Positions 1 through 35,464 of a stretch of DNA of 35,464 bases are shown here, in pieces. Source of the DNA: Candidatus Dadabacteria bacterium RIFCSPHIGHO2_12_FULL_53_21 (GTDB taxonomy: Bacteria; Desulfobacterota_D; UBA1144; Nemesobacterales; UBA2774). The stretch lies in NCBI GenBank assembly GCA_001775255.1, contig MFCJ01000073.1, positions 1 to 35,464 of the forward strand. The letters run 5' to 3'. How positions within the stretch are numbered: position 1 is the stretch's first letter; each line of letters begins with the position of its first letter. The notes beneath the pieces are model-generated. The model saw only the letters and a list, made by a program, of their open reading frames with translations. It was not told the DNA's origin and made no database searches. Made by a program: the position numbers and the translations under genes.

Positions 1-857
1 CCGTGGTCCGGGGAAGTCCTTATAATGGGCAGTCCGAGCGTCATGTTTACTCCAACGTTGAATGAGACCATCTTGAACGGGATCAGTCCCTGGTCGTGAT
101 ACATCGCCACTACGGCGTCCCACTTCCCCTGGTTGGCGTAGTAAAAGAGGGTGTCTGCGGGGAGAGGGCCTGTAACCGTGACCCCGAGCTTTCTTGCTTC
201 GGCTACGGCGGGCGCGATATGGACGATCTCCTCGTCGCCGAAAGCCCCCGACTCCCCGGCGTGGGGGTTCAAGCCGCAGACGACCAGCTTGGGATCTTTT
301 ATCCTGAATTGGTTAACGAGCGCGCGGTACGTGATGTTTATAACCGAAAGCACGCTTTCCTTTGTTATGAGCTTCGGGACTTCTCTGAGAGCGGTGTGAA
401 TCGTAACGAGCACGACCCTGAAGTTTCCGCCTTCGAACATCATCACCGCATCATTCGCGCCCGTGAGCTCTTTCAGCATCTCCGTGTGCCCGGGGAATTT
501 CGATCCGGCAAGGTGTGTGGATTCCTTACTGATCGGCGCCGTGACTATCGCATCGATCTCGCCCGACACCGCGGCCTTCACCGCCTCCCGGATGTAAGCG
601 AGACTTGCCTCTCCCGCCTTCCTGTCCACCCTGCAGGGCTTGAGGTCGCCGGTCCCGTATTTGAACGGATCGAAAATCCGGCAGTTCAATTTCATGCCTG
701 TGAGGCTGGCCGCGGATTCCAGAACTTCACGGCTCCCGTATATTACGGGTGAGCAGACGTCAGTTACCTCGCCCGCGTTTACGGCCTTTACGACTATCTC
801 CGGGCTTATCCCGTTCGGGTCGCCCATAGTGATTCCGATTTTAGGCTTGTTGCTCAT
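1..857 (-). CDS. pdxA: 4-hydroxythreonine-4-phosphate dehydrogenase PdxA (C-terminus cut by the window edge)
   Basis: Absent from the ORF track because it runs off the left edge. Reading the reverse strand from the ATG (cat at 855-857) gives MSNKPKIGITMGDPNGISPEIVVKA...TAPISKES...PGHTEML...CGLNPHAGE...AMYHDQGLIPFK...IRTSPDHG, with no stop down to base 1. These are PdxA-family hallmark motifs. Confidence 0.9.
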   Translation of the reverse strand, partial: MSNKPKIGITMGDPNGISPEIVVKAVNAGEVTDVCSPVIYGSREVLESAASLTGMKLNCRIFDPFKYGTGDLKPCRVDRKAGEASLAYIREAVKAAVSGEIDAIVTAPISKESTHLAGSKFPGHTEMLKELTGANDAVMMFEGGNFRVVLVTIHTALREVPKLITKESVLSVINITYRALVNQFRIKDPKLVVCGLNPHAGESGAFGDEEIVHIAPAVAEARKLGVTVTGPLPADTLFYYANQGKWDAVVAMYHDQGLIPFKMVSFNVGVNMTLGLPIIRTSPDH

Positions 858-916
858 ACCGGGACTATTTTAAACGGGGGAGTTCATTATGTATAGAAAA
901 AGGTTTGCACGGACGA

Positions 917-1687
917 TCATCGTTCGAATCTTTCGAATCTAAAGAGTCTCTCCGCATTCTCGGTCGTGACCTCAGCGATCTTCTCGGGCGATACGCCTCT
1001 CGTATCGGCGATTGTCTCCGCAACATATTTCACGTATGCCGGCTCGTTCGTTTTCCCCCTCAACGGCACCGGTGCGAGGTAGGGGGAGTCGGTTTCGATC
1101 AGCAGCCTGTCTCCGGGGATTTTCTTTGCCGCATCCCTTATCTCTTCCGATTTCTTAAACGTTGCTATCCCGGAAAATGAAATATAGAACCCCAGGTCGA
1201 GATATTTTCTGGCTGTCTCGTAATTCCCTGTAAAACAGTGGATCACTCCGGTCCTATCCGACACTTTCTCGGCCCTGAGTATGTTTATAAGATCGGGGTC
1301 GGCGTCCCTGACATGGATTACTAGAGGGAGACCGACGCGGTATGCGATGCCGATATGCGCGGCAAGGGAGATTATCTGTGCGTCCTTTTCGGAGTTCAGA
1401 TAGTGGTAGTCGAGTCCCGTCTCACCCACGGCCACGACCTTGTCCGCACCCGCCAGCGTCTCGATCTCTTTGAGGGCGCCGCTGTCGGCGGTCTTTGCCG
1501 CGTGAGGGTGAATACCCACCGCGGCGAATACGTTTTCGTATATTTCAGAGATCGATACCGTATCGCGGGAGGATGCCAGGTCCGATGATATCGCTACGAT
1601 TCTCCCTATCCCTTTCTCCCGCGCCCTCGCGAGAGTGCCCGGGAGGTCGTCGAGAGAATCCAGATGGGCATGGGTATCGATGAGCAT
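917..1687 (-). CDS. tatD: TatD-family metal-dependent hydrolase/DNase
   Basis: 256 aa. [10 protein letters not shown] start, internal GIHPH, GETGLDY, HxRDA and ETDSPYL motifs typical of TatD. The ATG overlaps the nrdR stop (TAATG at 1685-1689). Confidence 0.9.
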   Translation of the reverse strand: MLIDTHAHLDSLDDLPGTLARAREKGIGRIVAISSDLASSRDTVSISEIYENVFAAVGIHPHAAKTADSGALKEIETLAGADKVVAVGETGLDYHYLNSEKDAQIISLAAHIGIAYRVGLPLVIHVRDADPDLINILRAEKVSDRTGVIHCFTGNYETARKYLDLGFYISFSGIATFKKSEEIRDAAKKIPGDRLLIETDSPYLAPVPLRGKTNEPAYVKYVAETIADTRGVSPEKIAEVTTENAERLFRFERFER

Positions 1688-2220
1688 TACTTCTTGGTCT
1701 TGTCCTTTATGAGAGTCAGGGCGTGTAATGTGGAGTCGGTTTTACGGCCTAATTTAATTTGCTCGCCCTTCTCTTTGAGCAGGTCGGTCAATTCGCTTAA
1801 AAACTGATTAACGTCTTTAAAAGATCGATATACGGACGCGAACCTCACGTATGCAACTTCGTCTATCTCGTAGAGTTTGTTTATTACCCTTTCGCCTATC
1901 TCGCTGCTTTCGACTTCCCTGTCGCCCCTTTCCTGAATCACTCTTTCCAGGTCGGAAACGAAGTTCTCGATGACCTCCATGCTTATAGGCCGTTTCTCGC
2001 ACGCCTTGATCATTCCCGCGATTATCTTGCTGCGGTCGAAAGGTTCCCTAACCCCGCCTTTCTTGATAACGAGGAGCTCCATTTCCTCGACCCTTTCGTA
2101 TGTCGTGAACCGGCTTTTGCAGCTAAGACATTCCCGGCGTCTCCTGATCGACGTATCTTCCTTGGCGAGACGCGAGTCTATGACCTTGCTTTCGAGGCTT
2201 GAACAGAACGGGCATTTCAT
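1687..2220 (-). CDS. nrdR: Transcriptional repressor NrdR (zinc ribbon + ATP-cone)
   Basis: MKCPFCSS...CLSC zinc ribbon followed by an ATP-cone-like region ([16 protein letters not shown]...YVRFASVY). Start abuts the glyA stop with no spacer. Confidence 0.9.
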
Positions 2221-3477
2221 CTAAATGAGCCTGTGTCTATAAACGGGGAATTGGCTGCAAAGCCCCCGGACGTCGTCCTTTATCCTCGACAGCACTTTCT
2301 CGCTGCCCGGGTTGTTTAAAGCCTCTTTTATGAAATCTGCTATTATTTCTATCTCTTTTTCTTTCATTCCTCTCGTCGTGACGGCGGGTGTGCCTATCCG
2401 GATCCCGCTCGTTACGGCCGGCGGACGCGGGTCAAACGGTATGGCGTTCTTGTTTACGGTTATTCCGGCCTGCTCCAGCGTCTCCTCCGCGATCTTTCCG
2501 GTGAGCTCGGTCTCCCTCAGGTCTACGAGTACGAGATGTGTATCGGTGCCGCCCGAGACCAGTTTGAGCCCCATTCCGGTCAGGCGTTCTCCGAGCTTTT
2601 TAGAGTTCTTGACGATCTGTCTCTGATATTCCTTGAAACCCGGCTCGAGCGCTTCTTTAAATGCAACCGCCTTTGCGGCGATGACGTGCATGAGGGGCCC
2701 CCCCTGCGTGCCCGGGAATACCCTGCTGTTGACCTGTTTTTCCTGAGCCTCCTTCATCATTACCATGCCGCCCCGGGGCCCTCTCAGGGTCTTGTGTGTG
2801 GTCGTCGTAACGAAATCGCAGTGGGGTACGGGGTTCGAATAGAGCCCGGCTACTACTAGGCCTGCCGGGTGAGCGATATCCGCCATCAGAAGGGCGCCCG
2901 ATTCGTCCGCTATTTCCCTGAATTTCGCGAAGTCGATGTCCCTCGGATACGCGCTCCATCCCGCGATTATGAGTTTCGGCTTGTGCTCGAGGGCTAGCCT
3001 CCTTACTTCACTGTAGTCGATGAGGTTCGTATCCTCGGTGACTCCATACGGGACGACGTTATATAGCCTCCCGGAGAAATTTACGGGGCTCCCGTGAGTC
3101 AGATGTCCGCCGTGTGCGAGGTTCATCCCGAGTATGGTATCCCCCGGCTCCAGGCATGCGAAATAGACGGACATATTGGCCTGAGCGCCCGAGTGGGGCT
3201 GTACGTTCACCGCATCGCAGCCGAAAAGCGCCTTTGCCCTGTCCCTCGCCAGGTTCTCGGCGATGTCCACGAACTCGCACCCGCCGTAGTACCTCTTTCC
3301 GGGGAGACCTTCCGCGTACTTGTTCGTCAGCACCGAGCCCAGGGCTTCCAGGACCGCTTCACTCACGTAGTTTTCGGAAGCGATGAGCTCCAGTCTATAC
3401 TCCTGGCGCTCGACTTCGGACTTGATCGCGCGGTAAATTTCCGGATCTACTATTTCGAGCTTCGACATCTGATACAC
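2221..3477 (-). CDS. glyA: Serine hydroxymethyltransferase
   Basis: 418 aa. [20 protein letters not shown] and the PLP-lysine motif [13 protein letters not shown]. Confidence 0.95.
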
Positions 3478-3793
3478 ACCCCCTCAATTCAAGTAAAGCC
3501 TATCCAAGATTGGACGAATTGGCAAGCCGGATGCTGTTCCCTCCAGCGGGCGCCAGGCTCGATAGCGGCCTATCAGGATAGAGTCTCGTTGGTATCAGCT
3601 GCAGCTTGTAATCACATATGTTATTAATTAATCTGCGGGGCGCGGGACTGTCGGATTGCATGTACATAAGTATTTTATTACAATTAAGTTTGGCGTTCAG
3701 CAATTCAGAAAAAATATATGTATATGAATAAAGGCCGGGCATGAAAGCGTCTGGTGTTTCCTACGTCGGATTCGGCCAAACGGGGTTTTTATT

Positions 3794-5836
3794 ATGAAGA
3801 GCAAATTGAAGCATCACATCGTGCCGGAGATGGGTCTAAAGCCCGCGGCGCTCGATCATGTAGAACATATCAATGCATTCCGGGATGACGAGAGTTCTTC
3901 AGCCCCTGATAACAGCGAGGGTGTAAGCAGCAGGGATTTCTTTTTCGGGCTTTTAGAGAATGCGCCCGATGTTTTTTTCAGTCTTACCCCGGAAGGGACT
4001 ATTACCTATATCAATCCTGCGATAGAAACGCTGACCGGATGGAAGCGCGACATGTGGATAGGCAGACCGTTTTCTGAACTGCTCGTTAACGATACGGGAG
4101 ATAACACGGCGCGCAATTACCTCGAATTTGAGAATGGGAGGCAGAGAAGGGTTTTTGAAGCTGATATCCTTTTAAGCGGAGGCGGTTCCGTAAGTACCGA
4201 GGTGTCAGTTTCGTTGCGTACGAAGAGAGATAAGGTCACAGGCATCATCGGCTCACTCAGGGACAACACCCGGAGGAAGCTCTCCGATGAGGCGCACGCG
4301 CTTCAGGAGAGACGGATCAGGTCCCTCTATGAGATTTCGGCCGCACCCGGCGTGGGAATCGAAACGCAGCTCGTCGAGACACTCAAGACGGGCGCTGACA
4401 TGCTATCTATGGAAGTTGCGGGAGTCGGCCGGATCGCCGGTAAGAATTGCACCGTTCTATATTGCTATGATGAGATGGGGAGAGTAACTCAGGGCCTCGA
4501 ATGCGATCTTTCAAAGACTTACTGCAAAATTACACTTGCCAACGATGACGTTCTTGCCATAGACCATGTGGGCGAATCCGAGTATCGAAATGAAGAGTTC
4601 TATAGGGACTTCGGCTTCGAGTCCTATATCGGTGTACCTTTGCGGATTAACGGAAAGGTATTCGGGACGCTTAATTTTGCAAGTCCCCATCCGCGGAAGG
4701 AGCCTTTTACAACGGCGGACAAGGATTTTATAAGGCTCATGGGACGCTGGATCAGCACGATGATAGAGCGCAAAAGAGCGGAGGACATGCTGAAGGAAAA
4801 AGAGGAGTTGTACCGCACGCTCGTCGAGAACGCGCATGACCTCATTCTCGAGATATTGTACGACGGACACATAATGTACGCCAGTTCCAATCATAAAGAG
4901 ATATTGGGGTATGAACCCGAGGAGCTTTTCGGGAAGAATGCGTTCGAATTCATGCACCCTGAGGACCGGTCTGCGGTTATGTCTGCATTCATACAGGGGT
5001 TCAGGTCCGGGTCCGCCGGGAGAGCCGTTTACAGGTACAGGCATAAAAACGGAGAGTGGCGCTGGTTCGAGGGTACCGGGAAACCGTTCAGGACGTCGAC
5101 GGGTGAGATTAGGGCCATAGTCGATACGCGTGATATCACTGAACGGAAAAAAACCGACGAACAGATACAGGAATCGCTCATGCAGAAGGAGTCTCTGCTG
5201 AGGGAGATACACCACAGGGTAAAAAACAACCTCCAGGTCATATCGAGCCTGTTGAGCCTCCAGTCCGATTATGCGAAGGACGAGGAGTCTCTCGCCCTCT
5301 TCTATGAGAGCCAGAGCAGGATATCCACTATAGCGTTGATCCACGAAAAGCTCTACCAGTCGAGGAACATAGACGAGATAAAGATGCTCGACTATATTAC
5401 GGACCTGACCAGAAACCTGCTCAGGGTCTATAAAGATTTCGGGGAAAATATACACGTTCAAATAAATGCGTACGATATATCAATAGATGTCGATCAGGCG
5501 ATACCCTGCGGGCTTATCATCAACGAGCTTTTCTCGAATTGCCTCAAACACGCCTTCCATTACCGGGACAGTGAAAATGTGACTCGAAGGACCAGGAACA
5601 AAGTGTCGGTGGAGATAAATTCGGATTCCGACGGGATTCTTACTCTCTCGGTAAGAGACAACGGAGTCGGATTTCCCGATACTACGGACTTCAGGAACAC
5701 GAATACCCTCGGTCTTCAGCTCGTCTGCACTCTTACGGATCAGCTCAAGGGGACAATAGAGCTCCGGAACCAGAACGGGACCATGTTCAATATTGTTTTC
5801 CCGATATCGACGAAGAAAACCAGAGGTAACGAATAA
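3794..5836 (+). CDS. Cytoplasmic PAS-GAF-PAS sensor histidine kinase with HisKA_2-type H-box
   Basis: 680 aa with no obvious TM segment. Two PAS-like blocks (TPEGTITYINPAIETLTGW; ILYDGHIMYASSNHKEILGYEPEEL...YRYRHKNGEWRW) flank a GAF-like block (SYIGVPLRINGKVFGTLNF). H-box is EIHHRVKNNLQVISSLLSLQ, with C-terminal ATPase motifs (NELFSNCLKHAF, DNGVGFP, GLQLV). No receiver gene is adjacent. Confidence 0.85.
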   Translation: MKSKLKHHIVPEMGLKPAALDHVEHINAFRDDESSSAPDNSEGVSSRDFFFGLLENAPDVFFSLTPEGTITYINPAIETLTGWKRDMWIGRPFSELLVNDTGDNTARNYLEFENGRQRRVFEADILLSGGGSVSTEVSVSLRTKRDKVTGIIGSLRDNTRRKLSDEAHALQERRIRSLYEISAAPGVGIETQLVETLKTGADMLSMEVAGVGRIAGKNCTVLYCYDEMGRVTQGLECDLSKTYCKITLANDDVLAIDHVGESEYRNEEFYRDFGFESYIGVPLRINGKVFGTLNFASPHPRKEPFTTADKDFIRLMGRWISTMIERKRAEDMLKEKEELYRTLVENAHDLILEILYDGHIMYASSNHKEILGYEPEELFGKNAFEFMHPEDRSAVMSAFIQGFRSGSAGRAVYRYRHKNGEWRWFEGTGKPFRTSTGEIRAIVDTRDITERKKTDEQIQESLMQKESLLREIHHRVKNNLQVISSLLSLQSDYAKDEESLALFYESQSRISTIALIHEKLYQSRNIDEIKMLDYITDLTRNLLRVYKDFGENIHVQINAYDISIDVDQAIPCGLIINELFSNCLKHAFHYRDSENVTRRTRNKVSVEINSDSDGILTLSVRDNGVGFPDTTDFRNTNTLGLQLVCTLTDQLKGTIELRNQNGTMFNIVFPISTKKTRGNE

Positions 5837-5847
5837 GGGCGGCAGAA

Positions 5848-6216
5848 TCAGGTGTTAATCAATACATCAAAACTCCCGAGATTTGCTTTCGCGGCAAGAC
5901 CGTTCTTCCAGCAGATGTCCCTTGCATGTCCCTGCAGCTCTTTTGGCACCATGAGAGTAAATTTCACGCCGAGCTCCGAGAGTTCTTTCCATTTGGGGAC
6001 TCTTTCGTTATTTATCGTCTCCCTTGTTTCCACTTCAACTATCTGCACGACCTGGCCGTAATTCACAAGGACTATGTCCGGGTATTTGCCCTTGTACTCG
6101 AAGTTCGTCTCTTCACCGGGGTTGATGCGCACTTCGCTGTAAAGCCTCGAATACTTCTCGTGCACTTTCCTGATGACCCAGTCGTGCAGGAACTGCTCAT
6201 CCGTTGATCTTGCCAT
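5848..6216 (-). CDS. Hypothetical 122-aa protein, possible restriction-endonuclease-like (PD-(D/E)xK) fold
   Basis: ATG at 6216 is preceded by GGGGAGAGAG. It overlaps the nadK 3' end by 20 nt. The pattern YPDIVLV-x9-IVEVET in a helix-strand-strand-strand-helix context resembles a nuclease core, but the canonical Lys is not evident. Confidence 0.55.
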   Translation of the reverse strand: MARSTDEQFLHDWVIRKVHEKYSRLYSEVRINPGEETNFEYKGKYPDIVLVNYGQVVQIVEVETRETINNERVPKWKELSELGVKFTLMVPKELQGHARDICWKNGLAAKANLGSFDVLINT

Positions 6217-7066
6217 ATCTCTCTCCCCACATGAGCTTGGTCTTCAAGATTGTGAAGTAATCTCTGAAAGGGGATTTAATAAGTTTTACGACGGTATCGG
6301 ATTTCCTGACCTCTATCACGTCCCCGGCCTTGAGTCTGATCCCGATCTGCCCGTCGAGTGTCAGGTAAGTGTCCGGCTCCTGTGAGGTTATTTTTATCTC
6401 GACCTTCATTTCGTTAGAAACCACGAGCGGCCTGTTTGTCAGTGTATGGGGACATATCGGCGTAATTATGGTGACCGGCAGGGCAGGGTGAACTATCGGT
6501 CCTCCCGCCGAAAGGGAATAAGCCGTGGAACCGGTAGGCGTCGAGAGTATAATACCGTCAGCCTTATACGTTGTAACGTGTGAGCCTTCTATGTAAATTT
6601 CGAGGTCAATTATCCGCGCGACGGCTTCTTTATTGATAACCACGTCATTCAGGACCTCATAGTGCTTCGCGCCTGTCTTTCCTCTCCGGACCGTCGTCCG
6701 GAGCATCTGCCGGTCCTCGATTTCATAATCGCCGCTCAGTATCCTCTCCATCATGGGATATATCTCGTCAACGGTAATCTCCGTGAGAAACCCGAGTCCC
6801 CCCAGATTTATTCCCAGGATCGGCGTCCCGTGTTCGCAGGCGAGCCTGGCCACGCCCAGGAAAGTCCCGTCCCCTCCGAAGACGAGTATGATGTCCACGA
6901 GCTCCGGGATTTCGGCGGCGGGGACTGATTTCCGGCGGCGGATTTTTTTTCCGATCTCCTGCTCGAAAATCACCTCGACGCCCCTCGCGTTAAACCACTC
7001 GCTCAGGTCTTTCGCTATTTCATAGGCCTTGTCTGTATTCGTCTTCCCGATTATTCCGATTCTCAA
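6197..7066 (-). CDS. nadK: NAD+ kinase
   Basis: 289 aa. The GGDGTFL motif and the NxGxLGFL-like block INLGGLGFLTE are typical of NadK/PpnK. Confidence 0.9.
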   Translation of the reverse strand: MRIGIIGKTNTDKAYEIAKDLSEWFNARGVEVIFEQEIGKKIRRRKSVPAAEIPELVDIILVFGGDGTFLGVARLACEHGTPILGINLGGLGFLTEITVDEIYPMMERILSGDYEIEDRQMLRTTVRRGKTGAKHYEVLNDVVINKEAVARIIDLEIYIEGSHVTTYKADGIILSTPTGSTAYSLSAGGPIVHPALPVTIITPICPHTLTNRPLVVSNEMKVEIKITSQEPDTYLTLDGQIGIRLKAGDVIEVRKSDTVVKLIKSPFRDYFTILKTKLMWGERYGKING

Positions 7067-7198
7067 AATTTCTTACCTCGCGTGAGGGACACGGACTTCT
7101 CTGAATTATAGGCGATATCGATGGATAAATATAGCACCCCGGATATGGAATAAAAGAATCGGAGCGCGCCCGCGAGCAGGGCGGTATCTATGCCGGCT

Positions 7199-8309
7199 TT
7201 AGAGAGTTTTCTCTCCCGCCTGCATCAGAAGAAACGCTTTTATGAATTCGCTCAGGTCGCCGTCAAGAACGGGTTCGACGTTCCCGGTCTCGAATCCGGT
7301 CCTGTGGTCCTTTATCATTCTGTACGGATGGAGCACGTAGGAGCGTATCTGGCTGCCCCACCCGATCTCCTTTTTCGTGGCATGCATCTCGTCCATCTTT
7401 TCCCTCTGTTTCTCCTTCTCGAGCTCGTAGAGCCTCGCTTTCAGGATTTTCATGGCTGTAGCCCGGTTCTGGTGCTGGGAGCGTTCGTTCTGGCAGCTGA
7501 CGACTATCCCCGACGGCATATGGGTTATTCTTATCGCGGAATCCGTCTTGTTAACGTGCTGCCCGCCTGCTCCGCTCGCCCGGTAGGTATCCACCCTCAA
7601 GTCTTTCTCATCTATCTCGACCACTATGCTTTCGTCGATTTCAGGGGATACGAACACCGACGCGAACGAAGTATGCCTTCTCTTATTCGCGTCGAACGGG
7701 GATATCCTGACTAACCTGTGTACCCCGCTTTCACCCTTCAGGTAGCCGAAGGCGTAATCGCCCTTCACGAGGAACGTCGCGCTCTTCATACCGGCCTCGT
7801 CCCCCTCCTGATACTCTATAAATTCAGTTGTAAAACAGTTAAGCTCGGCGTATCTCAGATACATTCGGAGCAGCATCTCGGCCCAGTCCTGGGCTTCGGT
7901 GCCCCCTGCCCCCGCGTTGATCGAGACGATCGCGTTCCTCTCGTCATCGGGCTCGCCGAGTATCCGTTTGAACTCGAGCGTCTCGACCCGGCTCTTGATC
8001 TCCGAGAGCTTCTCCCTGGCTTCCCTCGCTGCCGCCTCGTCTCCCTCCTCGATGGAAAGCTCCTCCAGTACCTCCACGTCCTCGAGGTCGTTCGAGAGTC
8101 TCTTCAGGCCGTCGAGAGCGTTTTTAATACGGGACTGCTCCCTCAGGATTTCCTGCGCCTTCTCGGCGTTGTTCCAGAAACCCTCCTTCCCCGTTATCTC
8201 TTCTAATTCTTTAAGGCGTAAATTCTTTCCGGGGAGGTCAAAGAAACTCTCCCAATACTACGAGTCTCTTCTTAAGTTCCTGTATTTGCTCTTTATTTTC
8301 TCCAAACAT
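7199..8309 (-). CDS. prfB: Peptide chain release factor 2, expressed through a programmed +1 ribosomal frameshift
   Basis: The frame-0 leader from ATG 8309 (SD GGGAGA upstream) reads MFGENKEQIQELKKRLVVLGEFL, then TGA (8238-8240). A +1 shift on CTT TGA C continues DLPGKNLRLKELEEITGKEGFWNN... into the tracked ORF 7199-8077. That ORF carries the RF2 motifs SPF (VRISPFD) and GGQ (SGAGGQHVN). Confidence 0.92.
8237..8243 (-). promoter_or_regulatory. RF2 autoregulatory +1 frameshift site CUU UGA C with an upstream SD-like GGGAGAG
   Basis: Reverse strand reads ...UUG GGA GAG UUU CUU UGA CCU.... This is the same slippery Leu codon plus in-frame UGA-C as the classical prfB site. Confidence 0.9.
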
Positions 8310-8568
8310 GCCGTTCTCCCTTTTTCTGTATCTAAATAATATATGGGTTGAGAATTCAAAAGCAAGGAAAGTTGAATTATCCGTAGTTTTGGGTAGATTC
8401 TTATGGTTTTAACACGGCTTGCATCAGTAAGATATAACACTGGAATATGTCGGCGGGTTTCAGACCGGTACCGCGGGCGAGGCAGGAGCGCCTGCCGGGG
8501 GATCGTAAGGTTCGACAGTCCGGCCTAAAAAATTCGAAAGCAAAATCATAACAGAGGAGAATCAGAAA

Positions 8569-9711
8569 GTGAAAAATTACATATTTACTCCGGGACCGGT
8601 CGCTGTCCCAAGCGAAATTCTCATTGAGATGGCAAAGCCCATCATGCACCACAGGACGAAGGAATTCGAGGCCATCTTTGCGGAGGTAAGAGAGGGGCTT
8701 AAATACATATACGATACGAAGCAGGAGGTATTTGTCCTCGCTGCCTCCGGAACCGGGGCTATGGAGGGGGCCGTGGTGAATACACTTTCCCGCGGCGATA
8801 AGGTGCTCGTCGTCAACGGCGGCAAGTTCGGAGAGAGGTGGGGAAAGATTTGCAAGGCGTTCGGCCTCGACACGCAGGAGCTAATGGTCGAGTGGGGCCA
8901 TTCGGTGGACCCTGCCGATATTGAAAAAGCGCTCGGGAAGGACCCCTCGATTCGAGCCGTTCTGGTACAGGCTAGCGAGACATCTACAGGCGTAATGCAT
9001 CCGACGAAGGAAATCGCCGATATTACCAGGCACAGAGACGATGTCATTCTGATAGTCGACGGCATCACGGGCGTGGGCGTATTCCCGCTTCCTTTCGACG
9101 AGATCGGCATAGACGTCATGGTAGGCGGCTCGCAGAAGGCGTTCATGCTGCCTCCGGGACTGTCGTTCGCCGCCATGAGCGAAAAGGCCTGGAAGTTCAA
9201 TAAGACTTCGGACCTCCCGAAATATTATTTCGATTTCAAAGCCGCACAGAAAAACGCGGAGAAAAACACGACCCCTTATACACCGGCCGTAACCCTGATT
9301 ATCGGACTTGCCGCCGTGCTGAGGAGGTTCAGGGAAGAGGGAAGGGAGAGCATGTTCAAACGTCATGCCAAGCTCTCTCTCGCCATGAGGGAAGGGATGA
9401 AGGCGATAGGGCTTGATATATACGTGAAGGACGTCCCGAGCCCCGCGCTCACTACAGTGATCGCCCCGCCGGAAATAGGCTCCTCGAAGGTTATCAAGGC
9501 GCTCAGCAGCGAATTCGGCATTACTGTCGCCGACGGTCAGGACCAGGCCAAGGGAGTGATATTCAGAGTTTCACACATAGGCGATATAGACAAGACGGAT
9601 ACGTTGTTCTTCATATCGGCCATAGAAAGCGTGCTGCACAAGCTCGGCTACAAGTTCAATTACGGAGCCGGGACGAAAAAGGCGTCTGAAATCTTATTCG
9701 GAGATCAATAG
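8569..9711 (+). CDS. Class-V PLP aminotransferase (serine-pyruvate / alanine-glyoxylate / serine-glyoxylate aminotransferase family)
   Basis: 380 aa. GTG start with SD GAGGAGA 9 nt upstream. N-terminus FTPGPVAVPSEIL...MHHRTKEF, then the Lys motif GGSQKAFMLPPGL. Confidence 0.85.
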   Translation: MKNYIFTPGPVAVPSEILIEMAKPIMHHRTKEFEAIFAEVREGLKYIYDTKQEVFVLAASGTGAMEGAVVNTLSRGDKVLVVNGGKFGERWGKICKAFGLDTQELMVEWGHSVDPADIEKALGKDPSIRAVLVQASETSTGVMHPTKEIADITRHRDDVILIVDGITGVGVFPLPFDEIGIDVMVGGSQKAFMLPPGLSFAAMSEKAWKFNKTSDLPKYYFDFKAAQKNAEKNTTPYTPAVTLIIGLAAVLRRFREEGRESMFKRHAKLSLAMREGMKAIGLDIYVKDVPSPALTTVIAPPEIGSSKVIKALSSEFGITVADGQDQAKGVIFRVSHIGDIDKTDTLFFISAIESVLHKLGYKFNYGAGTKKASEILFGDQ

Positions 9712-9759
9712 AGGGAGCGTTCTCAAGGGCTTTTATTGACCTGAGGCGCCCGGCGGCAG

Positions 9760-10995
9760 TTGAGAAAAATAAGGTTTATCCACCTCTCCGACATTCACAT
9801 CGGCCTCCTCACGCACGGCAGGCTGAACCCGTCGACGGGACATAACACCAGGCTCGAAGACATACTAAAATGTCTCGATCACGTGCTGGAGACGGCCGCC
9901 CGGGAATCCGTCGATCTCATACTCATCGCGGGCGATGTGTTCCACAGGGAGAACCCGCTTCCCGCGGAAGAAATAGAATTCGCGCGCAGGATCGGAAAGG
10001 CGGCCGGTAACGGCGGAGCCCGTGTCGTCATGGTGCTTGGGAACCACGACTACTCGTCTTCCGGCATAGGCGCGTCCGCCGTGGAAATCTTCCCCGCCCT
10101 CGACATCGAGGGCGTGACCATTGCCAGAAAACCCGGAGTGATCGAAGTAAACACGAAAAGCGGTTTGGTCCAGGTCGCCTGCCTCCCGTGGGCGGGCAGG
10201 GGCGCACTGCTCTCAAGGGAAGAGTACAAGTCCCTTTCCTCTCAGGAGCTTCAGGCGGAGATAGAAAGGAGACTGATCGCGATAATCCATGGCCTCGCTG
10301 AGAAGACCCAACCGAAGGACCCTGCCGTATTACTCGCGCACGTGGCGGCTCGGGGTGCGAGGCTATCCGGTACGGAAACGGACACGCTTTCGATCTCGGA
10401 CCCGGTTATACCGGTGACGGTGCTCGCGGACCGCGCATTCCAGTATGTCGCGCTCGGGCACATACACAGGTTCCAGGACCTGAACGAGGGCGACGCCCCC
10501 CCGGTAGTTTATTCGGGAAGCATCGAGAGGATCGATTTCACCGAAGAGAAGGAGAAAAAGGGTTTCGTGCTCGGCGAAATCTCGGAGTCGGAAACGGGAT
10601 GGAAATGCATCTATCAGTTCAGGGAGACCCCCGCGAGGAGATTTATCACTATCGATCTCGGAGAGATTGACGAGGACCGGAGGAAGCTGCCCATCCCGGA
10701 CGGAATTTCTCCCGGGGATATTGAGGGGGCGGTGGTCAGGGTCAGATACGAGGTCGGGGGTCCCGGAGAGGGAGTCGATGAGAGGGAGCTAAGGTCCGCG
10801 TTCGGGGGCGCTCAGACGCTCAAGATCGAGAGGGTCTTCTCCAAACCCAAAAAGACGATGAGGCAGACCGAGCTCTCGAAGACCATGAGCGTGCTCGACG
10901 CGCTCGAGAAGTATGTACAATCGAAGCCCGAGCTTAAGAAGATAGGGGCCGAGATGAAATCCTGCGCGGAGAAGCTGATACGGGAGAGCGAGTGA
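9760..10995 (+). CDS. sbcD: SbcD/Mre11-family exonuclease (calcineurin-like metallophosphoesterase)
   Basis: 411 aa, TTG start. Motifs HLSDIHIG, AGDVFH, LGNHD and GHIH. No sbcC follows. Confidence 0.8.
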   Translation: MRKIRFIHLSDIHIGLLTHGRLNPSTGHNTRLEDILKCLDHVLETAARESVDLILIAGDVFHRENPLPAEEIEFARRIGKAAGNGGARVVMVLGNHDYSSSGIGASAVEIFPALDIEGVTIARKPGVIEVNTKSGLVQVACLPWAGRGALLSREEYKSLSSQELQAEIERRLIAIIHGLAEKTQPKDPAVLLAHVAARGARLSGTETDTLSISDPVIPVTVLADRAFQYVALGHIHRFQDLNEGDAPPVVYSGSIERIDFTEEKEKKGFVLGEISESETGWKCIYQFRETPARRFITIDLGEIDEDRRKLPIPDGISPGDIEGAVVRVRYEVGGPGEGVDERELRSAFGGAQTLKIERVFSKPKKTMRQTELSKTMSVLDALEKYVQSKPELKKIGAEMKSCAEKLIRESE

Positions 10996-11925
10996 TCATT
11001 CCGCGCTTTTTCCGCCCGATGATACTTCGTAACATGTGTTGTGTACGGACCCGCACTCCTTTGTTTCCAGCTGAAGCGTAACGTGGGTGATGTGGAATCT
11101 GCCCGACAGCTGGTCCTTGATATCGCTTATGAGCTCTTCACTCTTATGCATGTCGTCCACGACCAGGTGGGCGCTGAGCGCGTCGAATCCCTGAGTGAGA
11201 GTCCATGCGTGGAGGTCGTGCACGCTGAGCACGCCCTCGTGGGAGCAAATCGAGTTCTGAACGGCTTTGAGGTCGACTCCCCGCGGTGTGCCTTCGAGCA
11301 GTATATGCACCGACTCCTTTAATATAACCCACGCGCTCCTCAATATAAGTACCGAGACGAGGACGCTAATGATACTGTCCGCATAATACCATCCGGTCAG
11401 GAGCATCACCACGCCCGCGACTACTGCTCCCGCGGAACCCAGCGTGTCGCTTATAACGTGATAGAGCGCACCCTTGATGTTTAAATTTGCGCTCTGATAC
11501 CTGGACAGCATATAGGCCGAGCCTAAATTCAGGAGCAGGCCCACGGTTGCCACGACCGTCATCTCCAGGCTTTTCACCTCCCGGGGGACCTTAAACCTTT
11601 CGTACGCTTCTATGATAATGACGCCTGAGATAACGAACAGGAGTATCCCGTTGATGAGTGCGGCAAGGATTTCGGCCCTGTAAAACCCGTAGGTATTGCT
11701 GAGTGTCGGCGGTTTAACCGAGAACCAGAGAGCGAGATACGCAAGGGAGAGCGCGAATACGTCCGTCAGCATATGCGCCGCGTCCGAGAGGAGAGCGAGA
11801 CTGCCTGTATAGAACCCTGAAGCCGCCTCCACCACCATGAAGGTGGCGGTAAGTATGAGGACGACGATGAGCGTCTTTTTTTCTTTCGTATTTTCTACGT
11901 CGTGAGAGTGTTCGTGGCGCTCCAT
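10996..11925 (-). CDS. czcD: Cation diffusion facilitator (CzcD/ZitB-like) divalent-metal efflux protein
   Basis: His-rich N-terminus MERHEHSHDVE, six hydrophobic helices, and the HMLTD and HVISD motifs. The tracked ORF extends to a TTG at 11961. The ATG at 11925 is preferred, but the start is uncertain. Confidence 0.8.
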   Translation of the reverse strand: MERHEHSHDVENTKEKKTLIVVLILTATFMVVEAASGFYTGSLALLSDAAHMLTDVFALSLAYLALWFSVKPPTLSNTYGFYRAEILAALINGILLFVISGVIIIEAYERFKVPREVKSLEMTVVATVGLLLNLGSAYMLSRYQSANLNIKGALYHVISDTLGSAGAVVAGVVMLLTGWYYADSIISVLVSVLILRSAWVILKESVHILLEGTPRGVDLKAVQNSICSHEGVLSVHDLHAWTLTQGFDALSAHLVVDDMHKSEELISDIKDQLSGRFHITHVTLQLETKECGSVHNTCYEVSSGGKSAE

Positions 11926-11999
11926 CGGATTAAAAATACATAGACCCGGTCCGTGAGTCAAAGAACCGTTTCGCTTGCGCTATCTTCAAGTCAGCGGGT

Positions 12000-12293
12000 T
12001 TATTGCGGTCTCTTTCTAAAATGTTTTTCCCGCAACGGGTCGCTGTCGATCTCCGATATCAGGTAGGCTATCTGATACTGGTCGCCCGGATAGAAATAAA
12101 GCTTTATCCCCTGAGGCGTTACAAAATACAGCCCCTCTTTTCTGGTATCATCCGGGAGGTCCACTTCGTAGACCGGAAAGCCTACCGTGCCCGCGCCGAT
12201 GTTGACGGATCTTCTTTCATCCCTCAGTTTTTTGATGCTATCTGCGATCTGCCAGACCTTTGGAAATATCTGACCCTTTACCGTTAGCTTCAT
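12000..12293 (-). CDS. Hypothetical 97-aa protein
   Basis: Intact ORF on the same strand as its neighbours, 60 nt downstream of the previous gene. No recognisable motif. Confidence 0.5.
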   Translation of the reverse strand: MKLTVKGQIFPKVWQIADSIKKLRDERRSVNIGAGTVGFPVYEVDLPDDTRKEGLYFVTPQGIKLYFYPGDQYQIAYLISEIDSDPLREKHFRKRPQ

Positions 12294-12353
12294 TCCCGAC
12301 CCCTCAAGTCCCAGTCCCGCCTGATCAGGGCTTTGGACGGCAGCTTATTCGTT

Positions 12354-12716
12354 TTATATTTTTGATATTTGCACCTTCGTAATTATTCCCACACATGTAA
12401 TAATCATATCCAGCTTTTTGTCCCGCTCATAGACGTACCGCTCTCCGAGCTTATTCCCGCATACCGTGCATTCTCCCGCGCCGCCGTCCGTGTCCCACTT
12501 CCCGCATTGTGCGCAATGCATTCCCTTCTCTTCATACCACGCGAGATGAGAGTATATGAGCTCGTTAAGCCCCCTCTTTCCAAGCGAGTCCGCCCACTCG
12601 GACAGGTCGCGTATTATTTTCGCCCTGATCCTTTCCGGAACTTCTCCGAGTTGCCCCGAATATATCTCTTCTTCGTTCACCAGGATTCTGCAGTAAAAAG
12701 TGGAAAGCTCTTCCAT
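12354..12716 (-). CDS. Hypothetical 120-aa protein with a CxxC-x13-CxxC zinc-ribbon-like motif
   Basis: Contains HCAQCGKWDTDGGAGECTVCGNKL. It starts 13 nt after the stop of the hybrid kinase, so it is probably co-transcribed. Confidence 0.55.
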   Translation of the reverse strand: MEELSTFYCRILVNEEEIYSGQLGEVPERIRAKIIRDLSEWADSLGKRGLNELIYSHLAWYEEKGMHCAQCGKWDTDGGAGECTVCGNKLGERYVYERDKKLDMIITCVGIITKVQISKI

Positions 12717-12729
12717 GTCCTGCCGTGTT

Positions 12730-14646
12730 TTATCCGCTCATGGCCTCTGCTCCAAGGACCCTGGATACCGCGATCTGGATCTGGTCCACGGAGAAAGGTT
12801 TTTTAATGATATTATAAGCGCCCTCGTCCGTGAGCTCGTCGGGGAGCTGTTCTCCCGGCCTTGAGCTTATGATAACCACAGTTGAGTTCGGGTCTATCAT
12901 TTTGATTTCTCTCAGAAGCTCGAGGCCGTTTTTATTAGATATGGAGAAGTCGAGGAACGTAATGTCGAAATGATTCTTTTTTATAAGCTCTATCGCCTGT
13001 TCGCCGCTTTCAGCGGTCATCACGTTATGTCCCGTGCTCGAAAGGCATTCACTCACGATGTCTCTGATGAACTCCTCGTCGTCGATGATCAGCACATTCC
13101 CTTTTCTCCTGAGCTCGATCACCTTCGCGTTCTGGAATTTCTCTGCCGGTTCAGATTCCGGGGCCTTCGAGACGGTTTGTATATTCGGGAGGTGAATCGT
13201 GAATGTGGTGCCCTTGTTGAGCTCGCTCGAGACTTCTATCCTGCCGCCGTGTCTCTCTATGATCGCGTATATGACGGAAAGTCCGAGGCCCGTTCCCGAT
13301 TTCGATCCTTCGCTCTGTTTTGTCGTGAAGAACGGCTCGAATATCCTGGGCAGGTTCTCCGGAGGAATGCCTGCCCCCGTATCCGAGAAGTCGATTCTCA
13401 CATAATTGCCGGCGAGCTTCGTGCTGATGGCTATGGCGCCGCCCTGGGGCATGGCGTGTTTCGAGTTAATTGCCAGATTGAGGAATACCTGCTGTATCTC
13501 CCCGAGGTTCATCCTGATGGCCGGGACCTTCTCGTAGCTCCTGAGTATCCTTATACCTTCCGTCTCGAAGGTGTGTTCTACGAGTCCCAGGGCGTCGTCA
13601 ATGATGCCCTCTATCTGGGCGACCTGGAATTTTTCTCCTTTTTGTCTCGAGAATGAAAGGAGCTTGTTCACTATCTCGACAGCCCTGTCGGAAGCCTTCT
13701 CTATCACCTTGAGGTCTTTCCTGGCGCTGTCCAGGTCCTGTCTCGTGAGCGCGAGGCTCGTATAACCGATAATGCCGGAGAGTATGTTGTTGAATTCGTG
13801 CGCCACTCCGGCCGCCAGCTGTCCTACGCCCGACATCTTCGCCGAGTGTATTAGCTGCGCTTCGAGTTTCTTCTTCTCGGTTATATCCTCTGTCGCGGCT
13901 ATCACGCCGAAGATCTCTTTCGTCTCGAAGTCTATCAGCGGCGACAGCGTCACTTCGAGGAACTTGCTGTCGTGTCTCACTTCGTGTTTCGTCGAATATG
14001 ACGGGTCGCTCAATATCTTGGGCACAATTGTGTCAAAATTAATCCCCTGGAATAACGAGCTCAGTTTTTCACCCGCGCAGCTCCTGCCGAATATCTCTGA
14101 GGTCTTCGGGTTTGCGGTTTCGACGATAAGGTCCCTGTCCGTCGTTATAATGCTCTCGATCGTGCTGTTGAGCGTGTTTTCGAGCTGTCTGTTCCTCTCC
14201 CGGACCTTGAGCTCGAGGTTGGTGTTCAATTCCTTGAGGTCGCTGAGCAGGCGGGTGTTCTCCTTGTAGAGCTCGTACCTGTCGGCGGCATGCTCGATTA
14301 CGCTTCTGAGTTTCCCGTAATCGAGAGGTTTGATCAAATAGTCGAAGGCTCCGTTCTGAACCGCCTCTACCGCTGTTTCCAGCGAAGCGAATCCCGTCAT
14401 GAGTATTACCGGTATGTTGGGGTCTTTCTTCTTGATTTCTTCGAGGAGGTCGATGCCGCTTTTTACAGGCATTTTGATGTCCGAGAGCACCACGTCGAAG
14501 TGGGATGACCTCAGGTACTCGGCTGCTTTCTCGCAGTTGTTGGCGACTACGACTTCGTAACCTTCCTTGGTCAGTATGTCGGATATGATTTTTAATATAA
14601 GCTGCTCGTCGTCAACAACCAGCACCCGCTTCTTCTTGTCGTTCAT
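12730..14646 (-). CDS. Hybrid sensor kinase: REC - coiled coil - PAS - HisKA - HATPase_c - REC
   Basis: Start chosen at MNDKKKRVLVVDDEQ (ATG 14646, SD GGGAGAGG upstream). N-terminal REC has LSDIKMP, LMTGF and YLIKP. PAS-like block ITTDRDLIVETANPKTSEIFG. H-box MSGVGQLAAGVAHEFNNILSGI. ATPase motifs NLAINSKHAM, DTGAGIP, GTGLGLS. C-terminal REC has VLIIDDEEF, FLDFSI, VVIISS and IIKKP. Confidence 0.88.
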   Translation of the reverse strand: MNDKKKRVLVVDDEQLILKIISDILTKEGYEVVVANNCEKAAEYLRSSHFDVVLSDIKMPVKSGIDLLEEIKKKDPNIPVILMTGFASLETAVEAVQNGAFDYLIKPLDYGKLRSVIEHAADRYELYKENTRLLSDLKELNTNLELKVRERNRQLENTLNSTIESIITTDRDLIVETANPKTSEIFGRSCAGEKLSSLFQGINFDTIVPKILSDPSYSTKHEVRHDSKFLEVTLSPLIDFETKEIFGVIAATEDITEKKKLEAQLIHSAKMSGVGQLAAGVAHEFNNILSGIIGYTSLALTRQDLDSARKDLKVIEKASDRAVEIVNKLLSFSRQKGEKFQVAQIEGIIDDALGLVEHTFETEGIRILRSYEKVPAIRMNLGEIQQVFLNLAINSKHAMPQGGAIAISTKLAGNYVRIDFSDTGAGIPPENLPRIFEPFFTTKQSEGSKSGTGLGLSVIYAIIERHGGRIEVSSELNKGTTFTIHLPNIQTVSKAPESEPAEKFQNAKVIELRRKGNVLIIDDEEFIRDIVSECLSSTGHNVMTAESGEQAIELIKKNHFDITFLDFSISNKNGLELLREIKMIDPNSTVVIISSRPGEQLPDELTDEGAYNIIKKPFSVDQIQIAVSRVLGAEAMSG

Positions 14647-17185
14647 CTGCCTCTCCCGCAGTAATATTATAGTTATTTGATGGAAGTTCAATCGTAATTG
14701 TCGTGCCTGACCCTTTCTCGCTCTCAACTATTATCCTGCCTTTGTGTTTTTCTATGATCTTATAGGCTATCGAGAGTCCGAGACCGGTTCCCATATCCTT
14801 CTTCGTAAAGAATGGATCAAAAATCTTAGTGATGTCTTCCTTATCTATTCCCACGCCCGTGTCCTTGAAGTGTATGTAAACCTTGTCGTTGCTCCCGCTC
14901 GCGAATTCGTCCCACCGGGTGGACGTCTTTATCGAAAAGTCCCCGCCCTTCGGCATCGCCTGCACCGCGTTTAGAATGATATTGATGAATACCTGCCAGA
15001 GCTGATTGGGATCCGCCATTATCTGAGGCAGATCCTCGTCGAGGCTCAGCGCGAGGTTTATGTTGTTGTCGGAGAGCTGCTTGCGTACGAGGATAACGAC
15101 GTTCTCGAGTACGCTGTTAATGCCCACACTCTCGAAATAGGGCGGCTCGGCTTTTGAGAACTTGAGCAGGCTGTCTATGAGCCTGTTCGTCCTGTCGATT
15201 TCATGCTTTATATAATCGAGGTACTCTCCCACGACTTCTGTATTTTCTTTGTCCATCATGTAGGTGGAGATGTAGTATCTGGCGCCTTCGATGATGTTGA
15301 GAGGGTTCCTTATCTCGTGTGCAACGCCCGCCGCGAGCTGTCCGATCGCGGACATCTTTTCCGCGTGCACGAGCTGCGCCTGGGTATCTTTGAGCTCCTT
15401 GTTCGTTTTTTCAAGCCTTTTCGCGTAGTCCTCGACGAGTTTGAACGCGAGCGCGTTTTCGAGCGCAATAGCGCTCTGGTTGGCCATGAGCTTGAGCAGA
15501 TTCACGTCACGCGACGTATACGATAGCCCCGACTTCTTATCGCCCAATGCTATAAAACCGATGAGTTGTTTTTTGAAAAAGAGCGGGATGATGAGCGACG
15601 CGTTAAACCTCTCGAATTCCAGCATGAGTCTTTGAGAGTTGTGAAAATACCTCTCGTCCGCTATGAGGTCTTCCTTGAATATCTCGTTTCCGTGGAAATT
15701 GAGCTGCTGTATGAGGATGTTGTCCTCTTCGAGCGTCGTGTCCGAGGAGCTTCGGACCTCGTCTTTTTTAAAATACCGCTCATACGACCCCAGGTCCTGG
15801 TTGTATATGAATACGGAGACCGGGCTCGAGAACATCGTGTTCTCCACGATTTCGATGATCTTGTCGATTATCTTTTCAAGGCTGAGGAGTGAGGTCATTG
15901 CATAGCTCACTTCCTCCACGGTCCCCCTGTAGTCGTATTTCTTTCTGAAGAAGGTCAGGTCCACCAGGTCCTGTATCCGGTTCTTAAGCGGGTTGAGTGC
16001 AATGACGAGGAATCCGCTCAGGATCACGAAGAAAGCGGGGTTCTTCCAGCCGCCGTACTTTGCGAAAGCGACATTGAATCCGAGCACCGTGAGGGCGAAT
16101 ACGCATCCGACTGCCCCGGTGAGGAGCCCGTATGTGAGCGCCTTTTCAATGATGACGTCGATGTCGAAAAGCTTGTGTTTCACTATGGCGTATGCGATCG
16201 ACACGGGGAATATGATCACGGGGAGAGCCATCAGGTTATAGGGCATGCTTATTTTAAAGACCGTGATGCTGGCTACCACCGAAGCCGGGACGAGCAGGCC
16301 GAAAATGCAGCCGAGTAAGATTATTTGTGCGCGTTGTTTTTCAAGCGCCGACGACGGATTCATGTAGGTCATGAGAGAAGAGATCGGGAAAATCATTGTG
16401 CTCAGGACCACGTAAATCCAGCTTACGGTATTAATGTGTTTCCATATATCATATTTGTAAAAGAAGATGAACTGAAGAACGAAAAGCATCGCGGAAATAA
16501 ACAAAAAGAATATCGATACTAAGTTGTGCGTCATTCTCTTCAGCTTGGCGTCAGACGGGAAAATAAACATCAGATATATTCCGAACAGCGGGCTGAAAAT
16601 CCATGAAAAGAAGGTCAGCTGATCGAACAGATAGACGGCCTGTGCGTCGAACGAGCCGACAAACCAAATACATATCGAAGCACAGAAGAGGAAAAACGCC
16701 TTGCTGGCCCTCAGGTACGGCTTCATCTGAAGAACCATCACGCCGATGATCAGGAACACTACGCCTATCACGTATATGATTCCGAACAGGAGAAGCATCT
16801 CCCGCAGCGTCAATCTCTCGACCGGGATCGTAACGTTGAATGAGTCGCCGTTTCTTTCTATTGTGTAATCCACACTTGAACCCACGGGGAGCTTGTCAAT
16901 TACCTCAAATACGTCATTGGGGATTCTGACAGGTATACCGTTTACTTCCTTTATCTTATCCTTGAACCTTTTGAGCATGTCGCCGTTGACTGTTTTCGGC
17001 GAAATATCTGTTATGACGAGGTTTTTATAGAAGAAAAATCCGGGGTAAGGTTTGCCCACCCTGTTTAGACCTAACAGGAAATTCCCTATGCAGAAGATGA
17101 TCAGAACGAACGCAACAATACTGAATACCGATTTCTGGATGTTCGTTCCGTTCCCTTTCGAAATGGATAATTGTCTGTCAACCAT
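14612..17185 (-). CDS. Polytopic membrane sensor histidine kinase: TM - PDZ-like - multi-TM block - GAF - HisKA - HATPase_c
   Basis: 857 aa. One N-terminal TM is followed by a PDZ-like segment (VNGIPVRIPNDVFEVIDKLPVGSSVDYTIERNG). About 8 hydrophobic helices follow, then a GAF-like block (LIIPLFFKKQLIGFIALGDKK...AIALENA). H-box MSAIGQLAAGVAHEIRNPLN. ATPase motifs NIILNAVQAM, DTGVGI, GTGLGLSIA. It starts 4 nt after the stop of the upstream gene, and its 3' end overlaps the next gene by 35 nt. Confidence 0.88.
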   Translation of the reverse strand: MVDRQLSISKGNGTNIQKSVFSIVAFVLIIFCIGNFLLGLNRVGKPYPGFFFYKNLVITDISPKTVNGDMLKRFKDKIKEVNGIPVRIPNDVFEVIDKLPVGSSVDYTIERNGDSFNVTIPVERLTLREMLLLFGIIYVIGVVFLIIGVMVLQMKPYLRASKAFFLFCASICIWFVGSFDAQAVYLFDQLTFFSWIFSPLFGIYLMFIFPSDAKLKRMTHNLVSIFFLFISAMLFVLQFIFFYKYDIWKHINTVSWIYVVLSTMIFPISSLMTYMNPSSALEKQRAQIILLGCIFGLLVPASVVASITVFKISMPYNLMALPVIIFPVSIAYAIVKHKLFDIDVIIEKALTYGLLTGAVGCVFALTVLGFNVAFAKYGGWKNPAFFVILSGFLVIALNPLKNRIQDLVDLTFFRKKYDYRGTVEEVSYAMTSLLSLEKIIDKIIEIVENTMFSSPVSVFIYNQDLGSYERYFKKDEVRSSSDTTLEEDNILIQQLNFHGNEIFKEDLIADERYFHNSQRLMLEFERFNASLIIPLFFKKQLIGFIALGDKKSGLSYTSRDVNLLKLMANQSAIALENALAFKLVEDYAKRLEKTNKELKDTQAQLVHAEKMSAIGQLAAGVAHEIRNPLNIIEGARYYISTYMMDKENTEVVGEYLDYIKHEIDRTNRLIDSLLKFSKAEPPYFESVGINSVLENVVILVRKQLSDNNINLALSLDEDLPQIMADPNQLWQVFINIILNAVQAMPKGGDFSIKTSTRWDEFASGSNDKVYIHFKDTGVGIDKEDITKIFDPFFTKKDMGTGLGLSIAYKIIEKHKGRIIVESEKGSGTTITIELPSNNYNITAGEADERQEEAGAGC

Positions 17186-17189
17186 TCGT

Positions 17190-19949
17190 TTATTCGCTTA
17201 TTGCCGGAATTTTTGAATACATCTCCCAGTGGAGGTCGACCTTTCCGCCCAGGTTCTCAACTATGCGCCGCGAGCCGAGGTTGTCTTCCAGAACCCATGT
17301 GCCGGCCACCTTCTCGTACCCGTTCCCGATCATCGCCTCACAGACCCTGCTGAGGAGGACGGTGCCGATCCTCCTTCCCTTGAATTCGTCCATGAGACCC
17401 ATGATCATTAATACGCCTTCCCTGATCCCCCTTAACCGGAGGGGCAGCGTTACGAGCTTGTGGGGTTTCAGCTCCCCGTTTAATCCCCTGAATACGGAAG
17501 CGTATTGCGGGAATCCCCCTATGAAACCTATTGCTTCGCCCCCGGACTCCGCGATAAGCCAGTATTCGGGATCGATCAGACTCTTGAACTCGTCCGCGAT
17601 CTCTATGAACTCATCGGCGTCGAACGGGACATTGCCCCAGAGCTGAGCGAGGGAATTGTTGAATATCCTGACCACGCTCCTGACCTCGTTCGCCCAGTCG
17701 GATTTGTTCATCCGCCTTATCTTTACATCCGGCAGCTCCGATTCCCGGGAGTATTTCATTATCGCTTTCACGTTATCGGGGGATTTAAGGTCTATCGTGT
17801 AATGCAGGAGTTTTTTAACCGGCCCGAACCCCGCATTCGTGAAATAGTCGTGGTAGTAGGGCTGTGTGTATACCTGGAGGAAGGACGGTATCTTCCCGTA
17901 GTTGCTCGAGAGCAGGCCGCCGCCGAAGAGTCCGAATATCCCGTTTGCCGGTCCTTGTATCTCCGTACACCCCTCTCTTACGAGAAATTCCCCGGCTTTG
18001 GCAAGGAGAAGGCCGACCGCTTCATCTTTGTCCGGGAGGGCTTCGAAGAACCCCAAGAACCCGACGTTGGTATCGTGATAACGGTTGTAGTAATTGTCTA
18101 TGAACGCGCTTACGGTGCCGACTATCTCTCCTCTCTCCTCGACAACGAACCTCTTCCCGTAAACCTTCCTGAAGTAGAAATAATCGTTCGAAATTAGCTT
18201 AACGTGGTCTTTTATAAGGAAGTAGGGGACCCACGCCGGGTAATCCTTATAAACCTTCCATGAGAACCTGACTGACCTTTCGATCTCGTCTTTGGAGGAT
18301 ATTTCTCTCACGGTGTATTTTTCGTCTTCGGGCACGCTGAGTGAGACCGGCCTGCCTATTATCCCGAATTCCCTCCCCAGCTTCTCGACCACTTCGAGCG
18401 TCCTGTCGATGTCTTCGCGGGTGTGTGTGGCCATAAGGCTGAACCTGAACCTCTCCTGCCCCTTAGGCACGGCAGGGTGCGGTATCGCGTTTACGTATAT
18501 CCCTTCCTCGTGGAACCTCTTGCTCATCTTTTTCTGCGTGAGCTCGTCGCCGGTCATTACCGGGATGATCGCCGACTCGGTCTGTCCCGTGTTGAATCCC
18601 AGGGATTTCAGGCTTTCCTTCATGTACTTGATATTTTTCCAGAGGTTCTCGTGGAGAGACTTGTCGGTTTCCATTACTTCGATCGCGGCTAGTACGGAGG
18701 CTGCGACCGAGGGGGGGAAATTGGACGAGAAGAAAAAGGACCTGGTGTAGTATCTGAGGTAGCTTACTACTTCTTTTGTCGAGGCTATGAAGCCGCCGAT
18801 GCCGCCCAGGGATTTGCTCAGCGTGCCCATTATGATATCTATCTCGCCGGGCTTCATTTTGAAATGGCTGGGCGTCCCCTTTCCCCTGTCCCCTATGACA
18901 CCCGTGGCGTGAGCTTCGTCCACCATGACCTTGGCGCCGTACCTGTGGGCGGTCTCCGCGATCTGCCGGAGCGGGGCTATGTCCCCGTCCATGCTGTATA
19001 CGCCGTCCACTATCACGATCTTTCCTTTAAAATTGTCTTTATTTCTTTTTAATACGTTTTCGAGGCTCCCGACGTCCGAGTGTTTGAACGTCCTGAACGT
19101 GCCCGTAGACAGCATGCAGCCGTCTATAATGCTCGCGTGAGCGAGTCTGTCTATGACCGCGAGGTCTTCGCTCTTTACGAGGGCCTGTATGGATCCGAGG
19201 TTCGTGACGTAGCCGCTCGGAAAGATTATCGCGTCCTCGGCTCCCTTGAGCTCAGCGAGTTTCATTTCCAGCTGCCTGTGTATGTCGAACGACCCTGCCA
19301 GGAGCGGGACCGAGCCTGCGCCCGCACCGTATTTATCGATATTTTCTTTGGCTATTTTCATGACCCTCGGATGAGATGTGAGCCCGAGGTAGTTGTTGCT
19401 CCCCATCATGATCATCTCTTTTTTCTTTCCGGTAAAGTCGTCGTCGATGATCACTCTGTGCGCCGAGGGCGACGCCAGGGGTCTTCTGTACCGTATATAC
19501 CCCTTCGACGCCATGTCTAGTCCGTACTGCCAGAATACCTCTGCCTTTTTAAACAGGTCCTCGTCCGGTATATCTGCGAAATCGGATAGATAATAGTCGT
19601 CGGAATTGAGAGTGTGTTTACTCTTTTCGATGTAGCTCTGTAATTTTGCCCTGTCCGAATCGTATATGTTTATGAATTCGACCCCGATACCGTGCTCGCC
19701 CGTACCGTTCGTTTCGATCCTCTTTACTTCACAGTAGGCCTTGACGGGAAATGCCCCGGATAAATCACATTCGAGAAGGAGTTTTGTACCAGGCTTGAAT
19801 TCGTCTTCAGTTTGTATGAATAGTCCTTTGTAAGAGAGGTCTTTTGCCAAGCCGATCATCATGCCGGAATTTTTTGAATAGACATGAAAATTTACAGGGA
19901 TCCTTTCATGGCTCCTCCGGTCTTTTGATTCCCTGATAATTATCCCCAT
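17190..19949 (-). CDS. Three-domain fusion: PilZ (c-di-GMP receptor) - alpha-oxoamine synthase (class-II PLP aminotransferase; BioF/Kbl/SPT/CqsA family) - large GNAT-type N-acyltransferase region
   Basis: 919 aa.
- Residues ~8-100 carry both PilZ signatures: RxxxR (RRSHER), then DxSxxG (DLSYKG) 22 aa later.
- Residues ~150-535 carry alpha-oxoamine synthase motifs: MGSNNYLGL, DEAHATGVIG, SMDGD and the PLP-lysine motif GTLSKSLGGIGGF.
- Residues ~545-919 are a separate region ending in GNAT motif A (FKGRRIGTVLLSRVCEAM...GYEKV).
SD GAGGGGG lies upstream of the ATG. Confidence 0.85.
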   Translation of the reverse strand: MGIIIRESKDRRSHERIPVNFHVYSKNSGMMIGLAKDLSYKGLFIQTEDEFKPGTKLLLECDLSGAFPVKAYCEVKRIETNGTGEHGIGVEFINIYDSDRAKLQSYIEKSKHTLNSDDYYLSDFADIPDEDLFKKAEVFWQYGLDMASKGYIRYRRPLASPSAHRVIIDDDFTGKKKEMIMMGSNNYLGLTSHPRVMKIAKENIDKYGAGAGSVPLLAGSFDIHRQLEMKLAELKGAEDAIIFPSGYVTNLGSIQALVKSEDLAVIDRLAHASIIDGCMLSTGTFRTFKHSDVGSLENVLKRNKDNFKGKIVIVDGVYSMDGDIAPLRQIAETAHRYGAKVMVDEAHATGVIGDRGKGTPSHFKMKPGEIDIIMGTLSKSLGGIGGFIASTKEVVSYLRYYTRSFFFSSNFPPSVAASVLAAIEVMETDKSLHENLWKNIKYMKESLKSLGFNTGQTESAIIPVMTGDELTQKKMSKRFHEEGIYVNAIPHPAVPKGQERFRFSLMATHTREDIDRTLEVVEKLGREFGIIGRPVSLSVPEDEKYTVREISSKDEIERSVRFSWKVYKDYPAWVPYFLIKDHVKLISNDYFYFRKVYGKRFVVEERGEIVGTVSAFIDNYYNRYHDTNVGFLGFFEALPDKDEAVGLLLAKAGEFLVREGCTEIQGPANGIFGLFGGGLLSSNYGKIPSFLQVYTQPYYHDYFTNAGFGPVKKLLHYTIDLKSPDNVKAIMKYSRESELPDVKIRRMNKSDWANEVRSVVRIFNNSLAQLWGNVPFDADEFIEIADEFKSLIDPEYWLIAESGGEAIGFIGGFPQYASVFRGLNGELKPHKLVTLPLRLRGIREGVLMIMGLMDEFKGRRIGTVLLSRVCEAMIGNGYEKVAGTWVLEDNLGSRRIVENLGGKVDLHWEMYSKIPAISE

Positions 19950-20064
19950 GATATTACCCCCTCTGCAAAATTATTTTCGCATCGCCCTTTAAGTTAGTTA
20001 AGATAATTGTTTATAGCTTTGTTATAATAATCCTCGAATATTAGAATTATTGCAAGTATGCTTT

Positions 20065-20160
20065 CTTCGGTAACCCAACCGCCATAGACCCTGCCAAATA
20101 GTCCTTAGGCTTGTGGCTTTGCGTCCTACCCTTTCGGATAGTTTGCCGTTTCGGAAGGTC
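20065..20160 (-). promoter_or_regulatory. c-di-GMP-I (GEMM-I) riboswitch aptamer
   Basis: Reverse strand: GACCUUCCGAAACGGCAAACUAUCCGAAAGGGUAGGACGCAAAGCCACAAGCCUAAGGACUAUUUGGCAGGGUCUAUGGCGGUUGGGUUACCGAAG.
- Conserved GEMM-I blocks are GGCAAAC, GGACGCAAAGCC and GGGUUACCGA.
- The hairpin CUAUCC-GAAA-GGGUAG is capped by a GAAA tetraloop.
- The second helix carries both halves of the 11-nt tetraloop receptor (CCUAAG / UAUGG).
- It lies about 115 nt upstream of the ATG at 19949. Confidence 0.9.
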
Positions 20161-20176
20161 ACTACCCTTTTTTGGA

Positions 20177-20205
20177 AGTTTAGTGCAATTTGTTTTTTGT
20201 TTCAA
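20177..20205 (-). promoter_or_regulatory. Candidate sigma70-type promoter for the riboswitch-led operon
   Basis: Reverse strand reads TTGAAA-N17-TAAACT, ending about 16 nt upstream of the aptamer. Sequence match only. Confidence 0.4.
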
Positions 20206-20508
20206 TAGGTTATATAAAACGGATGAAATTGTTATGAAAAATATAATTAACTGCCATGATAAAGACGCCCGTGTTATAATGTGCCCTTCTTTATTTATAT
20301 CAGTTCCGACCCGCCGGTGGCTGGATTATCTAATTTAATCAATTAATGACCCGGAAATAGTTTACCCGAATATTAATGGTCGAAAAAAATTTAGAGACGA
20401 ATGAAAAATCATGTAGGTGTGGCGATCACAGACGAAGGCTTGTGTCCGGCGCAGGCAAATACAGCAGGGTGACAGAATGAATTTCTGAGCTTATTGATCT
20501 ACACGGGT

Positions 20509-21579
20509 TTAAATTCGGGCGACTCTCGACATGAGCAGATGATCGGCGAGAACGAGGTTGACCATCGCTTCCGCTATAGGCACTGCCCTCGGGCACAGGC
20601 ACGGGTCGTGCCTGCCCTTTACCTTGAGCTCTTTGGGGTTTCCGAATTTATCGACAGTATGCTGAACTTTGGAGATGGACGAGGTGGGCTTGATGGCTAT
20701 TCTCACGACGAGGTCCTCGCCGTTCGTGATTCCGCCGAGCAGGCCTCCCGCGTTATTCGTTTTAAACCTGAGACTTCCCGCTTTGTCCTTATACATCACG
20801 TCGTTCACCTGAGAACCCTTCTTCCTCGACGCTTCGAACCCCATGCCTACTTCGAACCCCCTGATTCCGCCCAGGCTCATGAGAGCCGAAGCGAGGTCGG
20901 CGTCCAGTTTATTGAATACCGGGCTTCCGAGACCCGGCGGAAGTCCTTTCGATATTACCTCCACCGTCCCCCCGACCGAGTCCCCTTCTTTCCTCACCTT
21001 TTCTATGAGCTCTATCATTTCGGCCGCCTTTTCGGCATCGGGGCATCTTACTATGTTTCTCTCTATCTCGTCGAGGTCTATTTTCCGGGCGACGATTTTT
21101 CCGACTTGTCTCACGAAGCCGAATGTCTCGATACCGTTCAGATTGAGTATCTTTTTCGCGACCGCTCCGGCGGCGACCCTTCCGACTGTCTCCCTAGCCG
21201 AAGACCTGCCGCCGCCCCTATAGTCCCTTATTCCGAATTTCGCGTCGTAGGTGTAATCGGCGTGTCCGGGTCGGTAAGTGTCTTTTATATCCTCGTACGC
21301 TTTAGATATAACGTCCTCGTTCCTGACCATGAGCGATATGGGTGTGCCGAGCGTTTTTCCTTCGAATACCCCCGAGAGAATCTCGACGCTGTCCGACTCT
21401 TTCCTCTGTGTGGTTATCTTGCTCTGTCCGGGACGCCTGCGGTCGAGCTCCATCTGTATATCTTCTTTCGATATCTCGAGACCCGCCGGGCATCCGTCGA
21501 TGACGACCCCGAGGGCAAGACCATGGGATTCGCCCCAGGTCGTTATGCGAAACAGTTGTCCGAATGAATTTCCAGGCAT
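20509..21579 (-). CDS. aroC: Chorismate synthase
   Basis: 356 aa. N-terminus MPGNSFGQLFRITTWGESHG, plus GGGRSSARET and RHDPC motifs. Confidence 0.95.
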   Translation of the reverse strand: MPGNSFGQLFRITTWGESHGLALGVVIDGCPAGLEISKEDIQMELDRRRPGQSKITTQRKESDSVEILSGVFEGKTLGTPISLMVRNEDVISKAYEDIKDTYRPGHADYTYDAKFGIRDYRGGGRSSARETVGRVAAGAVAKKILNLNGIETFGFVRQVGKIVARKIDLDEIERNIVRCPDAEKAAEMIELIEKVRKEGDSVGGTVEVISKGLPPGLGSPVFNKLDADLASALMSLGGIRGFEVGMGFEASRKKGSQVNDVMYKDKAGSLRFKTNNAGGLLGGITNGEDLVVRIAIKPTSSISKVQHTVDKFGNPKELKVKGRHDPCLCPRAVPIAEAMVNLVLADHLLMSRVARI

Positions 21580-21634
21580 GGTAAGAGTTTATATTAACGT
21601 GATAATCGCTACAAACAAGGGCAAGTGCGCAAAA

Positions 21635-22618
21635 TCAGAGATAACCGTTTTCCTTAAACCACTTTACGGTGCTTTCTATCGTTTGCTCGAGAGGCCTGGG
21701 GGAGAACCCCAGCTCCCGCACCGCCTTTGAATTATCGAAATACCAGAAGTGCTTCGACCCCTTTACGGAGTCTATGTCCATGGCGACGTAGTTGGGGGCG
21801 GATATGCCGAGTATACGCTCGGCGATATAGGCGCCCATGTAAGCGAGCGGGTAGGGTATCTTCATCCTGGGCCTCGGGATTCCCGTTACCTTCTCTATAA
21901 CCTCGAAGAGCTCTTTGATCGTGATGTTGCGGTTGCTCAGTATGTAGCGCTCCCCGAGCCTGCCCTTCTCGGCCGCGAGGAGGTGACCCAGGGCCACGTC
22001 TTCGGCGTCGACAACGTTAATGCCTCCGTCCGTATATCCCGGAAGCCGCCCCTTGCAGTACCAGAGTATAAATCCGGAGGTCGAGACGTAGACGTCTCCT
22101 GCGCCTATCACTATGGAAGGGTTAACGATTACGAGCGGCAGGCCTTTCCTGAAAAATTTCAGGGCTTCCTCTTCGGCATAATATTTCGATTTTATATACT
22201 GGATGTCAGTGCTTTCGGGGTCAAACGGGGTCTCTTCGTCGGCTACCCCCTTCCCGGGTTTTAACCCTATCGCCGCTACGCTGCTGGTATATACGGCTTT
22301 CTTAACCCCTGCCTCGAGAGCCGCCGTGAATACGTTGTTCGTTCCCTTGACGTTAATATCTTCCATCTTTTTATAGTCGGCCTGCTTGAACGATACGATT
22401 CCCGCCGCGTGGTAAATCGTATCGCAGCCTTCTATCGCTTTCCTGATGGAGTCTATATCGGTTACGTCTCCGTAAACCCTCTCGGCATTTAGATCGTCGA
22501 TATTTATCGTTTTACTGGTCTTTCTGAGGAGTATCCTTAACTTGTCTCCCCTCTCCGCCAGTTTTCTCGCTATGTGAGAGCCCAGGAGGCCGGTCGCCCC
22601 TGTAACCAGTGTAGCCAT
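21635..22618 (-). CDS. NAD(P)-dependent epimerase/dehydratase-family SDR (HpnA / dihydroflavonol-reductase-like)
   Basis: 327 aa. Rossmann motif VTGATGLLGSHI, then YTSS and a YxxxK catalytic pair (YIKSK). Confidence 0.8.
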   Translation of the reverse strand: MATLVTGATGLLGSHIARKLAERGDKLRILLRKTSKTINIDDLNAERVYGDVTDIDSIRKAIEGCDTIYHAAGIVSFKQADYKKMEDINVKGTNNVFTAALEAGVKKAVYTSSVAAIGLKPGKGVADEETPFDPESTDIQYIKSKYYAEEEALKFFRKGLPLVIVNPSIVIGAGDVYVSTSGFILWYCKGRLPGYTDGGINVVDAEDVALGHLLAAEKGRLGERYILSNRNITIKELFEVIEKVTGIPRPRMKIPYPLAYMGAYIAERILGISAPNYVAMDIDSVKGSKHFWYFDNSKAVRELGFSPRPLEQTIESTVKWFKENGYL

Positions 22619-22816
22619 GTGGAATCCTCCCGACGTGCTTAGAGAATTTCATATTACAATAGACACCGCCGAAAAACAATGGACTCGGTATCCCCGGTTA
22701 CATCAATCACGGGGATTCTTGATAATACCGGTTTAGAAACATTGAGAACCATTCATATCGGGGTATATTTTTACTGCCGGGTAGTATATGTGGTTATTAG
22801 TTCAAGAGAGGCCGAG

Positions 22817-23455
22817 ATGGAATTGGAAGAACTCCTTAAAGACAGGGAATACGAAGAGGGCGAGAAGCGTCTCGAAAGGGCATTGGTCATCGCCGAGAGG
22901 GAATGGGAGAAGGTGAGGCTGTCCCTGGGGGAGTGCGGCGATATCGGCGGCTTCGATAAAGAGGACTTCATGATCGGGGTCATTAAAGAGGACGTAATTA
23001 TCAGGGAGCCGCTCATTAGTCCCACGAAGTCTGTGTCCGTATACGCCCCCACGTTTTATCCCATGTACTTTATTAACAACCTCCTCTCTATGGAAGAAAA
23101 ATTCGCTGAACGGGGATATTCGACCTCGGAGGCGCTTTACGTTTTCATCGAGCTTGCGGCCAAGGCTTCGGAGAGGCTCGGCTTGAACGGCACCTTCGCC
23201 ATGGCTTTCGGGGCCGGGTACGGGAGTGTCCGCACCGGGTGGGTCGCCGAAAAGGGCCTCCCTGTCGAGAGAGAAATATTCTTCGATATGTTTTTCAAAA
23301 GCAGGAAAAAGGATTACGACTGGGATTTCTACTGTACACCTGTAAGGGAAAGACTCAGGGAGATACTGAGCAGGTTCCGGGCCTGGCAGGAAGACGAGGA
23401 CCTCTTCCATAGGGAAGTGAAGTCGAAGGCCGTAGTCATACCCATGATGGTTTGA
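22817..23455 (+). CDS. Hypothetical 212-aa protein
   Basis: Start chosen at MELEELLKD (ATG 22817, SD AGAGAGG upstream) rather than the tracked 22679 start. No recognisable motif. Confidence 0.5.
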   Translation: MELEELLKDREYEEGEKRLERALVIAEREWEKVRLSLGECGDIGGFDKEDFMIGVIKEDVIIREPLISPTKSVSVYAPTFYPMYFINNLLSMEEKFAERGYSTSEALYVFIELAAKASERLGLNGTFAMAFGAGYGSVRTGWVAEKGLPVEREIFFDMFFKSRKKDYDWDFYCTPVRERLREILSRFRAWQEDEDLFHREVKSKAVVIPMMV

Positions 23456-23463
23456 AAAGAACC

Positions 23464-23486
23464 GATCCGCCGGATTCCCGCGGATC
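23464..23486. terminator. Hairpin between convergent genes (possible bidirectional terminator)
   Basis: Perfect 7-bp inverted repeat GATCCGC-N9-GCGGATC, between the stop of the 212-aa ORF and the stop of dnaB. There is no clear U-tract. Confidence 0.3.
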
Positions 23487-23516
23487 TCCGCTGCACATCC
23501 TGCTTATGCCGATCAA

Positions 23517-24875
23517 TCACTCGTAATCGTCCGTGTATTCTTCCGAGAGGTCTTTAAAGGTCGGGACCCCCCTCGAGCTGTCGAGGAAGGTGAGTTTCAC
23601 CGTTCCCGTCGGGCCGTTTCTCTGCTTGCCTATAATAAGCTCCGCTATGCCGTCCTTCTCCTCGGGTGTTTTCCTGTAGGCGTCGGCCCTGTGGATGAAC
23701 ATTACGAGGTCTGCGTCCTGCTCTATGGCGCCGCTCTCCCGGAGGTCCGCCAGCTGCGGGCGCCTGTCCGACCGTGACTCTGTCTGTCTGCTGAGCTGTG
23801 ATACCGCGATTACGGGCACGCTCAGCTCCTTCGCGAGCGCTTTAAGAGAGCCGGAAATTTCGGCGATCTCCCGCTCCCTCGTCTCCGTCCTCCTCGTGCC
23901 GCGCATGAGCTGGAGGTAATCGACTATTATTAAATCGAGACCCTTATCCCTCTTCTGCCTCCTGGCCTTGGCGCGTATCTCCATGACGCTTATAGCGGGC
24001 GTATCGTCTATATAAACCTTCGCCCGGCTGAACTCCTCGGCTGCCTTTACGAGCCCTTCCAGGTCTTCGTCCTTGATATAGCCGCTCCTTATGTTCGAAT
24101 AGCTGACGAGTGCTTTCATCGAAAGCAGCCTCAGCATGAGCTGCTCCTTGGTCATTTCGAGCGAGAATATGCCGACCGACGCGTCGCAGTCTATTGCCGC
24201 GTGCGAGGCAATGTTGAGGCAGAGGGAGGTCTTCCCGAGCCCCGGTCTCGCCGCCACTATGACGAGGTCCGCCTTTTGGAGCCCCGAAGTCAGGTAGTCG
24301 AGCTTCTCAAACCCCGTGGGTATCCCCGTGACGAGCTCTTTCCTCGCGTGGAGCATCTCTATTATATCGAGCGCCTTGGCCGCGAGGTCCCTCGAATCGT
24401 AGAAGCTGGGCTTGATTTTATTCTGCGCTATGTCGAGTATCTTGTGCTCTGCCCTGTCTATGAATTCGTCGATATCCGCGACACCTTCGTTACCCTGATG
24501 CGCGATGTCGCTCGCGGCCATCACGAGGTTTCTTATTATCGACTTCTCCTTGACCAGCTTCGCGTAGTAGCTCACGTTCTCCGTCGCGGGCACGATCTCC
24601 GTCAGGTATGTGAGGTAGCTGCTCTCGCCCACTTCCTCGAGCAGGTTCCCGTTCCCCTTCAGGTAATCGAAGAGCGTAAGGAGGTCTATAGGCTTGCTGT
24701 CCCTGTCGAGATCGATCATGGCGTTATATATCTTCCTGTGCGCCTCTTTATAAAAATCTTCGGCGGTCAGTATTTCCATGACCTGGTTTATCGCCGAGCT
24801 CTCTATGAGAATAGCGCCAAGAACGGCCTGTTCCGCTTCCAGATTCTGGGGGAGCTGACGTGTGAGCATCTCCAT
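23517..24875 (-). CDS. dnaB: Replicative DNA helicase DnaB
   Basis: 452 aa. N-terminus PQNLEAEQAVLGAIL, Walker A AARPGLGKTS, then IVDYLQLM and QLSRQTE motifs. Confidence 0.95.
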   Translation of the reverse strand: MEMLTRQLPQNLEAEQAVLGAILIESSAINQVMEILTAEDFYKEAHRKIYNAMIDLDRDSKPIDLLTLFDYLKGNGNLLEEVGESSYLTYLTEIVPATENVSYYAKLVKEKSIIRNLVMAASDIAHQGNEGVADIDEFIDRAEHKILDIAQNKIKPSFYDSRDLAAKALDIIEMLHARKELVTGIPTGFEKLDYLTSGLQKADLVIVAARPGLGKTSLCLNIASHAAIDCDASVGIFSLEMTKEQLMLRLLSMKALVSYSNIRSGYIKDEDLEGLVKAAEEFSRAKVYIDDTPAISVMEIRAKARRQKRDKGLDLIIVDYLQLMRGTRRTETREREIAEISGSLKALAKELSVPVIAVSQLSRQTESRSDRRPQLADLRESGAIEQDADLVMFIHRADAYRKTPEEKDGIAELIIGKQRNGPTGTVKLTFLDSSRGVPTFKDLSEEYTDDYE

Positions 24876-24960
24876 GACTATCTATATTAAATCACTTGTT
24901 CAGATGTTTTCAACTGAGGGGGTTTAAAAAGAAAGCACAAGGGCGGCTTACGGAGCGGGC

Positions 24961-25680
24961 TCAGTATCCGTGGGAGAGTCTTTCGGCAAGGAACCTGTCG
25001 AGTCCGCTGTCTATAATCTTTTTCTGGGCGCCTTCTATGGGATACTCGACCCTCCTGAACTCCGCCTCCCCGCGGTCGTCGTATATCACGAACGATGCCC
25101 GCGGGTCCCTGTCGCGCGGCTGCCCGACGCTTCCGGGATTGACGAGATAGCTCACCCCGTCCAGTAATTGAACCACCTCCGCCCGCGATACGTTAACGCT
25201 GCGGTCTGAGAGAGAATACACAACGCTCACGTGTGTATGGCCGAAGAAGCAGAGGCTCCTATTTTTGAGGAGCGGGAATTCGGGAGCCGCGTCGCGTGCG
25301 GACAAAATATATTTATCCGGGTCCGACGGGGCGCCGTGTACTATCATAAAACCGTCTATCGCATCCTTCTCAGGCAGACTTCTCAGGTATTTCTTGTTCC
25401 CCTCGGTGAGCTTTCCCCTCGTCCAGAGGGCGGCTTCCATCGCGGCCGGGTTGAAGCCTATTGGCTCCGTAATGCCGCACGCTGCTTTATCGTGATTGCC
25501 GATTAATGAGGCGATGTTCCGGCTCTTTATGATTTCGACGCATTCGTTGGGGTTCGCCCCGTACCCCACGATGTCGCCCAGGCAAACAATCCTGTCCGCG
25601 TTACCGCCGTCGATTTCGCCGAGTACGGAAAGGAAGGCCTCCAGGTTCGCATGTATGTCGGAGATAATTGCGTATCTCAA
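24961..25680 (-). CDS. Metallophosphoesterase family protein
   Basis: 239 aa. Motifs SDIHAN, LGDIVGYG, GNHD and GHTH. Confidence 0.8.
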   Translation of the reverse strand: MRYAIISDIHANLEAFLSVLGEIDGGNADRIVCLGDIVGYGANPNECVEIIKSRNIASLIGNHDKAACGITEPIGFNPAAMEAALWTRGKLTEGNKKYLRSLPEKDAIDGFMIVHGAPSDPDKYILSARDAAPEFPLLKNRSLCFFGHTHVSVVYSLSDRSVNVSRAEVVQLLDGVSYLVNPGSVGQPRDRDPRASFVIYDDRGEAEFRRVEYPIEGAQKKIIDSGLDRFLAERLSHGY

Positions 25681-25702
25681 CGTTCGCCTCGGCCCGGAGA
25701 GG

Positions 25703-27037
25703 TTATTCGACCAGCACTATCCCTATGTCCATCACGTTCGTGCCCGTGGGTCCGGTTATGATGAGGTCGCCTAGCTTGTCGAAGAAGTCGTACGAGTTGT
25801 TGAGGGCCAGGTGCTCTCTCGCGCTCACGTTGATGGTCCGGGCCTGGAGCCTGCTCTGCCCGTCGCAGATCGCCCCCGCCGCATCTATCGGGCCGTCTAT
25901 ACCGTCCGTATCGCAGAAGAGCCCCACGATGTCATGCCCTATGATCTCCATACAGAATGACAGGGCGGTTTCCGTGCTCCTGCCCCCTTTTCCCGTACCG
26001 AGGCTGCTTTGGACCGTAACTGTGGTTTCGCCGCCGAATATTACGCAGGACGGTCTCCTGATCGGGTTGCCGAATTTTTCTATATCGAACGCAACCGCCG
26101 CCACTACCTTCGCGACCTCCCTCGCCTCGCCTCTTATCTGCGAAGAAAGCAAGAGTGTGCTATACCCGAGCTCCCCCGCTTTTTTCTCGGCCGCCTTCAG
26201 GGATTTGAAGTTGTTTCCGACGATGATCGTCTGGACGTCTTTCGGGTCGTATTCACCCTCTTTGAGGGTATCGGGAGAGTTCCCGCTCCTCCCCTCCTCG
26301 AGATGTAAGACTACCTGAGGGGGGAGTTTGTGCTCGATGCCGAGGGCCTCTATGACACGCCATGCGTCCTCGAACGTAGTGGGGTCGGGCACCGTGTGTC
26401 CCGACGCTATGGCGTCGAGCCTGTCGCTCACCACATTTGAGAGAATGAGTGTGATGACCTTTGCCGGCAGGGCTTTCTTCAGCAGCCCCCCTCCCTTTAT
26501 CTGCGAGATGTGTTTCCTCACGGCGTTCAGCCCGTATTTGTCCACGCCCGACCTGAGCAGGGTTTCGGTCACCTTCCGCTTGTCATCGAGCGAGATACCG
26601 GGCGAAGGCATTGCAAGCAGCGCGCTGCCGCCCCCTGATATGAGGAATATGACGAGGTCGTTCTCCCCGGCTTTTTCCAGGACCGATACCACTTCCTTCG
26701 CGGCGGTGAGGCTCCTGTCGTCCGGCACGGGGTGGCTCGACAGATAAAATCCGAGCTTCTTGTAAGGGTTCTGCGGCTGGGAGTTCGATACTACTATGCC
26801 TCCCGTAAGCCTGTCCTCGAGCACCTCTTCGACGGCTTCAGCCATGGAGGTTGCGGCCTTGCCGAATGCGACCACATAAATTGACCCGATGTCATTCAGG
26901 TTATATCTCTTGTTGTCTACGGTAAGGACATCCGATTTACGGCTCAGGAATTCGAGGACGCATTTATAAGGATTGGCGGCTTCTACAGCCTCCCAGTACA
27001 TCTTGAGGGCGTTTTCACGCGATTTCTTGAAGTCCAT
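25703..27037 (-). CDS. Glycerate 2-kinase (MOFRL / hydroxypyruvate-reductase-like TtuD family)
   Basis: 444 aa. The overall pattern matches this family: an N-terminal domain with AFGKAA, GGGSALL in the middle, and a C-terminal GGETTV...GKGGR...DTDGIDG block. Confidence 0.8.
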   Translation of the reverse strand: MDFKKSRENALKMYWEAVEAANPYKCVLEFLSRKSDVLTVDNKRYNLNDIGSIYVVAFGKAATSMAEAVEEVLEDRLTGGIVVSNSQPQNPYKKLGFYLSSHPVPDDRSLTAAKEVVSVLEKAGENDLVIFLISGGGSALLAMPSPGISLDDKRKVTETLLRSGVDKYGLNAVRKHISQIKGGGLLKKALPAKVITLILSNVVSDRLDAIASGHTVPDPTTFEDAWRVIEALGIEHKLPPQVVLHLEEGRSGNSPDTLKEGEYDPKDVQTIIVGNNFKSLKAAEKKAGELGYSTLLLSSQIRGEAREVAKVVAAVAFDIEKFGNPIRRPSCVIFGGETTVTVQSSLGTGKGGRSTETALSFCMEIIGHDIVGLFCDTDGIDGPIDAAGAICDGQSRLQARTINVSAREHLALNNSYDFFDKLGDLIITGPTGTNVMDIGIVLVE

Positions 27038-27092
27038 TTCGTTATATTATCTACTGCGGGGAATATCCCGATTCCGACATCCCCGATCGAAT

Positions 27093-27566
27093 TCAGCCTT
27101 TCCGCAGCTCTTCTATCAGCCTGTCGACCTTTTCTTTAGTCAGGTTCTCTTCGAGCTTGTCGTCGACGAGCATCACGGGCGCCGTTCCGCACGACGCCAG
27201 GCACTCCGCTTCCATCAGGGTGATTTTTCCGTCGGTCGTCGTCCCGCCGGTTTTCACGCCGAGCCGTTCGCACATGTGGTGCTCTACGTGCTCCGCCCCT
27301 CTCAAAGCGCAGGACAGGGTGCGGCAGAGCCAGATCACGTGCTCTCCAACCGGTTTTCTAAAGAACATAGTATAGAATGTGGCCACGTTCTGAACGCTCG
27401 AAGGCGGGATGCCGAGTATCCCGGCCGCCTCTTCCATCGATTCGTTCGAAAGGTAGCCGAATTCGTTCTGTATTACTCTCAAAACCGGTATGAGGGCGGA
27501 TTGTCTGGTTTCGGACCCGGATACTATCAAATTTATTCTTTCTCTAAGCGGTTCTGGAAACGGCAT
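27093..27566 (-). CDS. NuoE/HoxE-like thioredoxin-fold [2Fe-2S] protein
   Basis: The Cys pattern CRTLSC...CLASCGTAP and the LIPVLRVIQ block are typical of the 24-kDa subunit family. Start chosen at MPFPEPL (ATG 27566). The tracked ORF extends to 27674. Confidence 0.75.
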   Translation of the reverse strand: MPFPEPLRERINLIVSGSETRQSALIPVLRVIQNEFGYLSNESMEEAAGILGIPPSSVQNVATFYTMFFRKPVGEHVIWLCRTLSCALRGAEHVEHHMCERLGVKTGGTTTDGKITLMEAECLASCGTAPVMLVDDKLEENLTKEKVDRLIEELRKG

Positions 27567-27807
27567 GTCTTCACTGCTCCGAATTAGCTCCGATAATGTT
27601 ACATGGTTTGAACCTCTTCGCAAGAAAAATCTGTCCCCTGCGGTATTCCGCTCATAGCGTCCGGTATTTTTCACGCTGAGCGCGCCCCGCGGGGGATGTG
27701 AGCCATGCCGGAGTTAGGGCGGGTGTGGAAATCCGGCGAGTTTTGGTTAAATTAAAGAGCTTATTTTGAGGGCTTATAATTCTCGCTGGAGTCCGGGAGG
27801 TAATGAG

Positions 27808-28266
27808 ATGCTCAGTATGTTTAAAAAGTTTTTTGAAGGCTCGGGCGCTGATAATAAAGGGGAGGATAAAGACGCCAGACTGAGGACCGCCACGTGCGTC
27901 CTGTTGCTCGAAGCCGCGACGGCCGACGATTCTTTTTCCGACATCGAGCAGAAGAAGGTCGTCGAAATATTGAAATCGAGGTTCGGGATGACCGACGAAG
28001 CCGTAAAGGATCTCATCGACGAATCGAAGAGGGCGAGGCAGAACGAGGCCGACATCTGGTACTTTACTAATCTCATAAATCAAAACCTGTCTAACGAAGA
28101 AAAATACGATATGATGAAAGAGGTCTGGGAGGTAATTTATTCAGACGGCTCTCTGGGTGAGTTTGAAAACTACGTGGCGCAGAAACTATACCGCATGCTG
28201 AATATAGATCATTCAAAATTCATAGAGCTCAAATTGAAGGTTAAAAACGAGATTCAGGGTGCGTAA
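27808..28266 (+). CDS. TerB-family (tellurite-resistance-like) protein
   Basis: Start at MLSMFKKFF (ATG 27808, SD GGGAGG 7 nt upstream). Two TerB-like repeats: LLLEAATADDSFSDIEQKKV and MMKEVWEVIYSDGSLGEFE. Confidence 0.7.
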   Translation: MLSMFKKFFEGSGADNKGEDKDARLRTATCVLLLEAATADDSFSDIEQKKVVEILKSRFGMTDEAVKDLIDESKRARQNEADIWYFTNLINQNLSNEEKYDMMKEVWEVIYSDGSLGEFENYVAQKLYRMLNIDHSKFIELKLKVKNEIQGA

Positions 28267-28298
28267 GCGCATGCCCGGGCAGATAAGTATGGCCGGTA

Positions 28299-28341
28299 CC
28301 CCGACGTTGAGGCTCTAGGCGGCTCGGGGTTAATTTTTTTT
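28299..28341 (+). terminator. Candidate Rho-independent terminator after the TerB-like gene
   Basis: CCCCGA (28299-28304) pairs with TCGGGG (28324-28329), followed by TTAATTTTTTTT. Confidence 0.5.
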
Positions 28342-28421
28342 AATCCGCACAACTTAATCCGCTTCCTAAACCTTAAAGTGACGGATAAAATAGAATATGG
28401 ATAATTCATTCGGAGCTGGCT

Positions 28422-29711
28422 GTGAGTCGATCTAACAACGGAAGACGAGTGGCCATAGTCCACGGACTAAGAACCCCGTTCGTAAAGTGCGGGACGCTCT
28501 TCAGGAATCTCACCTCCCTTGATCTGGGTAAGATAGCGGCTGTCGAGCTGCTTAACAGGACTGAAATAGTTCCGAAGGATATAGACAAGGTATTCATCGG
28601 CAGCGTTATACCGTCCGTCAAAACCCCTAACCTGGCCAGGGAAATCGCGCTCGGTTCGGGCATCCCGGCGACTGTGCCGGCTTTCACCGTGACGAGCGCG
28701 TGCGCATCGGCGATGCAGGCATTCACGAGCGCGGTCGACAGCATCCTGTCCGGGGACTCCGATATAGTGTTGGCGGGCGGAGCCGATACTGTGCACGACT
28801 CGCCTTATCTGGGCGGAAGGGGGACGAGGTCGAGGCTGTATGACTCAATTAATCTAATCGAGAAGGCCATGCCTCTTTTGAAGATGGGCGCAGGCGAGTC
28901 GGCCTTTTCGCTGCCCCTGTTGCCGGAGCGGTATGCCGGATACACACTCGGGGAGTCCGCCGAGAAGCTCGCCCGGAGATATCAGATAGGCAGGGACGAG
29001 CAGGACTCGTTCGCGGTAAGGAGCCACACGCTCGCCTCCAGGGCTCAGACGGAGGGTATATTCGAGGACGAAATAATTCATACGTTCGTGCCGCCTGATT
29101 TTACCGAAATCGTTTCCGCCGATAACAGCGTCAGATATGACATAAGTGTCGAAGCGCTTTCGGGACTTCCTCCCCTTTTCGATAAAGAGTTCGGGACGGT
29201 CACGGACGGCAACTCGGCACCCCTTACGGACGGGGCGTCGGTAATACTGCTCATGTCCGAGGACAAAGCGAGGGCGCTCGGGTATAAACCCATAGCGTAT
29301 GTAAGGTCATACGCCTACGCCGCCGTCGATCCGTCGGATGAGCTGCTGATGGGTCCGGCATACTCGACCCCGGCTGCGCTCGAGCGTGCCGGCATCGGGC
29401 TCGACGAGATAGACCTGGTCGAAATTCACGAACCGTTCTCCTCGCAGGTGATCTCTTACGTGAGGGCGCTCGACTCCAAGGGCTTTGCCAAGGAGAAGCT
29501 AGGCCGGAGCCAGCCCGTGGGGGAGGTCGACATGGAGAAGCTCAACATTTCAGGGGGCTCGATCGCGATCGGACACACGCTCGGCGCAACCGGCGCGAGG
29601 ATAATAATGACGCTCGCCTACAGGATGTCCAAGAGGAAAGGGAATTTCGGGCTCGTCAGCCTCGCTTCGGCGGGCGGCCTCGGGGTCTCGATCGTGCTTG
29701 AAAAGGAATAA
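28422..29711 (+). CDS. FadI-like 3-ketoacyl-CoA thiolase homologue (C-terminal catalytic Cys motif not conserved)
   Basis: 429 aa, GTG start. RVAIVHGLRTPF, nucleophile motif TSACASA, HEPF and GGSIAIGHTLGATG are present. The expected C-terminal Cys motif instead reads LASAGGLG. Confidence 0.85.
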   Translation: MSRSNNGRRVAIVHGLRTPFVKCGTLFRNLTSLDLGKIAAVELLNRTEIVPKDIDKVFIGSVIPSVKTPNLAREIALGSGIPATVPAFTVTSACASAMQAFTSAVDSILSGDSDIVLAGGADTVHDSPYLGGRGTRSRLYDSINLIEKAMPLLKMGAGESAFSLPLLPERYAGYTLGESAEKLARRYQIGRDEQDSFAVRSHTLASRAQTEGIFEDEIIHTFVPPDFTEIVSADNSVRYDISVEALSGLPPLFDKEFGTVTDGNSAPLTDGASVILLMSEDKARALGYKPIAYVRSYAYAAVDPSDELLMGPAYSTPAALERAGIGLDEIDLVEIHEPFSSQVISYVRALDSKGFAKEKLGRSQPVGEVDMEKLNISGGSIAIGHTLGATGARIIMTLAYRMSKRKGNFGLVSLASAGGLGVSIVLEKE

Positions 29712-31873
29712 TGGATATGAGCAGCATTTCCTACACTATAGATAATACGGGCATAGCCGTGGTGACTATAAACACCCCCGGCAGCGCCGTGAACGTTCTC
29801 GATCAGGAGAGTTTCCTGTCTCTCGAAGAATTCCTCAACAAGATCGACAGGGAGTTCGACATGCTCGAGAGCAACGACGAGATAAGGGCCGTCGTTATCG
29901 TAAGCTCCAAGGACGGAAGTTTCATAAACGGGGCCGACCCAGGGGAATACCTCAATTTCACCCTCGCCGACGAAGGCAGGTCGTACAGCCTCAAGGCGCA
30001 GGAAATATCCGAGAAGATAGAGAATTCGAGGGCTCCGTTTGTGGCGGCGATAGGGGGGGCATGTCTCGGTCTCGGCCTGGAGCTGGCCATTGCGTGCAAA
30101 TACAGGGTCGGGGTCAATAACAAGAAAACGGCGCTCGGTCTTAACCAGATCGATTTCGGCATTATCCCCTGCGCCGGGGGGGTGCTGAGGCTCGCGAAGC
30201 TCATAGGGACTAAAGAAACGCTCGACCTGATACTGAGCGCGGAGGTCCTCGATGCCGATCATTCGAAGCAGAAGGGGCTCCTCGATGAGGTCGTGCCGGA
30301 GGAATATCTCCTGAGCATAGCCAAGAAACGCGCGGCCGAATTATCGAGCAAGGAGTTCAAGCCGAGGCGTTTTCGTTTCGGCGGTATGACGAACGTTCTG
30401 ATAAAAGAGAATCCCGTATCCAGAAGGATGTATTTCGACAAAGCAAAGAAGGAGATAAAAGAGAGCCGGGAGTTATACCTTACGGCATCGAGAATGGCGA
30501 TCGAGGCCCTTGAGATCGGCGTCGCGAGCTTCAACAGGGGACTCCACGCGGAATCGGTTTATTTCGGCGAGCTCGCGGTGACGGGATACTCGAGGCAGTT
30601 GATAAGATCGAGCATAGCGATAGATGAGGTCAGGAACGACATCAGGTTTACGAAGGCCGGCCATAAAACAAGGAAGATTGCCGAGAAGATCGCGCTCGTG
30701 GGAGAAGAGACCCACGGGGCGGGAATCGCCTGCCTCGCCGCCGAGAACGGAATCCTCGTAAGGATGAAGAGCAGGGACCTTGCCGGCGCCGCGAAAAATA
30801 TGAAGGCGTGCTTTGATTTCTTTATGGAGAAGGTTGCGAATCACGAAACAGCCGGGCTCGGGGCTGAAAAAAAGCTCGACCTCATAAGCGCGTCCTCCGA
30901 CTACACGGGTTTCAAACGGGCGGATATCGTTATTGAAACGGCGGGGGAGGACCTGGATGTAAAACGCGGGATACTTAAAGACGTGGAGTCCCTTATGGGC
31001 GGGGATTATATATACGTTTCGAATTCATTTGCCCTCCCTGTGGAGTTAATCGCGGGCGCATCGAAGAGGCCCGACAGGGTTGTGGGCATGCGGATCCCCG
31101 GGTCTGTCCACGAGACCGAGCTCATGGAGGTCGCGGTCGCAGAAGGCACGTCTCAGGAAACGGTGGCCGAATTGATCGAATTCGCCAAAAGTCTCGGGAA
31201 AATCCCCCTCGTGGTCAAAAACAAGGCCGGGTTTTATACGACCCGCATTCAGCTGGCATATTTTAACGAAGCGCTTCACCTCCTTGAGGAGGGGATAGGG
31301 GCACAGGACATAGAGGACGCTATGATGCAGTTCGGGTTTCCCGAAGGGCCCCTGAGCGCAATGGACGAAATAGGGCTCGACCTGATCCAAAAGGGCTCTC
31401 AAATCGTCTTCAGGCAGTCGGCCGAGAGGTTGAAGCCCCTCTCGCTGCTCGACAGGATGATAGAAGACGGCAGGACCGGGGTCGGGAGCGGCAGGGGATT
31501 CTACAGATACGGACGGGATGAAAAAAGACTGGACAGGTCTCTCCATAAACTGTTGGCGCTCGAAGAAGGGGATTCGGAAAGCATCTCGCAGGAATACATA
31601 CAGGACCGCCTCGTGCTCGCGATGGTGAATGAGGCGATGCTCTGTCTCCAGGACGAGGTCATAGGGAGCGCCAAGGAAGGGGATGTGGGCGCCCTTCTGG
31701 GTCTCGGCTTCCCGACTTACAGGGGAGGCCCGTTCAGATATGTAGACTCCGCAGGGGCCGGCGAGATATTAAAGAAGCTCCATAACCTGAGCGTAAGATA
31801 CGGCACGCGATATACGCCCCCTGTTATATTGAAGAACGCAGCGGTGGGCGGAAATAAATTTTACGAAAACTGA
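29711..31873 (+). CDS. FadJ/FadB-like fatty-acid-oxidation alpha-subunit homologue (enoyl-CoA hydratase + 3-hydroxyacyl-CoA dehydrogenase folds; several signature residues substituted)
   Basis: 720 aa. The ATG overlaps the upstream stop (TAATG). Crotonase block AAIGGACLGLGLELA. HADH-like blocks VSNSFALP, GMRIPGSVHETELMEV and KAGFYTTR. C-terminal GFPTYRGGPFRY. Confidence 0.85.
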   Translation: MDMSSISYTIDNTGIAVVTINTPGSAVNVLDQESFLSLEEFLNKIDREFDMLESNDEIRAVVIVSSKDGSFINGADPGEYLNFTLADEGRSYSLKAQEISEKIENSRAPFVAAIGGACLGLGLELAIACKYRVGVNNKKTALGLNQIDFGIIPCAGGVLRLAKLIGTKETLDLILSAEVLDADHSKQKGLLDEVVPEEYLLSIAKKRAAELSSKEFKPRRFRFGGMTNVLIKENPVSRRMYFDKAKKEIKESRELYLTASRMAIEALEIGVASFNRGLHAESVYFGELAVTGYSRQLIRSSIAIDEVRNDIRFTKAGHKTRKIAEKIALVGEETHGAGIACLAAENGILVRMKSRDLAGAAKNMKACFDFFMEKVANHETAGLGAEKKLDLISASSDYTGFKRADIVIETAGEDLDVKRGILKDVESLMGGDYIYVSNSFALPVELIAGASKRPDRVVGMRIPGSVHETELMEVAVAEGTSQETVAELIEFAKSLGKIPLVVKNKAGFYTTRIQLAYFNEALHLLEEGIGAQDIEDAMMQFGFPEGPLSAMDEIGLDLIQKGSQIVFRQSAERLKPLSLLDRMIEDGRTGVGSGRGFYRYGRDEKRLDRSLHKLLALEEGDSESISQEYIQDRLVLAMVNEAMLCLQDEVIGSAKEGDVGALLGLGFPTYRGGPFRYVDSAGAGEILKKLHNLSVRYGTRYTPPVILKNAAVGGNKFYEN

Positions 31874-31958
31874 TACACTGGTTATCATTTTTCAACTTCT
31901 GACCTTGACAGATTTCCCGGTATGAAAACCGGGGGCCTGTAGTTATAATTTAACTCTT

Positions 31959-32813
31959 ATGAGTTCGGATAAAATGAAAAAAGGCAGTTATCTAAAACCC
32001 GTTATCCTGGCGCTCTCCGCGCTTGGAATCATTCTTTCCCTATACCTCACATATCTCCATTTTACCGAGAGCCGGGCTGCGTTCTGCGCCGCTGGGACGG
32101 ATTGCGATACGGTCAGGCAGAGCGGCTTCTCCACCATCATGGGAATTCCCATAGCAGCTGTAGGCGTGGCGGGATATTCGGTCATACTCATCGTGTTCCT
32201 GATAAGCATGAAAAAACGGACAAAGTGGCTCCTTCTTTACATACTCGTCCTGGCCGGCTTCGTATTTTCCGCGTACCTCACATACATCGAGCTCTTCGTT
32301 ATCAAAGCGATATGCATGTACTGCATCTTTTCAGCGGTACTGATGACGATTATTTTTATTGCCCTGATCAGGGCCAAATCCGAATACCACCCCAAACTGT
32401 CCGCGTCTTATATCGGGGTCTTGAGCCTTGCCGTCTCCGCTACAGTCATCCTCGGCGCGGCGCTTGTACAGGCTGAAAAGTTAGGCGCGTCCAACTCCCT
32501 TACGTCCGGCATTTCTCAGCCCGCCGGTTCCTTCCAGACCGGACTTGCGATGCACCTGGCAGACCACGGGGCGGTAATGTACGGCTCGTTCAAGTGCCCG
32601 CACTGCAATCAGCAGAAACAAATGTTCGGCGACGCGTTCAGATATATCAAATACGTCGAATGCAACCCGAAGGGGGAAAATGCCAATCCTTCCCTCTGCT
32701 TCGCAAAGGGTATAATGAACTACCCGACGTGGGAGATCGACGGAAAGTTTTACGAGGGCGCCATGCCGCTCGAACAGCTCTCCAAGATTACCGGATACGA
32801 CGGCAAACTCTAG
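31959..32813 (+). CDS. VKOR (vitamin K epoxide reductase)-family membrane protein fused to a thioredoxin-like domain
   Basis: 284 aa. Loop cysteines CAAGTDC, membrane CxxC (CMYC), then a soluble C-terminal domain with CPHC. The start could also be the ATG at 31974. Confidence 0.8.
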   Translation: MSSDKMKKGSYLKPVILALSALGIILSLYLTYLHFTESRAAFCAAGTDCDTVRQSGFSTIMGIPIAAVGVAGYSVILIVFLISMKKRTKWLLLYILVLAGFVFSAYLTYIELFVIKAICMYCIFSAVLMTIIFIALIRAKSEYHPKLSASYIGVLSLAVSATVILGAALVQAEKLGASNSLTSGISQPAGSFQTGLAMHLADHGAVMYGSFKCPHCNQQKQMFGDAFRYIKYVECNPKGENANPSLCFAKGIMNYPTWEIDGKFYEGAMPLEQLSKITGYDGKL

Positions 32814-32885
32814 ATTTAACTTGCCTATCTCATTAAGAAACTCTCCCCTTATCGCTTCGAAAACCTCGTCCGCAGGAAAATATTA

Positions 32886-32932
32886 GTTTAGATTTGCGCC
32901 CAAAGATGTTATTATTATTCATAAATCTAAAC
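32886..32932. repeat. Perfect 10-bp inverted repeat GTTTAGATTT-N27-AAATCTAAAC immediately upstream of the DUF883-like gene
   Basis: Arms at 32886-32895 and 32923-32932. The right arm ends 3 nt before the SD GGAAGG. Confidence 0.8.
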
Positions 32933-32948
32933 GTGGAAGGTGATTCAA

Positions 32949-33242
32949 ATGGGTCAGGAAAACCTTGGGCAGGATTTGGAAGCACTCCGGGAAGACGTTA
33001 CCAAACTGAGGTCCGATCTGTCACAGCTCGCAAAGTCTCTGCTCGATAAAGGGAAGATCGAGACGGATACGGCCAAGGACAGGGTGATGGAGGAGCTTAT
33101 GTCGAACCTCCGCTCGGCGCGCGATAAAAGCAACGAGACGGTCGAGACAGTCGAGCATAAAATCCAGGAAAAGCCTTTAATGAGCCTCCTTATCGCTTTT
33201 CTCGTAGGGCTTGTTCTGGGAAAACTTTTCGAGAGAAGGTAG
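32949..33242 (+). CDS. YqjD/ElaB-like (DUF883) C-tail-anchored membrane protein
   Basis: Charged coiled N-terminal part (LEALREDVTKLRSDLSQLAKSLL) and a single C-terminal TM (PLMSLLIAFLVGLVLGKLF). ATG at 32949 is 8 nt after GGAAGG. The tracked ORF starts at the GTG at 32940. Confidence 0.7.
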   Translation: MGQENLGQDLEALREDVTKLRSDLSQLAKSLLDKGKIETDTAKDRVMEELMSNLRSARDKSNETVETVEHKIQEKPLMSLLIAFLVGLVLGKLFERR

Positions 33243-33253
33243 GTTCCCGCGAT

Positions 33254-33724
33254 TTGAAGGACATAATAAATATAATTTTAAGCTCGGTTAAACCGGATTA
33301 CAGGGCCCTGAGGTCGATACTCTTCAGAGCGCTCGTTGTCCTGCTTGTCCTCTGCGTATCGTCCGTGATAGCCGTAATCGGGCTCGGTTTTTTTGTATGG
33401 TCTCTATACCTCTACCTTGAGACCCTGTTTAGTCCCTATTGGGCAGCGCTCTTGAGCGGGGCGGGGGCAATAGCGCTCGCGGCGGCGATCGTATTGGTCG
33501 CGCTTTTGTTTACAGGTTTTTTCAAGAAGTCGGGGAGAGTCAAACCAAAACCCGAACATGCGGGTACCGGCTTCTCATCCGATCCCATGGGGCTTGGCTA
33601 CAAGTATCCCCTCGAATCGGGCCTTACTGCTGCAATTGCGGGATTCATAGTCGGCTCATCGGCCGATGCGCCCAAGACACTGACGGAATTCATGACGCTG
33701 CTTAAAGAGAGCGGGCTGAAATAG
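33254..33724 (+). CDS. YqjE-like (DUF1469 / holin-X-like) two-TM membrane protein
   Basis: TTG start 11 nt after the previous stop. Two long hydrophobic helices. Its position directly after a DUF883 gene mirrors the E. coli yqjD-yqjE arrangement. The family assignment rests on context and topology only. Confidence 0.5.
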   Translation: MKDIINIILSSVKPDYRALRSILFRALVVLLVLCVSSVIAVIGLGFFVWSLYLYLETLFSPYWAALLSGAGAIALAAAIVLVALLFTGFFKKSGRVKPKPEHAGTGFSSDPMGLGYKYPLESGLTAAIAGFIVGSSADAPKTLTEFMTLLKESGLK

Positions 33725-33748
33725 CACCCTCTATCCGCTGATTTTCAT

Positions 33749-34441
33749 TTATCCCTGCCTGCATTCTTCTACAAACGATTCGAATATACGGTCGGCTAAT
33801 TCCGATTGTTCGCGCTCGGGGTGCCATTGTATCCCCACTATGTACCGGGGCTCCCGGGACTCGATCCCTTCCACGATCCCGTCGGGGGCCGTTGCCGAGA
33901 CCCTTAAGCCCCTCCCTATCTCTTTCACCGCCTGATGGTGGTAGCTATTTACATGAAATTTGCTCGATCCGGACATTTTATGGAGCAGCGTGCCGTCTTC
34001 TATGAGTATATCGTGAACGGCCCCTTTTTCGTGCGGCATCGCGTCGGGCAGGAAGGAGGAGATGTCCTGGTAGAGGGACCCGCCGAAGAAGACATTAAGG
34101 AGCTGCATCCCGCCGCATATGCCGAGGACGGGGATCCTTCTCTCGCTGGATTCTTTTAACACGATGAACTCGGTCTCCGTCCTTTCGATGCTCATGGGTC
34201 TCAGCTTCGGATGAGGCTCCTCGTTATAGAATTTGGGGTCCATGTCCCTCGACCCCGGAAGCAGCAGGCCGTCAATACGGGAAACGGTTTCCTTTAGGAG
34301 CCCGGGGCTTTCCGGTATCGATGGTATCAGTATCGGGATCCCCCCGGCCTTAGCCACTGCGCGGGCATACGCGTCCTCTATGACGAAACTGCCGTCCTTG
34401 ATGTCGGTCGTTATGCCTATTACGGGTCTCTTACGGTCCAT
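33749..34441 (-). CDS. Class-I glutamine amidotransferase, peptidase C26 (PuuD / gamma-glutamyl-GABA hydrolase-like)
   Basis: 230 aa. Nucleophile elbow GICGGMQLLN and IQWHPE His/Glu motif. Confidence 0.85.
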   Translation of the reverse strand: MDRKRPVIGITTDIKDGSFVIEDAYARAVAKAGGIPILIPSIPESPGLLKETVSRIDGLLLPGSRDMDPKFYNEEPHPKLRPMSIERTETEFIVLKESSERRIPVLGICGGMQLLNVFFGGSLYQDISSFLPDAMPHEKGAVHDILIEDGTLLHKMSGSSKFHVNSYHHQAVKEIGRGLRVSATAPDGIVEGIESREPRYIVGIQWHPEREQSELADRIFESFVEECRQG

Positions 34442-34484
34442 GCGTTCCCCGGAAATGACGAAACGTGTTTCGAGCTAAAGATAT

Positions 34485-35096
34485 TTGTCCCGGCAAAAAA
34501 AGCAAGACCGCCTGAGCGGCGCCGGAAAATTTGTCTGTGGGAAATTCTTTTCTGCATTATTCTTATCTCCGGTATCCGGAGCGGCCTCGATAATGTTGAA
34601 GGGCATATATTTCGTTTTGATCTCCACTCTTTCTGCGTTCCTGTTTTATGTTTTCTTCGGGACCGCGCTCGGATACGAGCGCCCGTTTTTCATCCTCCCG
34701 CTTTTTCCTGTCTTTCTGGGGATTCACGTAATTCTCAGTATCGTGGTTTATGCGGTGTCGTTACGCGGAGAATCGAGGAAAATGAGGGCGGGGATGGCCT
34801 CGAAGGTCAGGGGAACCGTTTTCATTCTTGTCTCCGCGCTTATACTGTCGGCCCTTTTTCCCGCAAGCTCCGTGGCCGGTCTCTATCCCGTCCGGATGGC
34901 GGCGTTCCACCTCCTCATACTATTCTACGCCGGCATATCTTTGGGGGCGGTGAGCCTTTCGGGGGCACTCTTCCTCTGGAGGAACGGGATTTACCTGTCC
35001 CTGCTCAACAAATATGTATTCACATTTGCGGTGCTTATATCCCTTGGTATATCTTTTATCACGGTGTATATGTTCGGGCTGCTGCCTGTCAGTTAA
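34485..35096 (+). CDS. Hypothetical polytopic membrane protein
   Basis: About 6 hydrophobic helices and no recognisable motif. The start is uncertain: TTG at 34485 or ATG at 34593. Confidence 0.5.
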   Translation: MSRQKKQDRLSGAGKFVCGKFFSALFLSPVSGAASIMLKGIYFVLISTLSAFLFYVFFGTALGYERPFFILPLFPVFLGIHVILSIVVYAVSLRGESRKMRAGMASKVRGTVFILVSALILSALFPASSVAGLYPVRMAAFHLLILFYAGISLGAVSLSGALFLWRNGIYLSLLNKYVFTFAVLISLGISFITVYMFGLLPVS

Positions 35097-35133
35097 ACTG
35101 ATGGTACTATGGCGGGAAGGAGAGTGTAAATAT

Positions 35134-35464
35134 ATGCGCAGGTTTTTGACGTTCGCGGCGTGCCTGCTTTTGATATCTGTCGCGGTTTCGGGCTGTGATG
35201 CGATAAAGGGCCTGTTCAACCCGTTTGCGGGTAAATGGAGGTCGGGGATGCTTGAGCTCGAGTTCGAAAACGACCGCACTTTTAAATTCGTCATAGGGAG
35301 CACGATATCGGTCAATCTCGGCGGAGAATACAGCTACGACGATAAAACGCTCGTCCTGAAATTCGACAAGGTGAGCGAAGTGAATTTCTTATACGAATTC
35401 AGCGGGGACAAGAAAACGCTTACACTCGTCCCCGAGACCGATTTCGACTACATTAAGACAAGGC
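35134..35464 (+). CDS. Putative lipoprotein (3' end beyond the window)
   Basis: Absent from the ORF track because it is open-ended. ATG at 35134 lies 8 nt after GGAAGGAGAG. The N-terminus MRRFLTFAACLLLISVAVSGC has a signal peptide with lipobox VSGC. The frame is open to the last base. Confidence 0.7.
   Translation, partial: MRRFLTFAACLLLISVAVSGCDAIKGLFNPFAGKWRSGMLELEFENDRTFKFVIGSTISVNLGGEYSYDDKTLVLKFDKVSEVNFLYEFSGDKKTLTLVPETDFDYIKTR

Follow-up and report, generated by a model that had tools for sequence, protein, structure and literature searches.

A predicted c-di-GMP-controlled operon for ceramide-type lipid synthesis in an uncultured Dadabacteria bacterium

Organization of the Gene Cluster

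Does the genome of the uncultured Candidatus Dadabacteria bacterium RIFCSPHIGHO2_12_FULL_53_21 (assembly GCA_001775255.1, contig MFCJ01000073.1) contain an operon in which the biofilm signal c-di-GMP controls the synthesis of an envelope lipid, and do the sensor kinase genes next to the enzyme gene belong to it? These questions were addressed in a stretch of 35,464 nt, hereafter the window, to which all coordinates refer. All features given with coordinates below lie on its minus strand.

Based on ORF and domain searches, the first gene (17190..19949) encodes a 919-aa fusion protein composed of a PilZ domain, an Spt-like alpha-oxoamine synthase and a bCerS-type tandem-GNAT N-acyltransferase. 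It is followed by the genes for an 857-aa sensor kinase (HK1, 14612..17185) and a hybrid kinase (HK2, 12730..14646, with ATG at 14646 as the start). Then come two small ORFs, one for a 120-aa zinc-ribbon protein (CxxC...CxxC, 12354..12716) that matches no known family and one for a beta-rich protein of 97 aa (12000..12293). In the ORF map, the fusion gene and HK1 are separated by 4 nt, the 3′ end of HK1 overlaps the start of HK2 by 35 nt, and spacers of 13 and 60 nt precede the 120-aa and 97-aa ORFs, respectively. A scan detected no terminator-like site in any minus-strand intergenic gap of the operon. The arrangement proposed in an earlier sequence-only reading, namely a riboswitch, the fusion gene, two kinase genes and two small ORFs on one strand, was reproduced down to each of the gaps. 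That reading had also placed the c-di-GMP source and the output regulator outside the window, and domain searches indeed found no GGDEF, EAL or HD-GYP domain and no DNA-binding response regulator in any of its substantial ORFs.

Predicted Elements Reading c-di-GMP

A c-di-GMP-I (GEMM-I) riboswitch aptamer (20066..20157) precedes the fusion gene. It matched Rfam RF01051 with 80.2 bits (E 2e-14, gathering score 35) and scored 109.7 bits with a purpose-built covariance model. Among nine orthologues, 10 of the 21 helix pairs were changed on both sides, and this covariation supports the riboswitch helices. The equivalents of G20, A47 and C92 are retained (G20 as G, C92 as C), and G20 and C92 are the positions defining c-di-GMP specificity (PMC6140456). 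In 12 Dadabacteria loci, the riboswitch precedes the fusion gene; it was absent from the variants L007, L008 and L009 and marginal in L019.

Upstream of the aptamer, at a distance of about 20 nt, a consensus scan located the promoter-like site TTGAAA-17 nt-TAAACT (20177..20205). Sites matching the consensus this well are expected by chance (nine found, 8.1 expected); in the alignment of nine orthologous loci the site is conserved, with invariant TTG and ACTA.A.TT positions. The AT-rich, conserved 5′ leader of 115 nt that links the aptamer to the start codon (19950..20065) has a mean identity of 77% among orthologous loci and ends in the Shine–Dalgarno sequence AGAGGGGG. An expression platform was not recognisable in the leader, nor was a terminator or an anti-terminator (terminator scan, RNAalifold), and RNAalifold gave no conserved pairs. 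Based on RNAfold, the 5′ flank of the aptamer may pair with the Shine–Dalgarno sequence, which is a weak hint that the riboswitch could be a translational ON switch.

The second element lies in the protein itself, where Pfam recognised PilZ (residues 10–108), Aminotran_1_2 (178–520) and Acetyltransf_1 (787–901). The PilZ domain (19626..19922; PF07238, 51–54 bits against a cut-off of 22.5) carries the motifs RRSHER (RxxxR) and DLSYKG ([D/N]xSxxG). Full-length homologues of the fusion protein number 36 (43–99% identity), and both c-di-GMP motifs are kept in 33 of the 36 three-domain homologues. The two c-di-GMP-reading elements claimed beforehand were both recovered, one by Rfam and one by Pfam, and we infer that both bind this ligand. 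The PilZ census preprints searched make no mention of a PilZ–synthase fusion, and sphingolipid synthesis was not found as a downstream gene class of c-di-GMP-I riboswitches in the literature searched.

Acyltransferase Domain and the Question of a Reductase

The C-terminal domain (residues 541–919, 17193..18329) shares 26% identity over 373 aa with YghO of E. coli BL21 (BLASTP, E 4e-41), and hhalign aligned the two end to end (probability 100, E 2.4e-45). An AF2 model (pLDDT 84), whose Foldseek matches were tandem GNATs, predicts a tandem GNAT fold. Judged by these alignments, what had been read as a GNAT is a full-length homologue of the YghO/CC_1154 bacterial ceramide synthase (bCerS). YghO is listed as the orthologue of Caulobacter CC_1154 (PMC9386255), which was named cerS and is normally found in a separate transcription unit (PMC11324152). 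In 57 of 69 loci from outside the Dadabacteria, the bCerS homologue was directly preceded by a synthase gene. With cruder ORF calling in the same loci, an SDR reductase was the second gene upstream of bCerS in 29 of them and nearby in 36, and a PAP2 gene adjoined bCerS in 22. These arrangements agree with the CerR-Spt-bCerS clusters previously reported across phyla (PMC11334938).

No clear ceramide reductase was found near the Dadabacteria operon. The closest SDR is an HpnA-like extended one (21635..22618), encoded two genes upstream, with aroC between it and the riboswitch. An HMM of Spt-linked reductases gave it 174.5 bits (E. coli CerR, 188.5), and its best curated family was HpnA, where it reached 336 bits with the cut-off at 367.65. 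This SDR is a possible ceramide reductase candidate, its membership in the system not being established.

Sensor Kinases and Small Proteins

HK1 begins with one TM segment, a PDZ-like extracytoplasmic stretch and nine more TM segments, after which Pfam recognised GAF, HisKA and HATPase_c domains. Support for the PDZ-like stretch is weak (Pfam E 0.13; NCBIfam MamE and HtrA PDZ regions; 27% identity to a PDZ protein). HK2 has the Pfam order REC, PAS, HisKA, HATPase_c, REC. The gene order synthase, HK1, HK2 and small-ORF pair was found in all 20 Dadabacteria loci, including those with another acyltransferase partner, and HK1 follows the synthase gene either directly or, in L007, past inserted genes. 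An HK1/HK2 overlap of 11–35 nt is kept in most of the related loci examined; in L094, the two genes are adjacent without overlap. The PilZ–synthase has different partners within the Dadabacteria: a fused bCerS, a FemAB-like protein accompanied by an O-methyltransferase and an FAD oxidoreductase, or else an unassigned protein of 606–615 aa. The 97-aa protein is highly conserved: its homologues fall into 32 clusters, none below 65% identity and all from the Dadabacteria lineage. Its AF2 model (pLDDT 87.5) is beta-rich, with no fold match in the PDB. The zinc-ribbon gene accompanies it in Dadabacteria loci.

It could be that the reading is right for the enzyme and its control by c-di-GMP at two levels, while the kinases and small ORFs are unrelated neighbors, held in place by the rigid gene order of the lineage. 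Across the Dadabacteria loci, the synteny of the kinases is matched by that of aroC, dnaB, the SDR gene and further housekeeping genes; therefore, synteny alone is no proof of a functional link and may reflect inherited gene order. Also, none of the 69 loci of other phyla has homologues of HK1, HK2 or the small ORFs beside Spt-bCerS, and in L005, a 698-aa gene splits HK2 from the small-ORF pair. On the other hand, the tight junctions of the fusion gene, HK1 and HK2, uninterrupted by a terminator, argue against mere neighborhood, as does L007, where the replacement acyltransferase overlaps the HK1 start. So do two other loci: in L092, a receiver-domain gene and histidine kinases adjoin a PilZ–synthase lipid cluster, and in an Armatimonadetes MAG (L095), a cNMP-binding kinase, an REC–Spt-like fusion and bCerS are encoded by overlapping genes. 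The latter operon is an independent parallel. We regard unrelated neighbors as rather unlikely, and the linkage of the kinases and small ORFs to the lipid enzyme as plausible. The neighborhood conservation that the sequence-only reading called for holds within the Dadabacteria and does not extend to the 69 loci of other phyla.

Synthase Domain and the Nature of the Product

The PLP-dependent synthase domain (residues 140–535, 18345..19532) contains the motifs HASIIDG, DEAH and GTLSKS (PLP lysine) and shares 35% identity with Spt of E. coli BL21 (E 4e-73). With the synthases linked to bCerS in other phyla it scored 335–379 bits, and with PDB structures of KBL, AONS and SPT at most 301 bits (282–301 for KBL and SPT). 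In NCBIfam, it fell under all SPT cut-offs and scored equally against KBL and BioF models. Based on these comparisons, the domain is in the Spt-like group that partners bCerS across phyla. Together with the bCerS homology, this placement points to a fusion of Spt and bCerS, and for this reason a ceramide-type product is strongly favored. The ceramide- or aminolipid-type envelope lipid, at first one of two options, has thereby become specific as to both enzyme families.

The other option was a pair like CqsA/CqsS or LqsA/LqsS, in which the synthase would make a hydrophobic signal, diffusible or membrane-resident, the 10-TM HK1 would sense it and c-di-GMP would license its production. Such a pair would fit the constant core of PilZ–synthase, HK1 and HK2 across the Dadabacteria, combined with an acylating or tailoring partner that varies, as is typical for diversifying small-molecule pathways; furthermore, the large polytopic domain of HK1 would suit the sensing of a lipid ligand. 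However, CqsA structures gave 125 bits, less than any other synthase family of solved structure, and the NCBIfam autoinducer-synthase model reached 209 of the required 428 bits. Profile searches matched HK1 to no CqsS-type receptor, giving distant HisKA_7TM matches, and the ceramide-synthase family fused here has Spt-like synthases and SDR reductases as its partners in kinase-free loci of many phyla. A signal-and-receptor pair is accordingly improbable.

That the protein serves threonine or biotin metabolism as a common KBL- or BioF-type enzyme with a generic GNAT, its riboswitch governing central metabolism, is hardly credible: although the top PDB match is a KBL/AONS enzyme (300.6 bits) and the best NCBIfam scores belong to a BioF/Kbl-family subfamily, KBL and BioF (390–413 bits), the latter are all below the curated cut-offs, bCerS-linked synthases score higher than the structures, the fused domain spans the whole of YghO, and domain searches of the window revealed no biotin or threonine-pathway genes adjoining the operon.

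Proposed Pathway

Based on the above results, we consider it probable that the locus is a c-di-GMP-controlled operon for a ceramide backbone, with the kinases included as a phosphorelay. One polypeptide would perform the two committed reactions of the bacterial ceramide pathway. In the first, the Spt-like PLP domain would condense a fatty acyl thioester with an amino acid, for which serine or a near analogue is the likeliest candidate; the bCerS domain would then N-acylate the resulting long-chain alpha-amino ketone to an oxo-ceramide-type lipid. Expression of the fusion gene would be set by the GEMM-I aptamer upstream of it, and enzyme activity would be set allosterically by the N-terminal PilZ domain, by analogy with PilZ-gated polysaccharide synthases. 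Co-transcription with the fusion gene is most likely for HK1 and HK2, which are translationally coupled, and for the genes of the two small lineage-specific proteins. They would form a phosphorelay that monitors or answers the lipid-changed state of the membrane or envelope, with its output elsewhere in the genome. The earlier description of the operon as novel applies to its regulation and to the fusion, whereas the chemistry is that of a known pathway. A connection of c-di-GMP with bacterial sphingolipid synthesis would here be predicted for the first time.

Comparison with Known Systems

The Dadabacteria operon shares both enzyme families with the Spt/bCerS/CerR pathway of Caulobacter crescentus and E. 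coli BL21(DE3) (PMC9386255, PMC11324152, PMC11334938), and its synthase-then-bCerS order with the CerR-Spt-bCerS clusters of other phyla. In contrast to the Caulobacter and E. coli pathway, the enzymes are joined in a single polypeptide that carries a PilZ domain at its N-terminus and is encoded behind a c-di-GMP riboswitch, two sensor kinases are present, and an ACP, an acyl-ACP synthetase and a clear CerR are absent.

The aptamer resembles GEMM-I riboswitches such as Vc2 in its full length, its specificity positions and its covarying helices. It differs from them in its leader, which has no recognisable terminator or anti-terminator, and in that the regulated protein itself bears a c-di-GMP receptor domain. 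With CqsA/CqsS and LqsA/LqsS, the locus has in common an alpha-oxoamine-synthase-family gene adjoining that of a polytopic sensor histidine kinase, but its synthase domain is only distantly related to CqsA and is fused to a ceramide synthase, and the kinase has PDZ, GAF and 10 TM segments.

Biosynthetic enzymes gated by PilZ domains include cellulose synthase BcsA and alginate Alg44. As in these systems, a canonical PilZ domain is fused to or paired with an enzyme making an envelope component, which implies allosteric licensing by c-di-GMP. Here the PilZ domain is N-terminal, and its target is a soluble-type PLP and GNAT lipid enzyme instead of a membrane glycosyltransferase. In the Armatimonadetes operon, the input is phosphorylation via a receiver domain, not c-di-GMP, and bCerS is a separate gene. 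Nevertheless, both systems place a signaling domain at the N-terminus of an Spt-like synthase, and in the Armatimonadetes operon, the next gene downstream encodes bCerS, with a kinase gene in the same string of overlapping genes.

Organization of the Locus

All elements of the locus lie on the minus strand. The c-di-GMP-I aptamer (20157..20066, Rfam RF01051) precedes a gene (19949..17190) for a 919-aa fusion protein, in which Pfam recognized PilZ, Aminotran_1_2 and Acetyltransf_1, corresponding to a PilZ domain, an Spt-like alpha-oxoamine synthase (residues 140–535) and a predicted bCerS-type N-acyltransferase (residues 541–919). The gene for the 857-aa histidine kinase HK1 (17185..14612; GAF, HisKA, HATPase_c) begins 4 nt after the fusion gene and overlaps by 35 nt with that for the hybrid kinase HK2 (from ATG 14646 to 12730; REC, PAS, HisKA, HATPase_c, REC). 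They are followed by two small ORFs: a 120-aa ORF with a CxxC...CxxC pattern (12716..12354), 13 nt after HK2, and, 60 nt later, a 97-aa ORF (12293..12000). The order, gaps, overlap and domains claimed by the sequence-only reading were thereby reproduced by the ORF map, translations and Pfam. Its list of missing parts was also correct: Pfam scans of every substantial ORF of the window revealed no GGDEF, EAL, HD-GYP or DNA-binding response regulator. No terminator-like sites were found in the minus-strand intergenic gaps. Promoter-like hexamers (20205..20177, minus strand) matched the consensus at chance level only and were nearly invariant across nine orthologous loci.

A gene of the cation-diffusion-facilitator (zinc transporter) family (10996–11961, minus strand) lies on the same strand, 38 nt past the 97-aa ORF, and the transcript could run on into it. 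This gene holds that position only in the closer relatives L001–L004, not in L005–L009. Elsewhere in the window, a further cytoplasmic sensor kinase with PAS-GAF-PAS-HisKA_2-HATPase_c architecture is encoded at 3794–5836 on the plus strand, and no partner response regulator for it was found within the window. It should also be noted that prfB, encoding release factor 2 (7199–8308, minus strand), contains the classical programmed +1 frameshift site CTT TGA C (approximately 8243–8237), preceded by a GGGAG Shine-Dalgarno-like element.

Predicted c-di-GMP-Reading Elements

The aptamer matched RF01051 with 80.2 bits (gathering score 35, E 2e-14) over model positions 1–87 of 87 and was the sole Rfam family detected in the whole window. 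In an alignment of nine orthologues, 97.9% of cells were paired over the 21 modelled pairs of the aptamer helices, and both-side changes occurred in 10 of these pairs. The covariation score was reached by none of 500 shuffles, and slid controls were 29–44% paired. Two elements were invariant in the nine orthologues: the G that directly precedes the GC-AAA helix and the ACC/GCC that follows the last helix. We infer from our own mapping to Vc2 numbering that these positions are the equivalents of Vc2 G20 and C92, which would favor c-di-GMP over c-GAMP. Both G20 and C92 have ligand-contact roles, and the replacement of G20 by A defines the c-GAMP-sensing relatives (PMC6140456).

A covariance model built here located the aptamer ahead of the fusion gene in 12 Dadabacteria loci, the window and 11 others. 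With the same model, no convincing match was obtained in 69 Spt-bCerS loci from other phyla; among the Dadabacteria variants, L007, L008 and L009 lack the aptamer, and L019 was marginal. A permissive Rfam scan of L087, L019 and L007 also failed to find the aptamer.

The 115-nt leader that links the aptamer to the start codon (19950–20065, minus strand) showed 77% identity across orthologues whose proteins are 65–95% identical. RNAalifold found no conserved secondary structure in it, no terminator was detected, and its single-sequence MFE was no better than that of shuffles (z = −0.78). In thermodynamic folding (RNAfold), pairing was possible between the Shine-Dalgarno sequence and a pyrimidine-rich stretch that flanks the aptamer on its 5′ side, and locking the aptamer increased the predicted Shine-Dalgarno accessibility in 9 of 11 orthologues, in some only marginally. 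These models give a weak hint that the riboswitch may act as a translational ON switch. The leader also holds an invariant CTTGCAAT...GAT.ATT stretch, which looks like a weak second promoter (TTGCAA-17-GATTAT).

The PilZ domain of the fusion protein scored 51–54 bits (Pfam cut-off 22.5) and carries the motifs RRSHER from residue 11 and DLSYKG from residue 37. Of the 36 three-domain homologues, 33 carry both motifs, as do most PilZ-synthase proteins of the two-domain type, distant ones included. Judged by sequence, aptamer and PilZ domain alike are canonical for their families, and the proposal that c-di-GMP is read once by the leader RNA and once by the enzyme itself holds at the level of the presence of both elements. 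In the literature searched, PilZ domain censuses included, we found no link of c-di-GMP or PilZ to Spt or to bacterial sphingolipid synthesis.

Synthase and Acyltransferase Domains of the Fusion Protein

Full-length homologues of the fusion protein were 43–99% identical. The synthase domain has the alpha-oxoamine-synthase fold (Aminotran_1_2, 201 bits), with HASIIDG, DEAH and GTLSKS in the translation representing the PLP lysine and His/Asp/His motifs. It shares 35% identity with E. coli BL21 Spt (E 4e-73) and scored 335–379 bits against 29 bCerS-linked synthases. Against solved structures, the same query gave at most 301 bits, for KBL/AONS, followed by 293 for Sphingobacterium SPT, 282 for E. 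coli KBL and 125 for CqsA. It remained under every curated SPT cut-off (NF047600, 385/640; NF047599, 345/500; NF047603, 290/670 bits), and therefore we label it "Spt-like" and not a certified SPT. Scoring higher against them than against any solved structure, the domain groups with the synthases genomically linked to bCerS and CerR, and it is itself fused to bCerS.

The C-terminal 380 residues gave just a partial GNAT match in Pfam, and a PDB sequence search with this domain returned nothing significant. With 17 sequences as input, AlphaFold (pLDDT 84) predicted a tandem-GNAT fold for it; the best PDB fold matches were MAB_4324 (a glucosamine N-acetyltransferase) and the mycothiol synthase MshD, with FemX lower in the list. 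By BLASTP, the domain is 26% identical to E. coli BL21 YghO in an alignment (E 4e-41) that spans 373 of 380 aa, and profile comparison by hhalign gave a probability of 100 (E 2.4e-45). The gene yghO of the sphingolipid cluster of E. coli BL21(DE3) is the orthologue of the Caulobacter "aca" gene CC_1154 (PMC9386255), which has been named cerS (PMC11324152). Thus, the proposal of a ceramide- or aminolipid-type module was upheld and, through the YghO homology and the scores against the bCerS-linked synthases, sharpened: the fusion is predicted to join the two committed steps of bacterial ceramide synthesis in a single chain.

To place the acyltransferase, one genome per species was scanned with the bCerS domain, which gave more than 538 relatives. 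Among the 80 best loci, 69 came from other phyla, including Nitrospirota, Elusimicrobiota, Ignavibacteria, Bacteroidota, Planctomycetota, Zixibacteria and Desulfuromonadales. In these 69 loci, the bCerS homologue is a free-standing gene of about 370–380 aa, and an alpha-oxoamine-synthase gene lies directly upstream of it in 57. Neighbor clustering, which used cruder ORF calls, placed an extended-SDR "epimerase" gene in the vicinity of bCerS in 36 loci, and in 29 of these it lies two genes upstream. Such a neighborhood of SDR, synthase and bCerS corresponds to the CerR-Spt-bCerS arrangement described for many phyla by Ding et al. (PMC11334938). With the same cruder calls, a divergent PAP2-family (PAP2_3/PAP2_C) membrane protein of about 300 aa was encoded beside bCerS, on its downstream side, in 22 loci (e.g., L060:3457-4362), and the protein may act as head-group (phospho-)transferase on ceramide. 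A second bCerS paralogue was seen two genes downstream of the first at L083:5702-6823 and in three other loci.

The window also contains an SDR gene (21635–22618, minus strand), located two genes upstream, beyond aroC. Its product scored 174.5 bits against an HMM of Spt-linked reductases, for which E. coli CerR gave 188.5. However, its best curated family was HpnA, the hopanoid-associated epimerase (336 bits vs. cut-off 367.65), which the Spt-linked reductases match at only 137–140 bits. Since the protein is HpnA-like in the NCBIfam comparison, its assignment as CerR was set aside as unproven, and it could instead belong to hopanoid or sterol chemistry. The same SDR gave 242 bits against the sterol demethylase SdmB.

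Kinases and Small ORFs

The N-terminus of HK1 consists of one TM segment, some 90 residues of weakly PDZ-like sequence and nine further hydrophobic segments. The HisKA and HATPase_c matches of both kinases were above the Pfam cut-off and, together with the two REC domains of HK2, this domain content predicts a two-component phosphorelay. The 120-aa and 97-aa proteins matched no Pfam or NCBIfam family. Homologues of the latter were found only in the Dadabacteria lineage, and its AF2 model (pLDDT 87.5) had no PDB fold match (best E 0.49, TM <0.33).

The association of the fusion gene with the kinases and small ORFs, regarded as an operon in the sequence-only reading, stood within Dadabacteria: as far as the contigs extend, HK1 and HK2 are downstream of the synthase gene in all 20 loci, and the small-ORF pair is present in 17. 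The HK1 and HK2 genes overlap by 11–35 nt in most related loci read, and in L094 they are adjacent with no overlap. Outside this lineage the association failed, since none of the 69 other-phylum loci contained homologues of HK1, HK2 or the small ORFs. In addition, aroC and other housekeeping neighbors were equally conserved in the Dadabacteria lineage. The last two observations count against a functional reading of the kinases.

Across the Dadabacteria loci, the synthase-HK1-HK2 core is kept while the acyltransferase partner varies. In L007:11722-15428, a two-domain PilZ-synthase gene is followed by genes for an opposite-strand FAD oxidoreductase, an O-methyltransferase and a FemAB-like acyltransferase, which replaces the fused bCerS and whose gene overlaps the HK1 start. 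This suggests a different, tailored lipid product. The variants L008, L009 and L094 have no acyltransferase at all; in these, a 606–615-aa protein with no significant Pfam domain is encoded directly upstream of the PilZ-synthase gene (L008:8098-9945, L009:8101-9930 and L094:6115-7935). The 615-aa L008 protein and the FemAB-like L007 acyltransferase were considered as bCerS counterparts and rejected, as neither had detectable homology to bCerS. In L094, a second HpnA-like SDR gene precedes that of the 606–615-aa protein.

Two further loci count in favor of a functional tie between kinases and lipid. In the Armatimonadetes MAG JACQGK010000002 (L095:6589-10714), three genes, each overlapping the next, encode a cNMP-binding histidine kinase, a fusion of REC with an alpha-oxoamine synthase, and a full-length bCerS/YghO homologue (hhalign E 6e-45). 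By its predicted domains, this is an independent operon with a signaling domain fused to an Spt-like enzyme. In the metagenomic non-Dadabacteria locus L092:7684-17285, a PilZ-like/synthase gene is located amid genes for an AMP-dependent ligase, a 509-aa protein, a stand-alone receiver and histidine kinase(s), and the cluster further holds a FemAB-like acyltransferase, an ACP and a B12/radical-SAM enzyme. Here, too, two-component genes are intermixed with a cluster of lipid type. Therefore, signal-transduction control of the enzyme pair seems to have arisen more than once.

Proposed Function of the Locus

Based on the above results, we regard the feature as real, as well conserved and as coherent in its mechanism. 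We consider it fairly probable that its three aspects hold together, namely the identity of the enzyme, its double control by c-di-GMP and a functional tie of the co-operonic kinases to the lipid. We are more confident of the enzyme's identity and of its two c-di-GMP readers, taken alone, than of this joint statement, and less confident of the role of the kinases.

The sequence-only reading had also offered a signal pair of the CqsA/CqsS or LqsA/LqsS kind, with the synthase making a hydrophobic signal sensed by the adjacent kinase. This proposal keeps some standing because the synthase and the kinases together are what is most constant in the cluster. It is nevertheless unlikely: the synthase domain reached 209 bits against the autoinducer-synthase family NF005526 (cut-off 428), and CqsA structures scored 125 bits vs. 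282–301 for KBL/SPT, so that membership in CqsA/LqsA was rejected. No CqsS/LqsS model was among the HK1 matches listed. That the product of the preferred ceramide-type pathway serves, beyond its structural role in the membrane, as a ligand or membrane cue for the polytopic domain of HK1 seems to us improbable. If true, c-di-GMP, sphingolipid synthesis and the phosphorelay would form one closed circuit, a bacterial "ceramide signaling" module, and the kinase/REC-Spt/bCerS operon of L095 would be its independently evolved counterpart.

Comparison with Known Systems

Among biosynthetic functions, c-di-GMP is best known for targeting exopolysaccharides, adhesins and motility. With both a riboswitch and a PilZ domain on the committed steps of ceramide synthesis, the ceramide-type module would represent a new kind of target, and the principle of the PilZ-gated synthase would widen from sugars to lipids. 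This suggests that envelope-lipid remodeling is part of the sessile program of at least one widespread uncultured phylum. The REC-Spt parallel in L095 suggests, in turn, that control of the enzyme pair by signaling domains is a recurring solution. The enzymes of the bacterial ceramide pathway were defined only in 2019–2022, and the locus offers a concrete hypothesis for a regulator of bacterial sphingolipid synthesis. A natural single-chain Spt-bCerS would also be a convenient object for studying reaction order and substrate channeling after expression in a heterologous host.

Synthase-acyltransferase fusions as such are carried by Actinobacteria and by M. tuberculosis BioF2, and the chemistry is that of the known bacterial ceramide pathway. 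What is new is the combination of a single-chain Spt-bCerS, a PilZ domain at its N-terminus and a c-di-GMP riboswitch ahead of the gene, as well as the tight packing of this unit with a predicted phosphorelay.

Follow-up and report, generated by a model that had tools for sequence, protein, structure and literature searches.

A riboswitch-preceded PilZ–alpha-oxoamine synthase–tandem GNAT fusion gene in Candidatus Dadabacteria, a possible c-di-GMP-controlled lipid-forming system

The locus and its fusion gene

The window analysed here is the whole 35,464-nucleotide stretch of contig MFCJ01000073.1 from Candidatus Dadabacteria bacterium RIFCSPHIGHO2_12_FULL_53_21. It carries a gene that joins a PilZ domain, an alpha-oxoamine synthase (AOS) and a tandem GNAT acyltransferase in one polypeptide, with a riboswitch in its leader and two sensor kinase genes downstream. 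The features considered are the following:

17190..19949 (-), PilZ–AOS–tandem GNAT fusion gene, 919 aa, stop codon included
19626..19922 (-), PilZ domain, residues 10–108, Pfam PF07238, with RxxxR (R12..R16) and DxSxxG (D37..G42)
18357..19517 (-), AOS domain, residues ~145–531, PLP lysine K379, Pfam PF00155 (E 3e-59)
17193..18329 (-), tandem GNAT acyltransferase domain, residues 541–919, bCerS-like family (AlphaFold, Foldseek)
20066..20157 (-), c-di-GMP-I (GEMM-I) riboswitch aptamer, Rfam RF01051, in the 5' leader, 116 nt upstream of the ATG
20177..20205 (-), sigma-70-like promoter candidate TTGAAA-17-TAAACT, ~20 nt upstream of the riboswitch, consensus match only
14612..17185 (-), membrane sensor histidine kinase, 857 aa: TM1, extracytoplasmic loop of ~90 aa, ~9 more TM segments, GAF, HisKA, HATPase
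12730..14646 (-), hybrid kinase REC-PAS-HisKA-HATPase-REC, start uncertain (ATG 14646 or GTG 14625)
21635..22618 (-), HpnA-like NAD-dependent epimerase/SDR, 327 aa, subthreshold match to TIGR03466 (336 bits, cut-off 367.65)
12354..12716 (-), conserved protein of 120 aa downstream of both kinase genes, CxxC...CxxC pattern, membership in the system undetermined

A preliminary description had read the fusion gene as a single 919-aa ORF with PilZ, AOS and acyltransferase parts, and this is confirmed by the ORF list (one ORF with an ATG start), Pfam, AlphaFold and Foldseek. The HMM domain scan matched PilZ (residues 10–108, E 1.7e-13, 51.2 bits against a cut-off of 22.5), Aminotran_1_2 (residues 178–520, E 3.3e-59) and Acetyltransf_1 (residues 787–901, E 3.3e-11, in two stretches). 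All motifs quoted in that description were located, namely RSHER at residue 12, DLSYKG at 37, SMDGD at 319, DEAHATG at 344, GTLSKSLG at 375 (with Lys379) and KGRRIGT at 857, and the junctions it had placed near 19500 and 18330 fit the starts of the AOS (about residue 145, nt 19517) and GNAT (about residue 541, nt 18329) parts. The same holds for its claims that both c-di-GMP-binding signatures of PilZ are intact and that the AOS core is complete with its PLP lysine. Its view of the C-terminal ~375 aa as a region ending in GNAT motif A stands for the motif itself and had to be revised for the extent, since the C-terminal ~380 residues as a whole fold as a tandem GNAT.

As to how widespread the fusion is, the tri-domain architecture is common to at least 38 protein clusters, formed at 90% identity (P0001–P0038) and spanning 99% to 43% identity. 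These homologues are 917–935 aa long and come from independent samples and sources, on contigs that include ones of 3.1 Mb and 629 kb, and four tri-domain loci have identical synteny. In 30 tri-domain proteins conservation is unbroken across both domain junctions; Arg12, Arg16 and Gly42 of PilZ, the PLP-binding Lys379, and W573, P575 and A800 of the GNAT part are invariant, and Ser39 of PilZ is kept in at least 90%. The family is rare: among 1.84 billion, ~10 representatives remain at 50% identity. The preliminary description did not recognise the architecture as characterised, and our literature search found no publication on it.

Domains, leader and gene neighbourhood

The PilZ signatures RxxxR and (D/N)xSxxG are kept in nearly all tri-domain and two-domain homologues down to 43% identity, the motifs being degenerate in a few relatives (P0072, P0074, P0083); in another relative, P0113, a REC domain stands where PilZ would be. 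The AlphaFold model of this part is a beta-barrel with a C-terminal helix, and the inter-domain arrangement is uncertain (pTM 0.50), so that no docking site is evident. Control of the enzyme by c-di-GMP through PilZ is thus an inference from the conserved binding motifs; there are no binding data, and gating has not been shown.

In an alignment with Kbl, the catalytic residues H271, D344, H347, T376, K379 and R502 of the AOS domain correspond to H136, D210, H213, T241, K244 and R368. The NCBIfam models of the BioF/Kbl/Spt family match it at 385–413 bits (BioF/Kbl subfamily 413, Kbl 399, BioF 390, Spt 385), and no equivalog cut-off is reached, that of Spt included. The solved structures closest to it are Thermus AOS/KBL 7poa, S. 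multivorum SPT 8guh and E. coli KBL 1fc4. By neighbour joining (NJ), the PilZ-AOS enzymes form a sister clade to the Spt-like one and do not fall within it; they group with Spt-like and FAAL-ACP-AOS enzymes, and E. coli Kbl and BioF are placed outside. Since the domain scores no better for Spt and falls outside the Spt-like clade, its amino acid and acyl chain length remain undetermined. A spirochaete relative (L006) has REC and HK genes around it, and the acyl-AMP ligase and ACP on its flanks point to fatty acyl groups as substrates. AOS-GNAT fusions without PilZ exist independently, P0092 and P0096 lying within the Spt-like clade, and at least 12 metagenome loci carry one.

The C-terminal part, with its motifs PAWVP (571–575) and WVLEDN (885–890), is modelled by AlphaFold as a tandem GNAT (pLDDT 87, pTM 0.86), which confirms an acyltransferase fold. 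Its top Foldseek matches are the tandem-GNAT structures 5kf1, 7q3a, 2wpw and 1ozp (TM 0.6–0.7, E down to 4e-16), and a sequence search of the PDB gave no match for this part. Free-standing homologues of 370–390 aa were found at E 3e-47 to 8e-18, only 25–32% identical to the fused domain. They lie directly downstream of an Spt-like AOS gene in 57 of 80 genome loci, which cover more than 15 phyla and include Myxococcus; 49 loci have an Epimerase-type SDR no more than 4 kb away, and 48 have both partners. The adjoining AOS genes score best as serine palmitoyltransferase (514–521 bits against ~380–395 for BioF/Kbl), and one family member, P0149, has close relatives conserved across Sphingomonadaceae. 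This AOS-GNAT-SDR arrangement is the spt-bcerS-cerR layout (PMC11087976, PMC11334938), in which the reactions of Spt and bCerS follow one another in the cytoplasm and 3-ketosphinganine is acylated by bCerS prior to reduction (PMC11087976). The GNAT family adjoining Spt-like genes is therefore probably bCerS, an assignment that rests on synteny and taxonomy without a direct comparison with CCNA_01212 / CC_1154. The proposal that an amino-ketone synthase and an N-acyltransferase perform here the chemistry of bacterial ceramide synthesis gains support from these neighbourhoods, the chemistry itself being inferred. N-acylation is not obligate in the wider PilZ-AOS family, because many two-domain relatives have no acyltransferase nearby (L004, L008, L098) and others (L003, L005) have a FemAB_like acyltransferase, for which hhalign showed no homology to the tandem GNAT.

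The riboswitch is the sole Rfam match in the window and covers the whole model 1–87 (80.2 bits, E 2e-14, gathering score 35). We take its ligand contacts to be G20, A47 and C92 in Vc2 numbering, presumably the canonical c-di-GMP set, with G20 and not the A20 of cGAMP-sensing variants. The orthologous genes of L001 and L002 likewise have RF01051 upstream, and in L100 the leader scores better as the GGC variant of the same clan, RF03167, so that a c-di-GMP-I clan riboswitch is present in all four tri-domain loci examined; in L098 it lies directly 5' of the kinase genes. Folding of the leader gave z = -0.63, an uninformative value. Evidence for the promoter is weak, because it is a consensus match only and sigma-70-like sites in the region are no more numerous than the shuffled expectation.

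The 857-aa kinase gene begins 4 nt past the fusion-gene stop codon, and the hybrid kinase gene overlaps its 3' end. This gene order is kept across the family. Orthologues of the 857-aa kinase gene directly follow the PilZ-AOS gene in L001, L002, L004, L008 and L100; in L003 and L098 they are displaced downstream by one to three genes. The hybrid kinase holds the same position in L001–L005, L008, L098 and L100. The pair accompanies PilZ-AOS genes in all of these eight loci, and it, not the acyltransferase, is their most constant partner, being kept where an acyltransferase is missing (L004, L008) or the other neighbours differ (L005). Neither the riboswitch nor the co-transcribed kinases figured in the preliminary description, and both alter the picture of the system.

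The HpnA-like SDR lies two genes upstream of the fusion gene, with aroC in between. SDRs of this type occur near PilZ-AOS genes in L002, L003, L004, L008 and L100 and adjoin the gene in L098, and the window SDR is 41% identical to one located between GNAT and AOS genes (L090). It is a candidate for the reductase of the 3-keto product, the functional link being inferred. The 120-aa CxxC protein has no family in Pfam or NCBIfam; it is 54% identical to the product of L002 17666..18010, and similar-sized genes follow the kinases in L001, L004 and L008. No ACP or acyl-ACP synthetase gene was found within the window. In L005 a FadL/Toluene_X outer-membrane channel for hydrophobic compounds adjoins the PilZ-AOS gene, and in L003 and L005 the genes on either side of it encode an FAD amine oxidase, an O-methyltransferase and the FemAB_like transferase. 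Much of the neighbourhood represents lineage-wide synteny.

Proposed mechanism and rival readings

We suggest, with somewhat more confidence than doubt, that the locus encodes a c-di-GMP-controlled two-step lipid-forming enzyme making an N-acyl alpha-amino ketone similar to 3-keto-ceramide. In the first step the PLP-dependent AOS, recognised by sequence, would join an amino acid with acyl-CoA or acyl-ACP and release CO2 to give an alpha-amino ketone, for example 3-ketosphinganine from serine and a long acyl chain; this chemistry is inferred from the family. In the second, the fused tandem GNAT may N-acylate the amine to a 3-keto-dihydroceramide-like N-acyl amino ketone, as judged from fold, homology and gene neighbourhood. 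More weakly, one can suggest that the nearby HpnA-like SDR reduces the ketone. The riboswitch, whose presence is established and whose regulatory direction is not, would set the expression of the enzyme and of both kinases, and PilZ would render the enzyme responsive to c-di-GMP. The kinases, as part of the same conserved module, might either detect the membrane lipid product or relay a related signal. The best reading is that c-di-GMP acts at both the RNA and the protein level of one enzyme, the protein level being inferred. Against a ceramide-type product stand the position of the AOS outside the Spt-like clade, the low identity of the GNAT part, the separation of the SDR by aroC, the lineage-wide nature of much of the synteny, the dispensability of N-acylation in the wider family and the lack of an ACP or acyl-ACP synthetase gene in the window.

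AOS-type autoinducer synthases such as CqsA and LqsA are encoded beside the membrane kinases CqsS and LqsS. The present arrangement mirrors these gene pairs, and it is possible, though we hold it only tentatively, that the fusion protein is a signal synthase encoded with its cognate receptor, its product being a hydrophobic intercellular or envelope signal and not a bulk membrane lipid. The ~10-TM kinase would sense this product and relay via the hybrid kinase, and c-di-GMP would decide the timing of synthesis; ceramide-type chemistry is compatible with this, only the role of the product being different. The constancy of the kinase pair, even without an acyltransferase, its distance of 4 nt from the fusion gene and the L098 riboswitch directly ahead of the kinase genes all fit, as do the ~10 TM segments, which suit a membrane-borne ligand, the FadL/Toluene_X channel of L005 and the REC and HK genes around the spirochaete relative. 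The REC domain in the place of PilZ in P0113 implies that the AOS acts as a signalling output, and the rarity of the family suits a specialised signal better than a core lipid. However, the AOS does not reach the CqsA/LqsA cut-off (209 bits, with 428 required) and is no orthologue, CqsA structures scoring only 124 bits. Nor does the kinase resemble CqsS: PrsK, the specific model closest to it, gives 117 bits with a cut-off of 300. Moreover, adjacency is no proof of sensing, since the kinases could regulate the synthase or be co-regulated with it, and much of the synteny comes from related Thermodesulfobacteriota.

Some PilZ domains do not bind c-di-GMP, and the domain could be merely an interaction or structural module, which would leave the riboswitch as the only c-di-GMP link of the locus. 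The degenerate motifs of three relatives and the uncertain placement of PilZ in the model, with no evident docking site, agree with this. We consider it unlikely, because the signatures persist in nearly all members and R12, R16 and G42 are invariant in the tri-domain proteins. As the gene also carries a riboswitch for this ligand, it is simplest to assume that the domain, too, has a c-di-GMP role.

Little credence can be given to short-chain chemistry, in which a Kbl-like or broad-range AOS would combine acetyl-CoA or a similarly short acyl-CoA with glycine or alanine, and the GNAT would acetylate the aminoacetone-type product to a water-soluble N-acetyl amino ketone or a pyrazine/pyrazinone precursor, without any lipid. 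The highest NCBIfam scores are indeed those of the BioF/Kbl subfamily and Kbl, the broad-specificity enzyme 7poa is the nearest solved structure, acetyltransferases are the best Foldseek matches of the GNAT part, and the oxidase, methyltransferase and FemAB_like genes at L003/L005 would suit pyrazinone-type chemistry. Nevertheless, the AOS groups with Spt-like and FAAL-ACP-AOS enzymes and not with E. coli Kbl, the partner gene tdh is absent, the GNAT family is tied to Spt-like genes and Sphingomonadaceae, and an acyl-AMP ligase and ACP flank the spirochaete relative. Finally, an artefactual fusion by assembly chimera or gene-merging frameshift has nothing in its favour except that free-standing versions of each part exist, and it is ruled out, as firmly as such data allow, by the recurrence of the same three-domain protein on independent contigs in at least 38 clusters, the shared synteny and the continuous conservation over both junctions. 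The lipid-forming reading remains the preferred one, and the locus points to an undescribed link of c-di-GMP to an N-acyl amino-ketone lipid or signal.

Comparison with known systems

A close parallel is offered by the Caulobacter crescentus ceramide pathway, Spt/bCerS/CerR (CC_1162/CC_1154/CC_1164; PMC11087976, PMC11324152, PMC11334938). Both have an AOS and then a GNAT-type N-acyltransferase, and in both an NAD-dependent Epimerase-type reductase is close by; the GNAT part is homologous to the family found beside Spt-like genes in 57 of 80 genomes. Unlike in Caulobacter, the first two enzymes form one polypeptide, whose AOS reaches no Spt cut-off and branches outside the Spt-like clade, and genes for an ACP or acyl-ACP synthetase are missing. 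The window adds PilZ, a c-di-GMP riboswitch and two kinases, none of them reported for ceramide genes.

Alpha-hydroxyketone quorum sensing by CqsA/CqsS (Vibrio) and LqsA/LqsS (Legionella) resembles the locus in having an AOS-family gene beside a multi-pass sensor kinase and a phosphorelay component. The differences are that the window AOS is non-orthologous by the score given above, that the kinase architecture is ~10 TM plus GAF, and that the synthase is fused to an N-acyltransferase, while c-di-GMP input is no feature of CqsA/LqsA.

In Mycobacterium tuberculosis Rv0032 (BioF2) the domain order is reversed, since its extra domain, presumably a 'BioF2-like' GNAT-fold acetyltransferase domain (Pfam PF13480), is N-terminal; the acetyltransferase family is also a different one. 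This protein, an Spt-like AOS with an extra domain and of unknown function (PMC12910592), has neither PilZ nor a riboswitch and is confined to the M. tuberculosis complex.

The GNAT part shares two GNAT halves per chain with 5kf1 (C. acetobutylicum glucosamine N-acetyltransferase), 7q3a (MAB_4324), 2wpw (a clavulanate-pathway protein) and 1ozp (mycothiol synthase MshD), but sequence identity is only 11–14% and the substrates differ. The leader resembles GEMM-I riboswitches (Vibrio cholerae Vc2, many Geobacter copies; RF01051) in its full-model 80-bit match, whereas the orthologous leader of L100 scores better as RF03167. To our knowledge, a PilZ-AOS-GNAT enzyme with kinases is not among the described c-di-GMP-I riboswitch targets.

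Cellulose synthase BcsA and the alginate co-polymerase Alg44 are examples of PilZ-regulated enzymes: a PilZ domain bearing RxxxR and DxSxxG is joined to a biosynthetic enzyme or acts as its partner, and c-di-GMP turns on product formation post-translationally. The fusion protein likewise carries PilZ with both motifs on a biosynthetic enzyme. However, BcsA and Alg44 are membrane glycosyltransferase systems for exopolysaccharide, whereas here PilZ is N-terminal and its partners are a soluble PLP enzyme and an acyltransferase, with an inferred lipid-type small-molecule product.

Architecture of the fusion gene and its kinase neighbours

The protein under study is encoded by one reading frame:

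17190..19949, (-) strand: fusion gene, a single ORF of 919 aa with an ATG start

Three Pfam domains were matched in it, namely PilZ (PF07238) at residues 10-108 (E 1.7e-13, 51.2 bits against a cut-off of 22.5), Aminotran_1_2 (PF00155) at 178-520 (E 3.3e-59) and Acetyltransf_1 at 787-901 (E 3.3e-11), and according to the structural model its C-terminal part is a tandem GNAT. The composition proposed in the preliminary description (PilZ, alpha-oxoamine synthase (AOS) and a C-terminal acyltransferase) was thus upheld, and all the motifs quoted there from the sequence were located in the protein where they had been placed. The same three domains occur in at least 38 protein clusters (P0001-P0038, 911-954 aa, from 99% to 43% identity), which come from independent samples and from contigs of up to 3.1 Mb. 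An assembly chimera, which had been named as the outcome that would refute the fusion, is therefore ruled out, since the architecture recurs on independent contigs. In an alignment of 30 tri-domain proteins, R12, R16, G42, K379 and several C-terminal residues are invariant, and S39 is kept in at least 90% of them.

Both c-di-GMP-binding motifs of the PilZ domain, RxxxR (R12-S-H-E-R16) and (D/N)xSxxG (D37-L-S-Y-K-G42), are present in the fusion protein and are retained in nearly all the tri-domain and most of the two-domain (PilZ-AOS) relatives. The PilZ-related model TIGR02266 gave 43 bits, which is under its cut-off of 68.7. In one protein from an Armatimonadetes MAG (P0113, 544 aa), a REC domain at residues 4-121 stands instead of PilZ before a related AOS, suggesting that this AOS branch was repeatedly wired as a signalling output.

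The gene for an 857-aa kinase begins 4 nt past the fusion stop codon and is overlapped by the next gene, which encodes a REC-PAS-HK-REC hybrid kinase. In the 857-aa protein, an extracytoplasmic loop (about 90 aa) separates the first TM segment from about nine others, and the GAF, HisKA and HATPase domains follow; it was rejected as a PrsK protein, having scored 117 bits where 300 are required. The order fusion–kinase–kinase is kept in three loci of tri-domain relatives (L001, L002 and L100), and the kinase pair is also found downstream of the two-domain genes in L003, L004, L008 and L098. The locus of a PilZ-AOS-FemAB_like protein (L005), with different surroundings, contains a hybrid kinase together with a HATPase protein of 646 aa that has no GAF or HisKA domain according to Pfam. 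The neighbours of the spirochaete relative encode an acyl-AMP ligase, an ACP, a FemAB_like transferase, a REC protein and a kinase.

Several other genes of the window were recorded:

12354..12716, (-) strand: small conserved protein with a CxxC...CxxC pattern, downstream of the kinases, 54% identical to its L002 counterpart
about 12040..12330, (-) strand: conserved ORF of about 97 aa, just 3' of the CxxC protein gene
3794..5836, (+) strand: PAS-GAF-PAS-HisKA_2-HATPase cytoplasmic sensor kinase of 680 aa, with no evident link to the fusion locus
21635..22618: HpnA-like SDR, recurring near PilZ-AOS genes and directly adjacent to one in L098
22679..23455, (+) strand: 258-aa ORF between the SDR gene and dnaB, with no Pfam or NCBIfam family

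In L001, L004 and L008, too, the kinases are followed by a gene similar in size to that of the CxxC protein; no known family was found for this protein or for the 97-aa ORF. In L001, a 218-aa gene without a recorded Pfam hit is located between dnaB and aroC. In L098, the PilZ-AOS gene has no riboswitch upstream, and an SDR gene in the opposite orientation lies between it and the kinases.

A protein of 605-615 aa is encoded directly upstream of the two-domain genes (L004 6101..7930, L008 6098..7945, L098 4615..6432), and it is missing from the tri-domain loci. No Pfam family was found for it beyond a weak beta-barrel signal resembling Alginate_exp (E 0.07), and the idea that it stands in for the acyltransferase is unsupported.

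The c-di-GMP-I riboswitch of the leader

The Rfam scan of the whole window returned a single match:

20066..20157, (-) strand: c-di-GMP-I riboswitch (RF01051, 80.2 bits against a gathering threshold of 35, E 2e-14, full model 1-87)

It lies inside the 560-nt leader of the fusion gene, on the coding strand, 116 nt before the ATG. Upstream of the orthologues, RF01051 was matched in L001 (65% identity, 81 bits) and L002 (47% identity, 53.9 bits), and the leader in L100 (78% identity; 4576..4671, (+) strand) scores better with RF03167, the c-di-GMP-I-GGC variant of the same clan (66.6 bits against a gathering threshold of 59). Consequently, a riboswitch of this clan is present in the leader in all four tri-domain loci examined, the window included.

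No riboswitch was detected in four two-domain loci (L003, L004, L005 and L008), even at E <= 0.05. A match in the two-domain locus L098 (RF01051, 55.7 bits; 9738..9825, (+) strand) is located directly ahead of the GAF kinase gene; since it adjoins the kinases and not the PilZ-AOS gene, the kinase pair may be the primary target of the riboswitch.

In the five aligned aptamers, including that of L100, we found an unpaired G before the first helix, an A as the first one following the GC pair, and the C of ACCG. These nucleotides presumably correspond to the canonical G20/A47/C92 set (Vc2 numbering) and not to the A20 of the cGAMP-sensing variants. The riboswitch is closely preceded by a weak promoter-like site; the promoter and terminator scan and the folding of the leader gave no signal above chance, with no clear terminator or anti-SD structure.

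Relationships of the synthase and acyltransferase domains

The AOS domain can be assigned to its family by the profile match, the PLP lysine and the full catalytic His/Asp/His/Arg set: H271, D344, H347, T376, K379 and R502 align with H136, D210, H213, T241, K244 and R368 of E. coli Kbl. Within the family, it falls below every NCBIfam equivalog cut-off tested, for Spt (serine palmitoyltransferase), Kbl, BioF, ALAS and the CqsA type alike.

Scores of the fusion AOS with NCBIfam models (bits; cut-off in brackets)
BioF/Kbl subfamily: 413 (535)
Kbl: 398.9 (460)
BioF: 389.6 (426.45)
Spt NF047600: 384.7 (640)
Spt NF047599: 344.6 (500)
Spt NF047603: 290 (670)
ALAS: 289.3 (338.55)
CqsA-type: 209.4 (428)

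The closest solved structures are the Thermus AOS/KBL (7poa), the S. multivorum SPT (8guh) and the E. coli KBL (1fc4), with CqsA far behind. In the AOS tree, the PilZ-AOS clade, which includes the tri-domain, two-domain, FemAB-fused and spirochaete forms together with FAAL-ACP-AOS proteins, is sister to the Spt-like enzymes adjoining the GNAT family and lies outside them; Kbl and BioF of E. coli are outside both clades. This is a neighbour-joining distance tree without bootstrap, and we provisionally regard the fusion AOS as a relative of the Spt-like group and not its member. The sequence does not reveal which amino acid and which acyl substrate it uses.

No PDB relative of the C-terminal part was found by sequence, and searches with the domain and with the profile from an alignment of its free-standing homologues (A2) returned chance or weak single-GNAT matches only. 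The AlphaFold model, built with another such alignment (A1), reached pLDDT 87 and pTM 0.86, and Foldseek placed it among tandem-GNAT enzymes (TM 0.6-0.7, 11-14% identity), the top one being the glucosamine N-acetyltransferase of C. acetobutylicum (5kf1, E 4e-16), accompanied by MAB_4324 (7q3a), the clavulanate-pathway protein 2wpw and MshD (1ozp). Because of this placement, the whole 380-aa C-terminal region is predicted to be a two-lobed GNAT acyltransferase.

A search with residues 541-919 revealed free-standing proteins of 370-390 aa (25-32% identity, E 3e-47 to 8e-18), annotated as “GNAT superfamily” or unnamed; there is no NCBIfam family for the GNAT part or for these homologues, and hence no curated name. 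The genes of the two closest ones are located directly 3' of a gene for an AOS of about 392 aa and beside an Epimerase/3Beta_HSD-type SDR gene, with a fatty-acid desaturase gene in one of the loci. The genome scan, limited to one genome per species, gave at least 600 matches, of which the best 80 were examined. These 80 loci belong to Zixibacteria, Bacteroidota/Ignavibacteria, Nitrospirota, Gemmatimonadota, Planctomycetota, Acidobacteriota, Anaerolineae, Cloacimonadota, Spirochaetia, Desulfuromonadaceae and Myxococcus.

Gene neighbourhood of the free-standing GNAT genes (best 80 of at least 600 loci)
AOS gene within 3 kb: 61/80
AOS gene immediately upstream on the same strand: 57/80
SDR gene within 4 kb: 49/80
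both AOS and SDR genes nearby: 48/80

The AOS proteins adjoining the free-standing GNATs score best as Spt (514-521 bits on NF047600 versus about 380-395 for BioF/Kbl). In the published model, Spt and the bacterial ceramide synthase (bCerS) act in the cytoplasm, where bCerS acylates 3-ketosphinganine before reduction by CerR (PMC11087976), and the three genes are “often found clustered” (PMC11334938). The layout AOS–GNAT–SDR in the free-standing loci matches that of these ceramide genes, and for this reason the GNAT family very probably represents bCerS; the inference is drawn from gene layout and taxonomy, with no direct comparison with the Caulobacter protein (CCNA_01212 / CC_1154). Among the properties expected of bCerS, the GNAT family of the fusion shows the GNAT fold, a genetic link with spt and cerR, and occurrence in organisms that produce sphingolipids.

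Sphingomonadaceae are the classic sphingolipid bacteria, and the close relatives of one member of the free-standing family (P0149) all belong to this group. In its genome of about 4 Mb (L092-L095, 8729..12608), the GNAT gene is located between FA_desaturase-family and UDP-glucose 6-dehydrogenase genes, and no spt gene was found within 10 kb of it; this gene set would fit glucuronosyl-ceramide synthesis. In Myxococcus dinghuensis (L039), the GNAT-family gene has as its neighbour an Spt-like gene (7278..8936, (+) strand) of 552 aa by the ORF list, whose C-terminus extends about 120 aa beyond that of a typical Spt and whose start codon is uncertain in this high-GC genome.

Fusions of AOS and tandem GNAT without PilZ (about 800 aa) are fairly common in metagenomes and were found in at least 12 loci (L104, L105, L108, L109, L113, L118, L119, L120, L130, L146, L158 and L163), with an SDR adjoining the gene in four of them. 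Among such proteins (P0089, P0092 and P0096), P0092 and P0096 branch within the Spt-like clade of the neighbour-joining tree, so the AOS-GNAT fusion apparently arose more than once. The PilZ-less forms are natural fusions of the Spt-bCerS type, and they bear on the debated step order of bacterial ceramide synthesis.

The SDR of the window shares 41% identity with one encoded within an AOS-GNAT cluster (L090), and no ACP or acyl-ACP synthetase gene was found in the window. The FemAB_like transferase of the relatives could not be explained as a diverged copy of the window GNAT (hhalign probability 0.5%), and by sequence comparison it is a non-orthologous replacement. In L003 (9722..13428) and L005 (5176..11307), the PilZ-AOS relatives occur together with an FAD amine oxidase, an O-methyltransferase (Methyltransf_2) and, fused or separate, a FemAB_like (PF04339) transferase, a set that would be in keeping with chemistry of the N-aminoacyl amino-ketone or pyrazinone type; directly upstream in L005 is a gene for a FadL/Toluene_X outer-membrane channel.

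Proposed function and comparison with known systems

We consider it reasonably probable that the fusion protein makes an alpha-amino ketone and then N-acylates it within one polypeptide, although this chemistry is inferred. The AOS domain would form the alpha-amino ketone, the GNAT domain would N-acylate it into a 3-keto-ceramide-like molecule, and the nearby SDR may reduce this product. c-di-GMP would control both the synthesis of the protein through the riboswitch and its activity through PilZ, for which there are no binding data. The complete chain, in which c-di-GMP by both routes switches on an Spt-like/bCerS-like fusion, its ceramide-type N-acyl amino ketone is the ligand of the co-transcribed kinase with about ten TM segments, and this kinase relays through the hybrid kinase, is offered only tentatively and should be treated as doubtful.

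The role of the product can be read in two ways. The constant presence of a many-pass membrane kinase as partner, as well as the rarity of the family (about 10 representatives at 50% identity among 1.84 billion proteins), argues for a signal with this kinase as its receptor. The bCerS/Spt ancestry together with the SDR argues for a membrane lipid. Short-chain chemistry of the enzyme and a PilZ domain not binding c-di-GMP are minor alternatives.

c-di-GMP controls motility, exopolysaccharide, adhesins and transcription. Direct two-level control by this messenger over a synthase of sphingolipid-type lipids or small molecules on one gene would be new; our literature search found no paper on a PilZ-AOS protein or on c-di-GMP control of sphingolipid-type synthesis. 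If true, the proposal would introduce a new class of PilZ-regulated enzymes, with the first PilZ shown to control a PLP enzyme directly, and a new axis from second messenger through lipid to two-component system; a possible new two-component system for sensing lipids becomes testable through the tight conserved coupling to the many-pass kinase.

Whether acylation precedes reduction in bacterial ceramide synthesis is debated (PMC11087976, PMC11324152). The AOS-acyltransferase fusions with and without PilZ serve as Rosetta-stone evidence for the two cytoplasmic steps following directly on one another, and the natural fusion would, if the proposal holds, represent genetic evidence for acylation ahead of reduction. 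Euxinic waters are rich in sphingolipid-like lipids of anaerobic Desulfobacterota, the producers of which have only been inferred (PMC11334938); a regulated paralogous pathway in this phylum would matter for interpreting those lipid records.

All the parts of this system are of known kinds, and it is their combination and the inferred double c-di-GMP input that are new. The nearest fused precedent for the PilZ-AOS-GNAT protein is Rv0032 (BioF2) of M. tuberculosis, whose Spt-like AOS carries an additional domain at the N-terminus and whose function is unknown (PMC12910592). The CqsA/CqsS pair provides an analogy in layout only: its synthase is not orthologous to the fusion AOS (209.4 bits versus the cut-off of 428), and what the two systems share is an AOS gene adjoining a membrane sensor kinase gene, as the fusion gene adjoins that of the GAF kinase with about ten TM segments.

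Follow-up and report, generated by a model that had tools for sequence, protein, structure and literature searches.

A functional c-di-GMP class I (GEMM-I) riboswitch very probably resides in the 5' untranslated leader of a three-gene operon of Candidatus Dadabacteria bacterium RIFCSPHIGHO2_12_FULL_53_21, judging from the sequence. The window, that is, the whole stretch of DNA that was analysed, comprises 35,464 nt (assembly GCA_001775255.1, contig MFCJ01000073.1, forward-strand positions 1-35,464), and the host is placed by GTDB in the lineage Bacteria; Desulfobacterota_D; UBA1144; Nemesobacterales; UBA2774. By every sequence-level criterion, the element in the spacer upstream of the operon is a genuine, canonical c-di-GMP class I aptamer. 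It adds one more standard example to an already well-known RNA class and does not represent a new kind of element. Its identity, fold, conservation and linkage to the downstream gene are counted here as established.

The presence of a c-di-GMP-I riboswitch in this spacer had been proposed in an earlier note on the same DNA, which named a covariance-model search beforehand as the check. This search gives a significant match. The Rfam family RF01051 (c-di-GMP-I; clan CL00126) matches 20157..20066 on the minus strand over its full length (model positions 1-87 of 87) with 80.2 bits, more than twice the gathering score of 35; the E value is 2e-14 when the whole window is searched and 4e-16 when the local region is. 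The match outscores the other CL00126 families at the same site, and RF01051 is the sole Rfam family that reaches its threshold across the 35-kb window. The coordinates first proposed for the aptamer, 20065-20160, lie within 1-3 nt of the model match.

The motifs of the class can be read directly from the minus strand, and the conserved blocks, the P2 hairpin and both receptor halves are all present as the earlier note had listed them. GGCAAAC is found at 20147-20141, and is followed by P2, whose GAAA tetraloop occupies 20135-20132, by the conserved block GGACGCAAAGCC at 20126-20115, by the two halves of a complete 11-nt tetraloop receptor, and by the conserved block GGGUUACCGAA at 20076-20066. 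The strand as a whole reads ...CCUUCCGAAAC-G-GC-AAA-CUAUCC-GAAA-GGGUAG-GAC-GC-AAAGCCACAAGCCUAAGGAC...GUCUAUGGCGGUUGGGUUACCGAAG... A GNRA tetraloop on P2 together with a receptor in P3 is a criterion of the class; both are present, and their docking is predicted. The features of the transcription unit are collected in the table.

Table. Features of the riboswitch leader and the operon downstream of it, in window coordinates.
Feature	Position	Strand	Basis
Sigma-70-like promoter TTGAAA-N17-TAAACT	20177..20205	-	9/12 matches; conservation in ortholog leaders
c-di-GMP-I (GEMM-I) aptamer, complete	20066..20157	-	RF01051, 80.2 bits; covariation in 15 aptamers
P2 hairpin CUAUCC-GAAA-GGGUAG with GNRA tetraloop	20126..20141	-	Read directly; RF01051 match; both-side changes in 4/6 pairs
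P3 helix with 11-nt tetraloop receptor	20072..20118	-	CCUAAG 20109-20104, UAUGG 20086-20082
G, equivalent of Vc2 G20, ligand-specificity position	20147	-	Rfam consensus alignment; invariant in 15 aptamers
A, equivalent of Vc2 A47	20120	-	Rfam consensus alignment; invariant in 15 aptamers
C, equivalent of Vc2 C92	20070	-	Rfam consensus alignment; invariant in 15 aptamers
CCUUCC pyrimidine tract at the aptamer 5' edge; candidate anti-SD and candidate P1 5' strand	20153..20158	-	Inference
116-nt linker, presumed expression platform	19950..20065	-	Sequence conserved
TTGCAA-N17-GATTAT block in the linker; candidate internal promoter or protein-binding site	20027..20055	-	Invariant columns; hypothesis
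Shine-Dalgarno (SD) GAGGGGG, 7 nt before ATG 19949	19957..19963	-	Read directly
Gene 1, 919 aa, PilZ/alpha-oxoamine synthase/tandem GNAT, first regulated gene	17190..19949	-	Pfam, NCBIfam, PDB search, AF2 + Foldseek
Gene 2, 857 aa, sensor histidine kinase	14612..17185	-	Domains GAF, HisKA, HATPase; ~10 TM segments
Gene 3, soluble hybrid kinase REC-PAS-HisKA-HATPase-REC	12730..14646	-	Domain matches; start probably ATG 14646

The aptamer belongs to a conserved family. The orthologs of gene 1, the fusion gene, were sampled at 20 distinct loci with upstream DNA from metagenome-assembled genomes; the source records of the family members name deltaproteobacteria, Desulfobacterota or Thermodesulfobacteriota, and the closest genome locus, L001, is 85% identical. 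An aptamer lies directly upstream of the fusion gene in 14 of the 20 loci at the Rfam gathering score (40-82 bits). At L102, an aptamer in the same place is matched by a clade-specific model only (34 bits, E 5e-5), which brings the pairing of aptamer and orthologous gene to 15 of 20 loci. At L092, the aptamer directly precedes the GAF kinase gene instead, an inverted gene having split the kinase from the PilZ enzyme. Four loci (L002, L088, L091 and L093) are without an aptamer even at E<=1, in a permissive Rfam scan and with the clade model. L002 carries a degenerate aptamer look-alike that fails Rfam even at E<=1. In 77 loci from other phyla whose alpha-oxoamine synthases are generic, the clade model has no match, and the RNA is thus tied to the operon and not to the enzyme superfamily.

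The fold is supported by compensatory change. With the Rfam consensus structure imposed, 95.5% of the base-pair cells of 15 distinct aptamers are paired, against 28-44% when the partners are slid, and 10 of the 22 pairs have changes on both sides. None of 500 shuffles attains the observed values of pairing and covariation in these 15 aptamers. In P2, both-side changes are seen among the orthologs in four of the six pairs. Helices 3 and 4 of the P3 region are 97.3% and 85% paired, with compensatory changes in five pairs, and the two-pair junction helix shows a compensatory replacement of C-G by U-A in the distant L087 and L092.

Promoter, aptamer and the start codon of gene 1 (ATG 19949) lie on one strand, the minus strand, so that the aptamer is sense-oriented; it stands 116 nt 5' of the ATG, where the earlier note had estimated about 115 nt. 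The spacer had been described as 560 bp long and free of ORFs. It measures 559 bp and is overlapped by mechanically called ORFs of 52-75 aa, but conservation in the stretch preceding the promoter is no more than 30-60%.

The promoter-like element TTGAAA-N17-TAAACT was found where it had been reported, at 20205..20177 (minus strand). Taken alone, its 9/12 matches are no better than those of shuffles. In the eight close ortholog leaders that could be aligned, however, ATTG of the -35 element, the A and the T of the -10 element and the 17-nt spacing are retained. L089 and the distant L087 have TTGAAA-N17-TAAAAT at the equivalent place, and similar promoter hexamers are visible in the leaders of L090 and L091. 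Conservation, examined across eight orthologs whose proteins are 50-89% identical to that of the window, steps from 0.3-0.6 to 0.8-0.9 exactly at the promoter, and from the -35 hexamer to the start codon it amounts to 75-92%, against the 30-60% of the remaining spacer. The start of transcription is predicted near 20170.

The operon downstream gives the riboswitch its context. Gene 1 encodes a soluble protein with no TM segment, in which a PilZ domain (residues 10-108), an alpha-oxoamine synthase (~145-531) and a tandem GNAT region (~545-915) follow one another. The N-terminus matches PF07238 (PilZ) with 51.2 bits against a cut-off of 22.5, and the PilZ motifs RxxxR (R12, R16) and DxSxxG (S39, G42) are invariant in 22 family members. 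From the Pfam match and the motifs, the domain is intact and is a predicted receptor of c-di-GMP. The synthase core is closest to KBL/AONS and to serine palmitoyltransferase (~300 bits, target-normalised TM-score 0.9), and falls below every NCBIfam equivalog cut-off, that for serine palmitoyltransferase included (384.7 versus 640). The C-terminal half models as a generic tandem GNAT (AF2 and Foldseek), with likenesses to glucosamine N-acetyltransferase, MAB_4324, the clavulanate tandem GNAT and MshD. It is plausible that the enzyme condenses an amino acid with an acyl thioester and then N-acylates the product.

Two narrower assignments of this enzyme were considered, and neither is favoured. 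One is the bacterial ceramide pathway (Spt + bCerS + CerR): the core is under the NCBIfam cut-offs, the reductase-family gene nearby resembles HpnA (336 against a cut-off of 367.65), and the C-terminus models as a generic tandem GNAT. The other is a CqsA-like autoinducer synthase, for which CqsA scores 124 bits versus ~300 for KBL/AONS and serine palmitoyltransferase; it is kept as a loose analogy.

The two kinase genes accompany the fusion gene. Gene 2 starts 4 nt past gene 1 and is found downstream of the fusion gene in all 13 ortholog loci that were fetched; it adjoins the fusion gene directly in 11 of them and is separated from it by other genes in L091 and L092. Gene 3 overlaps the end of gene 2 and keeps its place in 11 of the 13 fetched loci, L091 and L092 ending before its position. 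The three-gene order is conserved across the family. In L088, which is without an aptamer, genes for a GGDEF cyclase and an HD-GYP phosphodiesterase lie immediately upstream, so that there, too, the operon is linked to c-di-GMP.

Between aptamer and start codon lies the linker, which would serve as the expression platform. Its identity of 0.81-0.89 over most of its length equals that of the aptamer, and, since it is conserved well above the rest of the spacer, the linker is under selection. The earlier note had seen no strong terminator in it, and there are indeed no terminator-like sites in 19700-20600, nor in L089; the leader of L086 has merely a 5-bp hairpin with an interrupted U-run. RNAalifold places pairs in the aptamer only and finds no conserved structure in the linker. 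A purine-rich SD is found at the equivalent place in all 13 leaders of the 14-leader alignment that reach the start codon. The linkers of distant orthologs are unrelated to that of the window. One of them, L087, has a strong hairpin and U-run, AAAAGGGUUUU...AAAACCCUUUUUU, just 5' of the SD, which indicates that platforms differ within the family.

Several candidate elements of the linker were set aside. The centroid fold of the window leader contains the two hairpins that had been noticed in the platform, an AU-rich one at 20051-20026, which has 9 bp and not the 8 first counted, and GCGAAAA/UUUUGC at 19980-19965. As a conserved element, the AU-rich hairpin fails, because an uncompensated T-to-A change breaks one of its pairs in most orthologs, and it does not appear in RNAalifold. 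The hairpin near the SD is not retained in L094 either, although its protein shares 95% identity with that of gene 1 over the 175 N-terminal residues that were matched; what persists is only an A-run with a U-run after it. A 10-bp inverted repeat, CAATATTCTT-N10-AAGAATATTG, is perfect in L082, L085 and L098 and degenerate in the window (7/10). By eye, the GGA motifs in the linker that might speak for CsrA are not conserved, and no sigma-54 or sigma-28 consensus was seen in the linker.

What the linker does hold is a block, TTGCA(A/T)-N17-GAT(A/T)AT, that is invariant across the 14-leader alignment, with GATAAT in most orthologs and GATTAT in the window. It is promoter-like, with 9/12 matches in L089, where the scanner flags it, and 8/12 in the window, where it does not. 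The block TTGCAA-N17-GATTAT is hypothesised to be an internal promoter or a protein-binding site.

The mechanism that we propose for the riboswitch begins at the conserved promoter. The first ~105 nt of the transcript would fold into the three-helix GEMM-I aptamer, with the GAAA tetraloop of P2 docked into the receptor of P3, and c-di-GMP would bind at the junction through the equivalents of G20, A47 and C92. Binding would then change the expression of the operon. Since no intrinsic terminator is present, control would most likely act on translation initiation, or take a route that needs no such terminator, for instance through Rho or RNA stability.

Our best guess at the polarity, a weak one that falls somewhat short of an even chance, is a translational ON switch with the CCUUCC tract as anti-SD. 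In the ligand-free RNA, CCUUCC would be available for pairing with the SD; ligand binding would hold it in P1 (CUUC with GAAG 20068-20065) and so release the SD. The enzyme would thereby be made at high c-di-GMP, and would also be gated by c-di-GMP through its own PilZ domain. The CCUUCC tract is the best or most stable partner of the SD region within the leader in 9 of 13 clade leaders (5 of 7 subclades). Opposite a purine-rich SD, any run of pyrimidines would come out as the best-scoring partner. The tract is absent in L082 (CCCGAC) and L085 (CCUGAC). When the ensemble with the aptamer forced is compared with the free ensemble, SD accessibility goes up in four of eight leaders, is unchanged in three and goes down in one; in the window itself it is unchanged (0.42 versus 0.39).

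Rather than by opening the SD, the same aptamer might equally act as an OFF switch, or at the level of transcription through termination by Rho or through RNA stability; we give this the same weight as the translational ON switch, a little under one half, and what remains goes to a bypassed or weakly regulating element. Both polarities are known for GEMM-I, Cd1 being an OFF and pilM an ON switch (PMC9262584). The lack of a consistent shift of SD accessibility across the eight leaders agrees with such a reading, and so do the hairpin and U-run of L087, which show that termination-type platforms exist in the family, and the conserved linker itself, whose 116 nt are long for a simple SD-sequestering switch. 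Against it, the window and its close relatives are without a terminator-like site, and coherence with the PilZ enzyme favours ON, which is an argument of plausibility only. The earlier note had held that the ON/OFF logic cannot be read from the sequence; with no terminator, no conserved structure in the linker and no consistent shift in accessibility, our results agree.

It is also conceivable, albeit unlikely, that the aptamer is conserved and yet largely bypassed. Most of the mRNA would then come from an internal promoter in the linker (20055-20027), leaving the riboswitch either to tune only a minor transcript or to function as a small RNA in its own right. Across 14 leaders, TTGCA is invariant, as are the A, T, A and T of the -10-like element, at a fixed spacing of 17 nt; the T-to-A change of most orthologs improves the -10 match while it breaks the AU-rich hairpin, and the conservation of the block has no explanation in RNA structure. 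However, 8/12 matches in the window and 9/12 in the orthologs are at chance level for AT-rich DNA, and several spacer positions are invariant as well, which is not required of a promoter. Strong purifying selection and covariation in the aptamer, moreover, argue that it is used.

Sensing of 3'3'-cGAMP, alone or together with c-di-GMP, in the manner of the GEMM-Ib riboswitches of Geobacter, is very improbable. Such a ligand might be expected from the host lineage, which is deltaproteobacterial/Desulfobacterota in the source records: Geobacter, in which GEMM-Ib riboswitches are common, belongs to that broad group. The bases at the predicted contact positions point elsewhere. The base at 20147, immediately 5' of the GC of the junction helix, is a G here and in each of the 14 other aptamers, and the equivalents of A47, which we take from the Vc2 structures to be a ligand-contact position, and of C92 have the same base in all 15. 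In Vc2, G20 recognises G-alpha and C92 pairs with G-beta, whereas the GEMM-Ib RNAs that sense cGAMP carry A in place of G20 (PMC6140456), an adenine that none of the 15 aptamers shares. Although the two classes hardly differ in aptamer fold (PMC9262584), wild-type Vc2, with its G20, binds cGAMP at ~10 uM versus picomolar c-di-GMP, that is, about a million-fold more weakly (PMC6140456). The regulated protein, too, carries PilZ, a c-di-GMP receptor domain. Given that the equivalents of G20, A47 and C92 are conserved and that GEMM-Ib carries A, the contact bases favour a predicted selectivity for c-di-GMP against 3'3'-cGAMP, which is how the earlier note had read the G in the window.

That the RF01051 match is a chance resemblance or a functionless relic is effectively refuted by the model match, the conservation and the covariation: relics do occur in the family, as in L002, but here the E value is 2e-14, all consensus motifs are intact, 15 orthologs show compensatory changes and conservation is far above that of the flanking spacer.

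To riboswitch biology as such, the element adds little, and any Rfam-based annotation would find the aptamer. Its value is that of a functional pointer to the operon of the PilZ/alpha-oxoamine synthase/tandem-GNAT enzyme and its two kinases: the riboswitch places this conserved, uncharacterised Desulfobacterota operon firmly in the c-di-GMP regulon. Here c-di-GMP would act on gene 1 at two points, the RNA leader and the PilZ domain of the encoded enzyme. An incomplete literature search found no published link between riboswitch, PilZ and aminotransferase, and no GEMM-I before a PilZ-aminotransferase gene. The interest of the case thus lies in the two-level control by c-di-GMP, in the operon-specific conservation and in a conserved linker without a recognisable switching structure. 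The last of these is a small, defined puzzle, namely how a signal is transmitted in GEMM-I switches that have no terminator.

A more speculative and rather improbable reading joins the genes into a synthase/sensor pair. The PilZ-regulated enzyme would make an N-acylated aminoketone, a lipid or diffusible signal, to which both kinases would respond, and the riboswitch and the linker, perhaps with an internal promoter or operator, would form a non-canonical platform. CqsA/CqsS would be a loose analogue of such a pair. If this were true, one uncharacterised pathway would be under c-di-GMP control at both the RNA and the protein level.

Among known GEMM-I systems, the structural reference for c-di-GMP-I is Vc2, from the tfoY leader of Vibrio cholerae (PDB 3IRW, 3MXH). 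The window aptamer shares with it the three-helix junction, the GAAA tetraloop of P2 and the 11-nt receptor of P3, the equivalents of G20, A47 and C92, and the order of the conserved blocks (GGCAAAC, GACGCAAAGC, ACCGA). It differs in host phylum, downstream genes, flanks and P1.

Cd1 of Clostridioides difficile and the Geobacter pilM riboswitch have the same aptamer architecture, but both use an intrinsic terminator (PMC9262584), which is lacking in the window. The pilM riboswitch further differs in sensing cGAMP, by means of an A at the G20 position, where the window has G.

The long, conserved expression platform of the window resembles that of Bc1 of Bacillus thuringiensis, although Bc1 has two clear terminators and the window none. 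The DNA that encodes the Bc1 platform is also bound by the transcription factor Zur (PMC11218506), so that elements acting at the DNA level within a riboswitch leader have a precedent. A conserved GEMM-I can fail to regulate in vivo, as has been reported for Bc1 (PMC11218506).

The closest counterpart in layout is Vc1, from the gbpA leader of Vibrio cholerae, where the aptamer likewise sits at the extreme 5' end of a long leader, with over 100 nt between it and the start codon. The target of Vc1 is a secreted colonisation factor, and the ON behaviour of the window RNA, in contrast to that of Vc1, is a guess. The 5' UTR of Vc1 has 225 nt, of which the first 111 contain the GEMM motif, and Vc1 acts as a positive (ON) regulator (PMC4744006). 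An ON switch with a similar distance from aptamer to start codon is counted here in favour of the ON guess for the window.

In L092, an ortholog locus where the PilZ enzyme has no GNAT half and an inverted gene lies between the enzyme and the kinases, the c-di-GMP-I aptamer (55.7 bits) precedes the gene of the GAF histidine kinase (at 7210), and not the enzyme gene. Given this placement in front of the GAF kinase, the kinases are among the selected targets of the riboswitch. In L088, an ortholog locus with no aptamer, the genes directly upstream of the fusion gene encode a CZB-GGDEF diguanylate cyclase and a REC-HD-GYP phosphodiesterase, neighbours that suggest a different local wiring to c-di-GMP.

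Upstream of an ortholog gene with 47% identity (locus L002) lies a degenerate GEMM-I look-alike, which retains GGGCAAAC and lacks both the GAAA tetraloop and its receptor; GGGAAUGAAAC replaces GGACGCAAAGC, and UCUGAAG replaces ACCGAAG. It gave no Rfam match at E<=1, and no match to the clade-specific model. It is a relic in decay, or else a variant whose binding pocket has changed. In the aptamer of a distant ortholog (L090; 53.9 bits), the P3 loop is enlarged by an insert of ~60 nt, which folds as a separate long hairpin.

Coordinates of the features discussed (window, or the locus named)
Feature	Location	Strand
prfB +1 frameshift site	window 8238-8255	-
TTGCA(A/T)-N17-GAT(A/T)AT block	window 20027-20055	-
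GGGU/ACCU hairpin	window 20156-20167	-
HpnA-like gene	window 21635-22618	-
Degenerate look-alike	L002:2705-2795	
Aptamer with P3-loop insertion	L090:3601-3755	
Cyclase and phosphodiesterase genes	L088:1664-3725	
Aptamer before the kinase gene	L092:6965-7052	

At the 5' end of the leader, the predicted transcript opens with nucleotides able to form a small GGGU/ACCU hairpin, and most ortholog leaders have a GGR...YCC hairpin at the same position. In the subclade of the window, the 5' flank repeats the 3' arm of P2 (GGGUAG, or GGUCAG in locus L081), and this repeat could therefore compete with the 3' arm for the 5' arm of P2.

Two positions upstream is a gene for an HpnA-like NAD-dependent epimerase/reductase, linked to aroC and the operon by conserved synteny. 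Its product scores 336 bits against TIGR03466, below the cut-off of 367.65, and also matches the sterol demethylase protein SdmB; a tie to lipid modification is possible.

Between the aptamer and the SD, an invariant block occupies the same columns in all 14 aligned leaders. This block looks like a sigma-70 promoter (8/12 matches in the window, 9/12 in orthologs). Across these leaders the invariance extends to several spacer positions, which a promoter alone does not account for.

Elsewhere in the window, prfB (release factor 2; ~8310-7199) contains a programmed +1 frameshift site, in which CUU UGA C comes after an SD-like GGGAG. The N-terminus is missing from the large ORF (7199-8077), whose Pfam PCRF match begins at profile position 58. 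The site is of the classical, ordinary kind expected for prfB.

Follow-up and report, generated by a model that had tools for sequence, protein, structure and literature searches.

A trifunctional-enzyme-like gene pair of Candidatus Dadabacteria with substituted catalytic sites and a probable role outside beta-oxidation

Layout and catalytic residues of the gene pair

The window, by which we mean the whole 35,464-nucleotide stretch analysed (contig MFCJ01000073.1 of Candidatus Dadabacteria bacterium RIFCSPHIGHO2_12_FULL_53_21), carries two overlapping genes of the trifunctional enzyme (TFE) families between conserved neighbours:

27766-28266, + strand: TerB-domain gene, conserved upstream of the pair and present near canonical sister operons too
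28378-28405, + strand: promoter-like GTGACG-16-GATAAT just 5' of the thiolase start, from a consensus scan only
28422-29711, + strand: beta subunit, a FadI/HADHB-type thiolase of 429 aa without the general acid/base Cys (ORF, Pfam, HMMER)
29709-29713, + strand: TAATG stop/start overlap of thiolase and alpha (translational coupling), with AAGGAA just 5' at 29703-29708
29711-31873, + strand: alpha subunit, FadJ/HADHA-type, 720 aa, with apparently disabled hydratase and dehydrogenase sites (ORF, Pfam, HMMER)
31959-32813, + strand: VKOR-family gene, the conserved downstream neighbour lineage-wide, preceded by a promoter-like site of its own (31922-31949)

Both ORFs are full length and coupled through the TAATG overlap, as an earlier sequence-only reading had stated; the first matches Pfam Thiolase_N and Thiolase_C, and the second ECH_1, 3HCDH_N and 3HCDH. 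A promoter belonging to the thiolase-alpha unit itself is weakly suggested by the upstream site, in a scan that returned 8 sites across the region against 3.4 expected. The best family matches are FadI for the thiolase and FadJ for the alpha, which is predicted to fold (pLDDT 88.2) much like the E. coli anaerobic TFE-alpha (TM 0.91 to 6ysv_A). The NCBIfam equivalog cut-offs are far from reached (FadI 473 against 560, FadJ 587 against 869), and the only ketoacyl-synt Pfam match in the thiolase is local, covering 39 residues around the nucleophile.

HMMER alignment of the thiolase to the structures of FadI (8bnu_A) and HADHB (6dv2_A), with E ~1e-102 to 1e-104, placed four codons:

28701-28703, + strand: Cys94, the nucleophile (CxS fingerprint, TSACAS), kept, and invariant in 57/57 Cys-less thiolases
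29427-29429, + strand: His336 (HEPF, the HEAF/NEAF fingerprint equivalent), kept
29574-29576, + strand: His385 (GHT, the GHP fingerprint equivalent), kept
29664-29666, + strand: Ala415 (GCT), at the general acid/base Cys position (CxG fingerprint)

The alignment bears out the claims that Cys94, HEPF and GHT are present and that the C-terminal acid/base Cys is absent, Ala415 being the counterpart of that Cys in the ..(T/A)ACAAGG.. motif of FadI/HADHB. Among the 57 Cys-less thiolases, which diverge to 52% pairwise identity and in which only 19.6% of positions are invariant, Cys94, His336 and His385 never change and Asn264 is kept in 56, a degree of conservation that would be expected by chance at these four positions with a probability of ~0.0015. 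This invariance could be partly structural. The same clade has gained fixed basic residues, namely R401 (100%), K428 (100%) and K or R at 357.

The alpha was aligned in the same way to FadJ (8bnu_C, E 1e-124) and HADHA (6dv2_G, E 1e-117), from which the following positions were assigned, apart from the insertion, which emerged from clade comparison:

29846-29866, + strand: 7 residues (D46-L52) inserted into the hydratase domain, specific to the clade
30080-30082, + strand: Glu124, the first (water-activating) hydratase Glu, kept in every lineage member
30146-30148, + strand: Gln146 (CAG), where the second hydratase Glu (C2 proton donor) would stand
30701-30718, + strand: degenerate Rossmann motif G331-E-E-T-H-G336, its second Gly now Glu, a position that varies within the clade
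30770-30772, + strand: Ser354, at the NAD-ribose-binding Asp position, end of beta-2
31019-31030, + strand: SNSF (437-440) replacing SNTS, with Phe440 for the active-site Ser
31091-31093, + strand: Arg461, at the dehydrogenase catalytic His position (R 44, N 10, K 2 in the clade)
31127-31129, + strand: Glu473, partner of the lost His, kept (Glu in 150/150 family representatives)
31241-31243, + strand: Thr511 (GFYTTR), not a loss

For the hydratase, whose residue roles are described in PMC13126182, alignment and codon check agree with the claimed retention of Glu124 and replacement of the second Glu, that of the PE motif, which is present in 141/150 diverse family representatives; position 146 in the clade (n=56) is Q in 35, G in 18, E in 2 and D in 1. 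Within the insertion, the clade keeps Asp50 without exception and shows 95% conservation of Met51. The reported changes to the GxGxxG motif, the catalytic His and SNTS, and the retention of Glu473, are likewise recovered. Among the same 150 representatives, 147 have Gly333, 145 have Asp or Glu at 354 and 142 have His461; Asp occupies the NAD-ribose position in 98% of canonical relatives, and the residue equivalent to Phe440 is Ser-alpha441 in MtTFE (PMC11301753). Having lost both the second Rossmann Gly and the Asp that binds the NAD ribose, the alpha very probably cannot bind NAD normally. Thr511, which had been taken for an inactivating change from Asn, is a real residue but does not count as a loss, active TFE alphas often having Thr or Ser there: Thr is native in human HADHA, MtTFE has Ser (PMC11301753), and the 150 representatives have N in 78, T in 46 and S in 23. 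Conversely, the sequence-only reading missed the NAD-ribose Asp (now Ser354) as well as losses at Pro145, His115, Met335, Thr439, Ser464, Pro470, Arg591, Arg652 and Arg655. Roles of the lost residues in both subunits are documented in PMC13126182, PMC11301753 and PMC3406046, and the alpha substitutions other than Thr511 are far from what chance would produce.

An ordinary beta-oxidation TFE in which other residues substitute for those lost, possibly at low activity or using another cofactor, would account for the retained architecture, gene pairing, translational coupling and FadI/FadJ best matches. It is nonetheless very improbable, as at least 10 residues that are >92% invariant in canonical relatives have been lost together, including both NAD determinants, the dehydrogenase His and Ser, the hydratase Glu and the thiolase base; their replacements are variable rather than fixed, and both proteins score below the equivalog cut-offs.

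Orthologues and the order of losses

Orthologues do share the substitutions: the alpha losses are common to 56/56 proteins of the clade (46-97% identity) and absent from its nearest canonical sisters. The clade has also acquired invariant alpha residues of its own (D50, R90, S106, F110, M262, H279, V283 and Y284), with position 90 being mostly Glu in canonical relatives (47/64). The gene order AroC..DnaB-MOFRL-NuoE-TerB-thiolase-alpha-VKOR..C26-ABC-F holds down to 35% alpha identity, and the canonical sisters L016 and L017 have the TerB..thiolase-alpha order as well. As synteny is conserved wholesale across the lineage, the TerB and VKOR neighbours give no clue to a pathway. Judged from sequence and gene order, the pair is an orthologous, in-place descendant of an ordinary fadI-fadJ operon, within one deep syntenic lineage of Ca. 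Dadabacteria / Thermodesulfobacteriota MAGs.

The sequence-only reading envisaged simultaneous loss in three sites, which the neighbour-joining tree (100% bootstrap on key nodes) and codon series contradict: as reconstructed, degeneration of the alpha came first and was lineage-wide, with loss of the thiolase Cys following in a single sub-clade. The alpha is already dead in branches with a fully canonical thiolase, which is intact in L011, L014 and L018, and the acid/base Cys is gone in L015, L012, L004, L006 and the window, its codon passing along the tree from TGT/TGC to TCT, CCT/CCC and GCT in single-nucleotide steps. L019 has additionally lost the HEAF His (now Gln), and in L021, the deepest syntenic branch, the nucleophile Cys has gone too (SACAS to GSSLS), so that both thiolase Cys are lost and, there at least, the role retained cannot be Cys-dependent catalysis. 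The L021 ORFs are intact and syntenic, and its thiolase is accelerated (39% identity, against ~60% at similar DnaB divergence).

This graded decay is what would be expected if both subunits were pseudoenzymes, kept only to serve as structural elements, membrane organisers, ligand sensors or stabilisers of a partner, the residual thiolase residues being structural or having had too little time to change. Consistent with such a role, the lost sites vary within the clade, and recurrent replacement of the dehydrogenase His by Arg or Asn with Glu473 always kept resembles structural compensation of a buried Glu. We nevertheless consider it unlikely, if worth serious consideration, given the near-invariance of the four thiolase residues and dN/dS of ~0.09; the faster L021 thiolase further suggests that a constraint released there still operates in the window's clade.

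Selection and the role that may be retained

Both genes are under strong purifying selection, with dN/dS of 0.079-0.099 for the thiolase and 0.085-0.097 for the alpha, equal to or below most neighbours (DnaB ~0.04, VKOR 0.11-0.19), while dS reaches >1; all alpha domains prove constrained in comparison with the three closer orthologues (0.02-0.13). For degenerate and canonical clades matched in divergence (median identities of 0.52 and 0.54), positions conserved to 95% or more made up 12% against 23% of the NAD domain, 26% against 21% of ECH, 23% against 13% of the linker and 31% against 23% of domain E. At the level of sequence, this shows that constraint on the alpha has moved away from the NAD domain and come to rest more on the hydratase, linker and C-terminal domains; the halving in the NAD domain is a further point against an ordinary TFE.

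Pseudogene decay, or an error of sequencing or assembly, might be suspected from the numerous catalytic-site substitutions and from the alpha frame break in L005, a long-read MAG orthologue, but is exceedingly improbable: intact 429-aa and 720-aa ORFs recur across dozens of MAGs obtained independently by different projects, an identical thiolase protein occurs on 5 contigs, dN/dS is low at substantial dS, and the structure prediction is confident. This reading is already effectively refuted by the clade-shared substitutions, the kept thiolase residues and dN/dS, and the earlier preference for a non-canonical complex over a decaying pseudogene is borne out.

True neofunctionalisation to a new complete reaction is a further possibility, although nothing new has been fixed at the alpha's lost positions, which vary among orthologues. 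Candidate reactions might include a decarboxylative, KAS-like Claisen condensation in which the thiolase would use malonyl-CoA and so dispense with a base, or a one-glutamate isomerase-like or hydrolase-like reaction relying on Glu124 and the intact oxyanion hole. The thiolase's Cys-His-His/Asn set, like that of base-free condensing enzymes, the basic residues fixed in the Cys-less clade, the invariance throughout of Glu124 and of alpha segments G74 and G122, and the clustering of new invariant residues, R90 included, in the ECH, linker and E domains, which exceed canonical FadJ conservation, would all suit such an outcome, and E. coli FadB Glu139 is reportedly not the base for its isomerase activity. 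Known enoyl-CoA isomerases carry their single Glu at the Glu164- or Gly172-equivalent position (PMC13126182), but these positions are Gln146 and Cys154 here, the latter varying (C, S, F). As residue 415 also drifts among S, P and A and residue 146 among Q, G, E and D, both thiolase Cys are lost in L021, and the alpha was already dead beside canonical thiolases, we regard this outcome as improbable.

That the three canonical activities are disabled while the pair remains under selection is highly probable. With more modest confidence, we favour a repurposed TFE-like complex that no longer runs beta-oxidation and is selected for another role. The alpha, with Glu124 and the framework of its thioester oxyanion hole intact, would serve structurally and bind acyl-CoA without catalysing a reaction, and the thiolase, which keeps Cys94 and the Asn/His/His oxyanion-hole residues, would be the sole subunit with residual chemistry. 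Without a base, Cys94 could still form an acyl-enzyme and hand the acyl group to a thiol or other acceptor; residual chemistry limited to this step would imply an acyl-CoA-holding or -transferring assembly and not a chain-shortening enzyme. This specific acyl-transfer mechanism is tentative and may well be wrong. Of the two possibilities offered by the sequence-only reading, neofunctionalised or non-catalytic, the notion of a non-canonical, selected complex stands, and the evidence leans towards a non-catalytic alpha with a thiolase that retains partial catalysis at most. If so, a fatty-acid-breakdown complex of an uncultured Dadabacteria lineage must now serve something other than its textbook job.

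Two thiolase observations from the wider lineage count against the repurposed, acyl-handling complex: the loss of both Cys in L021, which favours a fully non-catalytic role across the lineage, and the His to Gln change in L019.

Comparison with known systems

Our literature search turned up no earlier account of a trifunctional enzyme with disabled catalytic sites. The closest relatives are the E. coli anEcTFE FadI/FadJ (8bnu, 8bnr, 6ysv) and human HADHB/HADHA (6dv2, 5zqz), which share the two-gene unit with the thiolase first, the domain order ECH - linker - NAD-binding - HAD C-terminal domains, the best sequence matches (E 1e-102 to 1e-124) and the predicted alpha fold (TM 0.90-0.91). Common to all are the nucleophile Cys, HEAF-type His, GH His, first hydratase Glu and HAD partner Glu, whereas the acid/base Cys, second hydratase Glu, Rossmann second Gly, NAD-ribose Asp, and HAD His and Ser are replaced in the window's proteins, whose clade also differs in its 7-residue insertion and new invariant ECH/linker residues.

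KAS-type decarboxylating condensing enzymes use a Cys-His-His or Cys-His-Asn set with no general base. The set of Cys94, His336, His385 and Asn264 left in the window's thiolase is similar in that it does not call for a Cys base, but the sequence and fingerprints of this protein are clearly FadI-type, and any use of a malonyl-thioester is speculative.

Part of the thiolase catalytic set has also been lost in Ltp2 and Sal (thiolase-fold retro-aldolases) and in the trypanosomatid/mycobacterial TLP1 and SLP, which work, or are suspected to, in complex with a hydratase-related partner (PMC12329534, PMC3406046). Sal, Ltp2 and TLP1 have exchanged the nucleophile Cys for Gly, and Sal keeps its proton-donor Cys in a YDCY motif; the window's thiolase is the opposite, with nucleophile kept and proton donor lost. 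These proteins belong to SCP2-thiolase-like clades with DUF35 or MaoC-type hydratase partners, as opposed to a FadJ-type alpha, and sequence alignments revealed no Sal/Ltp2/TLP/SLP motif in the window's thiolase.

Human TFP-alpha (HADHA) has monolysocardiolipin acyltransferase activity (PMC3494688, PMC6789043) and, although it keeps all canonical sites, unlike the window's alpha, it may offer by analogy a lead, and only that, as a precedent for an acyl-CoA-dependent TFE-alpha function outside the three beta-oxidation reactions. A function of this kind could stay under selection once the canonical sites die.

Active sites of the thiolase-alpha pair

The gene pair that the sequence-only reading described as FadI/FadJ-like, with substitutions in all three active sites of a trifunctional enzyme (TFE), lies as follows:

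28422-29711, forward strand, co-directional with alpha: thiolase (beta subunit, FadI/HADHB type), 429 aa
29711-31873, forward strand, co-directional with the thiolase: alpha subunit (FadJ/HADHA type), 720 aa

Both open reading frames are intact and are coupled, as first read, by TAATG at 29709-29713, in which the thiolase stop codon overlaps the alpha start, with AAGGAA directly 5'. Adjacency and coupling are kept among orthologous loci, and the two products may assemble into a complex. Promoter-like sites lie 5' of the thiolase gene and 5' of the downstream VKOR gene, a placement which, as far as the weak evidence of a consensus scan goes, would fit a bicistronic thiolase-alpha unit. The thiolase carries the Pfam domains Thiolase_N (E 3e-64) and Thiolase_C (E 2e-36), and alpha carries ECH_1, 3HCDH_N and 3HCDH in the order hydratase domain (ECH), linker, 3HCDH_N, 3HCDH. 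An AlphaFold2 model of alpha from a 43-sequence alignment (pLDDT 88.2, pTM 0.87) was matched most closely by Foldseek to the alpha subunits of the E. coli anaerobic TFE (6ysv_A, TM 0.91) and the human protein (6dv2_G, TM 0.90), and on this model the TFE-alpha architecture is intact. The thiolase passes the TIGR01930 subfamily cut-off (396 against 240), and the top NCBIfam models for the pair are FadI and FadJ; scores nevertheless fall well below the equivalog cut-offs of these models, both for the thiolase (NF006516, 473.5 against 560; TIGR02446, 392 against 711) and for alpha (NF008363, 587 against 869; TIGR02440, 507 against 968).

Residues of the thiolase were placed by HMMER alignment to E. 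coli FadI (8bnu_A) and human HADHB (6dv2_A; E ~1e-102 to 1e-104). The CxS fingerprint is present (TSAC94AS, Cys94 falling on the FadI/HADHB nucleophile), as are the NEAF/HEAF and GHP fingerprints (H336-E-P-F and G-H385-T, the GHP proline being Thr here). The CxG fingerprint is lost: Ala415 falls on the general acid/base Cys of ..ACAAGG.., and Ala, Pro or Ser stands there in 57 relatives. This cysteine (Cys378) is the thiolase base in the Z. ramigera enzyme (PMC3406046), and the thiolase of MtTFE, a characterised TFE from which we took residue roles, uses Cys-beta92 (PMC11301753). Across the 57 Cys-less thiolases (identity down to 52%), in which only 19.6% of positions are invariant overall, Cys94, His336 and His385 are unchanged throughout and Asn264 is retained in all but one (56/57); R401 and K428 are fixed, and about 20 residues conserved in Cys-containing relatives are altered, with the loop domain holding many of these changes. 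A shift of the base cysteine in the style of SCP2-thiolase (HDCF) was ruled out, the motif being HEPF or HEAF and the cysteine absent.

In alpha, aligned by HMMER to FadJ (8bnu_C) and HADHA (6dv2_G), the hydratase site keeps Glu124, and the second glutamate is replaced by Gln146 (CAG at 30146-30148, as originally noted). The GxGxxG motif of NAD binding reads G-E-E333-T-H-G, and Ser354 replaces the NAD-ribose-binding aspartate at the end of beta-2. In the 3-hydroxyacyl-CoA dehydrogenase (HAD) site the catalytic histidine is Arg461 and the active-site serine is Phe440 (SNTS to SNSF), with the partner Glu473 retained. Enoyl-CoA hydratase activates water through Glu144 and protonates C2 through Glu164 (rat ECH numbering; PMC13126182), and Glu-alpha119, Glu-alpha141, His-alpha462 and Ser-alpha441 are catalytic in MtTFE (PMC11301753). 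Against solved structures, then, the substitutions first listed by eye stand at every site, with the exception that Asn to Thr511 was over-read: the Thr of GFYTTR is native to active human HADHA (6dv2_G), its equivalent is Ser in MtTFE (PMC11301753), and the position is Asn in 78, Thr in 46 and Ser in 23 of 150 diverse family representatives, so that this substitution carries no weight.

Judged by these alignments, none of the three chemistries (hydratase, dehydrogenase, thiolase) retains every residue that is essential in characterised homologues, and NAD binding lacks two determinants. It is less likely that the pair has acquired an entirely new reaction, for instance decarboxylative condensation of the KAS type or catalysis by a single glutamate in the ECH domain, as the remodelled positions drift and no new chemistry has become fixed. 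Enoyl-CoA isomerases use a single catalytic glutamate at the Glu164- or Gly172-equivalent position (PMC13126182); here these are Gln146 and Cys154, both of which vary within the clade, which argues against Delta3,Delta2-enoyl-CoA isomerase activity as well. Cys154 (30170-30172) is Cys in most members of the alpha clade (GLIPCAGG) and Ser, Phe or Ala otherwise, and was dropped as a compensating residue because of this variation and because canonical sisters also have Cys or Ser. Clade tabulation and codon comparison revealed no compensating fixed Cys, Glu or His near the lost sites, where replacements drift. By descent and fold the pair is thus a FadI/FadJ-type TFE, yet it lacks the catalytic features that define the two families; a FadI/FadJ annotation, or the assignment of beta-oxidation, is accordingly unwarranted. 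Public records label these genes FadI/FadJ or '3-hydroxyacyl-CoA dehydrogenase', such that metabolic reconstructions of Dadabacteria would wrongly assign beta-oxidation.

Lineage, locus and selective constraint

A search of 5.8 billion proteins recovered alpha homologues that form a distinct set at 46-97% identity, after which identity fell to ~38%. Column-by-column tabulation found degenerate sites in all 56 members, and the substitutions are therefore shared by orthologues; in the nearest outsiders (proteins P0053 and P0055-P0059, 42-46%) and all remoter relatives, the second glutamate (PE), GAGxMG, Asp, SNTS and HFF are present. Within the clade the lost positions vary (146 Q/G/E/D; 333 E/S/G/N/T/K; 354 G/C/S/A; 461 R/N/K), and further residues that are >92% invariant in canonical proteins have been lost, namely His115, Pro145, Tyr257, Met335, Thr439, Ser464, Pro470, Arg591, Arg652 and Arg655. 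Clade-specific gains comprise a 7-residue insertion (46-52) and the new invariant residues D50, R90, S106, F110, M262, H279, V283 and Y284.

The closest genomes are metagenome-assembled genomes (MAGs) labelled Candidatus Dadabacteria or Thermodesulfobacteriota. The order AroC-epimerase-DnaB-(Metallophos)-MOFRL-NuoE-like-TerB-thiolase-alpha-VKOR...C26-ABC-F-M48 is present in all members examined, and holds even in loci where alpha is only 47% (L011) or 35% (L021) identical and DnaB 78-81%. In L016 and L017, the closest canonical relatives, TerB likewise lies near the thiolase-alpha pair, and this shared synteny shows that the degenerate pair descends from a normal fadIJ operon at the same locus and is not a divergent paralogue. 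The order of some 15-20 genes from AroC to SAICAR synthase (window 20509-35096) is conserved in eight dead-alpha loci (L004, L006, L011, L012, L014, L015, L018 and L021; DnaB 78-85%), and such wholesale conservation means that adjacency in this lineage says little about function; TerB (5') and VKOR (3') were dropped as functional clues for this reason. The 35-kb window contains neither an acyl-CoA dehydrogenase nor, besides the pair, any further gene of beta-oxidation.

Several other features of these contigs merit record. The VKOR-family protein (31959-32813, forward strand, 284 aa) has its VKOR domain in residues 15-135 only; a CPHC motif lies in its C-terminal half, which resembles a fused thioredoxin-like domain. 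At 17190-19949 on the reverse strand, a 919-aa fusion of unusual architecture has a PilZ domain at its N-terminus, followed by a class I/II aminotransferase domain and, at its C-terminus, a GNAT acetyltransferase domain. Within 7199-8243 on the reverse strand, an RF-2-like frame (PCRF and RF-1 domains) begins at PCRF profile position 58, and CTTTGAC lies 5' of it on the same strand at 8237-8243, a placement that would fit a classical prfB +1 programmed frameshift site. In a long-read MAG (L005:11487-11593; CAVWAZ010000030.1), the alpha orthologue is split over two frames with an overlapping stretch, probably because of an indel in the assembly and not a true frameshift.

Both genes of the pair are under strong selection. 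Measured against four orthologues by the Nei-Gojobori method, dN/dS spans 0.079-0.099 in the thiolase and 0.085-0.097 in alpha, compared with ~0.04 for DnaB, 0.11-0.19 for VKOR and 0.14-0.33 for a neighbouring membrane protein. In the three closer comparisons all five alpha domains are constrained (0.02-0.13), including the dead NAD-binding domain, with the C-terminal domain tightest; against L012 dS is saturated, leaving the thiolase loop and C-terminal domains without a valid value, and dN/dS was therefore read from closer pairs only. The dN/dS of ~0.09 and the constraint on every alpha domain rule out both decay to a pseudogene and an artefact of assembly, which bears out the original argument against a decaying pseudogene. 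Loss of essential residues under purifying selection defines a pseudoenzyme, and both proteins would be classed as predicted catalytically inactive homologues under selection. The distribution of constraint was compared between the degenerate clade and canonical relatives at matched divergence (median pairwise identity 0.52 and 0.54).

Table. Proportion of alpha positions at least 95% conserved, by domain
ECH domain: degenerate clade 26%, canonical relatives 21%
Linker: degenerate clade 23%, canonical relatives 13%
NAD-binding domain: degenerate clade 12%, canonical relatives 23%
HAD C-terminal domain: degenerate clade 21%, canonical relatives 31%
Domain E: degenerate clade 31%, canonical relatives 23%

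Order and rarity of the losses

In a tree of concatenated alpha and beta (1076 columns; key nodes at 100% bootstrap), the canonical L016 and L017 fall outside, and the first split separates L011, L014 and L018, which combine a dead alpha with a fully canonical thiolase, from the remainder. L015, then L012, then L004 with L006, then the window's group branch in turn, and along that order the thiolase base position reads Cys (TGT/TGC), Ser (TCT), Pro (CCT/CCC) and Ala (GCT), in single-nucleotide steps. It follows that alpha died first, and that the thiolase base was lost once, later, its position drifting since. The losses were thus sequential, and not simultaneous as had been proposed.

Two deeper syntenic branches extend this picture. 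L019:3-3035 (Logan SRR35364754) carries a dead alpha followed by VKOR, its thiolase being cut by the contig end; in what remains of the latter, the base position is Ser, preceded by a Cys two residues before it (LVCMSASGG), and the HEAF histidine is replaced by Gln. The deepest orthologous pair, L021:4692-8163 (ENA ERZ25072999, a 2.67 Mb contig), has both reading frames intact and is 39% (thiolase, accelerated), 35% (alpha) and 78% (DnaB) identical to the window, and its thiolase lacks both catalytic cysteines (SACAS to GSSLS; Ser at the base position). This loss of the nucleophile as well favours the main rival to residual chemistry, in which the entire complex may be inert and retained for a structural or binding role.

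To gauge rarity, we searched 1.84 billion cluster representatives exhaustively with HMMER and scored the best 150 matches. The great majority of these are canonical (first Glu in 149, second Glu in 141, Gly333 in 147, Asp/Glu354 in 145, His461 in 142, Glu473 in 150), and 13 deviate at one or more scored sites, five of them in the window's supergroup. The others (P0321, P0326, P0350, P0257, P0297, P0310, P0365 and P0376) are FadJ/FadB-like but unrelated, and their losses are independent: the second Glu became Ala, Asp or His; His became Arg or Asn; Asp354 became Ala or Gly. P0321 (L020:6001-8184), in which the second Glu is Ala and His is Arg, has no adjacent thiolase and adjoins genes for inositol-1-phosphate synthase and a CDP-alcohol phosphatidyltransferase. 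The change of His to Arg or Asn recurs among deviants, with Glu473 retained every time, which suggests structural compensation of the buried glutamate. Dead-HAD alpha subunits are therefore rare and of repeated origin; as ~4-5% of the best 150 representatives have lost hydratase, NAD or dehydrogenase sites outside this lineage, the phenomenon may extend beyond it. In the literature on Dadabacteria beta-oxidation, thiolase/hydratase pseudoenzymes and FadI/FadJ catalytic residues, we found no published description of such a disabled complex or of dead-HAD alphas.

What the complex may still do

We favour partial retention of function, in which alpha would be a non-catalytic partner that keeps the crotonase thioester-binding framework (the G74 and G122 segments, Glu124 and the newly invariant positions near the acyl pocket loop), and the thiolase of the window's clade would still form an acyl-enzyme on Cys94, from which we infer acyl transfer, and would perform neither Claisen nor retro-Claisen chemistry. 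C378 mutants of the Z. ramigera enzyme reportedly still form the acetyl-enzyme. The sequence-only proposal of a neofunctionalised or non-catalytic TFE-like complex is hence supported, with its history corrected: this is a lineage-wide, selected and, by prediction, catalytically disabled trifunctional-enzyme complex.

Trifunctional enzymes are substrate-channelling machines of medical relevance through HADHA/HADHB deficiencies, and MtTFE is a drug target. Throughout this bacterial lineage the active sites were switched off one by one, all three of them, while the complex remained under selection and constraint even tightened in the hydratase domain, the linker and the C-terminal domains; it offers a natural experiment on what the scaffold does beyond catalysis, be it partner stabilization, acyl-CoA handling or a fourth activity. 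Human HADHA acts as a monolysocardiolipin acyltransferase, an acyl-CoA-dependent function of TFE-alpha outside the three sites (PMC3494688, PMC6789043), and by analogy a function of this kind would be the most attractive candidate for the remaining role. Broader still, and in our estimation a long shot, is the idea that the TFE architecture has a beta-oxidation-independent function of its own, either acyl-CoA-dependent lipid acyl transfer or remodelling, or a membrane and acyl-CoA-handling scaffold, and that this is the sole one left in Dadabacteria. If so, then the lineage would be a natural separation-of-function mutant that could reveal the site and workings of the TFE "fourth activity", and the recurrent His to Arg or Asn dead-HAD alphas elsewhere would mark a path to this role that evolution has taken more than once.

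Repurposed thiolase folds have precedent in the aldolases Ltp2 and Sal and in TLPs (PMC12329534, PMC3406046). A retro-aldolase reading after Ltp2/Sal was ruled out here, since the nucleophile is kept, the motif is HEPF rather than YD(H/C)(F/Y), and the partner is FadJ-like rather than DUF35. Ltp2, Sal and TLPs lack the nucleophile and have a proton donor, whereas the window's thiolase presents the reverse.
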